From an uncultured delta proteobacterium (GTDB taxonomy: Bacteria; Desulfobacterota; BSN033; UBA1163): DNA of 64,000 nucleotides. This document shows, one piece after another, positions 1-64,000 of this stretch. The translations under genes and the position numbers were made by a program. The notes beneath the pieces were generated by a model that was not told the DNA's origin, made no database searches, and saw only the letters and a list, made by a program, of their open reading frames with translations. The stretch covers positions 1 to 64,000 of the forward strand of contig CAVPSJ010000016.1 of NCBI GenBank assembly GCA_963708295.1, given 5' to 3'. Every line of letters begins with the position of its first letter. Within the stretch, counting starts at the first letter, position 1.

Positions 1-431
1 CTTTCAATGTTTTGTAAGGGGCATCAGCCCGGATGATCATCACAATAGAATGGACGGATAGACGGCAAACGGGGATCAGATCTATAAAGGTTCATAGGGC
101 AGCTTCTGGAAATGGGGTGTCACCAGGTCATGGCCGGATCCATATCCTAAGTAGAGGCTATAACCATCAGCCTTGGACCGCACCACCCCCTCTGTTCCAG
201 TCACACCCACCTCCTCCCGGTTTGTTTATGATGACGAGGGGTTTATCAAAATATTTGGGAGCATATTTTGCTGCCAAACGCGCCAGCACATCGGTCGAAC
301 CTCCGGCCGCAAAGGGGACGACTATTTCAATCGGTTTGGTCGGAAATTTTTCAGCGGCTCCGACCGTAACTGGAATGAGCAAAAACAGACAAAGCGTCCA
401 TACGCAAAGAAAACTTCTTGTTCTTTCTCAT
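1..431 (-). CDS. tctC: Tripartite tricarboxylate transporter substrate-binding protein (TctC/Bug); frameshifted, runs off the window
   Basis: ATG at 431 after GGAGG. FPTKPIEIVVPFAAGGSTDVLAR and INKPGGGG motifs; continues in other frames as GTEGVVRSKADGY...ADAPYKTLK. Confidence 0.85.
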
Positions 432-507
432 ATCTTTCCTCCTTTTGACTAAAAGTTTTAGATTGTCTGATTTCGAAATTTGTTTCCTTCTTTCCTCCCC
501 TCTCCAT

Positions 508-2015
508 TCATGAGACTCTTGTCCATTTACCCCTTACCGCTCTAACGATCTGAATGAATATGAAGAGAATGAGAAAACCCATCATTGCCCCTGAGATGGG
601 ACGGTTGAAAAAAATGAACGGGCTTCCTGCAGAAATGAGAAGGGCCTGCCGTAATGATCTTTCCAGGATCGGGCCCAAGACAAAAGCGAGAATGAGAGGG
701 CCTGGTTCCATATCCACCTTTCTGAAGAGATAACCGATCACTCCAAAAATCCCCATCACCCAAATGTCGAAGACCGTGTTTCGAATGCTGTAGACACCGA
801 TGCAGCAGAAAAGGACGATGATGGGAGCAAGAATAGCATAAGGAACCCGCAGCACCTGGACCCACATCCCCACCAGAGGGAGGTTGAGGATCAGGAGCAT
901 CACGTTGCCGATATACATGGAGGCCACGACTCCCCAGAAGACATCGGGATGTTCCGTGATGAGAAAGGGACCCGGCTGCACCCCCTGAATCAGCAGCGCT
1001 GCGAAGATCATGGCGATGGTGGCATTTCCGGGAATACCCAGTGTCAGGAGCGGGATGAAGGATGCGGTAGCCGCGGAGTTATTGGCGGCCTCGGGGCCGG
1101 CCACCCCTTGGATGGCCCCCTTTCCGAACTCCTCGGGGTGTTTTGAAAGCTTCTTTTCGACGGCGTAAGAGACGAGGGAGGAGATGACGGCCCCTCCGCC
1201 GGGCAAGATCCCGATGAAAAAACCGATGAAGGACCCTCGAACGATGGCCCACTTTGATTCGGCCCAATCCTTTAATGTGGGCCAGAGATGGGTGATCTTC
1301 CTTGTCACCAGTTCGGTCGTCAATTCCTTTTCGAGATTGATAAGAATCTCTCCGATACCGAACATGCCCATTGCCAATGTGACGAAATCGACCCCTTCCT
1401 GAAGCATGAAGAATCCCCAGGTGAAGCGGATCGCTCCGGAAATGGGATCGAGTCCGACCGATCCAGAAGAAGCCCCAGGACGACCATGATCAGGCCTTTC
1501 ACAATGGAGGTTCCGCCAAGAAGGGTCGCCATGAGGAGACCTAAAAGCGTCAACGAGAAATATTCCGGAGGGCCAAATTTCAAGGCAAATTCTGCCAGGG
1601 GAGGAGCGACGAAGGTCAGGCCGATGATTCCGATCGTTCCCGCAATGAATGATCCGATGGCTGCGATGGCCAGGGCAGGGCCGGCCCGGCCCTTCAGGGC
1701 CATCTGATAGCCGTCGATGCAGGTGACGACGGAAGCGGCCTCGCCCGGGATGTTGACGAGGATCGACGTGGTCGATCCACCGTACATGGCCCCATAAAAG
1801 ATCCCTGCCATCATGATGATGGAGGTGACAGGGGACCCGATCTTGAAGCTGAGAGGAAGAAGCAGCGCGATCGTGGCTGCCGGGCCCAGCCCGGGAAGGA
1901 CACCGACCGCGGTTCCGAGAAGGGCTCCGATCAAGGCGAAGGTCAGGTTGGTCAGACTAAAGGCGATGCCAAACCCGTTGGCCAAGCCCTGAAACAAGGC
2001 GAAGATTTCACTCAT
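508..2015 (-). CDS. tctA: TctA permease, split by one frameshift near 1400-1460
   Basis: N-half has GVLPGLGP and [15 protein letters not shown]; C-half has GPEAANN and LLTLGIPG. Confidence 0.92.
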
Positions 2016-2028
2016 GCCTCTATCCTTC

Positions 2029-2439
2029 CTATTTGAAGAACCCCATTGGCAGTGGAACTTCGAGAAAAAAGCCGAAGATCAGGTAAAGCCCAACGGTCAC
2101 GCCAATGGAAATAAACGCCATTTTCAACCAATGAACTCGTTCGATCACTCCCATCCAGATGAGGAGGAAGATGAACGTCGTGAGAGGGAATCCCAGCGTC
2201 TCAATCCCCAGGGCATAAAGTCCAAGGATCACGACACCGAGAAGTGGTCTCAACCAGGTGCGACTGGGCCAGAAGGGTTTGGAAGGGGTTCCCTTTTTCA
2301 AACGGCTGATGATTAAGGCCAGGGAGAAGATGATGAGGATGATGCAAAGTCCAAAGGGGAGAAATCCCACCCCGGGATGTCTGAAGCTCCCCATCTTAAG
2401 GTGCGCCGAACTCCACGCCCCCACCACGCCGATCACCAA
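2029..2439 (-). CDS. tctB: TctB small membrane subunit (true start probably about 35 nt upstream)
   Basis: Four hydrophobic segments, PGVGFLP, C-terminal LEVPLPMG; lies directly upstream of tctA. Confidence 0.85.
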   Translation of the reverse strand: MVIGVVGAWSSAHLKMGSFRHPGVGFLPFGLCIILIIFSLALIISRLKKGTPSKPFWPSRTWLRPLLGVVILGLYALGIETLGFPLTTFIFLLIWMGVIERVHWLKMAFISIGVTVGLYLIFGFFLEVPLPMGFFK

Positions 2440-2515
2440 GAGAATGTATCCTGTGATCCGATCCCACTTTTCGATGGGTTCTCCCTCCGTTCGATTTCAG
2501 CTTAAGAGGTTTCAA

Positions 2516-3034
2516 TCAATCACGGGTCTTACCGAAATGGATGAATCCCTTGAGGGGTTTTCGTATTCCCTCTGGAGATTCATCCGGGATGCCGATGGGA
2601 AGCAAGGAGACTACCCGAACCGTCTCCGGGAGCTCAAAGAGCTTCCGAATAGAGGCTTCAGCCTCCGTTCCCCAGATCCCGATCCAACCGGCCCCCAGCC
2701 CGAGGCTGCAGGCTGCAAGGGCCATATTCTGTGTGGCTGCTGCCCCGGCTTCAATTGCATGAAGCGGGTCGATCCGACGATCCACGCAGACCAGAATGAC
2801 CACAGGGGCTTCATTGATCCCCAGGTGGAGCACACTCTCCCTGGCTGCTTTGTCCAGGGCGTCTTTTAATCCCGGATCTTTGGTGACGATGAATCTCCAG
2901 GGCTGGAGATTGCTGAACGAAGGGGCCCATCTTCCCGCATCAAGAATGATCCGGAGATTCTCATCCTTGATCGGATCGGGTTTGAATTTTCGAATCGTTC
3001 TTCGCGTTCTGATGGCTTTCAATACCTCATTCAT
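2516..3034 (-). CDS. Nitroreductase family protein
   Basis: RRTIRKF, APSFSNLQPW, QNMALAA.SLGLG motifs. Confidence 0.9.
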   Translation of the reverse strand: MNEVLKAIRTRRTIRKFKPDPIKDENLRIILDAGRWAPSFSNLQPWRFIVTKDPGLKDALDKAARESVLHLGINEAPVVILVCVDRRIDPLHAIEAGAAATQNMALAACSLGLGAGWIGIWGTEAEASIRKLFELPETVRVVSLLPIGIPDESPEGIRKPLKGFIHFGKTRD

Positions 3035-3316
3035 GCCCTACTCCTTCTTGAGGGAAGATTAAGAGGTAGCATAGTGAAATCGTCGGGAGAAGTCAACTCA
3101 GAAAATGGTCTTGCCCACCGAAGTTTTTCGTTGGCAGCGACCGTAAATCCCTCTCGAGGCTTCTTAAAGCCCGCGTTAAGGAAACCCAGATCAAGGCCGT
3201 AAGATATTGAAACCCACTCTCTTACTTCAACTCAGGCAGCCAAACTCTGAAGCGGTTGGGCCGATGGAGCCTCTTCAGGGACCCATCCAGATCGCGGGTG
3301 AAAATTGGCCGGATTC

Positions 3317-4264
3317 CTAAGAAAAAGGTTCCCCCCATTCATGCCTGATTTTAGAGAGAAAGACTTCAAGATCTTTTCGCGAGGGGAGGGAGGGCTGGGC
3401 GCCCAATTTCGTCGTCGCGAGGGCTCCGGCCCCATTCGCATATCTTAAAGCTTCTCGAATCGGTTTGTTCTCAGCGAGGCCAGTGGCCAGAGCTCCCAGG
3501 AAGGCGTCCCCTGCGGCCGTGGTATCGATCACTTTCACTTGGAAAGCATCCATCCAAAATTCCTCGCTTCTGTTTTTGAAAAAGAGCCCCTTCGGACCTA
3601 GGGTGATCACGACATTCTTTACACCCATTTCAAATAACCTTGCGGCCATCTTTCGAATATCCCGATCCCCTCTCCATTTTATTCCCGTCAAGGATTGAGC
3701 CTCTGTCTCATTGGGCACAATAAAATCGACCAAAGCCAGGAGAGAACGCGGAAGTCTAGCCGGAGGGGAAGGATTGAGGAGAGTGAGGGCTCCCTCATCT
3801 TTCGCCAGCCTCATCCCCTTCTCAACGGTTGGCAAAGGGATTTCCAATTGAGTGGCAAAGACCCTGACTCCTCTCCAGCAGGGTTGCACCCTTTTCAGAT
3901 CCCTTGCAGAAAGAGAGGCGTTCGCTCCTGGAAAGACGACGATTCGGTTCTCTCCCTTGGGAGTCAATTCGATCACTGCCATTCCTGTCGGAAGTCTCTT
4001 GTCCTCAAGGATCGGTTTCCGATCGAGACCGTTTTTGACCAAGTGTTGACGGTAGGATTTTCCATAGAGGTCACTCCCTACCTTGGTAATGAAGCAGACA
4101 TTTCCTCCAAGGCGCTTCGAGCTCATGGCCTGATTCGCCCCCTTCCCCCCCAAAAAAGTAGCCTGGCTTTCTGCCGATATCGTCTCCCCGGGATGATGAA
4201 ATCTTGGAATAGTGAAGACCAAATCTACATTGCAACTGCCGAGGATCAGAATTTTCTTTCCCAT
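3317..4264 (-). CDS. rbsK: Ribokinase (PfkB family)
   Basis: GS.NVDL, GGKGANQA, PNETEA, DTTAAGDAF; ATG at 4264. Confidence 0.92.
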   Translation of the reverse strand: MGKKILILGSCNVDLVFTIPRFHHPGETISAESQATFLGGKGANQAMSSKRLGGNVCFITKVGSDLYGKSYRQHLVKNGLDRKPILEDKRLPTGMAVIELTPKGENRIVVFPGANASLSARDLKRVQPCWRGVRVFATQLEIPLPTVEKGMRLAKDEGALTLLNPSPPARLPRSLLALVDFIVPNETEAQSLTGIKWRGDRDIRKMAARLFEMGVKNVVITLGPKGLFFKNRSEEFWMDAFQVKVIDTTAAGDAFLGALATGLAENKPIREALRYANGAGALATTKLGAQPSLPSRKDLEVFLSKIRHEWGEPFS

Positions 4265-4268
4265 GAAT

Positions 4269-5192
4269 TCACCCCAATCTTGATAGGAAGAGATCCAGGA
4301 ATCCCTTTGCATTGACTTCCAGGCAGACTTCTATCTTCGGCCCCTCTCCCATTTCGGAAGTTCTGCCGTAATATTGACCTTCGCGGGTTTCAACACTCAT
4401 CGGAAGCCTTACCTTCCTCACCAAATCAGGATCAACGACCACTCCGACCGCCAGAGGGTCATGGAGGTGGATGAGTCCCTTATTTCTAAATTGATGTCTT
4501 TCGGGATCATATCCTGTTGCCTCGATGGCGAATTTGGAAAAGTCATTATTGATAGGCTTCACCCGTTCTTCCATCCGTAGGGGTGTGAGAGAAACCTGGT
4601 GGGTCACATCGAGGGGGACCAATGTGATGGGTAGCTTTGATCCGAAGACGATGCTGGCGGCTGAGGGATCAGAAAAGACGTTAAACTCAGCATAGGGTGT
4701 AATATTTCCCGCTGTTCGAACCGCTCCTCCCATGATGACTGTTTCTTTCACCTTGTTCATCCCTTCCGGGTCTTTCTGGATGGCTAAAGCGAGGTTGGTC
4801 AGGGGGCCTACAGCAATGAGCGTCATTTCATCCGGATACTGGCGAGCCATTTTTAAAATGAGTTCGTCCGCAGGCCCATCATAAAATTGCCACCATTCTT
4901 TCTCTTCTCTCTGATCTATTTTTGCTCCTCCCAATCCGTCATGCCCGTGGACAGAGTGGGAGTAAACGGTTTTTCCTTTTAAAGGCTGTTCGGCTCCTCT
5001 GGCAATCAGCGGCTTGTTTTTGGGTTGTATCAGGGAAAGCACTTTTTGGATATTTTCAAAGACCTGTTCTAATGGGACATTTCCATTGACTCCGGTCACT
5101 GCTTTCACCTCCAGCTCAGGAGAATGAAACGCCAGGATTAAAGCCAGAGCATCATCCACCCCCACGTCGCAATCGATCATGATCTTCTTCAT
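4269..5192 (-). CDS. Inosine/uridine-preferring nucleoside hydrolase
   Basis: DCDVGVDDA, VHGHDGLG, GPLTNLA, AEFN, LHDPLA. Confidence 0.93.
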   Translation of the reverse strand: MKKIMIDCDVGVDDALALILAFHSPELEVKAVTGVNGNVPLEQVFENIQKVLSLIQPKNKPLIARGAEQPLKGKTVYSHSVHGHDGLGGAKIDQREEKEWWQFYDGPADELILKMARQYPDEMTLIAVGPLTNLALAIQKDPEGMNKVKETVIMGGAVRTAGNITPYAEFNVFSDPSAASIVFGSKLPITLVPLDVTHQVSLTPLRMEERVKPINNDFSKFAIEATGYDPERHQFRNKGLIHLHDPLAVGVVVDPDLVRKVRLPMSVETREGQYYGRTSEMGEGPKIEVCLEVNAKGFLDLFLSRLG

Positions 5193-5204
5193 GGCCTCAT
5201 CTCC

Positions 5205-5807
5205 TCACGCTATCTCGACAGATTTTTCGATTTCTATTTGAAATTCACGGCTGCCAATAAAATGGATCGCCTTTAAGCCCTGACTCGTGGCTCTTTTTAC
5301 ATTCTCCAGGTTGTCATCCACAAAGAGCACTTCTTCCGGTCGAGCGCCCAAGAGGTTGCAGACGTCCCTGAAAATGGAAGGATCCCTCTTCGTTTTTCCG
5401 AGGTGGAAAGAATTGAAGACATAATCGAAACGGTGATGAAAAGGGATCCTTTGGTTTAACTCGTCGAGCCAGTTGGTTTGATCACTCAGGATGGCCACGA
5501 TGAAGCCGGAGGATTTTATCTTTTTCACCACGGCCGTCATTTCCGGCCTTAACTTAAATCTTTTTAGAATCTCTTCCCTGAACTCCTGATCATCTCCTTT
5601 AGCGCCGGTCTTTTCTCGAACGGCGTTCCAGTAAGAATGTTCATCGCACCCTCCGGTGATATAACCCGTCTGGTATACGAGCTCAGCGGAAGTTGTGTGG
5701 AAAGCTTCCGGGTCGAGGCCTTTTCTCTTTGCGATCGCCTTCAGTCCCTCCCTGAAACCTTCTTCTGCCAATACCCCACCGAAATCAAGGAGAATCGCCC
5801 TAAGCAT
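5205..5807 (-). CDS. HAD-superfamily phosphatase
   Basis: Motif I DFGGVL, K.DP, FVDD..ENV. Confidence 0.88.
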   Translation of the reverse strand: MLRAILLDFGGVLAEEGFREGLKAIAKRKGLDPEAFHTTSAELVYQTGYITGGCDEHSYWNAVREKTGAKGDDQEFREEILKRFKLRPEMTAVVKKIKSSGFIVAILSDQTNWLDELNQRIPFHHRFDYVFNSFHLGKTKRDPSIFRDVCNLLGARPEEVLFVDDNLENVKRATSQGLKAIHFIGSREFQIEIEKSVEIA

Positions 5808-5933
5808 CTCTCTCCGCGCTGTGTCTTATAAGAGAATAAGACTCAGTTCAAAACATCATTATACTCTAATTGATCCCTGGCGCGTGTAAGTTTTGTTAGG
5901 AAAATTATCAGAAAACTTTCCCGAAAATTTCCC

Positions 5934-5962
5934 TTGACCCCTTATTCTTTCAGCACTAGAAT
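5934..5962 (+). promoter_or_regulatory. sigma70-type promoter
   Basis: TTGACC-17 nt-TAGAAT. Confidence 0.55.
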
Positions 5963-6070
5963 GCCGAATTGGAAAGTAAAGTGGCAGGCGACTGGCGGGA
6001 AGGGCAGGTGAGTCAAACAGGGAAGAGACAAGAGATCTTTTGACAGAACCGGAAAGATCACGGGGGATTC

Positions 6071-6232
6071 GTGGAGCCCTTAAAAGTGGTTGCACGATAT
6101 CTCGACGGGAGTATCATTAAGGGGTTCAGCCAGGATTTTTCCCCCAATAAAGATCGTTTTCATGTCTATCCAGCCGATAAATCTTCGGGCGAAGGAATCG
6201 AAGTATTTTTTAAAGTGTTAAAAGCTAGATAG
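6071..6232 (+). pseudogene. 53-aa ORF resembling the N-terminal half of a conserved deltaproteobacterial hypothetical protein (DUF6982-like), truncated
   Basis: GTG after GGGGGA; MEPLKVVARYLDGSIIKGFSQDFSPNKDRFHVYP...VLKAR*. Below the ORF-track cut-off; family recognised from memory. Confidence 0.5.
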
Positions 6233-6394
6233 AATTATAACTAATCGTTCTTGTTTCAGATGCGACCTTTTGAAAGACTTGCAGCCCGCCAGCCGCCCAG
6301 GAAAGGGTTAAGCGCGAGCGTCGGCTGATAAAATGCGCTTTTATGTATGAATGATTGGATTTTTGAAGCATGACGGTTGTAGAATGAAGGTGTG

Positions 6395-6988
6395 ATGCGT
6401 CGGTGGACAGCAGCGTTGATTCTAATCTGCGCCCTTTTTCCGGGGCTGGCTCTGGCAGATATCTACTACTGGGTGGATGACCGGGGCACTCAGCACTACA
6501 CGACGAGGCTCGAGAGCATTCCCGAGCCTTATCGTTCCAAGGCACAACACCTTTCTCTTCCCCCATCTCCTCCTGCGCCTCCGGAACTGGAACGAAGCCC
6601 GTCGCCGAAGGGACTGACGAAAATTCCATTCATCCAGGGTCTCCCTGTCCACGTCAGTGCCAAGATTAATGGCGCCGGGCCCATCACACTGATTCTTGAC
6701 ACAGGTTCTGACCGTACGTTGGTTGCGCCAGCCGCGCTGCAGAGTCTTGGCATTTCTACTGAGAATGGACCACGGGGCATCTTGAAAGGAGTCACCGGAA
6801 CAAGCTATGTAGATGCGGTGTGGGTGAACTCCGTGGAGGTAGGTGAGGCCAGGGTGGGGCCTCTTCTGATCGTCGTCTATGATGGCGACTTGAAAACGGC
6901 TGACGGTCTATTGGGCCGCGATTTTTTAGCCCATTTCAACGTGACGATCGACTCAAAGGAGGGAGTCGTCACCCTCGCACCCAATTAA
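6395..6988 (+). CDS. Secreted DUF4124 plus retropepsin-like aspartyl protease
   Basis: Signal peptide, ADIYYWVDDRGTQHYT, Pro linker, LILDTGS, GLLGRDFL. Confidence 0.88.
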   Translation: MRRWTAALILICALFPGLALADIYYWVDDRGTQHYTTRLESIPEPYRSKAQHLSLPPSPPAPPELERSPSPKGLTKIPFIQGLPVHVSAKINGAGPITLILDTGSDRTLVAPAALQSLGISTENGPRGILKGVTGTSYVDAVWVNSVEVGEARVGPLLIVVYDGDLKTADGLLGRDFLAHFNVTIDSKEGVVTLAPN

Positions 6989-7360
6989 TCCCTCTCTCTT
7001 CCTTTGCCATTCACTTAACTCCGAATCACTCCTCCTTACGCCGTATTTTCTCTCTGTCCCTACCCGACACCCAACTTATAATTTTATGGACGTCCCCCTC
7101 TCATTCCCGTCCCCCTCTCATTCCACAAAGCCACCTGCGGGATCGTAGTTTTTAAGGGTACCACGATGAGGGTCCTTAATAAGCAGGATCATAGAATTGG
7201 ATCTGTCTCAGGATGAGAAAAAAGGCCTGGATCAAAGTGCCAGAGCACTGGAAACAAAAGTCCATCTGGTCGAAAATTTGTAAACGAGGACCGATAGATT
7301 TCTTCAATTTGCCGTAGATATTGTAGTTTCAATGGTGAATCGCTTGTATGGGGTCGTCTA

Positions 7361-7756
7361 TCATTCGAAGGGCTTGACAACATTCACACGATGAGCCACG
7401 GCGTTGCTCCGTTCTATCTTTTCGTCTCGAAGATATTCAACATAACACTGCAAAACAGATGGACCATAACGAGCGACAAGCGGTACGTCGAAGTACGCAA
7501 ACGATCCATATTCTACGTCCTTTACGTCAACGCAGTACGGCCCATCCCCATACCAATAGAAACAAGCTCTGCGAATCTCAGGATGACCGTCTGCTTCGAA
7601 ATTGACACGGATCCAGAATTGCGAATTCGTCAGGATTCTTGCGGGGTCGCGGATCTCCATGTCCAATAGTCTAAGTTCTCCCTTCTTTAGCGTACAAGAA
7701 GAACTCGCCAACAAAATAGCGACACTCATTAGAATAGGCGCGAGAATCCTCTTCAT
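7361..7756 (-). CDS. Hypothetical lipoprotein
   Basis: GGAGG upstream; hydrophobic leader ending LASSSC. Confidence 0.65.
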   Translation of the reverse strand: MKRILAPILMSVAILLASSSCTLKKGELRLLDMEIRDPARILTNSQFWIRVNFEADGHPEIRRACFYWYGDGPYCVDVKDVEYGSFAYFDVPLVARYGPSVLQCYVEYLRDEKIERSNAVAHRVNVVKPFE

Positions 7757-8074
7757 CTCCCCACCTCCTATCAGACCGGATTGCCTTTGACTTTAGCGAA
7801 ATTCTCCGGCGGAGTCAACAGGAATTTGAACAGATGTTTTGAGGACATACTCTTCAAAAAACAGAAGACGGAGGGACATGTTTGAAGACAACACTTTTCC
7901 CCCTATCCTCCATCGGCGTGCGAATAACTTGCTAAAAATGAGATCTTATATTGCATGGAGATGCTTCCTTAGGTCTATTATACTGACCATTTATAATCGA
8001 GGATTTCCATCTGAAACATTCCACGGATAAGATCTATGCGGGTCTGAAGACTTCAGGAAATATTCTTCGGAAAC

Positions 8075-8107
8075 AAAGAAGGCAGGGCCATTTCTGAACC
8101 TGCCTTT
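8075..8107 (-). terminator. Rho-independent terminator downstream of the MerB-like gene
   Basis: AAGGCAGG...CCTGCCTT stem followed on the minus strand by CTTTGTTT. Confidence 0.55.
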
Positions 8108-8212
8108 GTAAAGAGGATGAAAAGGATGAGATATTAATAGGATAATAAGAAATGGAGTCAGTGTCTATTGGACTTTGGTCTTATATAGAAAACGTAGTTG
8201 AAAATTAACACT

Positions 8213-8982
8213 TTATTCTCTCTTCCTTCCAGGTTCTGGCTTAAATCCAAAAATTGCGCTTTGGATGATTTTCGTCCCTTCAACCATCTGCTTTGCTGTA
8301 AGGTATGCACCCCGCATCCTGTGCACCTTCCTCCGGTACTCTTTCGCGTGTTCTTCTGACCAGAAGAATAGACTCTCGTTTCAAAACGCATTGATAATGC
8401 TCTCATCTTCGAGCTTGAAGAGATTGACATCCGGCACAAAGACAATTGGCTTGCAGCCTTCCTCTCTCACGGTATAGTTCAGATCGCTGTCAATCTCAAT
8501 TTCCATCGGTCGGGAGCAGTGGGCACATTGCGTGTTGACGATAACCGACAAGGTTTCCTGCCTTAATTGCCCTTGCACGAAGGGCGCCGCAAACGCGTCG
8601 GCCGCTCAGGCTGCATATAACTGCTCACCCGTGCTAAATGTCAGGTGATGCGGGGTTTTATCAACCGTCACAGGATATGCCCAAAGACCTCTCCTTTCTT
8701 ATTTCTGAACAGGAAGGTCATACGCTTTTCTAAATCATCCAGAATCACTTTCACCCGGCTGATGGATAGCTTTAGACTGTTAGCAACGAATTCCGGCGAT
8801 AACGGTTTCCCGGCGTATGGGAGTTCTCTAACCACGAAATGATGCACTAAGCCATGTTCCTTAGAAGTGAAACTGTTCTCGGCTTCAAATTTCTTTTTCG
8901 CCTTGGAAATCTGTTTTTCCCATAAAAACGGCGGGACCTTAAATATGTACCGCCACAACCCAAGCATGAGTTTATCTTTCAT
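8213..8982 (-). CDS. MerB-like organometallic lyase with two predicted selenocysteines (UGA 8608-8606 and 8383-8381); one probable sequencing frameshift near 8685
   Basis: After +1 repair it reads WAYPVTVDKTPHHLTFSTGEQLYAA-U-AADAF...CAHC...IINAF-U-NESLFFWSEEHA to TAA at 8213. Both UGAs align with the MerB catalytic Cys motifs (LYAWCALD, SFCCHVHFF), and hairpins follow both. Confidence 0.8.
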
Positions 8983-9140
8983 TGAATGTTCCCCTTATAT
9001 CGACCGATCCTAGCGGCAATTCCTGCTCCAAAATCCCTTTTATACAATATCCTCTTAATCGTATTATCAATCGAACTCTTTATTTTCTTAGCCTAGAAAT
9101 ATCTAATCTCATTTTTCAAATCGGTGCCTCTGTACTCTTC

Positions 9141-9578
9141 CTATGGCTTAGGGAGCAGTCTAAGCTTTGATTGAGGCAGATCGATCCGCCGCGCCTTTTC
9201 TTTTCCGGAAATCATGATTGCTGCTGATACGTCGAAACAATCGTTCTCACCAACCCTAATGCGAATAACCCCATTGAGCTTGTTGATATCTGTTAGCATG
9301 GATGCACCGTGACCGGCCGAAGCATGAAATTCTTCAACCGCTGAAATTGCCCTTCCGATTTCGATATTCCAATCATCCGGAATCATCGTAATCGCTTCGA
9401 TGTGCCCGCAAGCAACAATAATTTGAACTTGCTCTATTCGCTCGCCATCTTTCTTGGACAAATCAATATTCGAGAAATGAAGCCGGTAGACGCCTTGAGA
9501 ATCAGCAGCGTGAGTCGTCGCACTCAGGAGGATAACGGCTAGCATCATCACCATAATTTTAGTATTCATAATTCTCAT
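9141..9578 (-). CDS. Secreted hypothetical protein, cassette-like
   Basis: Signal peptide ending THA-A; GTTAAGT (GTTRRRY) 5 nt before the ATG. Confidence 0.7.
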   Translation of the reverse strand: MRIMNTKIMVMMLAVILLSATTHAADSQGVYRLHFSNIDLSKKDGERIEQVQIIVACGHIEAITMIPDDWNIEIGRAISAVEEFHASAGHGASMLTDINKLNGVIRIRVGENDCFDVSAAIMISGKEKARRIDLPQSKLRLLPKP

Positions 9579-9744
9579 TTCACACTTAACAACCTGTTGA
9601 AAAGGCCCTTTCGACGAGTGAGAGCGACGTCTAAGGGGAAACTTTGACCCCTCCCATGCATGAGATTATGGATTCTGGCGCATACTATGGAGTCACTTTT
9701 TTCTTCATCTCGCCCAGGAAATCTGCTTGAGGACTTTTTTACTG

Positions 9745-9805
9745 CCGCAAGGTCAAGCTCGGCGGCGGCGCGTCAAGGCCATCCGTTGGAAAGTGTGGTT
9801 ATCCG
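9745..9805 (-). other. Degenerate attC-like site overlapping the 3' end of the HIT gene
   Basis: GGATAACCACACTTTCCAACGGATGGCC-TTGAC-GCGCCGCCGCCGAGCTTGACCTTG has an attC-like layout, but the terminal GTT is mutated. Confidence 0.4.
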
Positions 9806-10358
9806 CTATCCAGATTTTGTTGAAGATTTTCCTGAGTCTTTGAGCGTTTCTTGTCACCTTAATTTTTGTAGCCTTCCTAATTTTATTCCTAAGTTCTTTA
9901 CTCTTAGTTCCTGTAGTTGAATTGAGAAAATCAACAAAAAGACTAGCTGCAATTTCTTTCCTGCCTAAAAAAAACATGCCGTTTCCATCCTCTGTTGGTT
10001 TATTGACCATTTTGACAGGTTCCCCTAGTCTTTTCGGGATAAGATGGAAATGCAAATGTTTTGACCCTTTTCCAATATTCAGAGAAACAACCAAAATCTT
10101 TTGGATGCTAGAATCAGCTTTCCTAATAGACATACAAGCTTTCTTTAGAAGAACACCGAATTCTTCCATTGCTCTATAGGACAAACGATTGTCAGTTAGG
10201 CCATAAACATGGCGTTTGAATACAAGCATACAATGAAAATCAGATTGTGGCTCTCTATTTAGCATGAAAAGCCAATCTTTTGGTTTTCTTGAAACCACCT
10301 GATAACTATCAGGGAACTCTTCTTTGCAAAAAGTACAATTACTTTTCTTCTTTGTCAT
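9753..10358 (-). CDS. HIT-family nucleotide hydrolase, AT-rich, cassette-like
   Basis: N-terminal CTFC and histidine triad HLHFHLIP. Confidence 0.8.
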   Translation of the reverse strand: MTKKKSNCTFCKEEFPDSYQVVSRKPKDWLFMLNREPQSDFHCMLVFKRHVYGLTDNRLSYRAMEEFGVLLKKACMSIRKADSSIQKILVVSLNIGKGSKHLHFHLIPKRLGEPVKMVNKPTEDGNGMFFLGRKEIAASLFVDFLNSTTGTKSKELRNKIRKATKIKVTRNAQRLRKIFNKIWIADNHTFQRMALTRRRRA

Positions 10359-10382
10359 TTTTCTTGAAGTTAATGCTGCGGC

Positions 10383-10547
10383 TCACCGGGAGCCGGATTT
10401 ATCAACCATTCGGACTTTTAACAAGGAATCAGCTTCGGCGAGAACCTCGTCAAGCTCATACCCCTTGCCTGCCTCGATCTCTTTCTCGCCGCAGGCTTGG
10501 AGGCTCAAAATCTCTTGTTCATAGTGAAAATACTTGTACACTCTCAT
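10383..10547 (-). pseudogene. 54-aa remnant resembling the C-terminus of a Phd/YefM-type antitoxin
   Basis: MRVYKYFHYEQEILSLQACGEKEIEAGKGYELDEVLAEADSLL; no DNA-binding N-terminus and no adjacent toxin. Confidence 0.45.
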
Positions 10548-10555
10548 GCCCCCTC

Positions 10556-12589
<2,034 letters not shown>

Positions 12590-12884
12590 TCAAATTACGT
12601 AGAAAATTGGTTTCTTAAATCCCTCCCCACCTTCCTTTACGAAGGGGGGGAGTATCCCCTCTCGGGGGACTGTGTCGCAATGGAGCTTCTGAGGAGAGAG
12701 GCGGTGGGAAAAGAGGTCGTAACCTTAATCTAAGCCAAAACCTTGAAATTTTTATTTCTTGAAGGTGGCAACTCAATGTGGTGGAAACCAGAGGGCTAAA
12801 TGTGGGGCGTAGAACGTCGGGTTTTAGCATATATTGGGGTTTTCTCAACTAAACGAAAGAATTGGAATAAGTATAAAATTTTAC

Positions 12885-12950
12885 TTGACAAAGCAGAATA
12901 TTCGTTATATCTCTAATCCCTAAGTGGCAAAAAGTGGGGAAAGGTGGTAC
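12885..12950 (+). promoter_or_regulatory. dcw promoter region with three MraZ-binding GTGG boxes
   Basis: TTGACA at 12885; GTGG at 12924, 12934 and 12944 (10-nt period). Confidence 0.7.
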
Positions 12951-12977
12951 GGAGGCTCGTAGGAGGGGAATAAAACG

Positions 12978-13421
12978 ATGTTCAGGGGTAGGTATGAGTA
13001 TACCATAGACTCCAAAGGCCGGGTTAGCATTCCTTCCAGGTTCAAAGAGATCCTCATTCAGCAATATGACGATCGTTTAATCATTACCAACTACGACCTT
13101 TGCCTGGTCGCCTACCCTCACCAAGAATGGGCTGTGATCGAGGAAAAAGTAAAGAACCTCCCTCCGCTGGTCCAAAAGGAATTCAGGGCATTCTTAAGGT
13201 TTTTCTATTCGAGCGGGATCGATTGCGAGCTCGATCGACAGGGAAGGGTTCTCATTCCCCAATCCCTGAGAGATTATGCCAATCTTCAAAAAGACGTTGT
13301 ATTCGTGGGAGGCGGAAAGAACATCGAGATATGGAACAAGGAACGATGGGGGGAGGAGTTTCGTAAGTCTCAGGAGAGCTTTGATCAGGTCAACGATACT
13401 CTGACGAAACTCGGTCTTTAG
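12978..13421 (+). CDS. mraZ: Transcriptional repressor MraZ
   Basis: IDSKGRVSIP and LDRQGRVLIP repeats. Confidence 0.97.
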   Translation: MFRGRYEYTIDSKGRVSIPSRFKEILIQQYDDRLIITNYDLCLVAYPHQEWAVIEEKVKNLPPLVQKEFRAFLRFFYSSGIDCELDRQGRVLIPQSLRDYANLQKDVVFVGGGKNIEIWNKERWGEEFRKSQESFDQVNDTLTKLGL

Positions 13422-13440
13422 GAGAAGAAGATAGAGGTCG

Positions 13441-14331
13441 ATGGGACTGGGGGGATTTGGACACGTTCCTGTTTTGGTTGAAGAGGTGATGACATTTCTG
13501 AGATGTGAGCCCGGCCGCACTTATGTCGACGCTACCCTCGGAGGAGGAGGGCACGCTTCAGAGATTTTGAAACGGACCGCGCCGGATGGAGTGGTCATCG
13601 GATTGGAATGGGATGAAGAGGCCCTCTCCGAAGCAAGAAAAACCCTGATGCCCTTTGGGGATCGGGTCAAGATATTTCGAGAAAACTTTGTTCATCTTTC
13701 CGACTTCGTCAGGGCAGAATCCGTTGATGGGGTGCTGTTCGATCTGGGGCTTTCTTCGATCCAAGTAGAAAAAGCGGAGAGGGGATTCAGTTTCAGGGAA
13801 GAGGGTCCCCTGGATATGAGAATGGATCAACGGATAAATCGCACAGCAGCCGATCTGATCAACCACCTTTCATCGGAGGAGCTGGAATATACTCTTTCTC
13901 GCTTTGGAGAGGAGAGATGGACGAAGAGGATTGCCAGGGCCATCGTTCAGGAAAGGGAGCGAGATCCCATCCGGACGACCCAGACGCTAAGAAAGATTGT
14001 CCACGCCGCGATCCCAAGACGGTATCATTCCCGAAGAATCGACCCTGCCACCCGAACCTTTCAGGCTTTCCGAATCCGGTTGAATGAGGAATTGGATAAT
14101 CTGGGGAAAATCCTGGAATCCGGATGGAAGGTCCTAAAAAGGGGGGGACGGATATGCATCATCTCCTTTCACTCCCTCGAAGATCGGATGGTCAAGGAGG
14201 CTTTTCGAGGGCAGGAGAAACAAGGGGATCTGCGCATCCTGACCAAAAAGCCCGTCGTGCCTTCTGAGGAAGAGCAGAGGAAAAATCCGCGATCCCGGAG
14301 TGCCAAGCTGAGATGTGCGGAGAGGGTGTGA
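13441..14331 (+). CDS. rsmH: 16S rRNA C1402 N4-methyltransferase
   Basis: HVPVL, DATLGGGGH, FHSLEDR, NPRSRSAKLR. Confidence 0.97.
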   Translation: MGLGGFGHVPVLVEEVMTFLRCEPGRTYVDATLGGGGHASEILKRTAPDGVVIGLEWDEEALSEARKTLMPFGDRVKIFRENFVHLSDFVRAESVDGVLFDLGLSSIQVEKAERGFSFREEGPLDMRMDQRINRTAADLINHLSSEELEYTLSRFGEERWTKRIARAIVQERERDPIRTTQTLRKIVHAAIPRRYHSRRIDPATRTFQAFRIRLNEELDNLGKILESGWKVLKRGGRICIISFHSLEDRMVKEAFRGQEKQGDLRILTKKPVVPSEEEQRKNPRSRSAKLRCAERV

Positions 14332-14352
14332 AGGAATCCGGAGGAGCACCTC

Positions 14353-14697
14353 ATGGGTAAGACGATGAAAAAAAATGGAGACCGAATTCTCTGGACCGGC
14401 GAAGATTCGAAGGCCGGGCCGAAAAGAATAAAATTACGCCGCCTCCTTCTGCTCGCGCTCCTCATGCTCTTTTTTATCGGGGGCTCGTTGTTCTATGTCT
14501 GGTCAAGAATTCAGGTGATCCGCCTCGGATACGAAATATCGAGTGCCCTGAAAGAAGAGAAGGCCCTGACCGAAGTCAACAAGAGGTTGCGGTTGGAAAT
14601 CGCCACACTCAAATCTTATGCGCGGATTGAGAAATTTGCCGTGGAGGAACTGAGAATGGTCAAGCCGAAACCAGAACAGGTGATCGTGATCCGATGA
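14353..14697 (+). CDS. ftsL: Cell division protein FtsL
   Basis: TM plus coiled coil; lies between rsmH and ftsI. Confidence 0.85.
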   Translation: MGKTMKKNGDRILWTGEDSKAGPKRIKLRRLLLLALLMLFFIGGSLFYVWSRIQVIRLGYEISSALKEEKALTEVNKRLRLEIATLKSYARIEKFAVEELRMVKPKPEQVIVIR

Positions 14698-16671
14698 AAG
14701 GGAAATCTATCAATTGGTTCAAGGTCCGGATCATCTTTCTCTCGTGTCTCCTGTGCTTCTGTTTTGTCCTCATCCTGGGAAGGATGTTTCAGCTGCAGGT
14801 GCTGAAAAAAGAGCAGCTCTACAAGCTGGCCGCTCAGCAACAACATACTCACATTCCCCTCGTTCCAAAGCGTGGGACGATTTACGACAGCCGGGGGAAT
14901 GAGCTGGCGGTGAGCATCGAGGTCGATTCGGTTTATGCCGATGCTCGAAAAGTCGTCGAGGTGGGGAAGACGGCCAGAGAGCTTGCCTCGATTCTTCAGA
15001 TCGATCGCGAAGAATTGCAACAGAAATTGAAGAGCCGTCGACCCTTTGAGTGGGTTCAACGAAAGATTTCCCCGAAAGAGGTCGAGCAGATCAAAGAGCT
15101 TCGACTCCCCGGCATCGCTTTCTTAAAGGAGAATCGACGTTTTTATCCCAATTCCCAGCTCGCGGCTCATTTGGTCGGTTTCGTAGGCCTTGATTCGAAA
15201 GGTCTGGAAGGAATCGAGTTTCAATACGATGCCTCGCTCAACGGAGAGAACCAGGTATGGACCGCCGCCCGGGATGCCTTGGGTCGGGAAATTGCCATGG
15301 GCAAGGGTCCCTTTGAGAAAGAGGACCATTACAGGAATATGGTCCTGACGATCGACAAACCGATTCAACACATCACCGAAACAGAGCTCGGCCGAGGGGT
15401 CGAGAGATGGGGAGCCAAAGGAGGGATGGCCATTGCGATGGATCCCGCGAGCGGAAAAATTCTGGCCATGGCATCCTTTCCGACGTTCAACCCAAATCAA
15501 TTCATCCAATACCGCTCCAAGAGTTGGAGAAATCGGGCTCTCTCCGACATCTTTGAACCGGGTTCTATGTTTAAAGCCTTTCTTGCCGCGGCGGCCCTGG
15601 AGGAACGGGTGGTTCGACCGTCCGATTCTTTCTTTTGCGAAAACGGTTCCTATAAGGTTTATGACCGAACGATCCATGACCACTCCAAACATGGGTACCT
15701 CACCTTTCAGCAGATTATCAAATTCTCGAGTAACATCGGGGCGTCGAAGGTGGGCGAGAAGATGGGAAAGGAGCGTTTATACCGATACATTTCTGCCTTC
15801 GGGTTCGGGGAAAAGACCCGGGTCGGTCTCCCGGGGGAAGGGAATGGGATGGTCCACCACCCCAGATATTGGTCCCCGGTTGCGCTGGACACGATCTCCT
15901 TCGGCCAAGGGATTTCTGTGACGGCGATTCAACTGGTGACCGCCCTGTCCGCCATTGCCAATGGTGGAACCCTGATGAAGCCTTATGTCATCGAGAAGAT
16001 CACGAATGAAAAAGGGGAGGTCGTCCAATCCTTTAAACCCGAGGCGGTCAGGAAGGTTATTTCAGAAGAGACAGCGAAGAGGATGACGGTGCTGCTGAAG
16101 GCGGCGACGGAGAAGGGGGGGACAGGAGAAGGAGCGGTTCCCGCAGGGTATGAGGTGGCGGGAAAGACCGGAACGGCGCAGAAGGTGGATTCCTTATTGG
16201 GCGGGTACTCTGAAGACCGCTATGTCAGCGGCTTTATGGGCTTTGCCCCGGCTGACGCTCCTAAGCTCGTCCTCATCGTGGTCATTGATGAACCGCAGGG
16301 AGACAGTTACGGAGGAGTGGTTGCGGCTCCGATATTCAAGACGATTATGGAGAAGGTGCTTCCCATGCTCAATGTCATTCCAAAGGGGACGATGGTGGTG
16401 AAGAGCGAACTCGGTTCCGCTCCACCCAAAGAAACGTCAGAGAGTCAACCTTTGATCGACGGGATCAAAGTAGGGAAAAGGATGGAGATGGTGGTCATGC
16501 CGGACCTCACCGGGTTATCCATGCGGAATGCCTTAAGCCGCATCGAAGGGAAGGGGCTGGTTGTCAAGGTTTCAGGGAATGGGAAGGTTGTGGATCAGAG
16601 TCCCGAGAGCAGGGTCCGTGATTGAGAAAGGGGATTTCTGTTTTTTGAAGTTTCAATCCCCATCATCATGA
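14694..16671 (+). CDS. ftsI: Penicillin-binding protein 3 with C-terminal PASTA domain (frameshift near 16600)
   Basis: EPGSMFK, SSN, KTGTAQK, MPDLTGLSMRNA. Confidence 0.95.
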
Positions 16672-16702
16672 GAGAACCGCAAAGAGCATAGAGCAAAGCT
16701 TA

Positions 16703-18236
16703 TTGAAAATGGAATTAAAGAGATTACTTGAAGGCGTCGAAGTCAGAAAGATCGTCGGCGATCCTCTGAAAAGAGTCGAGGGAATCGCTTACCATTCGAA
16801 GCAGATCGACAAAGGATTTCTCTTTGCAGCCATTCGAGGGGTGGAAGTGGACGGACACCGATTTATCGAAGAGGCGATCCAAAGGGGTGCGGAGGTTGTT
16901 GTTTCGGAAGAAGAACGGGAAGTCTCCGACGGGACGATGATCCTGGTTCCCAACAGCCGCCAGGCTCTGGCAAAGATTTCAATCAAACTTTTATGGCGAT
17001 CCTTCGTCCCGGCTCAAGCTCATCGGGGTCACCGGGACCAATGGAAAGACGACGACCACCTATCTTTTGGAATCGATTCTGAAGAAGGCCGGGGGCACGG
17101 TTGGCGTGATCGGAACGATCAATTATCGGTTCGGCCGAAGCGTCACTCCCGCTCCAAACACGACGCCGGAGTCTCTGGATCTTCAAAGAATGCTCTGGGA
17201 GATGGCAGAGGGAGGGACTTCCCATGTCATCATGGAGGTCTCTTCCCACGGGCTCGATCTGGATCGGGTCTTCGGATGCCAGTTCGACGGCGCGGTCTTT
17301 ACGAATCTCACCCCCGATCATCTTGATTATCACAACACCCTGGACCACTACTTTGCGAGCAAGAAGAAGCTCTTCTCGGACACTCTGACGAAGAGCTCAA
17401 AAGAAGGGCGGTTTGCCGTGACGAATCATGATGATCCCAGAGGGGAGCGATCGTTGAAGGGATTGACCTTCCGGTGATCCGTTACGGACTGAACCCTTCG
17501 TGTGACGTCTTTGCAGATCAGGTGGCTTCACCTTCGAAGGTCTCTCCTGCCGGATCAAAACTCCGAGAGGAGATTTTTCCATCCGTTCAAAACTGATCGG
17601 TGATTTAATCTCCACAATATCCTGGCTGCCGTAGCCGCCGCAATTGCGATGGAGGTCCCCTTGGAAACCGTAAAGGAAGGGGTGGAGGCACTGGAAGGGG
17701 TTTCAGGAAGATTTGAGAGAGTGGAGAATCCAAAAGGAATTCACGTCATCGTGGACTATGCGCACACCCACGATGCCCTGGAGAGGGTCCTGTCGGGATT
17801 GAAGCGTATTGTGGGAAACCAATCCGGGGACCACGGAAAGATGATCACCGTTTTCGGCTGCGGCGGAGATCGGGACCGGACCAAGCGGCCTCTGATGGGA
17901 GAAGTGGTGGGAAGGTACAGCGACCTCGCCATTCTCACTTCCGACAATCCGAGGACGGAAGATCCTCTGGCCATCCTGGAGGAGGTGGAAAAAGGGTTCA
18001 GAACGATTCCGCTCAGTGAATGGCGTCCGGAGGAAATCGGATTGTGGAGGTCGAAGAAGGGGTATCTCAAGGTTCCCGACCGGAGAGAGGCCATCCGGAC
18101 GGCGATCCGATTGGCCCAACCTTCAGACACGGTTCTGATCGCTGGAAAAGGGCACGAGGATTATCAGATCATCGGGAAGAAGAAGTTTCCTTTCGATGAT
18201 CGCGTTGAAGCCCAAAAGGCCCTGGAGGAAAAGTGA
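16703..18236 (+). CDS. murE: UDP-MurNAc-tripeptide synthetase, several frameshifts
   Basis: Fragments carry GTNGKTT, NTTPES, MEVSSH, DYAHT, GCGGDRD, DNPR (mDAP type), GKGHE. Confidence 0.93.
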
Positions 18237-19639
18237 TCCTTAGCCTTGAAGACATCCTGAAGACCACCCGGGGAAGACTCATCCAAGGGAGGGGAAAGCA
18301 CCTTCTTCCAGGGGGTTTCCACGGATTCGAGAACCGTTGCCGAAGGCGAACTCTTCATTGCCCTGAAGGGACCTCGCTTCGACGGTCATCAATTTGCTAT
18401 GGAGGCCCTGAAGAAGAAAGCAAGGGGGGTGCTGATCGAAGAGGACAAGGTCGGGGACATTCAATGGAATGGCTATCGGTCCAGGCCGGTGATCGCGGTA
18501 AAGGACACCCTGTCGGGCCCTAGGCGATATCGCCCACGATTGGAGACGGAAATGGGATTCCGTTAGTCGCCTTGACCGGAAGCAATGGAAAGACGACGAC
18601 CAAGGAGATGATCTCGGCGTGCCTGGAAACGACTTTTCCCGTTCTCAAAACGAAGGGGAACTTGAACAACCTCATCGGGCTTCCCATGACTCTCCTCAAC
18701 CTGACGGAAGAAGAAAAGGTGGTTGTTCTCGAGATGGGGATGAATGTGCCGGGTGAGATCCGGAGGCTCACCGAGATTGCAGAGCCCGACGTGGGATTGA
18801 TCACCAACATCCAGATGGTTCATCTCGAGGGTCTGGGAAGCCTGGAACGGTTGAAGGAAGAGAAGGGAGAACTCTTCCGGAGAATGAGGAAGGATGGAAC
18901 GATTGTCGTCAATCAGGATGATCCACGGGTGGTCGACCTGGCCAAGGATTTCCCGGGTCAGAAGGATCACCTTTGGGATCGGAACATCCCGCCGACGTCA
19001 TGGCGAAGGAGATTCGACTCAGGGGAACCGAAGGGACCTCCTTCACCGTGTCTCTGGAAGGAGAGGCGATGGAGATTCATCTTCCTTTGGTAGGAAGACA
19101 GTTCGTCCCGAATGCCCTCTCTGCTGTTGCCGACCGCGTGCCTCTTTGGAGTGGAAGTACCGCAGATCAAGGAGGCGCTGGAGCATTTTCATCCATCCCC
19201 CATGAGGATGGAGGTTGTCCTCTCGAAGGGGGAGCGACCCTGATCAACGATGCCTACAACGCCAATCCGAGATCGATGGAAGTGGCCTTGGAAACGCTTG
19301 CCGAAGGCGAAAGGAGAAGGGAAGGGCGATCGCCGTCCTGGGCGATATGCTGGAACTCGGGAGTTTTACCGAAAGACGCTCACGAGCAGCTAGGGAAGAA
19401 GGTCAGTGACCTTTCGATCGACTTTCTCATCGCCATGGGCGAGGAAGCGCCCACGGTCGTTGAGTCAGCCATTCGTCATGGGTTTCCGATGAAGAAGACA
19501 AGGGTGGCAGCGAGTCATTCGGAAGCCGTTTCCTTCATCCGGGAGAGGATTCAAGAACGGAGACTGGATCTTGGTTAAAGGCTCAAGGCGGATGGCCATG
19601 GAGAAGATTGTAGAGGGTTTGACAGAGGGGAGGGCCTGA
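18233..19639 (+). CDS. murF: UDP-MurNAc-pentapeptide synthetase, several frameshifts
   Basis: [44 protein letters not shown] across frames. Confidence 0.92.
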
Positions 19640-19642
19640 GAA

Positions 19643-20719
19643 ATGTTATATCATCTTCTTTATCCTCTTCATGACCCTTTTTTCCATTTTCAATGTCTTC
19701 CGGTATATCACGTTCAGGACGATCTACGCGATTCTGACCGCCCTTCTCATCTGTTTTATCATCGGGCCTTGGCTGATCAAGAAATTGAAGGCTTTCCAGA
19801 TTCAACAGGTGATCCGAGAGGATGTCCCCTCCCGACATATGGTTAAGAACGGGACTCCCACCATGGGAGGAGGCCTTATCCTGGCGGGATTCTCATCCCA
19901 ACCCTTTTCTGGTCCGACCTGTCGAATTCGTATACCTGGATCGTTTTGTTGACCACCCTGGGGTTCGGACTCCTGGGGTTCTGGGATGATTATAGAAAGA
20001 TGAGGGACAAGAATGGCATGGGGATCCGGGCTCGATACAAGTTTCCCATTCAGGTGGCCATGGGACTGGTGGCCAGCTTCGTCTTGTTCAACACCATTGA
20101 CCATGATTCCAGGTTGATTTTTCCATTCTTTAAGAAGGTGATGCCGGATCTCGGGGGATGGTACATCCTCTTTACCATGCTCGTCATCGTGGGCTCGGCG
20201 AATGCGGTGAACTTGACCGACGGACTGGATGGGTTGGCGATCGGCCCCGTGCTCATCGCCAGCGCGACGTTTATGCTCTTCTGCTATCTCGCAGGGAACT
20301 TCAGATTCGCAAGCTATCTTCAGATTCCCTTTGTCAGAGGAAGTGGAGAACTGACCATCCTGTGCGGGGCGCTGGTCGGTTCGGGACTGGGGTTTCTCTG
20401 GTTCAACACCTATCCGGCTCAGGTTTTCATGGGGGATGTGGGTTCTCTCTCCTTGGGAGCGGCCCTGGGGACCATCTCTGTGATCATCAAGCAAGAGTTT
20501 CTGTTAGTGATCGTCGGAGGGATCTTTGTGATTGAAGCCCTTTCCGTCATCATCCAGGTCGTCTCTTACAAGCTTCGCAGAAAACGGGTTTTTAGAATGG
20601 CGCCCATTCACCACCATTTTGAATTGAAAGGCTGGGCGGAACCGAAGATCATCGTCCGATTCTGGATCATCGGCATTATTCTCGGCCTGGTCGCGATCAG
20701 CACGCTGAAGATAAGATAG
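19643..20719 (+). CDS. mraY: Phospho-MurNAc-pentapeptide translocase, frameshifts in the N-terminal part
   Basis: [31 protein letters not shown]. Confidence 0.95.
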
Positions 20720-20814
20720 CAAATTATGAATTTTGAGTTATGAGTTGAGAATTTAGATTTAAGATTTGAAAATATTTTAATACCTCATAACTTATAATTC
20801 ATAACTCAAAACTG
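20720..20814. repeat. Inverted array of degenerate 7-mers
   Basis: (TTATGAA/TTATGAG)n followed by (CTCATAA)n. Confidence 0.75.
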
Positions 20815-22161
20815 ATGATGGATCTTCGTGGTAAAAATGTACTCGTGGTGGGCATGGCGCGAACGGGAATCGCCACAGCGAAATTCCTTAAGGCAAAAGG
20901 TTCTCTTGTGACGACTACGGAGATGAAGCCGGAAGAGGAGATGCGGGGGGCAGCTCAGGAATTGAAAAGCATGGATCTCTCGACGGAATGGGGAGGCCAT
21001 CAGACCGGGACCTTCCTCAAACAGGATCTGATAGTGGTCAGTCCCGGAATTGACCTGAACCTGGACCCCGTCCAAGAAGCCATCCGGCATGGAGTGCGGG
21101 TGATCAGTGAGATCGAACTGGCTTCCCATTTCATCCACGTCCCCATCCTTGCCATCACGGGAACCAATGGAAAGACGACCACCACCCTGCTTCTGGGCGA
21201 GATGTTGAAAGAGGACGGGAGAAGAGTCGGAGTGGGAGGGAATGTCGGAGAGCCATTGATCCTATTCGCAGACGGGGGCGACCGATGGGAAGTGTTGGTG
21301 GTCGAGATCTCCAGTTTTCAGCTGGAGGCGATTGAGGATTTTCGGCCCCGAATCTCTGTCCTGCTCAACATCACGGAGGATCATCTGGATCGGTATTCCA
21401 GTTACAGCGACTATATTCAGGCGAAGATGAGAATTTTCGCGAATCAGAATTCAGGAGACTTGGCCGTTCTCAACGGAGATGATCCGATCGTGATGCAGTA
21501 TGGAGGAAAGGCGAAGGCGAAAAAGGTTCTGTTCAGCATGCGCGAGAGGCTTAGGGAGGGCACTTTTTCCGATGGTCAAACGATCTCCCTGAGATACGAG
21601 GGGAACGGAGAGGAGTATCCCTTAGACAAAGCTCCGTTGAAGGGGGTCCACAATGTGGAGAATATGATGGCCGCCCTCACCGCCGCCCGGATCTTTGGTT
21701 GTTCGAAAAAGGCGGTGCAGAACGTACTCGATCGCTTTAGGGGGCTTGAACATCGTCTTGAATTTGTTCGAGAGATCGGAGGGGTTCGTTTCTACAACGA
21801 CTCCAAGGGAACCAATGTCGGGTCCGTCGTCAAATCCCTCCTAAGCTTTTCGGAGCCCGTGGTCCTGATTGCAGGAGGGAAGGATAAAAACGGAGATTTA
21901 AGCCCCCTGAAAGAATTGGTCCAAAAACGGGTGAAACGCCTGGTCCTCCTTGGCGAGGCAAAAGAGAGGATGAACCGTGAACTCGGTGGCATGACAGATA
22001 CCGTGATCGCCGGGACCATGGAGGAAGCGGTGTCCTTGGCCCGTGAGAAGGCCAAGGGAGGAGAAGTGGTTCTCCTGTCACCGGCCTGTTCCAGTTTTGA
22101 TATGTTCAAAGACTATAAGGAGAGAGGAAGGGTATTTAAGGAAGCCGTTCACCGCCTTTGA
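20815..22161 (+). CDS. murD: UDP-MurNAc-L-Ala:D-Glu ligase
   Basis: ITGTNGKTTT, EISSFQL, NDSKGTN, SPACSSFD. Confidence 0.97.
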   Translation: MMDLRGKNVLVVGMARTGIATAKFLKAKGSLVTTTEMKPEEEMRGAAQELKSMDLSTEWGGHQTGTFLKQDLIVVSPGIDLNLDPVQEAIRHGVRVISEIELASHFIHVPILAITGTNGKTTTTLLLGEMLKEDGRRVGVGGNVGEPLILFADGGDRWEVLVVEISSFQLEAIEDFRPRISVLLNITEDHLDRYSSYSDYIQAKMRIFANQNSGDLAVLNGDDPIVMQYGGKAKAKKVLFSMRERLREGTFSDGQTISLRYEGNGEEYPLDKAPLKGVHNVENMMAALTAARIFGCSKKAVQNVLDRFRGLEHRLEFVREIGGVRFYNDSKGTNVGSVVKSLLSFSEPVVLIAGGKDKNGDLSPLKELVQKRVKRLVLLGEAKERMNRELGGMTDTVIAGTMEEAVSLAREKAKGGEVVLLSPACSSFDMFKDYKERGRVFKEAVHRL

Positions 22162-22245
22162 AAGGCGGAGCGAATGGTTTGGAGGAATGCGTTCGGAGCC
22201 TGTCATAAATTCCGAACTCCAACCTCCGAACTCCGAACTTAAGGT
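22162..22245. repeat. Inverted array of degenerate 7-mers
   Basis: TTCGGAG units followed by (CTCCGAA)n. Confidence 0.65.
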
Positions 22246-23346
22246 ATGAAGGGGAAAAAGAGACTAGACGTCATTCTATTATTTTCAGCCCTTGCCCTTG
22301 TGGGGATCGGGATTGTGATGGTCTACAGCACCAGCGCGATCATCGCCGGGGATCGTTTTGGAGATCCGTACTACTTTCTAAAGCGCCAGGCCCTCTTCGC
22401 TGCCATCGGCCTTGTTTTGATGATCGTCATGATGCTCTTTCCTTATGAGACCCTGAAGAGGTTCGCCTATCCCGTTCTCATCGTCTCCGTCCTTTCCCTG
22501 ATTGCCGTGCTCATCCCGGGGATCGGGCACCGTGCGGGGGGAGCCATGCGCTGGCTGAAGATTCAGTTCTTCTCCTTTCAGCCCTCCGAGTTTGCCAAGC
22601 TGGGCTTGGTCATTTTTCTTGCCTACCTTTTGGATAAGAAGGAGGAGAAGATACGAAGTTTTTCTTTCGGATTTCTTCCCCCGGTCCTCCTCTCCGGTCT
22701 CGTCATCGCCCTGGTGATGAAGGAACCCGATTTCGGGGCAGCCTTCTTCCTCACGGTGATGGTTTTTCTTCTTCTCTTTGTCAGCGGCGCGAGGGTGATC
22801 TATATCTTGGGCGCTGTTTTGATCGCCCTGCCGGTGGCCTACACGCTTTTGATGAACGTAGGATACCGTTATAAAAGGTTGATGGGATTCATCCGGCCCT
22901 GGGATGACCCCACCGGCACGAGTTTCCAAATTATTCAGTCCTTTCTCTCCTTTGGTTCGGGAGGCCTCTTCGGACTAGGGTTGGGAGAGGGGAGACAGAA
23001 GCTTTTCTTCCTTCCCGCTCCCCACACGGACTTCATCTTTTCGATCATCGGAGAAGAGATGGGTCTGGTAGGAGCGATGGGGGTGGTGCTCCTTTTCTTC
23101 ATTCTGACCCTCCGAGGAATCCAGATTGGACTTTCCATCGAGGACCGGTTTGGCGCTTATCTGGCGCTGGGGATCACGTTGATGATCTCCCTTCAGGCGG
23201 TGATCAATATGGGAGTAGTCCTGGGACTCCTTCCCACCAAAGGGTTGACCCTTCCGTTCGTCAGTTATGGCGGGACATCGTTGGTCGCCAATTTGATCGG
23301 GGTGGGGATACTTCTTCACCTTTCGACTCATGCGGAACGAAGATGA
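22246..23346 (+). CDS. ftsW: SEDS peptidoglycan polymerase FtsW
   Basis: FQPSEFAK, HTDFIFS, LPFVSYGG. Confidence 0.96.
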   Translation: MKGKKRLDVILLFSALALVGIGIVMVYSTSAIIAGDRFGDPYYFLKRQALFAAIGLVLMIVMMLFPYETLKRFAYPVLIVSVLSLIAVLIPGIGHRAGGAMRWLKIQFFSFQPSEFAKLGLVIFLAYLLDKKEEKIRSFSFGFLPPVLLSGLVIALVMKEPDFGAAFFLTVMVFLLLFVSGARVIYILGAVLIALPVAYTLLMNVGYRYKRLMGFIRPWDDPTGTSFQIIQSFLSFGSGGLFGLGLGEGRQKLFFLPAPHTDFIFSIIGEEMGLVGAMGVVLLFFILTLRGIQIGLSIEDRFGAYLALGITLMISLQAVINMGVVLGLLPTKGLTLPFVSYGGTSLVANLIGVGILLHLSTHAERR

Positions 23347-24470
23347 GGTGTGTGATTGCTGGAGGGGGTACGGGAGGTCATCTTTTCCCGGGAATGGCGA
23401 TTGCTGAGGCATTCGTCGAGAGAGAAAAAGGGAACGAAGTGTTATTTATTGGGACCGAGAAAGGGATCGAAGCCAGGGTCTTGCCCGGAGGAAAATTTCC
23501 GTTGAAGACGATTCGAGCGAAACCCATTCAGGGGAAGTCTCCCCTGGAAAAGATGAAAGCGATTTGGGGCTTACCGATGGCCGTCTCCGAAGCTTTGACG
23601 ATCCTCAAAGAGTTTCAACCGCAACTGGTACTGGGCGTGGGGGGATATGCCTCCGGCCCAACCCTTCTGGCTGCCTCCCTTCTCGGGATGAAGCGGGCCA
23701 TCCAGGAACAGAATGTGATGCCCGGAATGACGAATCGAATTCTAAAGTGGTTCAGCCACCGAATCTTTGTCTCCTTTGAAGAGGCCGAGAAATACTTTCC
23801 CAGGAAGAAAACCCTGCTCACAGGCAACCCGATCCGGAAGGAATTCTTAGCAGCGCTGCGAGAAGATAAGGCGAGAGAGGAGAATAGGAATCGATTTACC
23901 CTCCTCGTTTTCGGAGGAAGCGCGGGGGCACACCGGATCAATCTGGCAATGATCGAAGCCCTAGACGACCTCCAAAGAATGAAATCATCCATGAAGATCA
24001 TTCATCAAACAGGGAAAGAGGATTTCGATTTTGTATCGGGGGAATATCGGGCAAGAGGAGTTGAGGCGCTGGTCAGGCCTTTTTTTGATGACCTCCCCGT
24101 CTACTACCGGATTGCCGATCTGGTCGTCTGCAGGTCGGGCGCAGGCACCGTCGCCGAGTTGGCGGTCTCCGGAAAGGTCGCGCTCTTCATCCCGTATCCC
24201 TATGCAGCTCACCAGCATCAATTGATCAATGCAAGGAAATTAGCCGATGTCGGTGCGGCAAGGATTATTTTAGACCAAGAGCTCAACGGGAAAATCTTGG
24301 CACAGGCCGTCCTCCACCTTCATGACCATCCGGAGGAGCGTGCAAAGATGGAGGAGGCGATTCAACGATTGGCGAGGCCGAGGGCAGCAGAGGAGATTGT
24401 CGATCACTGCTATGCCCTGGTTGGAAAAGGGATGAAGAGTTCTTTGAGTCGATTGGGTTTGTTGCGTTGA
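23343..24470 (+). CDS. murG: Undecaprenyl-PP-MurNAc-pentapeptide GlcNAc transferase
   Basis: GGGTGGH, GNPIR, GGSAGA, RSGAGTVAE, HQLINA. Confidence 0.96.
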   Translation: MRCVIAGGGTGGHLFPGMAIAEAFVEREKGNEVLFIGTEKGIEARVLPGGKFPLKTIRAKPIQGKSPLEKMKAIWGLPMAVSEALTILKEFQPQLVLGVGGYASGPTLLAASLLGMKRAIQEQNVMPGMTNRILKWFSHRIFVSFEEAEKYFPRKKTLLTGNPIRKEFLAALREDKAREENRNRFTLLVFGGSAGAHRINLAMIEALDDLQRMKSSMKIIHQTGKEDFDFVSGEYRARGVEALVRPFFDDLPVYYRIADLVVCRSGAGTVAELAVSGKVALFIPYPYAAHQHQLINARKLADVGAARIILDQELNGKILAQAVLHLHDHPEERAKMEEAIQRLARPRAAEEIVDHCYALVGKGMKSSLSRLGLLR

Positions 24471-24535
24471 TCGGGTTAACTCAAGAAACCCAATAAACCC
24501 AATAAACCCGAAGAACCCAAAGGACACAGAGAGAG
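24437..24535. repeat. Inverted array of degenerate 9-mers overlapping the murG stop
   Basis: (TTGRGT...)n followed by (AACCCAATA)n. Confidence 0.7.
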
Positions 24536-25906
24536 ATGTACCGAAGAGGAAGAATTAAGAATATCCATTTTGTGGGGATCGGTGGAATCGGCATGAGCGG
24601 GATCGCCGAGGTGTTGCTGAACCTCGGTTACCATATCAGCGGTTCTGACCTCAAGGAGACCGAGGTGACTCGAAGACTCCGGACGTTGGGATGTGACATC
24701 TCTTACGGCCACCGAAGGGAAAATCTGAGAGAAGCCGACGTGGTCGTCATCTCCTCAGCCGTTCGGAAAAACAACCCCGAGGTCGAAGCCGCCGAACAGA
24801 GGCTGATCCCCGTCATTCCAAGGGCAGAGATGTTGGCAGAGTTGATGCGAATGAAGATTGGGATTGCCATTGCGGGGACTCATGGGAAGACGACCACCAC
24901 CTCTCTCATCTCCACCGTCTTGGCGGCGGGCGGACTCGATCCCACCGTGGTGATCGGGGGAAGGCTGAACAGTATCGGAAGCAATGCGAGGCTGGGACAG
25001 GGTGAATTTTTGGTGGCCGAAGCGGATGAGAGCGACGGCTCCTTTCTGAAACTAATGCCCACCATAGCCGTCGTGACCAACATCGACCCGGAGCATCTTG
25101 ATTTCTACAAAGGGATCGAAGAGATCAAAGAGACCTTCCTCAGCTTTCTGGAAAAGATCCCGTTTTTTGGATTGGCCGTGCTTTGTCTCGATCATCCGAA
25201 TATTCAAAGTCTTCTTCCGAAGTTGAAGAAGCGCTTTGCCACGTACGGATTGACGACACAGGCTGACTTTCAAGCGAGGGAGGTAGCTTTCGAAGGGCTC
25301 TCCACCTCCTTTGACGTGTTCCACCATCGCCAGGAAATAGGCAGGTTAAGCCTCCGGATGCCCGGAGTTCATAACGTCTACAACGCCCTGGCCACTCTGG
25401 CCACGGCTTTTGAGCTGAATATTCCTTTTCGCGTCGTCCAGGAAACCCTGCGCGACTTTAGCGGGATTCAGAGGCGGTTTCAGATCAAAGGAGAGAAGAA
25501 GGGGGTCCTCATCGTAGATGATTACGGCCATCACCCTGTAGAAATTATGGCCACGCTCAAGGCGGCACGGACAGGTTGGGCGAAAAGGATCATCGCGGTA
25601 TTTCAACCGCATCGTTATACGAGGACGCAAACCCTGTTTAAAGATTTTCTCACCGCCTTTTATGACGCCGACGTCCTCATCCTTACCGATATCTACCCGG
25701 CAGGAGAGGATCGGATAGAAGGGGTTGAATCGAAAGCCTTGTTTGAGGGGCTCCGTGAATATGGCCATAAGGATGTCACGTATTTCGCCGAGAAAGGGGA
25801 GATCGTTGACCATCTCCTCCGTATCCTCTCCCCGGGGGATCTGGTGATCACCCTGGGAGCTGGGGATATCTGGCAGGTTTCAGAGGAGTTGGTGAAACGG
25901 TTATAA
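24536..25906 (+). CDS. murC: UDP-MurNAc:L-Ala ligase
   Basis: [37 protein letters not shown]. Confidence 0.97.
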
Positions 25907-25995
25907 GCCGTTCGGAGTGATTAGTTCGGAGTTCGGAGGAATATAGAGAAACTCCGAACTCAAAACTCTAAACTCCGAACTCAGACGCGAAGCGG
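25907..25995. repeat. Inverted array of 7-mers
   Basis: (GTTCGGA)n...(ACTCCGA)n. Confidence 0.75.
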
Positions 25996-26901
25996 ATGCA
26001 GAGGGACTACAAGAAATGGGCGTCGGGTCTGATCGAAGGGAGGGTTCTTTTCGATGCACCGATGAGGCGTTTCACATCGATGAAAGTGGGAGGGCCCGCG
26101 GACAGCCTTTTGTTTCCGAAGAATAAAGATGAATTGAAAAAGGTCGTCCGATATGCCAGGAGAAGAAAAATCCCTTTCTTGATTTTAGGGAATGGAACAA
26201 ACTTAGTGGTCACGGATAAGGGGGTTCGTGGATGGATCATCAACTTGACGCAAGGAATGAAAAAAATCGAGATGAACGGAGAGGTCGTCGAGGCCGAAGC
26301 GGGTTCTTCCCTGCAACGACTGGTTCAGTTCACCCTTCAGAAGGGGCTCCAGGGACTCGAACCCTTTTTTGGCATCCCTGGGACCGTAGGGGGTGGGGTG
26401 GCGATGAATGCCGGAGCCTGGGGTGCCGAATTGAAGGATGTCCTTCTTTCCGTGACCTTCATGAAGGAAGATGGAGAAATCACGGAGAGATCCCGTTCGA
26501 GACTTCGGTTCCCCTATCGAGGCTTGGTCCTTCCCCCTTCTTGGATTATCCTCAAAGGCAAGTTTCATTTGAAGAAAGGAATCAAAGAAGAAATTCGTGA
26601 CCGGGTGAGGTCTTATTCGGAGATGAGAAAGAAGAGGCAACCCCTGGATTATCCCAGCGCGGGGTCCGTATTCAAGAATCCCAAAGAAGGCCCGGCAGGA
26701 AAGTGGATCGAAGAAGCTGGATTAAAAGGATTTCGGATCGGCCAAGCCATGGTTTCAGAGCGCCATGCTAATTTCATCATCAATCTGGGAAAAGCCAGAG
26801 CCGAAGAAGTGATTCGTCTCATGGAGTTCGTGGAAAATAAGGTTTACGAGGAGAAGGGGATCTCCCTCGAAAGGGAGGTCAAGGTAGTGGGTGAACCCTA
26901 A
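25996..26901 (+). CDS. murB: UDP-N-acetylenolpyruvoylglucosamine reductase
   Basis: IPGTVGG..AMNAGA, SAGSVFKNP, HANFIIN. Confidence 0.96.
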   Translation: MQRDYKKWASGLIEGRVLFDAPMRRFTSMKVGGPADSLLFPKNKDELKKVVRYARRRKIPFLILGNGTNLVVTDKGVRGWIINLTQGMKKIEMNGEVVEAEAGSSLQRLVQFTLQKGLQGLEPFFGIPGTVGGGVAMNAGAWGAELKDVLLSVTFMKEDGEITERSRSRLRFPYRGLVLPPSWIILKGKFHLKKGIKEEIRDRVRSYSEMRKKRQPLDYPSAGSVFKNPKEGPAGKWIEEAGLKGFRIGQAMVSERHANFIINLGKARAEEVIRLMEFVENKVYEEKGISLEREVKVVGEP

Positions 26902-26911
26902 CGGGGGTTGC

Positions 26912-26964
26912 GCCCTGAACCATGTGAGGTTCAGGGCTGCCATGCACCCCACGTGGTGCATGGC
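26912..26964. repeat. Twin REP-like palindromes; related copy at 52944-52997
   Basis: GCCCTGAACCATGTGAGGTTCAGGGC and CCATGCACCCCACGTGGTGCATGG. Confidence 0.75.
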
Positions 26965-26998
26965 GGAATAAAGACGGTGGAGTTTTGGCGGTAACTCA

Positions 26999-27943
26999 AT
27001 GAAAGAGCCATCGCTCAAGAAGAGGAAAATCGCTGTGATGATGGGTGGGCTGTCTCGAGAGAGAGAGATCTCGGTGAAGACCGGAAAAGCCATCCTGAAG
27101 GCTCTCGGCGAAAAGGGATATCTTGTCATTCCTCTCGATGTCGGGAACGACATTGCAGAAAAATTGGTCAGGGAAAAGGTGGAGTGTGCTTTTCTGGCCC
27201 TCCACGGAAGATTTGGGGAAGATGGAACGATCCAGGGGATGTTGGAGTTGATGAGGATTCCGTATACCGGGTCAGGAGTGCTGGCGAGCGCCCTGGCCAT
27301 GCATAAAATCATGTCCAAGAAGCTCTTTCTCTGTGAGAAAATTCCGACCCCTCGGTTCGAGGCCTTTCGACGGGACGAAATCAAGAAAGATCCTGCCAGA
27401 CGGACTTCCCTCCCCCTGCCCGTCATCGTCAAGCCTGCCGGTGAAGGCTCTACGATCGGCGTTTCCATTGTCCGGAAGGAAGAGGAACTGATTCCCGCTT
27501 TAAAGAAGGCGGGAGAATACGATGAGGAGATATTGGTAGAGGAATTTGTGAAAGGCAAGGAAATCACCGTTGGCATTCTTGAAAATATTCCGTTGCCTGT
27601 CATTGAGATCGTCCCCAAGAGCGGTTTTTACGATTACTACTCTAAATATACCAAGGGTGAGACTCAATACATCCTCCCTGCTCGAATTCAAAGAGAGAAG
27701 TATCTCTCTGCGCAGGAGATCAGCCTCAGGGCCTTCCAGCGGCTGGGCTGCTCAGGGGTGGCGAGAGTCGACTTGATGACGGATGAGAATGAAAATCCGT
27801 ATGTGATTGACGTCAATACCATGCCGGGCATGACGGAGACGAGCCTCCTGCCCAAGGCAGCCCAGTATGCAGGCATTCCGTTTGAAGACTTGGTGGAGCG
27901 TATCTTGTTGGGGGCATCTTTGAAGATAGAGAGTGGAAAGTAA
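26999..27943 (+). CDS. ddl: D-Ala-D-Ala ligase
   Basis: GGLSREREIS, LHGRFGEDG, YDYYSKY, NTMPGMT. Confidence 0.96.
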   Translation: MKEPSLKKRKIAVMMGGLSREREISVKTGKAILKALGEKGYLVIPLDVGNDIAEKLVREKVECAFLALHGRFGEDGTIQGMLELMRIPYTGSGVLASALAMHKIMSKKLFLCEKIPTPRFEAFRRDEIKKDPARRTSLPLPVIVKPAGEGSTIGVSIVRKEEELIPALKKAGEYDEEILVEEFVKGKEITVGILENIPLPVIEIVPKSGFYDYYSKYTKGETQYILPARIQREKYLSAQEISLRAFQRLGCSGVARVDLMTDENENPYVIDVNTMPGMTETSLLPKAAQYAGIPFEDLVERILLGASLKIESGK

Positions 27944-28040
27944 AAAATAGTTTTTGGTTACTTGAGTTGCTTGAGTTCTTTGAGTTAACCCAATAAACTT
28001 AACGAACTCAATAAACTCAATAAACCATAGAGATAAAGAG
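27944..28040. repeat. Inverted array of 9-mers
   Basis: (TTGAGTT..)n followed by (AACTCAATA)n. Confidence 0.75.
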
Positions 28041-28865
28041 ATGGGAGAGCCCCTTACCGTACGAGATGGAAAATTTCTTCGACCGAGGATGCGAAGAACA
28101 GAAAAGGGCGGGGAGAGATTTCAAAAAATCGTGAGAAAAGCAATTCGAACGGCTTTTCAACTTCTTCTCCTCTCCTTTTTTCTCTTCATCGGCCATCGGG
28201 TTTATGTCCATCTCTTGAGCGATTCTTATTTTCGAGTCAGAGAGGTGGAGGTGGAGGGAAGCCGGAAGGTTCCAAAGGAAACCCTTCTTTCCCTCGCGGT
28301 GATGGAAGGGATGCCCAATCTCTTCTCGGTCAAGTTGAAGGAACTCGTGAAACGATTGGAGTCCCATCCCTGGATTGAGCAGGTTCGGGTCAGGAAGGTT
28401 TTTCCGAATAAGATCGTAATTCAGGTGGAAGAGAGAAAGCCGATGGCCATCATCCAATTGGAGGAGCTTTACTATATCGATACCCGAGGAGAGATTTTTA
28501 CTCCGGTCGGAGACAGAGATGAATATAATTACCCATATGTTACCGGCTTGACTCGGCGGGCTTTTGAAAAAGATCCGGTGGAAGCAAGGCGCCTCATCGG
28601 CAAGGCGCTTGAGCTTTTGAGGGTAGTGAATCAGGGGAAGACACTTCCTCTGGGGGAAATATCTGAGATCCATATGGAGAAGGCTTTTGGAATCCATTGT
28701 TTTACCAAAGCAGAAGGTGTGGAGGTCAAAATGGGATGGGAGGACTTTGAGGAGAAGATGAGGAGATTGCCTCTCATCTGGTCAGACCTTCGGAAAAGGG
28801 GATTGTCAGCGGTCTCGATTGATTGCAGTGACTTAACTCAAATGGTGGTGAGAATAGCCCCCTGA
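28041..28865 (+). CDS. ftsQ: Cell division protein FtsQ
   Basis: TM plus POTRA (HPWIEQVRVRKVFPNK..I.VEER); dcw position. Confidence 0.9.
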   Translation: MGEPLTVRDGKFLRPRMRRTEKGGERFQKIVRKAIRTAFQLLLLSFFLFIGHRVYVHLLSDSYFRVREVEVEGSRKVPKETLLSLAVMEGMPNLFSVKLKELVKRLESHPWIEQVRVRKVFPNKIVIQVEERKPMAIIQLEELYYIDTRGEIFTPVGDRDEYNYPYVTGLTRRAFEKDPVEARRLIGKALELLRVVNQGKTLPLGEISEIHMEKAFGIHCFTKAEGVEVKMGWEDFEEKMRRLPLIWSDLRKRGLSAVSIDCSDLTQMVVRIAP

Positions 28866-28893
28866 GGGAAAATGGGGAGGAGGTGATAAAAAG

Positions 28894-30120
28894 GTGGGAA
28901 AAAAGGAATCACTGGTCGTAGGACTGGATATCGGGACGACAAAAATTTGTACCGTGGTCGGCGAGATTTCTGAGGGCCAGGTCAACATCATCGGTCTTGG
29001 AACTTTTCCGTCGAAAGGATTACGAAAAGGGGTGGTCGTCAACATCGATAGCACTGTCCATTCGATCAAAAAGGCGGTCGAGGAAGCGGAGTTGATGGCA
29101 GGCTACCACCTCACTTCTGTCTATGCGGGGATTGCAGGCGGGCATATTCGAGGCATCAACAGTCACGGAGTGATTGCGGTAAAGAACAGGGAGATCAGTC
29201 CGAATGATGTGAAGCGAGTGATCGATGCTGCCAGTGCGGTGGCCATGCCCATGGATCGAGAGGTGATTCACATCATTCCCCAGGAATTCATCGTGGATGA
29301 TCAGGACGGCATCAAAGACCCTGTTGGGATGTCGGGGGTGAGACTGGAGGGAAGGGTTCATATTGTCACCGGCGCCATTACTTCTGCCCAGAATATCATT
29401 AAATGCGCGAACAAAGCAGGGTTGGACGTGGATGACATCGTCTTAGAACAGTTGGGTTCGAGCGAAGCGGTCCTGACACCTGAAGAGAAAGATCTGGGAG
29501 TGGCCATCATCGATATCGGGGGTGGGACCACGGACCTGGTGATCTTCTCAAATGGCGCGATTAAGCATACTTCGGTGTTTTCTTTAGCCGGAAGCCATAT
29601 CACGAATGACATCTCGATGGGACTTCGGACACCTGCAGAAGAGGCGGAGAAGATAAAAATAAGATATGGTTGTGCCCTGACTTCGTTGGTCCGGAAGGAT
29701 GAAACCATTGAAGTTCCAAGTGTGGGAGGAAGGAAACCTCGTGTCCTTTCCAGACAGACCCTGGCCGAGATCGTCGAACCCAGGGTTGAGGAGATTCTCA
29801 CCTTGGTCCAGCATGAAGTGGTCAAAACGGGATTTTCGAGCCTGCTTGCCTCTGGCATCGTCCTCAGCGGAGGAAGTGCCCTTCTGGAGGGTGTTCCCGA
29901 GTTGGCTGAACAGATTTTTAATCTGCCCGTTCGCAGGGGAAGTCCTGTAGGGATCGGTGGGTTGACAGACCTGGTGGCGAGCCCCATCTATGCGACCGGG
30001 GTGGGCCTCGTTCTCTACGGAAGTCGAAATAAAGGGCAGAGTCGGTTCAAGGTGGGCGAGGGAAGTATCTTCAATAAGGTGACCCACCGGATGAGGGAAT
30101 GGATTGGAGAATTCTTTTAA
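28894..30120 (+). CDS. ftsA: Cell division protein FtsA
   Basis: GLDIGTTKI, DIGGGTTD. Confidence 0.97.
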   Translation: MGKKESLVVGLDIGTTKICTVVGEISEGQVNIIGLGTFPSKGLRKGVVVNIDSTVHSIKKAVEEAELMAGYHLTSVYAGIAGGHIRGINSHGVIAVKNREISPNDVKRVIDAASAVAMPMDREVIHIIPQEFIVDDQDGIKDPVGMSGVRLEGRVHIVTGAITSAQNIIKCANKAGLDVDDIVLEQLGSSEAVLTPEEKDLGVAIIDIGGGTTDLVIFSNGAIKHTSVFSLAGSHITNDISMGLRTPAEEAEKIKIRYGCALTSLVRKDETIEVPSVGGRKPRVLSRQTLAEIVEPRVEEILTLVQHEVVKTGFSSLLASGIVLSGGSALLEGVPELAEQIFNLPVRRGSPVGIGGLTDLVASPIYATGVGLVLYGSRNKGQSRFKVGEGSIFNKVTHRMREWIGEFF

Positions 30121-30290
30121 AAGCGTAAACTCGAAACTCGAATATCGGATGAAGGGTCCGTCTCGGACCAATTCGAAACAAACACAAAATTCAAATTTCA
30201 AATTTGATAGAGTTTTAAATCACTTCTAATTTTGAACTTTGAACATTGGGATTTGTTTCGTGCTTCAGATTTTTACTTAAAAAAAAGGAG
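30121..30290. repeat. Inverted degenerate 7-mer array; similar array at 44270-44420
   Basis: AAACTCGAAACTCGAA...AATTCAAATTTCAAA followed by TTTGAACTTTGAA...GATTTGTTTCG. Confidence 0.6.
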
Positions 30291-30297
30291 GGGAGAC

Positions 30298-31518
30298 ATG
30301 ATTGAATTCGACGAAAATAAAAATCTGGCTGCCAAGGTCAAGATCATCGGAATCGGAGGGGGAGGAAACAATGCCCTGAACACCATGATTTCTTATCAGC
30401 TCTCCGGGGTCGATTTTATCGCGGCCAATACCGATGCTCAGGCATTGGCGGAGAATATGGCTCCATTCAAACTGCAATTGGGTGAAAATTTGACGAAAGG
30501 CTTAGGAGCCGGAGCCAATCCGGAGGTGGGAAGAAAGGCCGCGCTCGAGGATGTGGAGCGGATCCGAGAAGTGCTCAAAGGGGCAGACATGGTCTTCATC
30601 ACAGCCGGGTTGGGCGGCGGGACGGGCACGGGCGGGGCGCCGGTGATTGCAGAGGTGGCCCGTGAAATGGGCGCCCTCACCGTGGGCATCGTGACCAAAC
30701 CCTTTCTCTTCGAAGGAAAGAAACGGATGAAACAGGCTGAGGAGGGATTGGCCAATCTGAAGATGACGGCGGATGCCCTCATCACCATCCCGAACCAGCG
30801 GCTCCTTGGCATCAGCGGAAAGAGCATGACCCTGATCGAGGCTTTTAAAAAGGCGGATGACGTTCTCTATCACGCTGCCAAAGGAATTTCAGACATCATT
30901 GTTGGCCACGGCATTATCAATTTGGACTTTGCCGATGTCCGAACGGTCATGGCCGAAACAGGATTGGCATTGATGGGAACAGGAATAGCTTCGGGTGAGA
31001 ATCGATCCGTGGAAGCCGCTCAAAAGGCGATTTCCAGCCCTCTCCTGGAAGACATCACGATCGAAGGTGCCATGGGGCTTCTCATCAACATCACCGGGGG
31101 CGAAAATATGACCCTCAACGAAATCAATGAGGCGACCACGCTCATCCAGAAGGAAGCCCATGAAGATGCCAACGTGATCTGGGGAATGGTGGTCGACAAG
31201 ACGATGAAGGAAGAGATTCGGGTGACCGTGATCGCTACCGGTTTTGGAAGAAAAGAGGAGAAGAAGACTTTTCAGTTTAAGAAGGGGGCTCCGATCTCCT
31301 TTGGCCTGAGAGAGCCCAGCAAGGACATTTCGGATTTCTCTCTTGCTCACAAGCAGAATCACCGGGACATCCCCGCGTTTATGAGAAAGGTGAAGACGAA
31401 CGAGCGGTACGATGAGCTCAAATCGGAGCCGTTGCAGGATTTCTCCGCGCAGGATTTTTCCATGGAGGATGAGGATCGTTTTGATATCCCTACCTTTTTG
31501 CGGAAACAGGCCGACTGA
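30298..31518 (+). CDS. ftsZ: Cell division protein FtsZ
   Basis: GGGTGTG, NLDFADV, C-terminal DIPTFLRKQAD; ATG at 30298 after GGAGG. Confidence 0.98.
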   Translation: MIEFDENKNLAAKVKIIGIGGGGNNALNTMISYQLSGVDFIAANTDAQALAENMAPFKLQLGENLTKGLGAGANPEVGRKAALEDVERIREVLKGADMVFITAGLGGGTGTGGAPVIAEVAREMGALTVGIVTKPFLFEGKKRMKQAEEGLANLKMTADALITIPNQRLLGISGKSMTLIEAFKKADDVLYHAAKGISDIIVGHGIINLDFADVRTVMAETGLALMGTGIASGENRSVEAAQKAISSPLLEDITIEGAMGLLINITGGENMTLNEINEATTLIQKEAHEDANVIWGMVVDKTMKEEIRVTVIATGFGRKEEKKTFQFKKGAPISFGLREPSKDISDFSLAHKQNHRDIPAFMRKVKTNERYDELKSEPLQDFSAQDFSMEDEDRFDIPTFLRKQAD

Positions 31519-31658
31519 ACAAACAAGTTACCAGTGGACAGTGGTCAGTCATCAGTTGTAAAGGGAAAAATTATTTACGAAGACTTGAAATTTGTTATAC
31601 TTGATGACGTAGACTGCTTTTTGAGAACCGATTCCTGACGACTGATAACTGGTAAGCT
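31519..31658. repeat. Inverted degenerate 7-mer array
   Basis: TTACCAGTGGACAGTGGTCAGTCATCAG...CTGACGACTGATAACTGGTAA. Confidence 0.6.
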
Positions 31659-33398
31659 ATGAGTTCCTGGAAGCTCGTTCAAAAAGCGAAGGAAATTCTC
31701 GAAAAAGAAAGGGGAACCATACAAAAAAAATGGGGCGGAAAGATTACCGTCTGTCTTCTCTATCCGAACTCTTACCATATAGGAATGTCCAATCTCGGGT
31801 TTCAAACCCTTTACCGTATTTTAAACGCCCAGGACGATGTCGTCTGTGAAAGAGCTTTTCTTCCCGACCCGGAAGCTCTCCAGTTATACCGCGATACTCG
31901 GACTCCTCTTTTCTCTTTAGAATCCCAGAAACCGCTCTCCAGCTTCGATATCCTAGCCTTCTCGATCTCTTTCGAGAATGATTTTCTGAATGTCCTGACC
32001 CTCTTGGAGCTGGCCCGTCTTCCGTTAGAGAGCCGTCTTCGTGAGGGGGGATATCCCTGGGTGATCGGTGGAGGCGTAGCCGTTTTTCTAAACCCTGAAC
32101 CCATCAGCGACTTTTTTGACCTTTTCATCCTCGGTGAGGCAGAAGAGGTCATCGGGGAATTCTTGGAAGTATGCCGCCAGGCCCTATTGGATAAAGAGAG
32201 GAAGGAGAAGGATCATTTATTGATCAATCTCAGTCGAGTCGAAGGGGTGTACGTCCCGAAGTTTTACCGGGTGATCTACGGGGAGGACGGAAAAATAGCG
32301 GCGATGGATCCCGATTCAGGATTTCCCAAAAAGGTGAAAAGGAGATGGATCCCCAAGCTCGATCAATTTCCAACCCAGTCCGCTCTTTTCACTCCGGATA
32401 CAGAGTTTAGCGAAATGGCTTTAGTCGAGATGAATCGGGGTTGCCCGAGAGGGTGCCGCTTCTGCGCGGCTTGCTTCGTCTATTATCCTTTTCGAAATCG
32501 AAGCCTTGCCCTTCTTGAATCGATTTCGAAGGAAGCCCTTTTGGAAGAACATCGGGTTGGATTGACCGGGACGGCAGTTTCCGACCATCCCCAACTCTTC
32601 CCCCTCTGTCAGAGCATCCTCTCTCATCAGGGAGAAATCTCTTTGTCTTCGTTAAGAGTGGATGCCGTTACCCCATCCCTGATTCAGTGCCTTAAGGCGG
32701 GTGAAGAACGGACGGTAGCCATTGCTCCTGAGGCAGGTTCGGAAAGACTTCGAAGGATGGTGAAAAAAGGCTACAAGGAAGAGGCGATCTTGAAATCCGT
32801 CGATACTCTGGTGGAGAATGGCGTTTCCCAAATCAAATGCTATTTTTTGATTGGCCTTCCCACGGAGACCGAGGAGGATGTGAAGGAAATTCTCCAGCTC
32901 GCCAAGCGGATTCGCCATCACATCCTTTCAGGCCAGAAGGACGGAAGGAAAAGATGGCGGTTAGTACTAAGCGTCAACCCCTTCATTCCCAAACCCGCCA
33001 CCCCCTTTCAGTGGGCACCGCTGGAAGAGGTGGGCGAGTTGAAGAAGAAGTTGAAGATGATTCAAAGAGGAATTCAACGTGAGGGGGGAACGGAGATGAT
33101 TCATGACCTTCCAAAATGGGCTTACGTTCAGGCCTTGCTCTCAAGAGGAGATCGAAGGGTGGCGAAAATATTGATGGCGTCTCACCGGCATCATGGAGAT
33201 TGGAGACAGGCCTTTCGAGAGACGGATATCAACCCTGACTTCTATGTTTATCGAAAAAGGGATTTGGATGAAATCTTTCCCTGGGATTTCATCGACCACG
33301 GCATCCCGAAGGAACGATTGAGAGAGGAGTATGTGAAGGCAATGAAGGAGGCAGGGGTCAGTGAGCCAGACAGGGAGATGCCCAGGGAAAAGACATAA
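31659..33398 (+). CDS. B12-binding-type radical SAM protein (TIGR03960-like N-terminal family)
   Basis: YPNSY.IGMSNLG, CERAFLP, RGCPRGCRFC, APEAGSERLR, PWDFIDHG. Confidence 0.88.
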   Translation: MSSWKLVQKAKEILEKERGTIQKKWGGKITVCLLYPNSYHIGMSNLGFQTLYRILNAQDDVVCERAFLPDPEALQLYRDTRTPLFSLESQKPLSSFDILAFSISFENDFLNVLTLLELARLPLESRLREGGYPWVIGGGVAVFLNPEPISDFFDLFILGEAEEVIGEFLEVCRQALLDKERKEKDHLLINLSRVEGVYVPKFYRVIYGEDGKIAAMDPDSGFPKKVKRRWIPKLDQFPTQSALFTPDTEFSEMALVEMNRGCPRGCRFCAACFVYYPFRNRSLALLESISKEALLEEHRVGLTGTAVSDHPQLFPLCQSILSHQGEISLSSLRVDAVTPSLIQCLKAGEERTVAIAPEAGSERLRRMVKKGYKEEAILKSVDTLVENGVSQIKCYFLIGLPTETEEDVKEILQLAKRIRHHILSGQKDGRKRWRLVLSVNPFIPKPATPFQWAPLEEVGELKKKLKMIQRGIQREGGTEMIHDLPKWAYVQALLSRGDRRVAKILMASHRHHGDWRQAFRETDINPDFYVYRKRDLDEIFPWDFIDHGIPKERLREEYVKAMKEAGVSEPDREMPREKT

Positions 33399-33480
33399 TG
33401 GGGAGATGGGGTGATGGGGAGACGTAAAGAGACAGAAGCAGTACGCAGTAAGCCGTAGGCAGAAGGCAAAGAACGGAGGG

Positions 33481-33725
33481 CGGGCACATCATTCGAAGTC
33501 TCGCGTTTGAAGTCTGATGCCCGATGGGACGAAAGGACCGAAAGTTCAGTCTCTGAATTGCAGGCGGGGAGATGAACCGGCGGGTTGCGGAGGCAGCTTT
33601 GATCGTATATACTGCTTACCGGTTCATCTTGAAAAGAACCGATCCTCACCGGAACCCCGCGGATGTGAGCCTGGGGATGGTTCGTCGAAATAGCCTTTAG
33701 GCGAACCGGCGGGACAAGCCCGTGA
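33481..33725. other. Highly structured intergenic segment (candidate ncRNA/leader or stack of palindromes)
   Basis: Consecutive stems: CGGGCAC/GATGCCCG, AGATGAACCGG/CCGGTTCATCT, GAACCGATCC/GGGGATGGTTC, CGGG-ACAAG-CCCG. Confidence 0.4.
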
Positions 33726-33745
33726 GGCAAGGAAAGAAGCGAGAG

Positions 33746-34984
33746 ATGTTGAGTCCCTATCGAGCCTTGGATTTGACCGACGAGAAAGGTCTTTTGTGTG
33801 GGAAGATTCTGGCTGATCTTGGGGCGGACGTGATACAGGTTGAAAAACCGGGAGGAAATCCTGCCCGGAGTGTTCCCCCCTTTTTTGAAGATGTCGCCGG
33901 CCCGGAAAGAAGCCTCACCTGGTTTGCCTTCAGCGCCGGCAAGAGAAGCATTACCCTTGATTGGGATTCCGGGGCTGGAAAGGATCTTTTTAAGCGGATC
34001 GCCAAGACAGCCGATTTTATCATCGAGTCAGCCCCCTCCGGATGCCTTGAAAGGGCAGGCCTGGGTTATGAGGAGTTGACCAAAACAAATCCCCGTCTCA
34101 TCCTGGCATCCATTACACCCTTCGGCCAGTCGGGTCCGTTTAAAGACTACAAGGCCGGCGATCTCGTCGCTTCGGCCATGGGTGGGATGGTCTGCTGTAC
34201 CGGGGAACCGGATCGCGCTCCGGTACGAATCAGTGCCGACCTGGCTTATTGTCAGGCGGGCGTCCACGCCGCGATCGGACTTTTAATTGCCCTTTCTCAC
34301 CGTGCAGCTACGGGACAAGGACAGCGGGTGGATGTCTCGATGCAAGCCAGCATCGTTCGAACACTCCACACTCAGTTGCCGTATTGGGAATATGGTAACC
34401 GCATTGTGAAGAGGTCCGGGATTAGGCGGTTCCGAGGAGGAGTCTCGACGCGAGAAATCTGGCCCTGTAAAGACGGTTTCGTGTCCTGGATGTTCTTCGG
34501 GGGCGCCGTCGGGACGCAACAGATGCGGGGCATGGTGGAGTGGATGGAAGGTAAAGGGATGGCGGGAGGCCTAAGCGCTGAGGTGCAGAATTGGGCGACC
34601 CTGGACTTGACGAAAGTAGACCCGGAAAAAATAAAGTCCTGGGAAGAAGTGATTGGCGATTTCTTCCTTTCTCATACCAAAGAGGAGCTTTATCAAGAGG
34701 CTCTGGAAAAACGCATTCCCCTCGCGCCGCTGAATGACATGTCAGAGGTTGTTAACGATGAGCAGCTCGCCGCCAGAGACTTCTGGGTAGGTGTTGACCA
34801 CGCTGAGTTAAAGATCAACCTCCGTTACCCGGGATTTCTTTTCCTGACCAGCGAAGAGAATTGCCTGCCCAAAGTAAGGCGCCGTGCACCTTTTGTCGGC
34901 GAACACAATTCAGAAATTTATTTGGATGAATTAGGTCTCAGTGAAGCGGAATTGAATTCCTTACGAAGGGAAGGCATTGTATAG
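33746..34984 (+). CDS. Family III CoA-transferase subunit (CaiB/BaiF), probably non-catalytic
   Basis: LADLGADVIQVE.PGG, KRSITLD, SITPFGQSGP; LAYCQAG where the catalytic Asp is expected. Confidence 0.9.
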   Translation: MLSPYRALDLTDEKGLLCGKILADLGADVIQVEKPGGNPARSVPPFFEDVAGPERSLTWFAFSAGKRSITLDWDSGAGKDLFKRIAKTADFIIESAPSGCLERAGLGYEELTKTNPRLILASITPFGQSGPFKDYKAGDLVASAMGGMVCCTGEPDRAPVRISADLAYCQAGVHAAIGLLIALSHRAATGQGQRVDVSMQASIVRTLHTQLPYWEYGNRIVKRSGIRRFRGGVSTREIWPCKDGFVSWMFFGGAVGTQQMRGMVEWMEGKGMAGGLSAEVQNWATLDLTKVDPEKIKSWEEVIGDFFLSHTKEELYQEALEKRIPLAPLNDMSEVVNDEQLAARDFWVGVDHAELKINLRYPGFLFLTSEENCLPKVRRRAPFVGEHNSEIYLDELGLSEAELNSLRREGIV

Positions 34985-34988
34985 TAGT

Positions 34989-35127
34989 TTGACCGGAACG
35001 TGCCCCGTGGGGTCAAGTCGACAAGACCCGACCACGGGGGGCACCCTATGAACGAAGCTTCCTGTGCTCACATTCTGTTCGCCACTGCGTGCCCGGGAAG
35101 CCCCGCCCTGTGGGCGAGGAGCTTCAA
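34989..35127 (+). mobile_element. About 140-bp non-autonomous IS200/IS605-like element
   Basis: TTGAC, left hairpin GTGCCCCGTGG...CCACGGGGGGCAC, right end GAAGCCCCGCCCTGTGGGCGAGGAGCTTCAA. Confidence 0.5.
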
Positions 35128-36339
35128 ATGGAAAAGACCGCACTCGAGGGAATAAAGGTTGTTGATTTCAGCTGGGCATTTGCCGGGCCCTTTATCGGGG
35201 CCTATCTGGGCGATTATGGGGCGCAGGTCATCAAAGTGGAGAGCCATTCTCGCCTGGATATTACCCGGGTCACCGCACCCTACAAAGATGGAATCACGGG
35301 CGTCAACCGTTCAGGGTGCTTCCTTGTCGTTAATAATAGCAAATACGGAATCACCCTAAACTTAAGGCATCCCCGTGCATCCGAGATCATCGGGAAGCTT
35401 ATTGCCTGGGCCGACGTTGTTGTTGAAAACTTTGGGGCAGGAGTGATGGAGCGTCTGGGGTTGGGCTATGATGAGCTCAAGAGGATAAAACCAGAGATGA
35501 TTATGTTGAGCGCAACGATTCAAGGCCAGACCGGGCCACGGTCAACCTTTGCCGGGTACGGCTGGAACACCGTTGCCCTCACGGGAATCGGCAATCTTAC
35601 GGGCTGGCCAGACCGGTCTCCGGTGGGCACGCTTCAAGCCTATCCGGATAGCGTGGTTCCCTGGTTCGGGGTGGTGGCTGTCTTGGCCGCTTTGGAATAT
35701 CGCCGTAGGACGGGCAGAGGGCAATACATTGATGTGAGCCAGTATGAAACCACCTGCCAATTCCTTGCGCCCCTTCTTCTAGATTATGCCGCGCATCATC
35801 GGGTGGCTATGCGGGCCGGAAACCGATGCCCCTATGCTGCGCCACATGGAGTGTATCGTTGCCGAGGCGAGGACCGATGGTGTGCCATCAGCGTCTTTGC
35901 TGAAAAGGAATGGGAAGCTTTTTGCCGGGTTTTAGGATCACCCGCTTGGGCGGGGAATGAAAGGCTTGCCTCGCTCCATGGGAGGAAGGAAAACGAGGAC
36001 GAGCTTGACAGGTTGGTCGAGCAGTGGACGGTCAACTTCACGCCTGAAGAAGTGATGTCTCTCATGCAACAGGCGGGTGTACCGGCCGGAGTGGTGAAAA
36101 CAAACAAAGAATTGTTTGAAGATCCTCAGCTGACAGACCGGGGCTTCTTCCAGCGTGTGGAGCATCCCGAGATTGGACCCTGTTATCAACAGGCATGGCC
36201 GATCAAGCTGTCCATCAGCCCGCTCAATATCCGTCCAGCGCCCTGCCTGGGCGAGCACAACGAATATGTGTACACCCAAGTCCTGGGACTCTCCGACCAG
36301 GAATTTGTCGAATATCTCGACCAGGGCGTCTTTGAATAA
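35128..36339 (+). CDS. Family III CoA-transferase subunit (CaiB/BaiF), probably catalytic
   Basis: DFSWAFAGP, ADVVVENF, GQTGP, AYPD, APCLGEHN. Confidence 0.92.
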   Translation: MEKTALEGIKVVDFSWAFAGPFIGAYLGDYGAQVIKVESHSRLDITRVTAPYKDGITGVNRSGCFLVVNNSKYGITLNLRHPRASEIIGKLIAWADVVVENFGAGVMERLGLGYDELKRIKPEMIMLSATIQGQTGPRSTFAGYGWNTVALTGIGNLTGWPDRSPVGTLQAYPDSVVPWFGVVAVLAALEYRRRTGRGQYIDVSQYETTCQFLAPLLLDYAAHHRVAMRAGNRCPYAAPHGVYRCRGEDRWCAISVFAEKEWEAFCRVLGSPAWAGNERLASLHGRKENEDELDRLVEQWTVNFTPEEVMSLMQQAGVPAGVVKTNKELFEDPQLTDRGFFQRVEHPEIGPCYQQAWPIKLSISPLNIRPAPCLGEHNEYVYTQVLGLSDQEFVEYLDQGVFE

Positions 36340-36341
36340 GG

Positions 36342-37559
36342 TCACGGCCTCTTCTGCATGATCTCGCAGAGGAAACCTACCGCTTGCTTCGCGAAAACCT
36401 CGTCATTGATATGAGCATCGACCTCGACGATTCTGAAAGAGGGCTTCAGGCTTTGCCTTAATACCTCGACGAAAGCCCGATCTGCCTCCGGATCGTAAAG
36501 AGCCTTCCCCCGCCTATTTGCGGGTGAGAACCCCTGATTGGGGACGACCACTATGGTTGGGCCCAGAGCCTTGTTCAGCTTGTCGGCCATGGCTTTGCCG
36601 ATAGATGCCATCTCGTCTTTGTTTGCCCGGACGAGGGCAACCTCGGGAGTGTGCCTGTATACCTTCCGGTTCCTTAAGCCCTCGGGAATCTTTTCGGGCG
36701 GGCTGAAAACGATGAAATCCAGGCAACCCGGAACAACGACTTGGGGAATCCCTTTCTTTCCAGCCGCTTCTAACCTTGCTGGGCCAGCATCGCAAAACCC
36801 GCCAAACAAGTGGTCTGTGAGCTCGTGGGTCACGAGGTCAAGCACCCCATCGATCAAGCCTTGTTCAATGGCTTCTTCCATCGCCTGCCCGCCCGTCCCC
36901 ACGGTATGGAAAGCCACTACCTCGAAGCCTTTATTTTCCAGAGTTTTCTGAGCTGAGAAAACAGCGCGGTTAATCCCGCCCATGCTACTCATGGCAATGA
37001 AAGCCTTGCCTGAGGCCTCCAGTCCCGGATCTGCAGACACTGCCCCCATGACGGCTCCCGCTGCGCAAGTCAATAGTCTTTTCGTCATCCGATTCAAACC
37101 GACGATATCGGTTACCGAATGAACGACCGTGATGTCTTTCGTGCCGATGTAGGGTCGCATATCCCCTGAAGCGATGGTGCTGACCATGACCTTGGGTATG
37201 CCGAACGGTAGTGCCCTCATCGCTGCGGTGCCTATGGCGGTACCCCGCGATCCGCCCATGCACAGGATTCCATCCAATCTGCCGGAATCGAGAAGCCTCT
37301 GAACGATTTTAGACGCCCCTTCCATCATTACCCGGATCTCTTTATTCTCGTCTGCGGGGTCAACCACATCCTGAAGTTTCACCCCTGCCGCTCTCGCCAC
37401 TTCGTCACGGGAGATTTGAGGCTCGAATGGTGGGGCCCCACGCGTTCCGACGTCTACGACGATGACATCGAATCTCCCGCGGAGAATCAGGTCCTTAACG
37501 TATGCATACTCTTTTCCTTTACTATCTAAGCGTCCCAACAAAACGATCGTTTTTTTCAC
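36342..37559 (-). CDS. Tm-1-like ATP-binding domain protein (UPF0261)
   Basis: GRLDSKGKE, GGSRGT, LPFGIPKVMVST, FHTVGTGG, DAHIND. Confidence 0.88.
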   Translation of the reverse strand: MKKTIVLLGRLDSKGKEYAYVKDLILRGRFDVIVVDVGTRGAPPFEPQISRDEVARAAGVKLQDVVDPADENKEIRVMMEGASKIVQRLLDSGRLDGILCMGGSRGTAIGTAAMRALPFGIPKVMVSTIASGDMRPYIGTKDITVVHSVTDIVGLNRMTKRLLTCAAGAVMGAVSADPGLEASGKAFIAMSSMGGINRAVFSAQKTLENKGFEVVAFHTVGTGGQAMEEAIEQGLIDGVLDLVTHELTDHLFGGFCDAGPARLEAAGKKGIPQVVVPGCLDFIVFSPPEKIPEGLRNRKVYRHTPEVALVRANKDEMASIGKAMADKLNKALGPTIVVVPNQGFSPANRRGKALYDPEADRAFVEVLRQSLKPSFRIVEVDAHINDEVFAKQAVGFLCEIMQKRP

Positions 37560-37663
37560 TCTCTCCTCCGGCCATCCTTCATCCCTTTAGAAGGCCCGTC
37601 TTTTCGAACGGAGTTGGTCTTGGCATAAAATGACTCATCACTTATCTTTATTGCGTTAAACAT

Positions 37664-37672
37664 ATTATACCA
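37664..37672 (-). promoter_or_regulatory. Extended -10 promoter for the leftward Tm-1-like gene
   Basis: TGGTATAAT on the minus strand. Confidence 0.45.
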
Positions 37673-37795
37673 TTGGCAGCACAATGACAATGTCGTGGTA
37701 AAAGGAGTAAGACCTGCCGGATCTACTCTATGAAGGCCCGCTCGTAGATTGCCCTTTCCAGTATCAAGAACGAAGAGCATGTTGGAAATTCCTCA

Positions 37796-37822
37796 TAGGG
37801 AACGCAGTGATGCGTTCCCTAC
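37796..37822. repeat. GTAG-family REP-like palindrome; relatives at 40229-40252 and 52755-52783
   Basis: TAGGGAACGCAGTGATGCGTTCCCTAC. Confidence 0.7.
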
Positions 37823-37848
37823 GGGTCCCTGGAAGTTTCTTATGATTA

Positions 37849-37877
37849 TTGACATTACTGAGGGAATGACCTACTTT
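37849..37877 (+). promoter_or_regulatory. sigma70-type promoter for the rightward Tm-1-like gene
   Basis: TTGACA-17 nt-TACTTT. Confidence 0.55.
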
Positions 37878-38017
37878 AAATGAAACGATATTGGCGGGGT
37901 GGATATGCAAAAAGGTGAATGAGGGGCGCAAGGGGTGTAACGATGAAGTATGGTAAGCAGACGACTCCCTGCTCGGGCACTTTGAGAGCGACAACCAGAG
38001 GGTTCTGAAAGGGGGAC

Positions 38018-39244
38018 GTGATCTTGAAGAAAATTATTCTATGTATAGGAACACTGGATACGAAAGGGCCCGAACTTCTGTACATAAAGCAACTGATAGA
38101 GCAAAGAGGCGGGTACGAGGCTTTGATCATGGACATTGGTAGCTTGGGCATAGCTCACTTTGCCGCCGACATTACGGCCGAACAGGTCGCTAAGGCAGCG
38201 GGAAAAACAATACACGAGGTGAGGAGTCTTAAGGAGGCGGGTCCGGCAGCGAAGATTATGGCCGTTGGAGCCATCAGGATAGTGAAGGACTTGCACCGTT
38301 CAGGAAAATTTCACGGGGCTATTTCCATCGGGGGCGGAATGGGGTCAGGGGTCGCATCGGCTGTGATGAGAGAACTTCCTATCGGGATGCCCAAGTTTAT
38401 GCTTTCCTCCCAGAAGATTGTGCAAGCAGGCATCCGGAAATATGTAGGGACGAAGGATATCGTCATTATGCCCTCGGTCGCTGATATCGCCGGATTTAAC
38501 AGGCTAACAAAGGATGCTCTGCGAAAGTCCGTTGGCGCAATCATAGGCATGATGGAAACAGCAGAGGGGGAGGTGTCCGAAAAACCCCTTGTCTTCATGA
38601 CGATGACGGGTCTGTCCACCGGCTGCGGACTTAGGGTGAAGTCGTTCCTTGAGGAGAAAGGATTCGAAGTAGCCGTATTTCACACCATTGGTGTCGGGGG
38701 GGAGACCCTTGAAGAACTGGTTAAAACCTATCGGGTCAGCGGGGTGATAGAATTAGGATTGAACGAGATCGGAAATGAGCTTTTTGGCGGATTGGCTTCC
38801 GCTGGCCCGAATCGGCTCGAAGCTGCGGGTGAGAGAGGGATTCCTCAAATCATCACCCCGGGTTGTATTGATATTATAAACTTCCTTGGTCCGGAAACAT
38901 TGCCCGACCGGTATAAGGATCGCCCTCTCTGTTTCCATAACCCGCAGGCAACCCTGCCCAGATTAAATGATGAGGAATTTAGATTGCTGGGTGAGACCGT
39001 GGGCAAAAAGCTAAACCGGGCAGTGGGCCCTGTGAGAGTTCTCATTCCTATTCGTGGTTTTTCTTCCCTCGACTGCCAAGGGAACATCTTCTATGACCCT
39101 ATTACGGACAGGGCGTTTATTGATTCTCTAAAAAGTTCGTTGAAAAAAGCGATTGAAGTGAAGGAAATTGACGCGCACATCAACGATGAGGAGTTTGCTG
39201 ACAGAGTGGCAAGTGAGTTCATGGAGATCGTCAAAGGAGGATGA
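38018..39244 (+). CDS. Tm-1-like ATP-binding domain protein (UPF0261), second paralogue
   Basis: GTLDTKGPE, GGGMGS, LPIGMPK, FHTIGVGG, HNP, DAHIND. Confidence 0.88.
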   Translation: MILKKIILCIGTLDTKGPELLYIKQLIEQRGGYEALIMDIGSLGIAHFAADITAEQVAKAAGKTIHEVRSLKEAGPAAKIMAVGAIRIVKDLHRSGKFHGAISIGGGMGSGVASAVMRELPIGMPKFMLSSQKIVQAGIRKYVGTKDIVIMPSVADIAGFNRLTKDALRKSVGAIIGMMETAEGEVSEKPLVFMTMTGLSTGCGLRVKSFLEEKGFEVAVFHTIGVGGETLEELVKTYRVSGVIELGLNEIGNELFGGLASAGPNRLEAAGERGIPQIITPGCIDIINFLGPETLPDRYKDRPLCFHNPQATLPRLNDEEFRLLGETVGKKLNRAVGPVRVLIPIRGFSSLDCQGNIFYDPITDRAFIDSLKSSLKKAIEVKEIDAHINDEEFADRVASEFMEIVKGG

Positions 39245-39312
39245 CTCCTTCTAATCCCTCTCCTCCCATTTTTAGGAATGGCGAGTACAAGAGGATTTAA
39301 CAGAAAAGGTGT

Positions 39313-40020
39313 ATGATGAAGGTAGAAAAAGTTTCTTTCAAGAGTGAGGGCTACCGGATTTCAGGGATTCTTCACCTCCCCGACGAAAAGAACCCGCCCT
39401 GCGTGATCGCCTCCCATGGCCTCCTCTCCAGCAAGAACAGCGAAAAGTATATCGCCCTCGGGGAACGGATTTCGAAAGAGAGCATCGCTATGCTTCGGTT
39501 CGATTTCAGGGGGATCGGAGAGAGTGAAGGACGGCTCGAGGACGATACCGTGAGCAGGAGGATTGCGGATCTGAGTTCAGCTATCGCTTTTGTAAAATCC
39601 TATCCGGCGATAGGAAATCGGATCGGGTTACTTGGATCAAGCCTCGGAGGCTATGTTTCGTTAATCGGGGCTTCGAGAGAGAAGGAAATCAAAGCGGTTG
39701 TCATTTGGGCGACTCCCTTCCATTTGGACGATCTTGGGTCCAAGGGAACGGAGCAGAACCCTCTTCCTGAAGAGGCCTTCTTTGATGATCTCCCGAAACA
39801 CCGGCTTTTGCCTCTTTTGCCCAAGGTCTCAAACTGCTTCGTCATTCATGGGGAAAAAGACGAACTTGTTCCGGTAGACCAGGCCTGGGAGGTTTTTCAT
39901 ACCCTCGGTGCGCCCAAGGAGATTCGCGTGATCGAGGGCGCCGACCACCGCTTGACAAACCCTTCCCATCGCCAGCGCGCGATCGATCTCAGTGTGGATT
40001 GGTTCAAAAGGTATCTCTAG
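39313..40020 (+). CDS. Alpha/beta hydrolase
   Basis: RFDFRGIGESEG, GSSLGG, HGEKDELVP, GADH. Confidence 0.9.
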   Translation: MMKVEKVSFKSEGYRISGILHLPDEKNPPCVIASHGLLSSKNSEKYIALGERISKESIAMLRFDFRGIGESEGRLEDDTVSRRIADLSSAIAFVKSYPAIGNRIGLLGSSLGGYVSLIGASREKEIKAVVIWATPFHLDDLGSKGTEQNPLPEEAFFDDLPKHRLLPLLPKVSNCFVIHGEKDELVPVDQAWEVFHTLGAPKEIRVIEGADHRLTNPSHRQRAIDLSVDWFKRYL

Positions 40021-40351
40021 GCTGCTGAAAAAAAGCCCATCTGCGGCGTTTTCCGCCCTGCTCACCCTCTCGCGGGGTCGCCAAGACTTGCTCCTCATTC
40101 GTCGTGACGCCGTCCGGCTTTCTCACAAACTCGGTGGCGTGACAAACAGTTGTGACTTATTCGTTACAACTCCCCCCCTCATCCTTCCCCGTGTCAAGCA
40201 AGGGGCAGGCTTGTTGTAGCTTACAGCAGAACGGTTTCAAACCGTTCCCTACAAAGAACGTTGAGGCCCCCGAGAAACGGGATCTCGCAGACCTCAAGTT
40301 GCATGTGGCCCTTTTTGAGCAACCTGGAAAAGATAACTTTCTCAGCAGCCT
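40019..40351. mobile_element. MITE with AGGCTGCTGAAAAA-type inverted ends and a nested REP
   Basis: AGGCTGCTGAAAAA...TTTTTGAGCAACCT...TTTCTCAGCAGCCT; related element at 50364. Confidence 0.65.
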
Positions 40352-40450
40352 GCTTGCGTTTTAACCCCAGGGAGGATCAATCTGCAGGTTTTAGAGGACC
40401 GAAAAGGAGCAACGAAGAAATTTTGGAATGGACAGGCTATTCTTGGTAAA

Positions 40451-42178
40451 TCATTTTGTCGACTTCACTTCTTTTATTCTCCACTTACCGTCTTCCTTCT
40501 TGAAGGCAACATCCAAAACGGACTTGTTCTCCTGGTATTGACCCCCGCCTTTTAAAGAGGTTTTGATCAACCATTCGACCCTCGCCTTTGCCGTCTCGAC
40601 CGAGATTGAAAGGTTCCTGATATCATAGGACAGGTCGAGATAGTTGTACTTCTCCCAGTAAGCGACCGTTGACCTCTTTCTCCCTTCCATGTTTTCGAAA
40701 TCAGAAGCGTAACAGGAGACGAAAAGGTCAATGTCTTTCTTTAAATTTGACTGCCGAACATTCTCGAGGAGGGTCTTGATTTTCCCTGCCTCCTGAGCCT
40801 CCGCGGGAGGTGTATTAGAAGGTTCGGGAAGAGAAGAGGGAACGGGAGTGACTTCTTTTGAAAGAACAGCTGGTCCCTGTGTATTCTTGGATTCTCCCGG
40901 CTCCACGGCATGGGTGACAGGAGGCGTCTGGGCAGCGGGTCTGGCGGGAATCTGAACGGACACCTCTCGAGATATGGGTATTCGTGGTTCAGCTGGCTTC
41001 GGCTTCGCAAAATAGGAATAAACTTGCCAGAGCAACCATCCCCCTGCCACAACCATGATCAGGATGCTACCCGCTTCGAAACCCAGGCGGCGATAATCCT
41101 TCCCAAACTTAAACTTACTCAAGAAGGTCACCCCCTTAAGCAAGTCATTCGCCGACCTCTTGGCAACGGGCTGTTCAGGGGTTTGGGCTTGAAGGAATTG
41201 CTCTTCCAGGCTAAGCTCCGGAGTAGGCGTGGCTCGAGGCCCCTTCTTCTTACCTCGTTCAGGTGCTCCCACATCCTGTCCTTTAGGGCCGGAGGGAGAA
41301 GGCGGCTTGGAAGCGACTCCTGGCTTTCGATTCGAGGCCTCCGAAAGGTCAGGGGCTACTCTCCGAAGGAAGAGATCTCCCAGGCCGTCGGATTCGGAAG
41401 GCGGGGGATTGGGTTCGATTTCGGACGATTTAGATTCCTCGGTCCCCTTTCGAAAGGTCACGCCGAAAGCAGCGTCCAGGACCTCGGATTCGGAAGGGGA
41501 AAGATTGGATTCGGCATCGGATGATTTCGAATTTTCCTTTTCCTTGGGCGAAGTCTGTGATACAAGGGCCGCTCCGCATCTCACGCAGGTAGTTCCACGC
41601 TCGTAGATAATTTTGCAGGAAGGGCAAACAAGTTTCTTCCGAGGTGCTTCTACGACTATCTCCGGGGCTAATTGTTCTTCGAGGGTCTGTGTCTGTAAGC
41701 GGTTTTCGTCGTCTTTGGATCCATTCGATATTTCAGGCGCCCCGTTGGCCTGGACGGAAGTTTGGGGAACCAGGGCGGACTCACATTTGATACACGAGGT
41801 CCCGTGCTCGTAGATAATTTTACAGGTTGGGCAGATGAGTTTTCCAGGAGATGTCCCGTTCTTCTGTTTCTCAGAGGTTTCCACTGGTGGAAGTTTTTCT
41901 TCAAATTGAGCTCCGCGAGCAATTGGAGGCTCACTCTTTTCCTGAGAAGGGGTTTGACGTCCGAGAGGGGATCCGCATTGTATGCAAGAGCTTCCAAATT
42001 CATAAGTAATTTTACAATGGGGGCAGAACAATTTTCCCCCTGAGTTTTCCTCGTCGGCATGATTTACTTTCTTGGGGGCCGGTGCAGATTCTGTTTTCTG
42101 GGTGAGGGGACTTCCGCAATAATTACAAAACTTTTTGTCTTCTTCGTATTCGATATTGCAACTGGTGCAGACCTGCAT
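40451..42178 (-). CDS. Membrane protein: four double-CxxC zinc-ribbon repeats, long low-complexity linker, TM, C-terminal NTF2/SnoaL-like domain
   Basis: Four CxxC..YE....CxxC repeats; TM ILIMVVAGGWLLW; C-terminus YASDF...FKKEDGKWRIKE. Confidence 0.8.
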   Translation of the reverse strand: MQVCTSCNIEYEEDKKFCNYCGSPLTQKTESAPAPKKVNHADEENSGGKLFCPHCKITYEFGSSCIQCGSPLGRQTPSQEKSEPPIARGAQFEEKLPPVETSEKQKNGTSPGKLICPTCKIIYEHGTSCIKCESALVPQTSVQANGAPEISNGSKDDENRLQTQTLEEQLAPEIVVEAPRKKLVCPSCKIIYERGTTCVRCGAALVSQTSPKEKENSKSSDAESNLSPSESEVLDAAFGVTFRKGTEESKSSEIEPNPPPSESDGLGDLFLRRVAPDLSEASNRKPGVASKPPSPSGPKGQDVGAPERGKKKGPRATPTPELSLEEQFLQAQTPEQPVAKRSANDLLKGVTFLSKFKFGKDYRRLGFEAGSILIMVVAGGWLLWQVYSYFAKPKPAEPRIPISREVSVQIPARPAAQTPPVTHAVEPGESKNTQGPAVLSKEVTPVPSSLPEPSNTPPAEAQEAGKIKTLLENVRQSNLKKDIDLFVSCYASDFENMEGRKRSTVAYWEKYNYLDLSYDIRNLSISVETAKARVEWLIKTSLKGGGQYQENKSVLDVAFKKEDGKWRIKEVKSTK

Positions 42179-42208
42179 GGATGCCTCTTTTAATTTAACC
42201 CTTCGGGG

Positions 42209-43228
42209 TTACATGGGTGCCGGTTGAATAGAAGCCGTTGGAGGAGGAAGAGAAGGAGGAGGTGCAGAAGAAGCCTTGGGTGCTTCGGAAGTGGCTAATT
42301 TACTCACCCAGGCAGTACTTCCGTCCTCAAGGCGGACACGCAACCAGCCTCCACTTACTTCAAGAATTTTCAGAGAAGCCCCCTTCTTTGCATTGCCGAC
42401 GATTTTATAGCCTGTTCCCGGCCCCTGACGCAGATTCACGGTGTCCCATACCACCTGAGTGGTGGGAAGAGGAGGAGGTGGGGGCGTGGTGACTTTCAGG
42501 GCGATGGGGGTCGGCTTCGGCTCTTCCTTCAGTAGAACGGGTAAAACCCGATAAGACTCGGGCGGAGTCTTAGCAACGATAAAACTGGCCGAATCCTCAA
42601 CTGCGGTGCGTATCGCCTTCTCCATCGGTGTTTTTGAGAAATCCTTAAACACTGCCGGCAGGGGGCCGCGCCTTCCCGATGTTCCCCCAACATCCGCCGC
42701 CTTCCCTTTCACTTTCTCGGTGGCGATCGCTTGGTGGGTTCTTGGGTCGGTCACCGTTACCGTAATCGTCACGTAAGATGTCCCGCCTGTGCCCTCTCCT
42801 GCTCCCGGAATTCCGGGCTTGAACTCTCTAACCACCCCTTCAACAAGGAGGTCGATCTCTTCCTCTTTACTGGGACGACGGCCTTCTCTAGCCTCTTGGT
42901 TCTTGATCACCTCATCCGAGGATTTCCGCAATTGAACAATATACCGCTTGGTGGCCAACAAGGCATTGCATAACATCTCAGCCACCCCATCTCCCACCTG
43001 GCTCATCTCTTTTCCGCTTGATCGGTCAGTGAACTTAATGACTGCAGTTCTTGCTTTAGGCCCTTTGTAATTTTCCTTTAATATCTGCTCGAAGGTCGGC
43101 CGAGAAGCGGAGGTGGGTTTTTCATCAGGATGAATGGTCTGATCGATGGCCGAACAACTTATGAGAATGAATACAGATGTGACGGAAGCCAGTAACTTAG
43201 GTGTCAAATTGGTGAATAATTCCTTCAT
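42209..43228 (-). CDS. CsgG/HfaB-like lipoprotein with C-terminal SH3b domain
   Basis: Lipobox LISC; YKGPKARTAV.KF, EML.NAL.AT, TPMEKAIR; VNLRQGPGTGY...GW..V...G..AWV. Confidence 0.8.
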   Translation of the reverse strand: MKELFTNLTPKLLASVTSVFILISCSAIDQTIHPDEKPTSASRPTFEQILKENYKGPKARTAVIKFTDRSSGKEMSQVGDGVAEMLCNALLATKRYIVQLRKSSDEVIKNQEAREGRRPSKEEEIDLLVEGVVREFKPGIPGAGEGTGGTSYVTITVTVTDPRTHQAIATEKVKGKAADVGGTSGRRGPLPAVFKDFSKTPMEKAIRTAVEDSASFIVAKTPPESYRVLPVLLKEEPKPTPIALKVTTPPPPPLPTTQVVWDTVNLRQGPGTGYKIVGNAKKGASLKILEVSGGWLRVRLEDGSTAWVSKLATSEAPKASSAPPPSLPPPTASIQPAPM

Positions 43229-43306
43229 GAAAAATCCAGAACCTGATTTTCGGCAAACCCAAGCCGTAGTTCAGACTGAAGTCCAGTACACAATTTTCCT
43301 TAAGTA

Positions 43307-43322
43307 AGCAAAATAAATGCCA
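43307..43322 (-). promoter_or_regulatory. sigma54 (-24/-12) promoter
   Basis: TGGCAT-TTATT-TTGCT, with an AT-rich tract and a TGTCAAATTTTTGAT near-palindrome upstream. Confidence 0.75.
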
Positions 43323-43466
43323 GTTTTGTTTTGGGCTTAATTGGTTGAAATTATTTATTTTTAGAAATATTTTGTTTCTTGTTTTCCGCAAGAAGGTGTC
43401 AAATTTTTGATCGATGGTCATAAAATGTCCATGTTTCACAATTATCGGGCAGATCCAGTCATCATG

Positions 43467-44246
43467 TTAATTTCCGGTCCTTGTACCCTGTTTCACATGG
43501 TCCAGAATACCTCTCATGGCGGAGCCGGCCTGACCATGAACGACGAGATCTGCCATGTCATCGTAAGGAGTTGGGTCACGGTTGATGATCACCAATTTTG
43601 CTCCACTTCTCTTGGCCACCAAAGGCATGGACGCGGCGGGCTGGACAACCAGTGAGGAACCGATCACAATGAAGAGGTCGCAGAGCGAGGATCGATGATA
43701 AGCTTCCTCTGTTTCTCTTTCCGGCATCGATTGGCCAAATGAGATGGTGGCGGGTTTGAGAAGGCCGCCGCAGTCGTCGCAGCGGGGTGCCTTCTGTCCG
43801 GCTTTTATTCGTTCTTGGATTTCATTTCGATCATATCTCTTCTTACAGCTCAAACACGAGACGAATATGGCCGTCCCGTGAAGTTGAATCACTTTTTCTT
43901 CGGAGTTTCCAGCCTTAAAATGAAGACCATCGATGTTCTGAGTAATCACACAGTCGAGCTTACCGAGTCTCTCCAATTCGGCTATGGCGAGATGGGCCTC
44001 ATTCGGCCGGGCAATTTTTATCGGTTCGTACATTTCCGTCGCCATCTGCCAATATTTTTCCCGGGAGGCTTCACTTTCAAGGAAATTCTGAAAATAGAAA
44101 TCCTCCGGATTGTATCGGTCCCACACTCCCCCCGGGCTGCGGAAATCCGGAATCCCGGATTCCGTGCTGAGACCGGCTCCCGAAAAAACGATCAGTCTTT
44201 GAGCGGACTCAATCCACTGGGCCACTTTTCTTAGTTTATCTTCCAT
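43467..44246 (-). CDS. cobB: NAD-dependent protein deacylase (Sir2)
   Basis: GAGLSTESGIPDFR, TQNIDGLH, HG, two CxxC, GSSLVVQPA; ATG at 44246. Confidence 0.93.
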   Translation of the reverse strand: MEDKLRKVAQWIESAQRLIVFSGAGLSTESGIPDFRSPGGVWDRYNPEDFYFQNFLESEASREKYWQMATEMYEPIKIARPNEAHLAIAELERLGKLDCVITQNIDGLHFKAGNSEEKVIQLHGTAIFVSCLSCKKRYDRNEIQERIKAGQKAPRCDDCGGLLKPATISFGQSMPERETEEAYHRSSLCDLFIVIGSSLVVQPAASMPLVAKRSGAKLVIINRDPTPYDDMADLVVHGQAGSAMRGILDHVKQGTRTGN

Positions 44247-44488
44247 TGGACACCCCCTTGCCTGGTATTCCCTGACTCCGAAATCCGAATATCGAAATCT
44301 CTGCCCTTGCTCCGCCGTGCGGGACTTCACGCAAACAGGCGAAACAAATTCGAATTTTCAAAATTCAAATCTCCAAAAAGTTTATCCGTTTCGAACATTT
44401 CGTATCTTGTGCTTCGAATTTATAAACGTCTATACCACACGCCGATCATGACTTGCAAGGTGAAGAGGGCATGTGATAAAATTTCATA

Positions 44489-45517
44489 ATGAAATGTAAT
44501 TTAATCAAGCAAGGATATCCCCAGGGAAACTGTTTTGTTGAGACTGAACAGGGGAAGTTTCTCGCCTGCGACGCTACTCTCAAAAAGACCGACAACGGCC
44601 TCCTCAGGCTGATCTCCGCCGCTCATCTCTCCCGTCCGGAAAATTACCTCTCCATCTACCAATCCGGTTGTATGTTCTCCTGTCGAAAATGTCACTCCTG
44701 GAATTTCACAAAAATTGCCAAGGGCGATTGGTGGTCTCCCGCTGACGTTTTGAAGGCCTGTAGGGAATATGAAAAGGAAGTCACGGTTCGGGAGCCTCGA
44801 AACAGGGCCACCGCCTTTCATGCCCACGATTCCTGCCGCGGTTGCGGGGCTTGTGTCATGCATGGAAAGCGGTCTTCCCTTTGTCCCAGAGTCATCGAGA
44901 AGAATGAAATCGTCTTGAGTCCTCAGGGATGGGGTCCTGCGCGCAATATCGTTGCCTTCACGGGAGGAGATCTGACCTGTTGCCCGGAGTACTATATCGC
45001 GTGCACTCGCCTCATCAAACAAGAAACCAAGCTCTGGGTACTGATCGAAACGAACGGTTATGGACTTACTCCTCAAAACCTCGATGCCTTCAAGGAGGCA
45101 GGGGTGGACTCGTTCTGGCTTGACCTCAAGGCCTACGACGGGACCGACCACAAATGGCTGACCGGCTGCTTCAACCGGAATATTCTCAAACTTCCGGGAG
45201 AGATCGTGAAAAGGGGTTTTGTTCTAGAAGTTCTCTCCCTCTACATTCCAAACCTCGTGGAGACGCCCCAGTTGAAAAAGATGGCCCAACTCATTTTTGA
45301 CGTCGATCCCGAGATTCCCTATACCCTGTCGGCTTTTTTCCCTGAATATCAGATGAAGCGGTACAAAAGCCCAAAGGTCTCCGAGATGATAGAGGCCTAC
45401 ATGGGAGTGAGGGCCGTCGGACTCAGGAACGTGAGACTGGGAAACACTGGAGTTTTCGCGTCGTCGGAGCAGGACTATGTTCTTTTGAAAAGAAAGGTGG
45501 CGGCGGGGGACTACTAG
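44489..45517 (+). CDS. Radical SAM protein, activating-enzyme-like, with a Cys-rich insertion
   Basis: CMFSCRKC, CRGCGAC...C, FTGGD, ETNG. Confidence 0.85.
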   Translation: MKCNLIKQGYPQGNCFVETEQGKFLACDATLKKTDNGLLRLISAAHLSRPENYLSIYQSGCMFSCRKCHSWNFTKIAKGDWWSPADVLKACREYEKEVTVREPRNRATAFHAHDSCRGCGACVMHGKRSSLCPRVIEKNEIVLSPQGWGPARNIVAFTGGDLTCCPEYYIACTRLIKQETKLWVLIETNGYGLTPQNLDAFKEAGVDSFWLDLKAYDGTDHKWLTGCFNRNILKLPGEIVKRGFVLEVLSLYIPNLVETPQLKKMAQLIFDVDPEIPYTLSAFFPEYQMKRYKSPKVSEMIEAYMGVRAVGLRNVRLGNTGVFASSEQDYVLLKRKVAAGDY

Positions 45518-45552
45518 GTGTGCTGAGTTGAAAATTGAAAGAAAGGGCGGGA

Positions 45553-47040
45553 ATGGAGCGGATTAAGAATTATATCAACGGGAAATGGGTTGGTTCCAAG
45601 TCTGGGGAGACTTTTCGATCGATCAACCCAGCCAATATAGACGACGTGGTCGGAGTCGTTTCGAGATCAGGCCGGGAAGATGTGGATCAAGCCGTCCGGG
45701 CCGCGCAAGGGGCCTATGACGCGTGGCGGCTCACCCCGGCCCCGCGTCGAGGTGAGATCCTGTTCAGGGCTGCGGAGATTCTGTTGCGAAATAAGGAGTC
45801 TCTGGGAAAGATGGAAACGCGGGAAATGGGGAAAATTCTTTCGGAAGGCCTGGGCGATGTCCAGGAGGCCATTGACATGGGTTACTACATGGCCGGAGAG
45901 GGAAGGAGACTTTCCGGGGAGACGGTTCCCTCCGAACTGTCCCATAAGGATATGAAATCCGTTCGCGTTCCCGTCGGGGTGTTCGGTTTGATTACTCCGT
46001 GGAATTTTCCTATGGCCATCCCAGCCTGGAAGGTTTTTCCGGCTCTGATCTGCGGGAATACGGTCGTCTTCAAACCTTCCAGTGACACGCCTGTATGCGC
46101 CGCGAAGTTCGTGGAAGCGTTGGTGGAAGCGGGTTTGCCCAAAGGGGTTCTTAACCTCTTTCATGGGCCAGGAGGAGAAGCAGGGGAATATCTGGTGAGC
46201 CATCCGGGAGTGGATGCCGTTTCCTTCACCGGTTCTTTTGATACCGGGAAGCGGCTCGAAGCAATCTGTGGAGCCATCCATCGGACGATCGCGACGGAGA
46301 TGGGTGGAAAGAACGCAATCATTGTCATGGACGATGCGAATCTCGATTTGGCCGTGGAGGGGGCTGTCTGGGGCGGTTTCGGAACGACCGGCCAGCGGTG
46401 CACGGCTGCCAGTCGAATCGTTGCGCACAGGAAGGTCTACCGGAAATTCATCGAAAGGTTTAAGACTGCCGCCTCCCGCCTCAAACTGGGAGACGGTCTT
46501 CAAAAAGAGACGGACATGGGTCCGGTGATCAACGAATCTCAGTTCAACAAGATTCTTAGATACATCGAGATCGGGAGGAGCGAAGGCGCGAAGCTCATCT
46601 TAGGAGGGAAGGCCTGCCGGAAGGGCAATTGCTCCAAAGGGTATTTCATCGAACCCACGATTTTTATCGATGTCACCCCTGAGATGCGGATTGCCCGGGA
46701 GGAAATTTTTGGACCGGTTGTTTCAGTGATCAAGGCAGAAAACCTTGAGGACGCCGTTCAGATCGTCAATCGCACGTCCTACGGACTTTCCTCCTCGATC
46801 TACACTCAGAACGTCAATGCATCGGCCATCGCAGAGAGAGATCTGGACACAGGAATCGTGTACATCAATGCCTCCACCATCGGCGCGGAAATCCAGCTTC
46901 CTTTTGGAGGGATCAAGCATTCGGGCTATGGAAGGAAGGAGGCAGGAGGTCGAGGAGGCGCCTTGGACACCTACAGTCGATGGAAGGTGATCTACCGGGA
47001 TTTCAGCGGTCGTCTTCAGAAGGCGCAGATTGATAAGTAA
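45553..47040 (+). CDS. Aldehyde dehydrogenase
   Basis: ITPWNFP, FTGS, EMGGKN, GQRCTA, EEIFGPV. Confidence 0.95.
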   Translation: MERIKNYINGKWVGSKSGETFRSINPANIDDVVGVVSRSGREDVDQAVRAAQGAYDAWRLTPAPRRGEILFRAAEILLRNKESLGKMETREMGKILSEGLGDVQEAIDMGYYMAGEGRRLSGETVPSELSHKDMKSVRVPVGVFGLITPWNFPMAIPAWKVFPALICGNTVVFKPSSDTPVCAAKFVEALVEAGLPKGVLNLFHGPGGEAGEYLVSHPGVDAVSFTGSFDTGKRLEAICGAIHRTIATEMGGKNAIIVMDDANLDLAVEGAVWGGFGTTGQRCTAASRIVAHRKVYRKFIERFKTAASRLKLGDGLQKETDMGPVINESQFNKILRYIEIGRSEGAKLILGGKACRKGNCSKGYFIEPTIFIDVTPEMRIAREEIFGPVVSVIKAENLEDAVQIVNRTSYGLSSSIYTQNVNASAIAERDLDTGIVYINASTIGAEIQLPFGGIKHSGYGRKEAGGRGGALDTYSRWKVIYRDFSGRLQKAQIDK

Positions 47041-47180
47041 ATGGAGTAATGGAGTGTTGGAATGATGGAACAATGGGTCCCAAACGTAATGCCTAATACC
47101 TGTCCGAATCTTGGAGATCTCTTAATAAAGAATAAGAACTTTTTAATCCAATACTCCGATACTCCATTATTCCAATACAC
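47041..47180. repeat. Inverted array of degenerate 8-mers
   Basis: ATGGAGTAATGGAGTGTTGGAATGATGG...CCAATACTCCGATACTCCATTATTCCA. Confidence 0.75.
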
Positions 47181-47261
47181 CCTTATGCCAACAAAGGGTT
47201 GAATCTTTGTCAGTGGTATGATAATGAAAATCCAAGGCTTGTGTTCTTAAGGGGAGGTCTC

Positions 47262-48629
47262 ATGGATAAGAAAGTCCTCATCGTGGATGATGAGGAGAGA
47301 GTTGTGGAATCGATCGCAGGCGTCCTGGAGGACGAAGGCTTCCGGGTCGCTACGGCGAGGAGCGGAGAAGACGCGATTCGAGCCTTCGAGCAGGAAAAGC
47401 CGGATGTCACCCTTCTCGACATCTGGATGCCCGGGATGGATGGCATCGAGATATTGAAACGACTCAAAGGGATTGCCCCGGAGTGCCAGGTCATCATGAT
47501 CTCCGGTCATGCAACGATCTCTACTGCCATGACCTCCGTGAAATTAGGGGCCTTTGACTTCATTGAAAAGCCTCTTTCCCTCGATGTGCTTCTGCTCACC
47601 ATTCGTCGAGCCCTCGATCGTCAGGAGAACTTATCATCCGTCGAGGGATCGGAAACAAGGGTCGGCCAGGAGCCTCTTCAAGACCGGAAGATTTCTCCGG
47701 AGGAGATCGTTGGCGAGCCTCCTGTTCCTCCATCTGAGTTGCTGCGCCAGGCCATTCCCGTGGCGAAGGAGGCTGCCAGAAGAAAAGGAACCTCTTCGTT
47801 GCCTCAGCGTACCCTGAGACAGAGTATGGTGCTTTATGGAACCGGACTCCATTCTGGAAAGAAGACAGGACTTCTTCTCCAACCCCTTCCCCCGCATAGT
47901 GGAATTCTCTTTGGAAGCATCTCGTCGGATGAGGTGGTTCCTGCCCATCTGGATTTTGTTCAGACGACCGATTTTGCCACCTCGCTGAAGAGGGGAAGTG
48001 CCATTGCCAAGACGGTCGAGCATCTTATGGCGGTGTTGCACGCCTATCATGTCAGCAACCTGATGGTGAAGATGATCGAAGAGATTCCGATCATGGACGG
48101 GTCTGCCTCGGAGTTCTGCAAAATGATAGAAGAGGCAGGGATAGAGGAACAGGAAGAGAAGGTTAATGAATTGATCATTGATCGAAAAATGGAAATTATT
48201 CACAAACAGAAGTCCCTCATTATCGAGCCAGCGGAGAACTTCTCGATTCACTTCTTTCTGGACTACCCGCCGCCTATTGGGCAGCAGACCCTGGACTTTG
48301 TCCTGGAGAGCGAGGAGGTCTTTAAGGATCAAATCGCTCCGGCGAGAACCTTTGGTTTTGTCAAAGATATAGAGATGCTCAATCGGATGGGATTAGCAGG
48401 AGGAGGACGGCTTCATAATATTATCCTGGTAGATGATGAGAAGATCGTCAACACTGAGCTTCGATTTCCGGATGAATTTGTAAGGCATAAAATTCTCGAT
48501 TTGATCGGTGATTTCTATCTCCTCAATCGCCCGATTCGGGGGAAGGTGACCGCCCATTTAACCGGCCACACGGAAAACATCGCCCTGATGAAGAAGATTC
48601 AGGAAGCGGCAAGAGAGAAGGAACGGTGA
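47262..48629 (+). CDS. lpxC: Response-regulator receiver domain fused to UDP-3-O-acyl-GlcNAc deacetylase
   Basis: Receiver: VDDE, LDIWMPGMDG, ISGH, EKP. LpxC: GTGLHSG, TVEHLMA, IPIMDGS, APARTFG, HKILDLIGD, GH. Single uninterrupted frame. Confidence 0.92.
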   Translation: MDKKVLIVDDEERVVESIAGVLEDEGFRVATARSGEDAIRAFEQEKPDVTLLDIWMPGMDGIEILKRLKGIAPECQVIMISGHATISTAMTSVKLGAFDFIEKPLSLDVLLLTIRRALDRQENLSSVEGSETRVGQEPLQDRKISPEEIVGEPPVPPSELLRQAIPVAKEAARRKGTSSLPQRTLRQSMVLYGTGLHSGKKTGLLLQPLPPHSGILFGSISSDEVVPAHLDFVQTTDFATSLKRGSAIAKTVEHLMAVLHAYHVSNLMVKMIEEIPIMDGSASEFCKMIEEAGIEEQEEKVNELIIDRKMEIIHKQKSLIIEPAENFSIHFFLDYPPPIGQQTLDFVLESEEVFKDQIAPARTFGFVKDIEMLNRMGLAGGGRLHNIILVDDEKIVNTELRFPDEFVRHKILDLIGDFYLLNRPIRGKVTAHLTGHTENIALMKKIQEAAREKER

Positions 48630-48657
48630 GAGGTCACTTTTCTCTTTGGAGGGAGAC

Positions 48658-49053
48658 ATGGCACAAGAAGAACGACCCCCGATGAAAGAATTCCTGGATA
48701 TGCTCGCGGATCTTCTGACCGAAAAGTATTTCGAACGGGTGGAAGAGCGAATCAAAAAGATCCCCGAACTCCGGAGATTGATCACGGCGAAAGAAGCAAG
48801 CCAGTATTTAAGCCTTTCCACAGATACCGTCTACCGAATGGCCGCGTTGAAGAAACTTCCCTACCTCAAGATCGGGGATCGGGTTCTTTTCGACGTCAAA
48901 GCCCTCGATCACTGGATTGAGAGGCATATGATCGGGGATAAGGAATGGAAGAAAGAAGAATCGAAGCCGGGGATCGAAAAGGAAAAGGCGAATACAAAAG
49001 CCTTGAAAGAATCCGACCTTCTTGACTTGCTCAAGAAAAAAGGAAAAGATTAG
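48658..49053 (+). CDS. Excisionase-like (HTH_17) DNA-binding protein
   Basis: LITAKEASQYLSLSTDTVYRM...LPYLKIGDRVLF...LDHWI. Confidence 0.8.
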   Translation: MAQEERPPMKEFLDMLADLLTEKYFERVEERIKKIPELRRLITAKEASQYLSLSTDTVYRMAALKKLPYLKIGDRVLFDVKALDHWIERHMIGDKEWKKEESKPGIEKEKANTKALKESDLLDLLKKKGKD

Positions 49054-49193
49054 GTCATCCAATCTTTATTCCCTTCGAGGATATCGCCTCTCAGACCAGC
49101 CCTTTGTTTTCTCCTTCCTTTTTGCTATTCTTATCGGATAAAATGTTTTTATCAACGCACAACTTTTTGATGAAGCGGCATAGAAGTCTGTAA

Positions 49194-50357
49194 ATGGGGA
49201 GGGAGACGGTGGATTATTTTCAATTAGAAGGATCTTTGAGTGAAGGAGAGAAAAACTTCAGAGATAAAGTCCGAAAATTTGTAGATGAAGAATGCATGCC
49301 CCTCATCGCTACGCATTTCGATAGCGGAGCTTTTCCCATGGATGTCATCCCCAGAATGGCGGAGATGGGTCTCTTCGGCATCCATATGGATGGATACGGT
49401 TGCACCAAAGCAAGTCATATGATTTATGGGTTGATCTGTCAGGAGCTGGGGCGTTGTGATAGCGGTCTCAGGGCCATGTTTTCAGTCCAGAATTCCTTGG
49501 TGATGTACCCGATCTATGCCTTCGGATCTGAAGAACAGAAAGGAAGATGGCTTCCCAAGATGGCACGAGGTGAGGTAATAGGCTGTTTCGGCCTCTCCGA
49601 ACCCGATTTTGGATCGGATCCTTCTGGAATGCAAACGAGAGCCGTGAAGCAAGGAAATCATTTCCTATTGAATGGAACCAAAATGTGGATTACCAATGGA
49701 TCCATTGCTCGCGTAGCAGTGGTCTGGGCGAAAATGGATGATGGAATCCGTGGGTTCCTGGTAGAGGAGGGCACTCCGGGGTTTCAGGAAACGCTCATCC
49801 AGAGAAAGTTTTCTTATCGAACTTCTCCCACTTCACTTCTTGTTCTCAAAGACTGCATCATTCCCGAAGAAAATCTCCTCCCTGGGACAAAGGGTTTGAA
49901 GTCAGTTTTAAGCTGCTTGAACTTTGCCCGTTACGGAGTGGCTTCCAGCGCGTTGGGTTCTGCTATCGCCTGCTATGAAGTTGCCGAGAGTTTTGCCCGC
50001 AAGAGAGAGGTCTTTGAAAAGCCGATTGCCTCCTATCAGCTTGTCCAGGAAAAGCTGGTGCAGATGGTTTTGGAAATTACCAAGGCGCAGTTGCTCACCC
50101 ACCATCTGGGCAGATTGTTGGATCAGCATCAAGCGAGACCTTCTCAGATCTCAATGGCTAAGCTGAACAATGTGAGAGAGGCGATGAAGATAGCGCGGAC
50201 GGCCAGGGATATTCTCGGGGCTCGGGGAATTCTGGCCGATCACCACGTCATTCGGCATCTCTGCGATCTCGAGGCCATGAGCACGCTGGAGGGGACGGAG
50301 AGTGTTCATACGCTGATCGTCGGCCAGGATATTACCGGCATTTCAGCTTTTCACTAG
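49194..50357 (+). CDS. Acyl-CoA dehydrogenase (glutaryl-CoA dehydrogenase-like)
   Basis: SVQNSL, CFGLSEPDFGSDP, GTKMWITNG, LEGTE. Confidence 0.9.
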   Translation: MGRETVDYFQLEGSLSEGEKNFRDKVRKFVDEECMPLIATHFDSGAFPMDVIPRMAEMGLFGIHMDGYGCTKASHMIYGLICQELGRCDSGLRAMFSVQNSLVMYPIYAFGSEEQKGRWLPKMARGEVIGCFGLSEPDFGSDPSGMQTRAVKQGNHFLLNGTKMWITNGSIARVAVVWAKMDDGIRGFLVEEGTPGFQETLIQRKFSYRTSPTSLLVLKDCIIPEENLLPGTKGLKSVLSCLNFARYGVASSALGSAIACYEVAESFARKREVFEKPIASYQLVQEKLVQMVLEITKAQLLTHHLGRLLDQHQARPSQISMAKLNNVREAMKIARTARDILGARGILADHHVIRHLCDLEAMSTLEGTESVHTLIVGQDITGISAFH

Positions 50358-50363
50358 TAGAAG

Positions 50364-50513
50364 AGGCTGTTGAAAAACGCCCATCTGCTTCGTTTCCCTC
50401 ATCCTTCGTCATTGCAGCGTACCCTCAAGTACGCCTCATTCCTCAGGACTTCGGGAGCCTTGCATCTGGGCATTTTTGAGCAGCCTGAGGAATAGACACT
50501 TTTCCAGCAAGCT
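50364..50513. mobile_element. MITE, same end family as the element at 40019
   Basis: AGGCTGTTGAAAAACGCCCATCTGC...GCATCTGGGCATTTTTGAGCAGCCT. Confidence 0.7.
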
Positions 50514-50742
50514 GTTAATTCATTCGTTTGAGCAATATTCAAATTGAAGTCTGGAATAAGACCTTGACCTACGGAGTATGAATATCGGCATGGGTTGAAA
50601 ATTGAAAGCGTAAAAGTCAGGGTTTGATTATACAGGCATTGTCAAATGTAACGGGTATGGGGAAGCGGGGTTCGGGAATCTCGCCCCGCAATATATCATT
50701 TCTAACTCTAACGATAACCGGAAATAAGTGCGTGATAAAAGG

Positions 50743-51147
50743 TTACTTTTTTTCTGTTGGGTAATTTTCCTTAAGCCATTCTCCCCAACCGCCTTTGAGG
50801 GCATAAACCTTTGTGTATCCCATTTTTACCAGTTTTTGTGCCACACTGGCACTGGTTGCTTCCTGAGGTCAGGCACAGTAAAAAACGAGGGTTTTGTCCT
50901 TGGGATACTTGCTTGCCCAGGAATCAAAGGCTTTGGGATCTTCTCGAATAGCCCCTTTAATTTTCAAGTCACTATCTGTCCAGTCCTTGCCGTAGCGGAC
51001 ATCTATGATAAGCAAATCAAGGTTGCCCAGTCTCGCCTTGAGTTCGTCCTTTGTCATCCGAGGGGCATCTCCAGACTTCCCAAACATCGTGCAGCCCGCA
51101 ACCATGAAAAGAATTGATAGAGCGGCTAGGAGCAATCTCTTTTTCAT
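50743..51147 (-). CDS. Rhodanese-like lipoprotein with predicted selenocysteine (CAU; UGA 50871-50869)
   Basis: Lipobox VAGC; IIDVR, IKGA, LVFYCA-U-PQEATSASVA...YALKGGW.EW...YPTEKK*. Hairpin GTGCCA-GTG-TGGCAC 16 nt after the UGA. Confidence 0.85.
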
Positions 51148-51200
51148 CTTTTACCTCCCTGGATATCTCCTTGACGAATTGCAAAGTGTCTTATGCGATT

Positions 51201-51443
51201 TCACTTTTTTCGAAAGTGTCGTTCAAACAGTTCCTTGGCCTTCTGAAAACCTTCCTCGGTCATCCCAAGCGATTTTGCCTTACCGATAGGGTTGGAGATA
51301 TATCCTTTTTCGTGAAGCCTATTCATGGTGTCCCAGTCAAATCCTTTCCATACCCTTGCACCCAAACCCTCTTGTCTCTCATGGGTCACCAAATAGAGAA
51401 GCGCCAGCGTATATTCATCTATTTTATCCTGATCGTAATTCAT
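51201..51443 (-). CDS. Small winged-helix-like protein (DUF6429-like)
   Basis: GGAGG RBS; LALLYL...WKGFDWDTMNRLHEKGYI...KAKS..TEEG. Confidence 0.7.
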   Translation of the reverse strand: MNYDQDKIDEYTLALLYLVTHERQEGLGARVWKGFDWDTMNRLHEKGYISNPIGKAKSLGMTEEGFQKAKELFERHFRKK

Positions 51444-51474
51444 TCTTCCTCCTGCGGTGGTTGTTAGATGTATC

Positions 51475-51880
51475 CTATTCACTTAGTATTTCGCTCGTCC
51501 CGTCGGCGCCGAGCCTCACAACAACCATGTCGTCACCATGTTTGCAACGGTAATACTGTGCATTGGTATCGTCAGTTTTCACCTTAGTACAACTTTTTTC
51601 TATCTCCTTTGTGTCGCCAGGACGAAACCGAAACTTTACATTTACGCGCCCTACGTCAACTTTATGTCTTTCGTGTATATCGTAGGCGGACCTAGGAATG
51701 AAGCTTGGCACCCAGCCTTTACCAATGAGTTCCGATTCTTCGAGTTGTTCGATATGTCTCAAAGTGAGATTCAGCAAGTTTCTAAGTATCCAAATAGCCA
51801 ACCGCTCCGACAAATATGACTACCATTCCGACAAGTATTGCTACCAGCGTGAATAGGATGAAGCTGCATCGTTTTCATAC
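51475..51880 (-). pseudogene. AT-rich hypothetical membrane-anchored protein, frameshifted N-terminus
   Basis: Hydrophobic FILFTLVAILVGMVVIFV in another frame, then KGWVPSFIPRSAYDIHERH; ATCTAAC just after the stop. Confidence 0.45.
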
Positions 51881-52298
51881 ATCCGACAATAGTTGGACTG
51901 CAAGTCTGTACTTTCCTCAGATCTCTATGCTTACCCATTGGTTTTGTCAAACAGATTTTGGAAGATTTATGAAACTTCGATCTCCGGAAACTGCGAAAGA
52001 ATCCGAAATAGAATACCAGACCCTCATAATCGGATATGAGTAAAATCTTCACCCCTGCCTCGCCGAAGCGGCTTCTTGCAGGCTATGTAAGCTCTCTTAT
52101 GCAGAACAATAAGAGGGGAAGATTCCTCCTTTTTGCAAAGGGAGGCCAGGAGGGATTTAGCTTCCAGTGTCTACACAATTACGACCTTGCGGACACTGTT
52201 GCAACCTAAACTAATTCATCGAAACCGAGAGGGTTGACTCAAGGCCTTTGATATAATAGAAAAGAAAGTAGAGGAACTTTTGAAAGGAGGAAACTGGA

Positions 52299-52739
52299 AT
52301 GCAATCACTTACTCTTGAGGCTGCCGACCTCATTGCCAACAAATCCCTGGAAAAAGGAAGAGCTTTAGGTTTTGCTCCGCTGACGGTTGTGATCCTCGAC
52401 GCAGGAGGACAGATCAAAGTCATCAAGCGAGAAGATGGTTCGAGCTTGCTTCGATCGGACATCGCCATGGGGAAAGCTTGGGGTGTCCTCGGAATGGGAT
52501 TTGGCGGCCGGGAGCTTGCCCGACGGGCAGCCAAAATGCCTACGTTCTTCAATGCCCTTTCCGACCTATCAGGCGGCAAGATGGTTCCCGTGCCGGGAGG
52601 CGTCCTGATTCGCTCTGCCTCCGGGGATATCATCGGATCCGTCGGGATCAGCGGCGACACCTCCGATAACGACGAAACGTGTGCGGTTTATGGAATCAAA
52701 TCTGCGGGCCTTACCCCGGATACAGGCGATAAAGAGTAG
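52299..52739 (+). CDS. GlcG/HbpS-family heme-binding protein
   Basis: VVILDAGG, REDG, IAMGKAW, PGGVLI, VGISG...DE.CA. Confidence 0.9.
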   Translation: MQSLTLEAADLIANKSLEKGRALGFAPLTVVILDAGGQIKVIKREDGSSLLRSDIAMGKAWGVLGMGFGGRELARRAAKMPTFFNALSDLSGGKMVPVPGGVLIRSASGDIIGSVGISGDTSDNDETCAVYGIKSAGLTPDTGDKE

Positions 52740-52754
52740 GTCGGGTCGGGAAGG

Positions 52755-52997
52755 GTAGGGAACGGTTTCAAACCGTTCCCTACGAATCCATGTAGGCGCA
52801 CCATCGCTTTTTGCATGTTCTATAATTGAGAAAACATAATTATACTGGTCCGGCAAATCCCCATCCCCTTCCTAACCTCCCTCTTGAAGGGGAGGAACAT
52901 AGAGGAACACAACGGTTTCCCTCCTCTTCAGGGGAGAGGGCAAGCCCTGCACCACGTAGGGTGCAGGACAATGCCCTGAACCTCACATGGTTCAGGG
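52755..52997. repeat. Cluster of REP-like palindromes between convergent genes
   Basis: GTAGGGAACGGTTTCAAACCGTTCCCTAC; CCTCCCTCTTGAAGGGGAGG; twin hairpins matching 26912-26964 in reverse orientation. Confidence 0.75.
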
Positions 52998-53051
52998 GGT
53001 GGGGGTGGGGTTCATCAGTTGTCTATTCAATTTTGGACCGATTAGTAACTG

Positions 53052-54176
53052 CTAATCATTCAGCAGGGACATGATCTTCTCGTCGGGTTCCAACCGAATT
53101 GCTTCATGATCGCAGGATTCCTTGCATGCGGTGCAAAGCATGCACTTCTCGGAGTCAAGGACCGGCGAATCGGGTCCCGTGGTTAGAGCACCGGAGGGAC
53201 AGACATCGACGCACGCCTTGCATTCCTGATCGCATTTCTCAGAAGAGAAAACCGGACGGTAAGCCACTCGTGTCCGGAAAAATTCCCGGTTCGTCCATCC
53301 GCTTCCCACTCCGGCCTTATATCTATAGCTTGACTCAGGCGGGACCGGCCGGTGATAATCCTCAATAGTTGATATCTCCCCTACCACCTCAATTGCATTC
53401 AGATCGGTTTCCCCCAGCCCAAGCTCTCTGGCAATAGTCAGGTACGGGACATCGCCTACGGTGAAGCCAACGATCTTCGCCTCCACTGTGTCCAGGGCCA
53501 CGGCATCTGTGGCTGCCAGGATCTTGTTGACCCAGCGTGTCTCCGGAGAGGCCGGTCCATAACCTTCCATCGCAAGGATCCCGTCCATGATCACAAGGTC
53601 CGGGGGCCGCATGCGATAAAGTTCGACGACAACCCTCGCAAATCTTTTCGGATCTCCCGAATAGTAGTGAAACCACGATTTTTGGGCTCCTGCCAGCAAC
53701 CCGTAGTTATTCTTCATCGCCCCGCTGATCATCGTCAGTCCGTGGGTTTTCATCTTTGGAACGGAGATGTAGATATCCGCCTCCATGACATCCCGAAGGA
53801 GGGCGATCTTCCGTTTAAAAGGTTCTTTCATCTCCACGACGGTCATCCGCCTGTTCAGGTTCCGGTAATAAGAACCCGCCGCCTCCTTCTGGCGCGAAAT
53901 TCGAAATACATATTCCGAATTTCCGTAAGATTCCGTCCCCACGGAATCACCGACGACAATCCGGGAGGGCCTGAAGGTTTCTATCTTCTGGACCACGGCC
54001 TTCACCAGCTTGTAGTGAGTGGCCATCGCTTGAAGATCCGGATCGGAGGCTTTCAGTGCATTCGTCTTGATCGCCACCGTTTTCCCGGCCATGTCGATGG
54101 GAAAATGGGAAAACGCCTGCTCGACGGCTTCGTGGCAGGTGTCGTAGGTGCTCTCCATGACAAGGACCTTGCTCAT
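53052..54176 (-). CDS. DUF362 protein with C-terminal 2x[4Fe-4S] ferredoxin domain
   Basis: PKMKTH, GAMKN, DGILAMEG.GP, DAVALD; C..C..C...CP and CMLCTAC...C. Confidence 0.9.
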   Translation of the reverse strand: MSKVLVMESTYDTCHEAVEQAFSHFPIDMAGKTVAIKTNALKASDPDLQAMATHYKLVKAVVQKIETFRPSRIVVGDSVGTESYGNSEYVFRISRQKEAAGSYYRNLNRRMTVVEMKEPFKRKIALLRDVMEADIYISVPKMKTHGLTMISGAMKNNYGLLAGAQKSWFHYYSGDPKRFARVVVELYRMRPPDLVIMDGILAMEGYGPASPETRWVNKILAATDAVALDTVEAKIVGFTVGDVPYLTIARELGLGETDLNAIEVVGEISTIEDYHRPVPPESSYRYKAGVGSGWTNREFFRTRVAYRPVFSSEKCDQECKACVDVCPSGALTTGPDSPVLDSEKCMLCTACKESCDHEAIRLEPDEKIMSLLND

Positions 54177-54189
54177 AGCTGGATCTCCA

Positions 54190-54358
54190 TTACTAATCAG
54201 GCCATAATTGTCTGGACATCAGAAACTGAATCCCTCCTTCCCTCCCTTTGCAAAAGGTCCCGCCTTCCGCGGGATTTGGCAAAGAGGGGCCGTTCGACAG
54301 CCCTCACGGGGGAGATTTTATGAATAATATGTCTTCTCAATTATGGACTCCTTGGTAA
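54190..54358. mobile_element. MITE-like element; partial reverse copy near 52110-52185
   Basis: Imperfect inverted ends TTACTAATCAGGCCATAATTG / CAATTATGGACTCCTTGGTAA; internal AATCCCTCC..CCTCCCTTTGCAAAAG shared with the 52.1 kb copy. Confidence 0.55.
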
Positions 54359-54379
54359 GGCTTGGTAACATGGTGGCTA

Positions 54380-55669
54380 TTATGGAAAGCTCTTGGGATA
54401 GAGTTGTTTTGGAAGCCAGAGGGTGATTTCCGGTACGTAGGTTGTGATAAAGAGAGCGATCAGACTCACGATGATAAAGGGCATAAGCCCGGCCACAATC
54501 TTCCTCATCGGCGCCCGGAATATACTCATGGTGACGAAAATATTAAATCCGAAGGGCGGGGTATACATGCCTATGGAGATGTTCAAAACCAGTATGACTC
54601 CAAGGTGGACCGGATTCACTCCGAGAGCCGTTGCAATCGGGTAAAAGAGAGGTGTCAGGACCACAAGCGTCGAATTGGGCTCCAGAAACATTCCTGCAAT
54701 AAGAAAAACAATGTTGATCAGCATCAAGATCATGAACTGCGATGCGCCCGCGCTCTTTACCCAGCTGTTGACCATAGCGGGAACTCCGCCGACCGTGAGG
54801 ATCCACACAAAGACCCCTGAAGAAGCGATGATGATCATAATCTTTGCGGTGACCAGTCCCGATTCGATGGCAATCTGAAAAAGCTTCTTCAGCGTCATTT
54901 CCCGGTAAATGAAAAGAGCGACGAACATCGCATAAATCGTAGAGACAGCAGACGCCTCGGTCGGCGTAAAGATTCCCGAATAAATGCCGCCGAGGATGAG
55001 AACGGGCATTCCCAGTGCCCAGCCTGCGGATTTCGTTCTTTGGAGAACCACGCGGATATCGAAGGCACCCGTGGAAGGCACTTTCTCCCGATAGACGTGC
55101 GCAACCACCCAGCCGGCGAAGCACAACCCCAAAAGGATGCCTGGGCCGACCCCTCCCATAAAGACAGCCCCGACGGAAGCTCCTGTGATGGCCGAATAGA
55201 CGATCATTCCGATGCTGGGTGGGATCACGCTCGCGATTGCTCCCGTGCACGTAACGAGACCCAAAGAAAAGGTCTCCCCGTATTTCCCTTTGACGAGGGG
55301 ACGATAGAGAATCGAGCCCACCGCTGCCGTGGTGGCTGCACTCGACCCCGACACCGTTCCAAAAATTTCGCAGGTGGCGATGGTCGTCATCGCAAGGCCC
55401 CCACGTATCCATCCCACAATAGACTCTACCCATGCAACGAGCCGTGTGGTCAGCCCTCCTGCGCCCATAACGCTTGCGCCGAATATAAAGAACGGGATGG
55501 CCATCAAGGCGAACTTGTCGATGCTTCCAAACATCTGGGTCGCGATGAGGGTGATAGGCGCGATCTTAAACGCCCAGATGACGATGACGGCTGTGGCTAC
55601 CATCAGAACGAACATGGGGACGTTAAGCAAAAGCAGTAAACCACCAAGGATACAAAGTGCCGTCAGCAT
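54380..55669 (-). CDS. TRAP transporter large permease (DctM)
   Basis: AIPFFI, SGSS.A, IPPSI, GIFTPTEA, TPPFG; ATG at 55669. Confidence 0.93.
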   Translation of the reverse strand: MLTALCILGGLLLLLNVPMFVLMVATAVIVIWAFKIAPITLIATQMFGSIDKFALMAIPFFIFGASVMGAGGLTTRLVAWVESIVGWIRGGLAMTTIATCEIFGTVSGSSAATTAAVGSILYRPLVKGKYGETFSLGLVTCTGAIASVIPPSIGMIVYSAITGASVGAVFMGGVGPGILLGLCFAGWVVAHVYREKVPSTGAFDIRVVLQRTKSAGWALGMPVLILGGIYSGIFTPTEASAVSTIYAMFVALFIYREMTLKKLFQIAIESGLVTAKIMIIIASSGVFVWILTVGGVPAMVNSWVKSAGASQFMILMLINIVFLIAGMFLEPNSTLVVLTPLFYPIATALGVNPVHLGVILVLNISIGMYTPPFGFNIFVTMSIFRAPMRKIVAGLMPFIIVSLIALFITTYVPEITLWLPKQLYPKSFP

Positions 55670-56196
55670 TACGAATCGTGCCTCCCCTGATCGAAGGAGA
55701 TATCGGATGGTTTGATTGGTTTTCTCATTTGGTGGCGCAAAGCCGTCTCCGCATATCCGAGCATCATCAAAATACTTCCAACCGGAAAGGCGCCGTAAAT
55801 AAGCCACATGGGGATAAAAGCTGCTTCGCTGGTCTGTCCGGTCTCAATCACCATTTTGACGAGTCCGTTACCGAAAAAGAATATTGCGATGACGGTAAGG
55901 ATGCAGAAGATGTTGATGGCCAGAAAAGCGATCCTCCGGAGCTTTTCAGGCCATATGTTGTAAAGGGCTTCCATGCTGACGTGTGCACCTTCGCGAGAGA
56001 TCACACCGGCCCCGACAAAGACCGTCCAAAGCAAGATGTAGCGCGTTACCTCCTCGGCCCAAGACATGCCGTAGTGGAACACATACCTCAGCACCACGTT
56101 GATGAAAAGCAGGAACGCCGAAAAGGTCATGATGGCGCCCACCAGGATCTTGCCTCCGAGCATCAAACGCTGGTTGAACCTGAAGAACTTCTCCAA
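55669..56196 (-). CDS. TRAP transporter small permease (DctQ)
   Basis: NVVLRY...WAEEVTRY...H. Confidence 0.9.
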   Translation of the reverse strand: MEKFFRFNQRLMLGGKILVGAIMTFSAFLLFINVVLRYVFHYGMSWAEEVTRYILLWTVFVGAGVISREGAHVSMEALYNIWPEKLRRIAFLAINIFCILTVIAIFFFGNGLVKMVIETGQTSEAAFIPMWLIYGAFPVGSILMMLGYAETALRHQMRKPIKPSDISFDQGRHDS

Positions 56197-56344
56197 AATC
56201 TCTCCTTGTTGAGGGGGCCTCCCCTACCGGGCGCCCCTTGAAAGCAGGTCATTGAATTCTCTTACATAAAGATGCCCGCCCCGTTCGCGAAGAAAAGCTC
56301 CTCGGGGCGGGAAAAGATTGATCTCTGTTCCTGTCCTCTTGTTA

Positions 56345-57366
56345 TTACTGCGCTGCGGCGATGGCTGCCTTCAGCTTGTCCAGATAATATCCCGCCTTGC
56401 CTCCGAACTGGGTAGCCACCTTATCCCACACGGGGGGAGCGAGCTTCTGAAATTCCTTCCACTCTGCCGGGGTCAGCTTGTAGACGACATTTCCGTGTTT
56501 CTCGAACACTTTAAGAGCTTTGGCATCGTCCTCATCGATCCATTTGGATTCTTCAGGAGCGACCTCCCGGAATGTGGTGATCATCTTTTTCTGAATGTCC
56601 GGCGGGATTTTATCCCACCATGCCTTTCCGACGACGATGATCTCCGGCATGAGGGCGTGATTGCTTATGGTAATGTATTTTTGTACCTCATAATACTTCA
56701 TCTCCTGGATCCGGTAGAGCATGTTTTCTTGTGCATCGACCGTGCCAAGCTGGAGAGCGTTGTAAAGCTCAGAGAGATCGATGGGAACCGGCGTCGACCC
56801 GTAAGACTTGTACTGCTCCATCAGCACCGGCGAGGGCATGACGCGGACCTTATGACCATTGAAATCACCCGGCGTTCGCACCGGAAAATTTGATGTAAAT
56901 TGTTTCCAACCGGCGGTCCAGAAAGCAAGGGCCTCCATTTTGGCCTTCTGTGTTTCCTGGCCTATTTCATCCCCGAAAGGCCCTGTCATCACCTTGTAAT
57001 AAGTCTTAATGTCTGGAAACATGAAGGGGAGGTCCAAAAGAGTGATCATCTTGCTGAAGGCGCCGAAATAGGACGCTGGTGTCAGCGTACATTCCAGAGA
57101 GCCCATCTGGATCTGCTCGAACATCGCCCGCGTGGCGCCAAGCTGGGAAGAGGGAAATATCTTTACCTCCACCTGTCCTCCGGTTCGCTCGGTGATGAGT
57201 TTGGCAAAGAGCTCAGCGCCTCTCACTCTCGGAGACCCTGGATCGTTGCTCAAACCGATTTTCATTTTTATCGGCTCCGCGGCAAGAGCTTCCGTTGAAA
57301 GGGAAAACAGGAAGACAGCAGCAAAGATAAGACTGATACAACTGAAAAGGAATGCGGTCTTTTCAT
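56345..57366 (-). CDS. TRAP substrate-binding protein (DctP); frameshift just after the start
   Basis: FPSSQLG, LPFMF, KVRVM, LYNALQLG.VDAQEN; GGAGG plus ATG at 57366. Confidence 0.92.
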
Positions 57367-57594
57367 GGCTTACCTCCTTCTTATAAGATGAATTCAGCAA
57401 ATAGGATTCTTCGAACTGAGAAAAACCGAGAGAATAACTACCATGTCCGGTTCTAACATGTCAACATAATTCTTCGACTGCAAACACCATCAGTCATCCA
57501 ACAGTAGACAGTAGATCTTCAGAAATCGGTTTGTCTCCCCATCTCCCCATCTCCCTATCCCGTAAGAACGTTATCTAATGTCTGGAGGCCGGGT

Positions 57595-58623
57595 CTACCC
57601 AATTCGGTCTCCGGCATCTCGCGGCGGCTCACCGAAGACTTCAGGGTTGAGCAGATCCGGCGGTCGCCTGCCCTGGATCATGGCTTCGAGATTCTCCACC
57701 GTTCTCAACGCCATGGCCTCTCTTGTCTCGCGGGCCGCGCTTCCAATGTGGGGAGTGACGACGACATTAGGAAAATCCAGGAGGCCGGAAAACGGACCAG
57801 GATCAGGATTTGGAAATTCCCGTTCAAAAACATCCAGCCCCGCGCCTTTAATTCTTCCTTCTTTCAGTGCCTTGGCAAGTGCTTTCTCATCGAGGACCGC
57901 TCCGCGTGACGTATTGATGAGGATCGCAGTTGGCTTCATCAAGGAGAGCAGATGCTCTCCCACGAGCCCTTTGCTGCTCGGAGTCAGGGTTGGGGTCAGA
58001 GCCACGAAATCTGCCTCGCGGAATAGAGCTTCCATCTCCCGCCACTCGACGTTCAGCTGTGTTTCTTCCTGTGGCGAAAGTCGGGTCCGCTTAGTATAGA
58101 TCACCCGCATTCCGCAGCCTTGCGCTTTTTTTGCCAGCGCTTTGCCGATTTTGCCCAGGCCGACAATCCCCAGGGTTTTGTCGAAGATCCGTGTCGTGAG
58201 GAAGGCCATGGACTGATACTGTTTCCACTGCTTTTCCCTCATGACGCGGTCCCCCTCGGGCAAACGCCAGGCCGTCCCGATCAGCAGGGCGAACGTCAAT
58301 TCCGCCGTGGTCTCAACCAGCATATTCGGTATGCCCGTTACCGGAATTCCCCGCGCCGTTGCGGTTTTGATATCGACGAACTTCGGAAAAATGTACATGG
58401 CCGCGATCCCTTTCAAATCCGGGAGCGCGGTGTCGATCACTTCCGCAGGAAACGGAATTTCCGCAAGCGCATAAAGGTAATTCTTGCCTTTGACCGATTT
58501 CAGAAGCTCTTCCCGGCTGATCACCCGATCGATATGAGGAAAAACTTCAACGTCTGCCACTTGCTTCAGACGGTTTAGCGCCACTTCAGGAATCGGTTGG
58601 GGTATGAAAACTTTCGAACGCAT
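57595..58623 (-). CDS. D-isomer-specific 2-hydroxyacid dehydrogenase (glyoxylate reductase-like)
   Basis: GLGKIG, INTSRG, GLDVFERE, PHIGSA. Confidence 0.92.
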   Translation of the reverse strand: MRSKVFIPQPIPEVALNRLKQVADVEVFPHIDRVISREELLKSVKGKNYLYALAEIPFPAEVIDTALPDLKGIAAMYIFPKFVDIKTATARGIPVTGIPNMLVETTAELTFALLIGTAWRLPEGDRVMREKQWKQYQSMAFLTTRIFDKTLGIVGLGKIGKALAKKAQGCGMRVIYTKRTRLSPQEETQLNVEWREMEALFREADFVALTPTLTPSSKGLVGEHLLSLMKPTAILINTSRGAVLDEKALAKALKEGRIKGAGLDVFEREFPNPDPGPFSGLLDFPNVVVTPHIGSAARETREAMALRTVENLEAMIQGRRPPDLLNPEVFGEPPRDAGDRIG

Positions 58624-59091
58624 AGATACCTCCTCGGGGAAAAGTCCATTCAAGATTCGTTAGGTGACGCCAATATAGCAAAGGAGAGTCTGTGCGTCAA
58701 TAATCAAACACTCGTAGCCCGAGAGATGAGACCGGGGGAGATCTGGGAATGAGATGGTAAAGACCGTTTACAGTGTTTCGAAAGACTCGAGAAGAGGGCT
58801 TCGAAATTGCCGATTTCCAACTTCGAGCCTTCCGGCAATAACGGGAAATGAGGGAGAGGAGGACGAACGGTCGGCCGTTTTTTTACCTACGAGGAGGACA
58901 CTGGGGATGGTAAGATTTTAATGAATGGCAACTGTGAAGGGCTTAAGTCGTGCAGTGAAAGAAGCCGATGCAATTAAGTGAGAGGGAGATTATCTTTGCT
59001 CTTGCAAACGCAGGTCCTCGGTGATAATGTTACCTGTAACCGTGAGCCTAAGAAGGATGTGCTTTGATGAAGGAACGGTCTTTCGGGAGGA

Positions 59092-59562
59092 ATGAAGTTG
59101 GAGCGTCTTTGTGACTGGTATATTCGCCACGCAAAGCTAATCGGTGCATTTTACTGCTGGATTCCCACGCTCGCCTGGTTCGGAGCGACGATGTTCTTTG
59201 TCTCGTTCCGGGAAGTCTACTTCCTCCGGCTGGCCCTTTCTCTCCTCTTGGGTGGTTGGATTGCGGCCCGGATCAATGATTATGGTGTTCGCCTCTGGTT
59301 GATCAAACACCGATCCCAAGAAGGCCCGGGAACCGTCGTTGACGGTATTCTCATTGGAGCAGGTGTTGGAATGGGGACAACCTTTTTGCCACCGCTCACA
59401 TCATTGATAGCTACCCATCATCCAGAGGAGGCGAAGCTTTTGATCATTCTATCATGGTCGGCAGGAATTGTTTTTGGAGGTCTGATTGGAGGTATGCTGG
59501 CTTGGATTGGCCGAAAGTATCTCGATCATGCCTCCGTTGCCACGGAGGAGAGTCAAAGGTGA
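59092..59562 (+). CDS. Four-TM hypothetical membrane protein, first gene of the FAS-like cluster
   Basis: GGAGG RBS; four hydrophobic spans; stop overlaps the next start. Confidence 0.75.
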
Positions 59563-60033
59563 GATTTCTTCTCATCGATCGGATCACTGAATGGGAACCC
59601 GGGAAACGTGCCTGTGCCGTGAAAAATGTTGCTCTCAGTGAAGATTTCTTCGACGACCACTTTCCCACTGAAGCCGATCATGCCAGCGGTTCTGATCATC
59701 GAGGGGATGGCGCAACTTTCTGGCTTGCTTATTGAGGAAGGGGTACGCAAGGAGTCGAGGCGGAATGTGAAGGCCCTGATGAGCATCATTGAAAAGGCAA
59801 AGTTTCGGCGACCGGTTTATCCTGGAGACAAGCTTGTCTATGATGCGGAGATCGGTTCGGTTAACGAACTCGGAGGCAGAGCGAACGTGAAGGCTCGTGT
59901 CGACGGAGAATTGGTCACGGAGTGCGGCTTTGTCTTTACATTTCACGAATTCCATCATCCCCAGCTCGAATCCCGACGGTCTGAAATTCTCTCCCTCTGG
60001 CTGAAGGGGCACCATTCCCATGGGACCGAATGA
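59559..60033 (+). CDS. FabZ/FabA-like hotdog dehydratase (one frameshift)
   Basis: [44 protein letters not shown]. Confidence 0.88.
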
Positions 60034-60814
60034 AGTCGTCATCACCGGTATGGGAATGATTACCCCCCTTGGCGCGACGTTCGCTGAATGTGCTCGGGCA
60101 TGGCGCGAAGGACGATCGGCAGTCCGCCAACCCCTGCCGGAGTTGAATGGCACCCCTCTCGAGGGTGTCGGCGTCCCACCTCTTCCGGACATTAAAGCAG
60201 CTGAGCGCTTAGGCAGTCGTCGGATGCTCAAATACATGTCCCATGCCGCGGTTCTTGGCTGTCTGGCAGGCCGAGAGGCTCTTGAAAATGCCTCTGTAAA
60301 AGCCCGGTTTTCCCCAGAACGGGTAGGACTCTACGCTGGAACTGGGCTGGCGACTGCCGATATCGATGAAGTCAAGGCGATGGTCGAAGCTTCCATTGAT
60401 GAAGGAGGGCAGTTTTCTTGTCGGCTCCTGGGTGAACATGGTCTGGCAGCGACAAACCCGCTTCTCTCCTTCAAGATATTGGCCAACATGCCTCCCTGCC
60501 TGATTTCGATCATCGAATGTATTAAGGGGCCGAACCTTGTCTTCACTCCCTGGGAAGGACAGACGGGTGCAGCCCTTGTCGAAGCATGGAAGGCTGTGGC
60601 CAGCGGAGAGGTCGACTGTGCCCTTGCTGGTGCTGCAGACAACGCGGCTCATCCGGCAACTTTCGTCTATCTCTACCATGCCGGCCTTCTTAGAGGTGAG
60701 GAATATCCTGCTTCGGGTGCCGCTTATTTCGTCTTCGAGAGACGGGAGACTGCTGAGAGGGACGGCAAAAGGATCCACGGTGAAGATCGAACATATTTCA
60801 CTGACCCCTTCTGA
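60020..60814 (+). CDS. Ketosynthase-like subunit lacking the catalytic Cys (chain-length-factor-like); C-terminus probably continues past a frameshift
   Basis: VVITGMGMITPLG, KILANMP, GPNLVFTPWEGQ where TACAS is expected. Confidence 0.75.
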   Translation: MGPNEVVITGMGMITPLGATFAECARAWREGRSAVRQPLPELNGTPLEGVGVPPLPDIKAAERLGSRRMLKYMSHAAVLGCLAGREALENASVKARFSPERVGLYAGTGLATADIDEVKAMVEASIDEGGQFSCRLLGEHGLAATNPLLSFKILANMPPCLISIIECIKGPNLVFTPWEGQTGAALVEAWKAVASGEVDCALAGAADNAAHPATFVYLYHAGLLRGEEYPASGAAYFVFERRETAERDGKRIHGEDRTYFTDPF

Positions 60815-60971
60815 TGGCAGGAGTGGTCGACCCACTTTCGGAACGTCTTGGCCGGACCTTCGCTGCTGCTCCGGCCATCCTCCTGGGCTTTAATTGCGCG
60901 CAAAGGAAAAGCGAACTCTCCATCTGCGGGGTCGACCAGCAGAGGTTCGAGGTGAGGTTGGAGTTTTTCGT

Positions 60972-62211
60972 ATGAGGAGAGTTGCCATCACCGGGTTTGG
61001 CGTGGTTTCACCCATCGGTGTGGGTAGGGAAAGCTTCTGGGATTCTCTGGCTCGAGGGGTGAGCGGAATTTCTCCGATCACGCATTTCGATGCTACGACT
61101 TTTGAGGTCCAACTGGCGGGGGAGGTGAAGGAAGCATTGGTCGTGCCTGAACCCGTTGAAGAGGTATCGAAAGAAGACCCAAAGGTCGGGTTTGCCTATT
61201 GGGCCTGCGTCGAGGCCCTCTCTCAGGCAGGGATCGCCAGGTTCGATGGAGAGAACGCTTCTTCATGTCGGTACGAGCCTTGAGATCTTCGATCTGAGCA
61301 AAGTCATCTATGATGGAAAGCCCGACTTTAAAACAGTTGCAACAAACATTCTAAAAGGAATAAGCCCTCCTTTGCAGACGCCCCTCGATCAGGCCTCTGG
61401 CTTGCTGATGCGGGAGTTCGGACGCCCTGGGCAGTCCTTGACAAACTGTTCTGCGTGTGCTGCTGGCGCTCAGGCGATTGGACATGGCTTCCATGCGATT
61501 CGCTCAGGCTATTTCGAACGGGCTGTTTGCGGTGGCTTCGATTCGATGATCAATCCCTTGGGGATCGGCGGGTTCCAACTCTTGGGGGCTTTAACCACTG
61601 ACAATCGGCAAGGAGCGCGTGCGTGTCGTCCTTTCGATTCATCACGCAAGGGCACCGTCCTCGGCGAAGGGGCGGCCATGTTTGTCCTCGAGCCTTTGGA
61701 AAAAGCCAGGGCTGAAGGGAAGGAGATTCTTGGAGAAATGGTGGGTTATGGTTCAACGCTCGATGCTTACAGCCTGAGCGCTCCTGATCCGGAGGGAGAC
61801 GGTGCGACAAGAACGATGTTCATGGCTTTAAAGGACGCGGGAATCCCTCCTTCAGAGGTGCACCATATTAACACCCACGGCACAGGAACCCAACTGAACG
61901 ATGAGGTAGAGGCCAAGGCCATCCGAAGGGTGTTTGCTAAAACCTGGGAGAAGATTCCTGTGACTGCCACCAAGTCGATGACAGGCCATCTCATTGCAGC
62001 AGCCGGTCCTATTGAATTGGGAGCATGCCTTTTCACTCTCTTACGGAGAGTTGTACCGCCTAATGTTTCGTTGGAGCGTGTGGCGCAAGGTTGCGAACTC
62101 CATCATGTGGCGGAGCCTGGAATTCCATTCGAGGGGGAATACGTTCTTACCAATTCGTTTGGATTTGGTGGTCAGAACGCTTCGCTGGTATTGAGGGGGT
62201 ACGGTGGCTGA
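60972..62211 (+). CDS. Beta-ketoacyl-ACP synthase II-like enzyme (one frameshift near 61255)
   Basis: RRVAITGFG, SACAAG, HGTGT, KSMTGHL, NSFGFGGQN; Cys-His-His intact. Confidence 0.9.
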
Positions 62212-62950
62212 GCAAATAAGACGTATCGCTCTCATTGCAGGAGGAAGTGGTGCCATCGGCTCTGCAGTCGCCAAGAGGCTGGCTTCGGATGGCGTTAGGG
62301 TCTTTGTGGGCTTCTACAAGAATCGCGAAGCGGCTGAGACTGGAGTTTCCAAAATTGCTGCCGCCGGCGGCAATGGAGAGGCAATTCATCTCGATATCAC
62401 CTCCTCTTCTGAGTCCGAGGAGGTGTGTCAGCACATCTTCAGCGGTTGCGGAAGACTGGATATTCTCGTCAACTGTGCTGCCATTAATATGGAGGCACCT
62501 GCATTGGGAATCGAGGACGAAGCATGGAATGGCGTGATGGAGGTCAACTTGACAGGAGCATTCCGTCTCTGCCGGGCAGCCGCGAAATATATGATGCTCA
62601 ATCGCTGGGGCCGGATCATCAACGTCTCTTCCGTTTCAAGCGGGTTCGGTGGCCGCGGCCAGATGAACTATGCCGCCAGCAAGGCAGGTCTTGAAAGCAT
62701 GACACGCGTCCTGGCCTTGGAACTGGGCCGAAAAGGGATCCTGGCCAACTGCGTGGCACCGGGGGTGATCGAGACGAAGATGTCAGAGCGGATCCGCCAG
62801 GCCCATAAAGGGGCACTGGTTGAAGCGATCGCGGTTCGACGTTTCGGCCAACCTGAGGAAGTTGCAAAGGTTGTGGCTTTTATTGCCTCTGATGCCTCAG
62901 CCTATGTCACGGGACAGATCATTCGCGTGGATGGAGGAATGGGCTTGTGA
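62204..62950 (+). CDS. 3-oxoacyl-ACP reductase (FabG-like SDR)
   Basis: GGSGAIG, NYAASK, VAPG.I.T, TGQ...VDGG. Confidence 0.92.
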   Translation: MAEQIRRIALIAGGSGAIGSAVAKRLASDGVRVFVGFYKNREAAETGVSKIAAAGGNGEAIHLDITSSSESEEVCQHIFSGCGRLDILVNCAAINMEAPALGIEDEAWNGVMEVNLTGAFRLCRAAAKYMMLNRWGRIINVSSVSSGFGGRGQMNYAASKAGLESMTRVLALELGRKGILANCVAPGVIETKMSERIRQAHKGALVEAIAVRRFGQPEEVAKVVAFIASDASAYVTGQIIRVDGGMGL

Positions 62951-63564
62951 ATCTGACCAACGACTTTCTCCAATTCGTCCGAAGCCGTCGAAGTATCAGG
63001 AAATTCCGAAAGGGTCCTCTCCCGAGGGAAGCTCTTCACCACATGATCGAGGCAGCTAGCTGGGCTCCCTCAGCCAGCAATCGACAGGACTGGGAGTTTA
63101 CCACCATCACTTCCCCCACCATGAAGAAGAGAATGGAAGATATCGTTCGGAGCCGCTGGAAGTTGATCCTCGACAAGAGCCAAACAGGAGCAATCCAGGA
63201 GGAGTTGGAGAAGTATGCGAAGAATTTCGACTGGTTTTCCCATGCCCCCGTGCTTATGGTCGTTTCCGCCAAGAGGCCAGAGGCCTTTCTTTCCAGCCTA
63301 TTGGGTGAAGCAGCTGAGGATGTGGCAGGGACAGTGATCTCTGCGGCCATGGCCGCTCAGAATCTGATGCTGGCGGCCCATGCCATGGGGATCGGAAGCT
63401 GTTGCATTACGGGACCTTTAGCAGCACAAGAGGCTCTGAAGGAGCTTCTCGGGTTCAGCCAGCGGAGGAAAATTGTCTGCCTCGTTGCCCTGGGCTATCC
63501 AGCCGAGGAGCCAGAAGCCCCTCTCCGCAAGGCTGTGGAGAAGATTGCGAGATACATCGAATGA
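62947..63564 (+). CDS. Nitroreductase family protein inside the FAS-like cluster
   Basis: RRSIRKF, APSASNRQ.W, QNLMLAAHAMGIG, LGYP; overlaps both neighbours. Confidence 0.9.
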   Translation: MNLTNDFLQFVRSRRSIRKFRKGPLPREALHHMIEAASWAPSASNRQDWEFTTITSPTMKKRMEDIVRSRWKLILDKSQTGAIQEELEKYAKNFDWFSHAPVLMVVSAKRPEAFLSSLLGEAAEDVAGTVISAAMAAQNLMLAAHAMGIGSCCITGPLAAQEALKELLGFSQRRKIVCLVALGYPAEEPEAPLRKAVEKIARYIE

Positions 63565-63959
63565 ACCGGGATGAGGTCGTTCGAGGCGTTTGTGAGTGTG
63601 TCGCTGCTGTCGTGGATGCGGATCCGTCCAACGTTCACGAAGGCCACCGCATTCTTGAAGATCTTGGAGCCGATTCACTGGACCTGCTTGATCTCGTCTT
63701 TCATCTTGAGCAGAGATTCAAAATTAAAATCTCACCGCGCGATATTGAGCGCCGGGCCCAGAAGGAGCTCGGGAGAATCCCGCTCGAAGTGGACGGAGTA
63801 TATACTCCCGAAGCCATCGAGCAGTTGAGAAGGGCCATGCCCGAGGTGCCGCGGGAAGAACTTTCGGAAGGACTCCGCTCGGCAGATCTTCCAAGAAGCT
63901 TTCGCGTGGCGACCTTCGTTCGTCTGGTCGCCCGTCTCATGGAGGAACAGTATGGATAG
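63561..63959 (+). CDS. Acyl carrier protein, elongated (132 aa)
   Basis: DLGADSLDLLDLVFHLE..F.I.I, with a long insertion before the terminal RVATFVRLV helix. Confidence 0.88.
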   Translation: MNRDEVVRGVCECVAAVVDADPSNVHEGHRILEDLGADSLDLLDLVFHLEQRFKIKISPRDIERRAQKELGRIPLEVDGVYTPEAIEQLRRAMPEVPREELSEGLRSADLPRSFRVATFVRLVARLMEEQYG

Positions 63960-64000
63960 TGTGGCACTGGTGACTGGAGGCAGCGGCGCAGTGGGAGGGG
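63952..64000 (+). CDS. Second SDR/FabG-like reductase, truncated by the window end
   Basis: MDSVALVTGGSGAVGG. Confidence 0.75.
   Translation, partial: MDSVALVTGGSGAVGG

Follow-up and report, generated by a model that had tools for sequence, protein, structure and literature searches.

Two described systems stand closest to the locus reported here, the canonical lyase MerB and the selenoprotein SaoL. In the part of its description available to us, SaoL is a MerB-like selenoprotein that carries one selenocysteine (Sec) in a CU dipeptide at the position of MerB Cys159, retains a Cys at the Cys96 position, and is encoded inside a sao cassette of nine genes that includes an ABC transporter (Haft & Gwadz, bioRxiv 10.1101/2022.07.06.499078). 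In the accessible sections of one review (PMC9312934) SaoL is the sole MerB-like selenoprotein listed, and the excerpts available of a 2026 review (PMC13188914), which counts 119 prokaryotic selenoprotein families or subfamilies and assigns only one Sec to most of them, likewise give SaoL, with one Sec, as the sole MerB-like entry. Full-text searches of main articles did not turn up any description of a MerB relative in which Sec occupies the two ligand positions, and a two-Sec MerB-like family appears to be unpublished.

The locus lies in a stretch of 64,000 nucleotides (hereafter the window) of an uncultured delta proteobacterium of the Desulfobacterota (GCA_963708295.1, contig CAVPSJ010000016.1, positions 1 to 64,000). 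The minus strand of the window codes, at 8982-8213, for a MerB-fold protein roughly 256 aa long, which an ORF listing of the locus reports as separate pieces of 104, 65 and 37 aa. A first-pass annotation, made from the sequence alone, had proposed that three fragments and two read-through UGAs make up one protein of that length, and all of the features it described were in place. The first piece (frame A; 8668..8982, minus strand, 104 aa) runs from an ATG at 8982-8980 to a TGA stop at 8670-8668 and encodes the winged-helix-like domain at the N terminus of the protein. Its product aligns with residues 1-99 of intact homologues and ends in GEVFGHIL, the last five residues of which (FGHIL) are out of frame, past a frameshift. 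The MerB catalytic core occupies an open stretch of the -1 frame (8213..8698, minus strand, 161 codons, TAA stop at 8215-8213) that contains exactly two in-frame TGAs across its 161 residues and is 77% identical to an intact homologue, L044. As the -1 frame also has a TAA at 8701-8699, the shift is confined to 8698-8671, and when the two frames are linked through one restored codon the product measures 99+1+156 = 256 aa. The first UGA, a predicted Sec codon at the MerB Cys96 position, was found at 8606..8608 (minus strand) in the context LYAA-U-AAD, with the equivalent of Asp99 at +3 (8599-8597, minus strand); the second, also a predicted Sec codon, was at 8381..8383 (minus strand) in the context INAF-U-NESLFFW, at the Cys159 position.

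With UGA read through, positions 8216-8698 of the window matched the Pfam MerB family PF03243 at 55.2 bits against a cut-off of 27. A PDB sequence search with the window piece as sole query gave no MerB match and a profile was needed; one built from 37 homologues and two window pieces (profile A2) matched solved MerB chains (1s6l, 3f0p and others) with an E value of 9.6e-8 and MerB2 with 4.4e-8. In the alignment of this profile to MerB, with chain numbering counted off the printed alignment, Cys96 and Cys159 were matched by the first and second Sec columns and Asp99 by the Asp at +3, confirming the initial assignment of both UGAs to MerB ligand positions with the Asp kept. A conserved Cys of the family aligned with MerB Cys117 in the same alignment. 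We assessed the MerB fold on the intact homologue L044 rather than on the broken window copy. Its AlphaFold2 model (pLDDT 90.8, pTM 0.87) had MerB or MerB2 as all of its best 11 matches in the PDB (E 2e-12 to 2e-8), with target-normalised TM scores of 0.75-0.82 against the crystal structures. At the level of the family, sequence comparison makes it very likely that the locus is a copy of a MerB-like gene in which both metal-ligand cysteines are encoded as Sec.

Canonical MerB (EC 4.99.1.2; PDB 3F0P, 1S6L) has the same two-domain fold and the same three active-site positions as the window family; however, identity between them is about 20%, and the ligands that are Cys in MerB are predicted to be Sec in the family. 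The mer context of canonical MerB (merA, merR, merT/P) was absent beside the window gene. Scores against the canonical MerB models NF033555 and NF009710 were below the cut-offs both for the window piece (40.7 vs 200 and 38.4 vs 193, respectively) and for full-length L044 (50.8 and 62 bits). As far as the available part of its description goes, SaoL (NF040728) resembles the window family in having the MerB fold (PF03243), in carrying Sec where MerB has Cys159, and in keeping the Asp; both come from anaerobes, are truncated at UGA in databases, and lie outside a mer resistance operon. From the same material, SaoL combines one Sec with a Cys at the Cys96 position, whereas the window family has predicted Sec at both positions and Phe or Tyr before the second. 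The SaoL model scored 32.3 bits for the window piece and 50.3 bits for full-length L044, below its cut-off of 140. Neither the CU dipeptide nor the Cys96-position Cys of SaoL occurred in the window family, and its nine-gene sao neighbourhood was not seen in the window or among recurrent neighbours of the homologues.

We searched a phylum sample of 401 genomes for homologues at E <= 1e-10 and found one in 26 genomes, the source genome included; all 26 near-full-length places had at least two TGAs, while a partial, degenerate place (L042) was excluded from later counts. A collection with one genome per species yielded 419 stretches with the patterns of the family, 381 of which were confirmed. 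The best 80 of these 381, all from metagenome-assembled genomes (MAGs), were mostly from Syntrophales, Smithellaceae, Desulfomonilaceae and Desulfobacterales, with a few labelled Nitrospirota, Abyssobacteria or Omnitrophota. Together with the 26 from the phylum sample they made up the 106 loci examined (92 distinct coding sequences), every one of which had TGA at both columns and Asp at +3, with strong protein conservation past each UGA. The motifs of the family were AA-U-A.D at site 1 and [FY]-U at site 2, with Cys before neither UGA. Seven homologues had a third TGA exactly at the end of homology (...FGW-TGA), which is therefore a real stop, so that TGA also serves as a stop codon in these organisms.

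Among distant relatives, Cys occupied site 1 in nine clusters (P0028, P0038, P0040, P0139, P0143, P0144, P0148, P0150 and P0155), whose proteins stop just before site 2, probably at a UGA there. Two further clusters, P0137 and P0140, had Ser at site 1 and Cys at site 2. The alternation of Cys and UGA that the first-pass annotation had proposed as a check was thus seen at both columns, in nine clusters at site 1 and in two at site 2. The same annotation had held that homologues with non-Cys residues at these columns would speak against its reading. All 106 loci had TGA at both, but P0031, with Gly and Leu at the two columns, goes against a simple Cys/Sec picture, and a divergent group (P0141, P0142, P0149, P0152, P0179, P0196 and P0204) had other residues there. 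As distant relatives show Cys/Sec, Ser/Cys and other variants, we dropped the description of an obligate two-Sec family.

Public annotation of these genes bears on whether the TGAs might be ordinary stops, nonsense mutations or Trp codons, with no selenoprotein at all. Gene callers do render the family either as pieces of 125, 65 and 41 aa or as full-length proteins that have Trp in the two UGA columns. Counted by hand, 102 of the top 150 cluster representatives ended at profile positions 123-125, before the first Sec column, and 34 of the 42 best predicted-protein matches were 'full-length' with Trp at both columns, presumably a product of reading TGA under a Mycoplasma-type table. The 125-, 65- and 41-aa fragments were named 'hypothetical protein' and once 'YceD', so the expectation that standard annotation would split or miss the gene proved right. 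Against such a reading stand the TGA pair in 106 of 106 loci and the strong protein conservation after each TGA, the Cys found at either column in distant homologues, the complete Sec machinery of the genome, and the third TGA of seven homologues, which is the one that acts as a stop. Hairpins frozen at synonymous sites, described below, argue in the same direction, and we consider a gene without Sec very improbable indeed.

Each UGA in the window is followed by a hairpin resembling a SECIS element, with the spacing proposed by the first-pass annotation. Hairpin 1 (8569..8585, minus strand; GCCCTT-CGTGC-AAGGGC) begins 20 nt past the first UGA and pairs 8585-8580 with 8574-8569 around a CGUGC loop (8579-8575) that lies 27-31 nt from the U of the UGA. 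Hairpin 2 (8351..8368, minus strand; TTCTTCT-GGTC-AGAAGAA) begins 12 nt past the second UGA and pairs 8368-8362 with 8357-8351, with its GGUC loop (8361-8358) at positions 23-26 when numbering starts from the U of the UGA. An apical loop of the GGUC type roughly 20 nt past the UGA resembles the SECIS element of Escherichia coli fdhF. When the window sequence was folded alone, neither hairpin was better than shuffled sequences (z 0.87 and 0.14), and an Rfam search of 8100-9100 gave no relevant match; support for the hairpins is therefore comparative.

Across the family, synonymous codon entropy was 1-2 bits at nearly all invariant residues but collapsed in both stems, to about 0 at CCC/TTC/GTG/GGG past site 1 and at TTC/TTC/GAA past site 2. 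Past site 1, the codons of the run P-F-V-Q-G were nearly fixed (CCC 0.99, TTC 1.00, GTG 1.00, CAA 0.84 and GGG 1.00), as were those of F-F-(W)-S-E-E past site 2 (TTC 1.00, TTC 1.00, TCA 0.77, GAA 1.00 and GAA 0.91), and it is these near-invariant codons that make up both stems. The pair that closes the loop at site 2 couples an amino-acid change, Trp (TGG) to Arg (CGG), with a silent change in Ser (TCA to TCG): of the 92 sequences, 71 had TGG with TCA, 18 CGG with TCG, three TGG with TCG and none CGG with TCA. As base pairs, this position was U-A in 71, C-G in 17, U-G in three and anything else in none. Pairing in hairpin 2 held in 97.9% of 910 cells, compared with 42-62% when the partner strand was slid; for hairpin 1 it held in 94.3% of 574 cells (32-60% when slid), with pair 24-40 being GC in 71, UA in five and something else in six, and pair 28-36 being UA in 67 and UG in 15. 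The count of two-sided cells was matched by 0 of 500 shuffles at site 2 and by 0 of 500 at site 1, whereas the number of pairs with a change on both sides was matched in nearly all shuffles at site 2 (494 of 500) and in almost half of them at site 1 (236 of 500), and only one pair per hairpin changed clearly on both sides. From these alignments the case for the putative SECIS elements is mainly one of frozen synonymous sites with one clean compensatory pair, that is, more conservation than covariation. The two hairpins of the window are identical to the family consensus, and the proposal that each UGA has its own hairpin was upheld as a conserved SECIS-like structure with nearly frozen synonymous sites across the family.

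The genome search for Sec machinery that the first-pass annotation had suggested recovered a complete set. The source genome encodes selA (532 bits), selB (353 bits, above cut-off), two selD genes with one in-frame TGA each, and a tRNA-Sec gene (selC) adjoining selA on contig 14. A second, intact MerB-like gene was situated on contig 4 (G000:C4:637022-637729; L013 1360..2187, minus strand), matching PF03243 at 65 bits and carrying two in-frame TGAs at the same two columns. This paralogue differs from the window family in having Glu rather than Asp at +3 and a longer C-terminal tail, and the two are 24% identical over 115 aa. Its clade was found in 46 of the 401 genomes of the phylum sample, and all full-length matches contained at least two in-frame stops, nearly all of them TGA.

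The window copy is interrupted by the loss of one base at 8685..8686 (minus strand), located by alignment against homologues. All six aligned homologues have this base, the first of the codon before a conserved TGG, so that the coding strand reads GTC-TTT-GGG in the window and GTC-GTT-TGG or similar in the homologues. The first-pass annotation had placed a missing base in a T-run near 8685; a base is indeed absent there, but membership of a T-run is not required. It had also treated the base as one to be restored, which was not supported, and it had named reads that confirm the frameshift as a refuting result: the exact sequence with the deletion was recovered in a contig of sequencing run X3 (record 18), which is 151 nt long, covers 8680-8830 with no differences and no gaps, and thus shares the deletion, so that the copy looks like a true pseudogene. 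This evidence is thin, as that contig has a depth of 2.4 and ends 6 nt away from the site, and its sample may be the one from which the assembly was made. In another run, X2, one extra base behind 8685 or 8686 was present in every contig over the site (five contigs, depth 70.7/70.7), being G or T on the coding strand; these contigs come from relatives, as they differ from the window elsewhere. None of the sequencing runs searched contained half of the sequence words of the stretch, and no RNA data set was among those listed. We think that the deletion is probably real and present in the DNA of the cells, most likely as a recent inactivation since this copy shows no other decay. The reading as a whole, that of a two-Sec MerB-like gene copy recently turned into a pseudogene, is favoured by a somewhat narrower margin of confidence, and the copy as assembled is very probably non-functional.

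An error of assembly or consensus, with the cells carrying an intact gene for a full-length two-Sec protein, is a less likely but substantial possibility. It would fit the otherwise intact state of the gene, in which the hairpins match the consensus and all nearly invariant residues are present. The exact 104-aa product has been recorded from this contig alone, and in its 90% cluster the 14 other listed members (40 of the 47 members were read) are all intact fragments of 125 aa. The same assembly contains a second single-base frameshift, outside a homopolymer, in a conserved flavoprotein gene on contig 20 (G000:C20:69245-70604), and a genome in 20 large contigs suggests long-read assembly. Weighing against an error are the exact match of the X3 contig to 8680-8830, deletion included, the position of the deleted base outside any long homopolymer, and the unbroken state of the large conserved genes that we inspected (selA, selB, the EF-Tu pair, IF2 and others).

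We also considered whether the interrupted sequence could be expressed as it stands. The junction is read through in one frame in all 106 homologous loci. Programmed -1 frameshifting or transcriptional slippage was rejected, as neither an X XXY YYZ heptamer nor a long A/T run occurs in 8698-8671, and no homologue is in need of such a shift. Two separate polypeptides could be made if translation stopped at the TGA at 8670-8668 and re-initiated at the GTG of the downstream frame that overlaps it (8669..8671, minus strand; given as 8671-8669 in coding order), producing a core that begins ...TVDK. The GTGA overlap of stop and potential start does exist, and in the model the break sits where the N-terminal helical domain gives way to the first strand of the core (E99-102), but this codon is a speculative start: a re-initiated core would be missing the conserved W-A-Y-P strand, the GTG is the conserved Val of YPVTV in all homologues, which makes coincidence the simplest explanation of the overlap, and none of the 106 homologous loci is split at this point. 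We therefore regard a two-polypeptide arrangement as improbable and retain the pseudogene as the preferred reading of this copy.

In the window the gene is surrounded by genes for a 145-aa hypothetical protein, a HIT-family protein, ligA, a small lipoprotein-like ORF and an aspartyl protease. The claim that no mer genes are nearby was correct for the roughly 3.5 kb around the locus, and no MerA in the genome exceeded the cut-off, the best match to the MerA model being 323 bits vs 454. Searched with this query, 14 genomes of the same genus and 24 of the same family lacked the gene. In five same-genus genomes the DNA matching 7000-10400 of the window was missing, with the flanks at unlinked places, and G+C was 0.40-0.47 over this region vs 0.49-0.53; the gene therefore lies in a variable stretch. 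Among the 106 homologous loci, a MarR-type regulator was encoded directly upstream on the same strand in 33, a MerR-family regulator on the same strand in 22 (19 upstream, three downstream) and a thioesterase within 3.5 kb in 11. Neither type of regulator was found in the window, no transporter cluster recurred within 3.5 kb across the 106 loci, and a promoter and terminator scan of the locus gave no usable signal.

This family would be decoded through the hairpins within its own coding sequence, with SelB and Sec-tRNA(Sec) recoding each UGA by means of the hairpin that follows it. By analogy with MerB, the intact enzyme would grip an organometal with two selenolates, the most plausible substrate being an organomercurial, after which the leaving carbon would be protonated through the Asp equivalent to the proton donor Asp99. 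In the copy described here, translation from the ATG would end after 104 aa, ahead of the catalytic core. An all-selenium metal-binding pair would hold mercury far more tightly than MerB does, which raises questions of turnover, of hand-off of the product and of the true substrate.

The source genome also contains hgcA-hgcB, for which the first-pass annotation had advised looking, and its HgcA has the cap-helix motif and an N-terminal Cys-Sec dipeptide. Such a dipeptide is reported for most HgcA in the part of the preprint available to us (Haft & Gwadz, bioRxiv 10.1101/2022.07.06.499078). In the phylum sample, hgcA was present in 15 of the 26 genomes with the family vs 107 of the 375 without it (Fisher p 0.003); the threshold for calling hgcA, E 1e-45, was chosen by eye from a bimodal list, and relatedness among the genomes means that they are not independent. 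Put the other way, the family was about twice as frequent in hgcA-positive genomes of this sample, and we take this co-occurrence as only a hint.

Only a small minority of prokaryotic selenoproteins contain more than one Sec, and current annotation cuts these genes into pieces or gives them Trp at the Sec positions. This copy itself adds little beyond the family, as it is apparently broken. The family is common in MAGs of Syntrophales, Desulfobacterales, Desulfomonilaceae and some Nitrospirota from soils, wetlands and sediments. We tentatively suggest, as a possibility of rather low likelihood, that the two-Sec clade and its sister clade represent an organometal lyase of anaerobes that is independent of the mer operon, is enriched in genomes with hgcA, often lies under a MarR- or MerR-type regulator, and may cleave methylmercury or another metal-carbon compound between two selenolates. 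If so, it would be a candidate for the demethylating activity, as yet unidentified, of sediment and wetland bacteria that methylate mercury and, were it active on methylmercury, would be relevant to what controls net methylmercury levels where oxygen is absent.

The probably broken two-Sec MerB-like lyase gene (window 8982-8213, minus strand) lay in a stretch, window 7000-10400, that was without counterpart in five same-genus genomes, and the blocks flanking it sat at unlinked places in those five genomes. G+C was reduced across the stretch (0.40-0.47), and this MerB-like gene was found in none of 14 same-genus genomes (0/14). The gene looks like accessory DNA, possibly transferred. Two short sequences of about 40-70 nt, at window 8071-8109 and 12590-12663, had many copies, 80-96% identical, scattered through genomes of the genus. 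The one at 8071-8109, just downstream of the MerB-like gene and with an inverted repeat inside, is a REP-like dispersed element. Elsewhere in the assembly, the two parts of a pyridine-nucleotide disulfide oxidoreductase gene (G000:C20:69245-70604, plus strand) lay in different frames, owing to an apparent one-base indel near 69735, a site outside any homopolymer. Either this gene is a second pseudogene or the split points to assembly indel errors.

The same genome carried a second, intact MerB-like gene on the minus strand (L013:1360-2187, equivalent to G000:C4:637022-637729), with two in-frame TGAs at columns identical to those of the window's family (WYGQ-U-GLE and GLA-U-SRMNLF). It shared 24% identity with that family, and the third residue after its first Sec column was Glu, not Asp. 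Its clade was present in 46 of the 401 phylum genomes, where every full-length match held at least two in-frame stops, nearly all of them TGA. Each of the two selD genes of this genome (L010 and L011; G000:C17:66608-67531 and G000:C4:371872-372792) contained one in-frame TGA, and therefore both selenophosphate synthetases are probably selenoproteins themselves. The genome also encoded the mercury methylation genes hgcA-hgcB (L128:1012-2520, minus strand, at about 16.0-17.5 kb of G000:C4). Its HgcA possessed the NVWCASGK cap helix and a Cys-Sec (CU) dipeptide at the N-terminus, and hgcB followed in frame after a TGA stop.

Among 106 homologous loci (26 from the phylum sample and the best 80 of 381 confirmed genome loci), 33 had a MarR-type regulator gene directly upstream on the same strand, while a MerR-family regulator gene was located upstream in 19 and downstream in three (regulator genes at, for example, L037:4-504 and L043:2971-3981, both plus strand). 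These adjoining regulators suggest that the homologues are inducibly expressed. Neither type of regulator gene was present in the window.

A few public predicted proteins related to the window's family had other residues at the two Sec columns: Gly/Leu in P0031, Ser/Cys in P0137 and P0140, and Glu or Gly with a shifted Cys in P0141, P0142, P0149, P0179 and P0204. These relatives may be offshoots that lack catalytic activity or are wired differently from the rest of the family. Among the best 42 public protein matches, 34 (within P0001-P0036) had been predicted at full length and showed Trp at each of the two Sec columns, apparently because short metagenome contigs were translated under a table that reads TGA as Trp. 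This apparent systematic mistranslation conceals the two-Sec MerB-like family.

Follow-up and report, generated by a model that had tools for sequence, protein, structure and literature searches.

A receiver domain of NtrX ancestry on an LpxC of Desulfobacterota, with NtrY as its candidate kinase

How the flux through LpxC is set outside the Enterobacteria is an open question. In E. coli, LpxC is controlled by FtsH, LapB and YejM, and its proteolysis proceeds via a C-terminal degron. In a 2025 JBC review of lipid A regulation, the accessible text names no modes of control beyond proteolysis, the LapB type and indirect effects on transcription, and the terms 'fusion', 'fused' and 'response regulator' do not occur in that text (PMC12444477). 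The 64,000-nt stretch of DNA analysed here (the window) encodes an LpxC that carries a two-component receiver domain at its N-terminus, raising the question of where this receiver comes from and what it does to the enzyme. The new point of the present analysis is the NtrX origin of the LpxC-fused receiver.

Architecture and distribution of the fused LpxC

The fused gene lies in the open reading frame 47199..48629 on the forward strand, and its features are collected in Table 1. Residues 5-114 match Response_reg (PF00072; E 6e-32, 110.5 bits), and the model of the LpxC family (PF03331) aligns over its positions 1-267 out of 268, with 283 bits where 27 is the cut-off (E 2.9e-84). The protein also passes the lpxC equivalog model TIGR00325 (248.5 bits, cut-off 187.25). 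The preliminary description, made from the sequence alone, had read a complete receiver, a Pro/Glu-rich linker and a complete LpxC in one frame, and all three are found, with a linker of about 55 residues. Like the LpxC-FabZ proteins, this is an LpxC within a fusion, but here the partner is an N-terminal signalling domain: Pfam gives no FabA/FabZ match in the fused protein, and the LpxC-FabZ model NF009667 scores 208.5 bits, below its cut-off of 465. A sigma70 promoter scan returned no forward-strand site 5' of the gene.

Table 1. Positions of the fused gene, its parts and the neighbouring gene in the window
Feature	Position	Strand	Basis
Ribosome-binding site AGGGGAGG	47250..47257	+	Read from the sequence; 4 nt 5' of the fused-gene ATG
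REC-linker-LpxC gene, 455 aa, stop included	47262..48629	+	ORF, Pfam, NCBIfam
Receiver domain, residues 1-125, NtrX-receiver ortholog (by sequence)	47262..47636	+	Pfam, NCBIfam, reciprocal best hits
Flexible linker, residues 126-181	47637..47804	+	Hypervariable in 38 homologs; low pLDDT
LpxC catalytic domain, residues 182-447, zinc-binding and catalytic residues	47805..48602	+	Pfam, alignment to solved chains
Excisionase-family HTH gene, 131 aa	48658..49053	+	Pfam HTH_17, TIGR01764

Several essential genes are broken up in this assembly, and murE, murF, mraY and tctA look split within the same window. It therefore had to be considered whether a regulator gene and lpxC had been run together by a frameshift or an assembly error. 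This explanation can practically be dismissed. Both domains are present in all of the best 120 database relatives of the fused protein, and the same architecture occurs at 50 loci in other genomes. Contigs from other sequencing runs span the receiver, linker and LpxC with zero indels, one of them from an RNA library (covering 47545-47887); because no more than 0.42 of the sampled words occur in these runs, the bridging contigs derive from relatives or strains. The two observations named beforehand as decisive, presence in relatives and independent sequence across the linker, thus both fall on the side of a real fusion.

An alignment of 38 fused homologs, from many families and with 45-81% identity, shows which residues are held constant. 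The invariant receiver positions are D9, D10, D53 (in LDIWMP), S81 (in ISGH) and K103-P104, and the invariant LpxC positions are E253-H254, T363, H409-K410-x-x-D413, D417 and H436; the signalling residues and LpxC motifs noted earlier (the aspartates of DDE, the LDIWMP aspartate, the ISGH serine, KP and the catalytic set) are all among them. E253-H254, H409, D413 and H436 align to the same residues in solved LpxC chains, these being the zinc ligands (His, His and Asp) and the catalytic Glu and His, which in E. coli LpxC are numbered E78, H79, H238, D242 and H265. The linker (approximately residues 126-181) is rich in Pro and Glu and hypervariable in both length and sequence, and its residues 128-176 have pLDDT below 50 in the AlphaFold2 model. 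The receiver is modelled as a (beta-alpha)5 fold with pLDDT of about 90, and the full-length model (pTM 0.65) leaves the arrangement of the domains unfixed. Complex prediction between residues 1-125 and 176-455, using 38-row alignments, returned no answer (score 0.00).

In the genome to which the window belongs (91% complete), the fused protein is the one PF03331 match, as the check for a second lpxC was meant to establish, and LpxB and LpxK, which catalyze later steps of lipid A synthesis, are also encoded. The fused protein is thus predicted to be the housekeeping LpxC, with the deacetylase role of that enzyme. The architecture is no rarity: of 401 genomes sampled from the phylum, about 103 have an LpxC of the fused clade, and almost all of these have no other LpxC. 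An LpxC tree places all 50 fused LpxC domains together (support 100), separate from 12 free LpxC. A profile scan of genome contigs with the alignment gave, among the matches listed, mostly free-standing proteobacterial LpxC. Two loci taken as full-length fusions, L105 (a Nitrospirae MAG) and L153, proved to hold a regulator gene and an lpxC gene that are separate, and for this reason spread beyond the phylum is indicated only by Atlas cluster labels (Acidobacteriota and Ca. Binatota), which serve as leads. Because a large bacterial group carries a regulator on LpxC itself, the control of this enzyme can be tested directly by comparing the phosphorylated and unphosphorylated states of a single purified protein.

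Ancestry of the receiver

The receiver had been called NtrC/NtrX-like, and this assignment can be narrowed. When the receivers of the regulators that follow ntrY were searched against the ORFs of the window's genome, the window protein was the best hit for 11 of 11, at 130-147 bits compared with 100-122 for the next-best hits listed. In the reverse direction, the window receiver was searched against 5 genomes, and in all 5 its top match was the post-ntrY regulator (127-145 bits, others at most 102). Among the NCBIfam receiver models, NtrX (NF051870) scores highest, with 129 bits compared with 103 for AtoC; scores for this model lie below the equivalog cut-off of NCBI, those of the phylum's intact regulators included (523 compared with 600). 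The closest solved relatives are receivers of the NtrX/NtrC family. In a receiver tree, for which the 130 columns are too few, the NtrX and fused receivers form no resolved clade, the deep forks being unresolved. Judged by sequence comparison, with reciprocal best hits and the best NCBIfam model in agreement, the window receiver is an ortholog of the NtrX receiver. Pfam finds neither the central AAA+ domain nor the C-terminal Fis-type HTH of NtrX in the window protein, which is therefore NtrX-descended, but not NtrX by architecture.

Gene order points to the same ancestry. Genomes with free-standing lpxC mostly have the cluster lpxC-DUF4390-ntrY-ntrX, and where a free lpxC lies beside ntrY, the gene after ntrY encodes an intact REC-Sigma54_activat-HTH_8 regulator in 11 of 12 genomes. 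Of the 27 fused genomes examined, 14 have ntrY directly upstream of the fused gene and in the same orientation, and these 14 include the branches that lie deepest in the LpxC tree (f81, f74, f67 and f40). The window's own fused gene is not downstream of ntrY, which is located on another contig of the genome (C17) and is followed by smpB.

The relatives present a series of architectures. The long form, REC-AAA+-HTH-LpxC, has the whole NtrX domain order in front of LpxC. Its AAA+ domain keeps Walker A and has lost the GAFTGA loop, the Walker B acidic pair and the arginine-finger region, while its HTH (residues 396-439) is modelled as a folded three-helix unit with a block mean pLDDT of about 59-86. 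As read from these motifs, the NtrX of the long forms appears to be dead and its AAA+ domain sigma54-blind. An intermediate form, REC-HTH_8-LpxC, is represented by P0131 and P0133, and the short form, REC-linker-LpxC, includes the window protein, in which the linker stands where relatives retain the AAA+ and HTH modules.

Within the LpxC tree, long forms occupy nested and not basal positions (deep supports 82-93), and a bare count of state changes would point to an ancestor of the short type; a reductive order, from long to short, is likely in view of the REC-HTH-LpxC intermediates and its mechanistic plausibility. In that order, the starting state would be the usual cluster of the phylum, lpxC-DUF4390-ntrY-ntrX, in which a complete NtrX would have been joined in frame to LpxC in one lineage. 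The AAA+ module of the fused NtrX would then have lost its ATPase residues and its contact with sigma54. Deletion of this module, followed by that of the HTH, would have given REC-linker-LpxC, and in the window's family the fused gene would additionally have moved away from ntrY. If this order is right, the series records the conversion of a transcription factor into an enzyme-bound switch.

NtrY as candidate kinase and the role of the receiver

In agreement with the absence of a histidine kinase noted at the outset, none of the 58 window ORFs with a length of 110 aa or more matched a histidine-kinase family (threshold E<=0.01 for 6 of them and E<=1e-6 for 52). The genome encodes a single NtrY ortholog (G000:C17:178058-180226) with the domains NtrY_N, HAMP, PAS, HisKA and HATPase_c, preceded by DUF4390, followed by smpB and with no regulator adjoining. 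In five other genomes with an unlinked fused gene, the gene after ntrY is a non-regulator in four (ParB_N-like, SmpB twice and NAD kinase). In the window's family the kinase gene and the fused gene lie apart, so that orthology is the basis for pairing NtrY with the fused protein.

We consider it reasonably probable (roughly 0.6) that the window encodes a housekeeping LpxC equipped with the receiver of the NtrY/NtrX system, and that NtrY phosphorylates Asp53 and thereby controls LpxC post-translationally. The membrane kinase NtrY and its periplasmic DUF4390 partner would set the phosphorylation of Asp53, and the state of the receiver would then alter LpxC output, possibly through receiver dimerisation, docking on the catalytic domain or changed stability, so that lipid A flux would track an envelope signal without a transcriptional step. 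An envelope-linked sensor kinase thus probably acts on the enzyme directly, and not via gene expression, to set outer-membrane lipid synthesis. Direct two-component control of LpxC, as first suggested, is strengthened by the invariant switch residues, the sole LpxC and the presence of NtrY as a candidate kinase; the control itself we infer. For NtrYX, a widespread system with diffuse phenotypes, this would supply a concrete biochemical target. LpxC is a target for antibiotics, and new routes to its inhibition could be learned from a regulator, allosteric or tethered, that occurs in nature.

A wider and more tentative proposal, which we hold to be somewhat less probable than its opposite, is that the whole NtrY system (DUF4390, NtrY and the NtrX-derived receiver) has LpxC as its single output here, and that NtrYX originally served lipid A and outer-membrane homeostasis, a purpose of which the fusion would be a record. 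If true, a two-component circuit would run from envelope to enzyme wholly without transcription, and the ancestral operon would be lpxC-DUF4390-ntrY-ntrX. The influence on lpxC transcription seen in Desulfovibrio, Rhodobacter and Caulobacter would then survive from this original function, and the signal of NtrY would be narrowed to a reporter of LPS or outer-membrane state.

Other roles of the receiver can be envisaged. It might serve as a phosphorylation-dependent stability or targeting tag, its state governing degradation of LpxC by a protease (FtsH, Lon or ClpXP) or the location of the enzyme, with catalysis unchanged; this would keep the E. coli logic, in which the amount of LpxC is controlled, and place it under NtrY. 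Receiver-domain proteins that act in proteolysis exist (RssB and CpdR), and a long, disordered and unconserved linker suits a tether better than a tight allosteric interface. Known control of LpxC is also mostly proteolytic in the accessible text of the 2025 review (PMC12444477). On the other hand, Pfam finds no adaptor or protease gene linked to the locus, either among the window ORFs or in the flanks of relatives, and we regard such a tag as unlikely, if the most credible of the alternatives. (A 124-aa frame matches PF18073, the LapB zinc ribbon, but so do frames in 10 of 14 control genomes, Gram-positives included, and the family was rejected as a LapB marker.)

Much less probable is a receiver retained as a relic, unphosphorylated and needed for folding or constitutive dimerisation, with LpxC regulated elsewhere or not at all. 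Functional decay in the lineage is real, since the AAA+ and HTH of the same ancestor have decayed or been lost, and the kinase is unlinked from the fusion in the window's family; against this, D9, D10, D53, S81, K103 and P104 are invariant in the 38 aligned sequences while the adjoining linker varies, and 374 of 401 genomes keep one copy of NtrY, complete with HisKA and HATPase_c. Slightly further down the scale stands a reverse flow of information, whereby LpxC, or its occupancy by substrate or product, modulates the receiver, and the fusion would serve NtrY as a sink for phosphate or a sensor for feedback; among the long forms, LpxC would be the ligand-sensing module of a still DNA-binding NtrX. 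The folded HTH and Walker A retained by those forms may mean a DNA- or nucleotide-binding role, but the short forms, the window's included, are without a DNA-binding module, and because no other regulator is found beside ntrY in short-form genomes, a sink would lack any competitor. The invariant catalytic residues and the status of the protein as sole LpxC likewise argue that the enzyme function is primary. Phosphorylation by NtrY that controls LpxC output remains our preferred reading over each of these.

Known systems and the neighbouring HTH gene

The system resembles NtrY/NtrX in the domain order of the kinase, the preceding DUF4390 gene, the NtrX-ortholog receiver and the full NtrX order of the long relatives. 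It differs in that the output is the LpxC enzyme itself and not a DNA-binding domain, the window protein being without AAA+ and HTH and its gene away from ntrY. Among response regulators with enzymatic outputs (CheB, PleD/WspR and RpfG), the same layout of N-terminal receiver, linker and catalytic domain is seen, and phosphorylation would likewise be expected to gate the enzyme; the output here, however, is not a signalling enzyme but a committed enzyme of envelope biosynthesis in sole copy, and the linker is much longer and unconserved. With the FtsH/LapB/YejM control of E. coli, the system would share post-translational control of the same committed step by envelope state, exerted by a fused phospho-switch in place of proteolysis via a C-terminal degron.

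In the available part of one report, an NtrYX-family system is described as having a DUF4390 protein for its third component, on genetic grounds, and the DUF4390 gene precedes the kinase gene here as it does for the periplasmic PlrP and PlrS of the Bordetella PlrS/PlrR system (PMC13001219). This recently proposed component thereby gains context outside the Proteobacteria. A functional link between NtrYX and lpxC has been published for R. sphaeroides and Caulobacter (PMC7240162 and PMC12444477, as far as the available excerpts go), with lpxC mRNA up 8.8-fold upon loss of ntrYX in R. sphaeroides (PMC7240162). Within the same phylum in the wide sense, the excerpted text of PMC3333781 describes a two-component system dedicated to lpxC in D. 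vulgaris, where the NtrC-family regulator DVU2934, in an operon with the kinase DVU2931, binds only upstream of lpxC; unlike the fusion, its control is transcriptional and its proteins are separate. According to the same authors, lpxC of S. fumaroxidans is directly upstream of the orthologous operon (PMC3333781), a placement that matches the lpxC-DUF4390-ntrY-ntrX cluster of the phylum.

Downstream of the fused gene lies a small HTH gene (PF12728, HTH_17: 47.8 bits against 27, E 1.7e-12; excisionase-family TIGR01764: 45.5 bits against 28.8). Its likely ATG at 48658 is 28 nt past the LpxC stop and is preceded by the ribosome site GGAGGGAG; this spacing agrees with the preliminary description, as does the absence of an integrase from the window, where no integrase or recombinase family was found among the 58 ORFs of at least 110 aa. 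The genome holds no close paralog, the one other tblastn match having 28% identity. By tblastn the gene was not found beside the fused gene at 18 loci from four other families, and Pfam found no HTH gene in the flanks of 17 fused loci. The idea that it adds a transcriptional layer to the control of LpxC therefore reduces to tight linkage inside one family, that of the window, where it is directly 3' of the fused gene in 11 of 12 genomes and the contig ends in the 12th. No terminator-like site was found on the forward strand between the two genes, and the HTH gene is probably co-transcribed with the fused gene.

The fused gene and its product

The product of the REC-LpxC gene, read from the ATG at 47262, has 455 residues, with a receiver domain at residues 5-114 (Pfam, E = 6e-32) and a complete LpxC domain at residues 182-447 (Pfam, model positions 1-267 of 268, E = 2.9e-84), and it passes the NCBI lpxC equivalog model (248.5 bits, cut-off 187.25). 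Among solved structures, the C-terminal part is closest to LpxC chains (E = 2.7e-52), and in both alignments shown the Glu-His pair, the H-K-x-x-D motif and the last catalytic His are matched. The N-terminal part is closest to the receivers of NtrX/NtrC-family regulators (E ~1e-25). Among 38 fused proteins (45-81% identity), receiver residues D9, D10, D53, S81, K103 and P104 and LpxC residues E253, H254, T363, H409, K410, D413, D417 and H436 are invariant, and the linker adjoining these domains ranges from ~25 to 75 residues. AlphaFold2 (38-row alignment) gives two confident domains; with a pTM of 0.65 and pLDDT <50 at residues 128-176, no fixed mutual arrangement of the domains is predicted. 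The preliminary description, made from sequence alone, had read one frame with receiver, linker and LpxC and their signalling and catalytic motifs, and was right in every checkable detail. It had also noted the lack of a histidine kinase or integrase nearby, and none of the window's 58 ORFs that reach 110 aa matches either family.

Both Pfam domains are present in 120/120 of the best of 8000 scored database relatives (79-91% identity). The preliminary description had proposed checking reads across the linker and whether this is the only lpxC. Contigs of other public runs, which represent relatives or strains, as no run contains more than 0.42 of the sampled words, bridge the junction without insertions or deletions (e.g. 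a DNA contig at 47188-47765, another at 47702-48163 and an RNA-library contig at 47545-47887). The window's own genome assembly, G000 (4.95 Mb, 20 contigs, 91% complete), contains exactly one LpxC match, the fused gene, and encodes LpxB and LpxK elsewhere.

Features of the window around the fused gene
Feature	Position	Strand	Remarks
dcw (division and cell-wall) cluster	12978-31515		complete, mraZ to ftsZ
Radical SAM gene	44489-45517		
Aldehyde dehydrogenase gene	45535-47040		directly upstream of REC-LpxC
Palindromic element	47042-47187		146 nt; between aldehyde dehydrogenase gene and REC-LpxC
ORF enclosing the fused gene	47199-48629	+	from ORF listing
Ribosome site		+	AGGGGAGG; strong, 4 bases 5' of ATG at 47262; read from sequence
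HTH gene start	likely ATG 48658	+	28 nt after LpxC stop; GGAGGGAG upstream of ATG

Both arms of the palindromic element are made up of 8-nt repeats, TGGAGTNN in one and the complement in the other, and the element folds at -51.5 kcal/mol (z = -5.3). A regular-expression search finds 32 such arrays in G000, often as inverted pairs, and in two other runs there are contigs that jump precisely from 47041 to 47188, carrying 20 other letters in between; the element resembles a mobile insertion of the REP or MITE type. The gene directly upstream of REC-LpxC is a radical SAM gene in seven members of the window's family, and the aldehyde dehydrogenase gene in the window and two further members showing that flank. 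In many Proteobacteria lpxC directly follows ftsZ; in the window REC-LpxC lies 16 kb beyond the ftsZ end of the dcw cluster. The genes murE, murF and mraY each seem to be broken into two or three ORFs that differ in frame (16703-20719), and tctA into two (511-2015). As the split genes are essential, assembly indel errors are a likelier cause than pseudogene formation.

NtrX ancestry of the receiver

Several relatives have much longer frames, in which Pfam recognizes REC, then a weakly matching AAA+ domain of the sigma54 type and its lid, and then LpxC. Alignment with intact regulators shows that in these long forms a complete NtrX, with the Fis-type HTH segment at its C-terminus, precedes LpxC by about a dozen residues. 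The NCBIfam NtrX model covers one long form at positions 3-452 of 452, and an AlphaFold2 model has four folded modules, including a three-helix bundle at residues 396-439. The long forms retain the Walker A motif in the alignment and lack the GAFTGA loop (which contacts sigma54), the Walker B acidic pair and the arginine-finger region; their Sigma54_activat E-values are 1e-41 to 1e-7, compared with ~1e-70 for intact regulators. The AAA+ module is accordingly degenerate in sequence and is predicted to be dead and sigma54-blind. Two cluster representatives, P0131 (491 aa) and P0133 (505 aa), have the order REC-HTH_8-LpxC without AAA+, and their HTH segment aligns to that of NtrX.

When all G000 ORFs were searched with the receivers of intact regulators, the window REC-LpxC was the best match for 11/11 (49-59% identity, 130-147 bits, versus 100-122 for the next-best matches listed). 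Conversely, the regulator after ntrY was the best match of the window receiver in 5/5 genomes (127-145 bits versus at most 102). The receiver tree has too few columns to resolve the grouping of NtrX and the fused receiver. Orthology and alignment together identify the receiver of the fused protein as that of NtrX.

In the LpxC tree, 50 fused domains form one clade (support 100, stem 0.91) apart from 12 free-standing LpxC. The long forms are nested in it beside family f79, so the tree alone does not put them first. We infer a reductive order, from intact NtrX and lpxC through a dead NtrX-LpxC fusion and REC-HTH-LpxC to REC-linker-LpxC, because of the intermediates, the graded AAA+ decay and the remnants of the post-receiver coiled-coil helix carried by linkers of families f15 and f2 (38-protein alignment).

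No description of a receiver-LpxC or NtrX-LpxC fusion was found in full-text searches of the literature outside subscription journals. The architecture is already in databases, unremarked and annotated simply as LpxC; what appear to be new are the NtrX origin, the standing of the fusion as the only LpxC in roughly a quarter of the phylum, and the succession of intermediates in decay. In earlier studies, lpxC is the single target of the D. vulgaris regulator DVU2934 and, in S. fumaroxidans, the gene immediately preceding the orthologous operon (PMC3333781), and an R. sphaeroides ntrYX mutant has lpxC mRNA raised 8.8-fold by an indirect route (PMC7240162). In a 2025 review NtrYX comes up solely as an influence on lpxC transcription, and the text nowhere uses "fusion", "fused" or "response regulator" (PMC12444477).

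Distribution and gene context

The preliminary description had suggested surveying the taxonomic range of the architecture. In the match listing for 401 genomes drawn from across the phylum, the best match of 103 genomes reaches E 2.5e-66 or better, and its LpxC part shares at least 45% identity with that of the window protein; the remaining genomes with a listed LpxC match have free-standing proteins of ~310 aa and ~40% identity. Receiver and LpxC were verified directly in one frame at 50 distinct loci, and the other carriers were assigned from score and open-frame length. An LpxC family search gives a match in 378/401 genomes and two copies in only six (G034, G074, G199, G258, G270 and G312), so the fused gene is the sole LpxC in 98 of the 103 carriers. 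About 40 full-length fused representatives (hand count) occur among the 150 best matches to 50%-identity cluster representatives, and 17 of the 30 nearest named ESM Atlas clusters have both domains; the commonest phyla on the three Atlas rows listed are Thermodesulfobacteriota, Acidobacteriota and Ca. Binatota, labels that serve as leads only.

At relatives' loci, the gene directly 5' of the fused gene on the same strand encodes an NtrY-type kinase (Pfam NtrY_N, HAMP, PAS, HisKA, HATPase_c). This arrangement was found by script in 14/27 distinct fused genomes (gaps ~26-145 nt) and, with further listed coordinates, by hand count in 19 genomes of 10 families, including the deepest LpxC-tree lineages (f81, f74, f67 and f40). 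An NtrY ortholog is present in 374/401 genomes, nearly always in single copy. In 45/78 genomes with both places listed (hand comparison), a free-standing lpxC shares the strand of ntrY and sits 0.3-1.4 kb upstream of it; the intervening gene is DUF4390 in 4/4 scanned, and at 11/12 examined loci ntrY is followed by a gene for an intact REC-Sigma54_activat-AAA_lid-HTH_8 regulator. At the twelfth (L075, G260:C32:26000-35500), a Kdo transferase gene (Glycos_transf_N) rather than a regulator follows ntrY, which is another tie of the ntrY locus to LPS synthesis.

The one NtrY ortholog in G000, on contig C17, shares 51% identity along its whole length with the kinase preceding REC-LpxC in the sampled genome G162. 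A DUF4390 gene precedes it, encoding a protein with a hydrophobic signal or anchor at the N-terminus, and smpB follows, with no regulator adjoining. Kinase and fused gene are on different contigs in 12/12 genomes of the window's family. Four further fused genomes with the kinase apart also have no regulator after ntrY, the gene there being ParB_N-like, SmpB (twice) or NAD kinase; a fifth is ambiguous. In three families whose fused gene has moved away, smpB directly follows ntrY (loci L068 in G000:C17, L083 and L084; families f1, f61 and f15). It looks as if the regulator gene had been excised cleanly from an older ntrY-regulator-smpB order.

G312 has both a canonical lpxC-DUF4390-ntrY-ntrX locus (L086, G312:C12:94000-101000) and a 446-aa REC-LpxC adjoining an IS200-like transposase (L076, G312:C17); this double set could reflect horizontal transfer or a mixed bin (stated contamination 7%).

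Proposed control of LpxC and the downstream gene

In the proposed mechanism, NtrY and its DUF4390 partner would set the phosphorylation of D53, whose state would change LpxC output. In a study that mentions neither LpxC nor Desulfo- taxa, genetic evidence makes the DUF4390 protein PlrP a third, periplasmic component of a system in the NtrYX family (PMC13001219). The alpha4-beta5-alpha5 segment (KLGAFDFIEKPLSLD) is nearly identical in intact NtrX and fused proteins, which points to a shared dimerisation switch; equally, the receiver might dock onto the catalytic domain or control LpxC stability. Of the two-component control put forward in the preliminary description, the fusion itself is confirmed, and the control, now with a named kinase and an evolutionary history in NtrX, is plausible.

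The excisionase-type HTH gene that the same description placed 28 nt after the fused gene matches HTH_17 (Pfam) and TIGR01764. It was not found by tblastn at 18 loci of families f33, f15, f2 and f79, and has no close paralog in G000; Pfam detected no HTH gene of any kind in the flanks of 17 loci from other families. It directly follows REC-LpxC in 11/12 genomes of the window's family, the twelfth contig ending there. No terminator-like site lies between the two genes on the + strand, and they are probably co-transcribed. At three loci of families f15 and f49 (L044, L045 and L060), a glutamate-racemase-like gene (Asp_Glu_race, 269-297 aa) is convergent to REC-LpxC.
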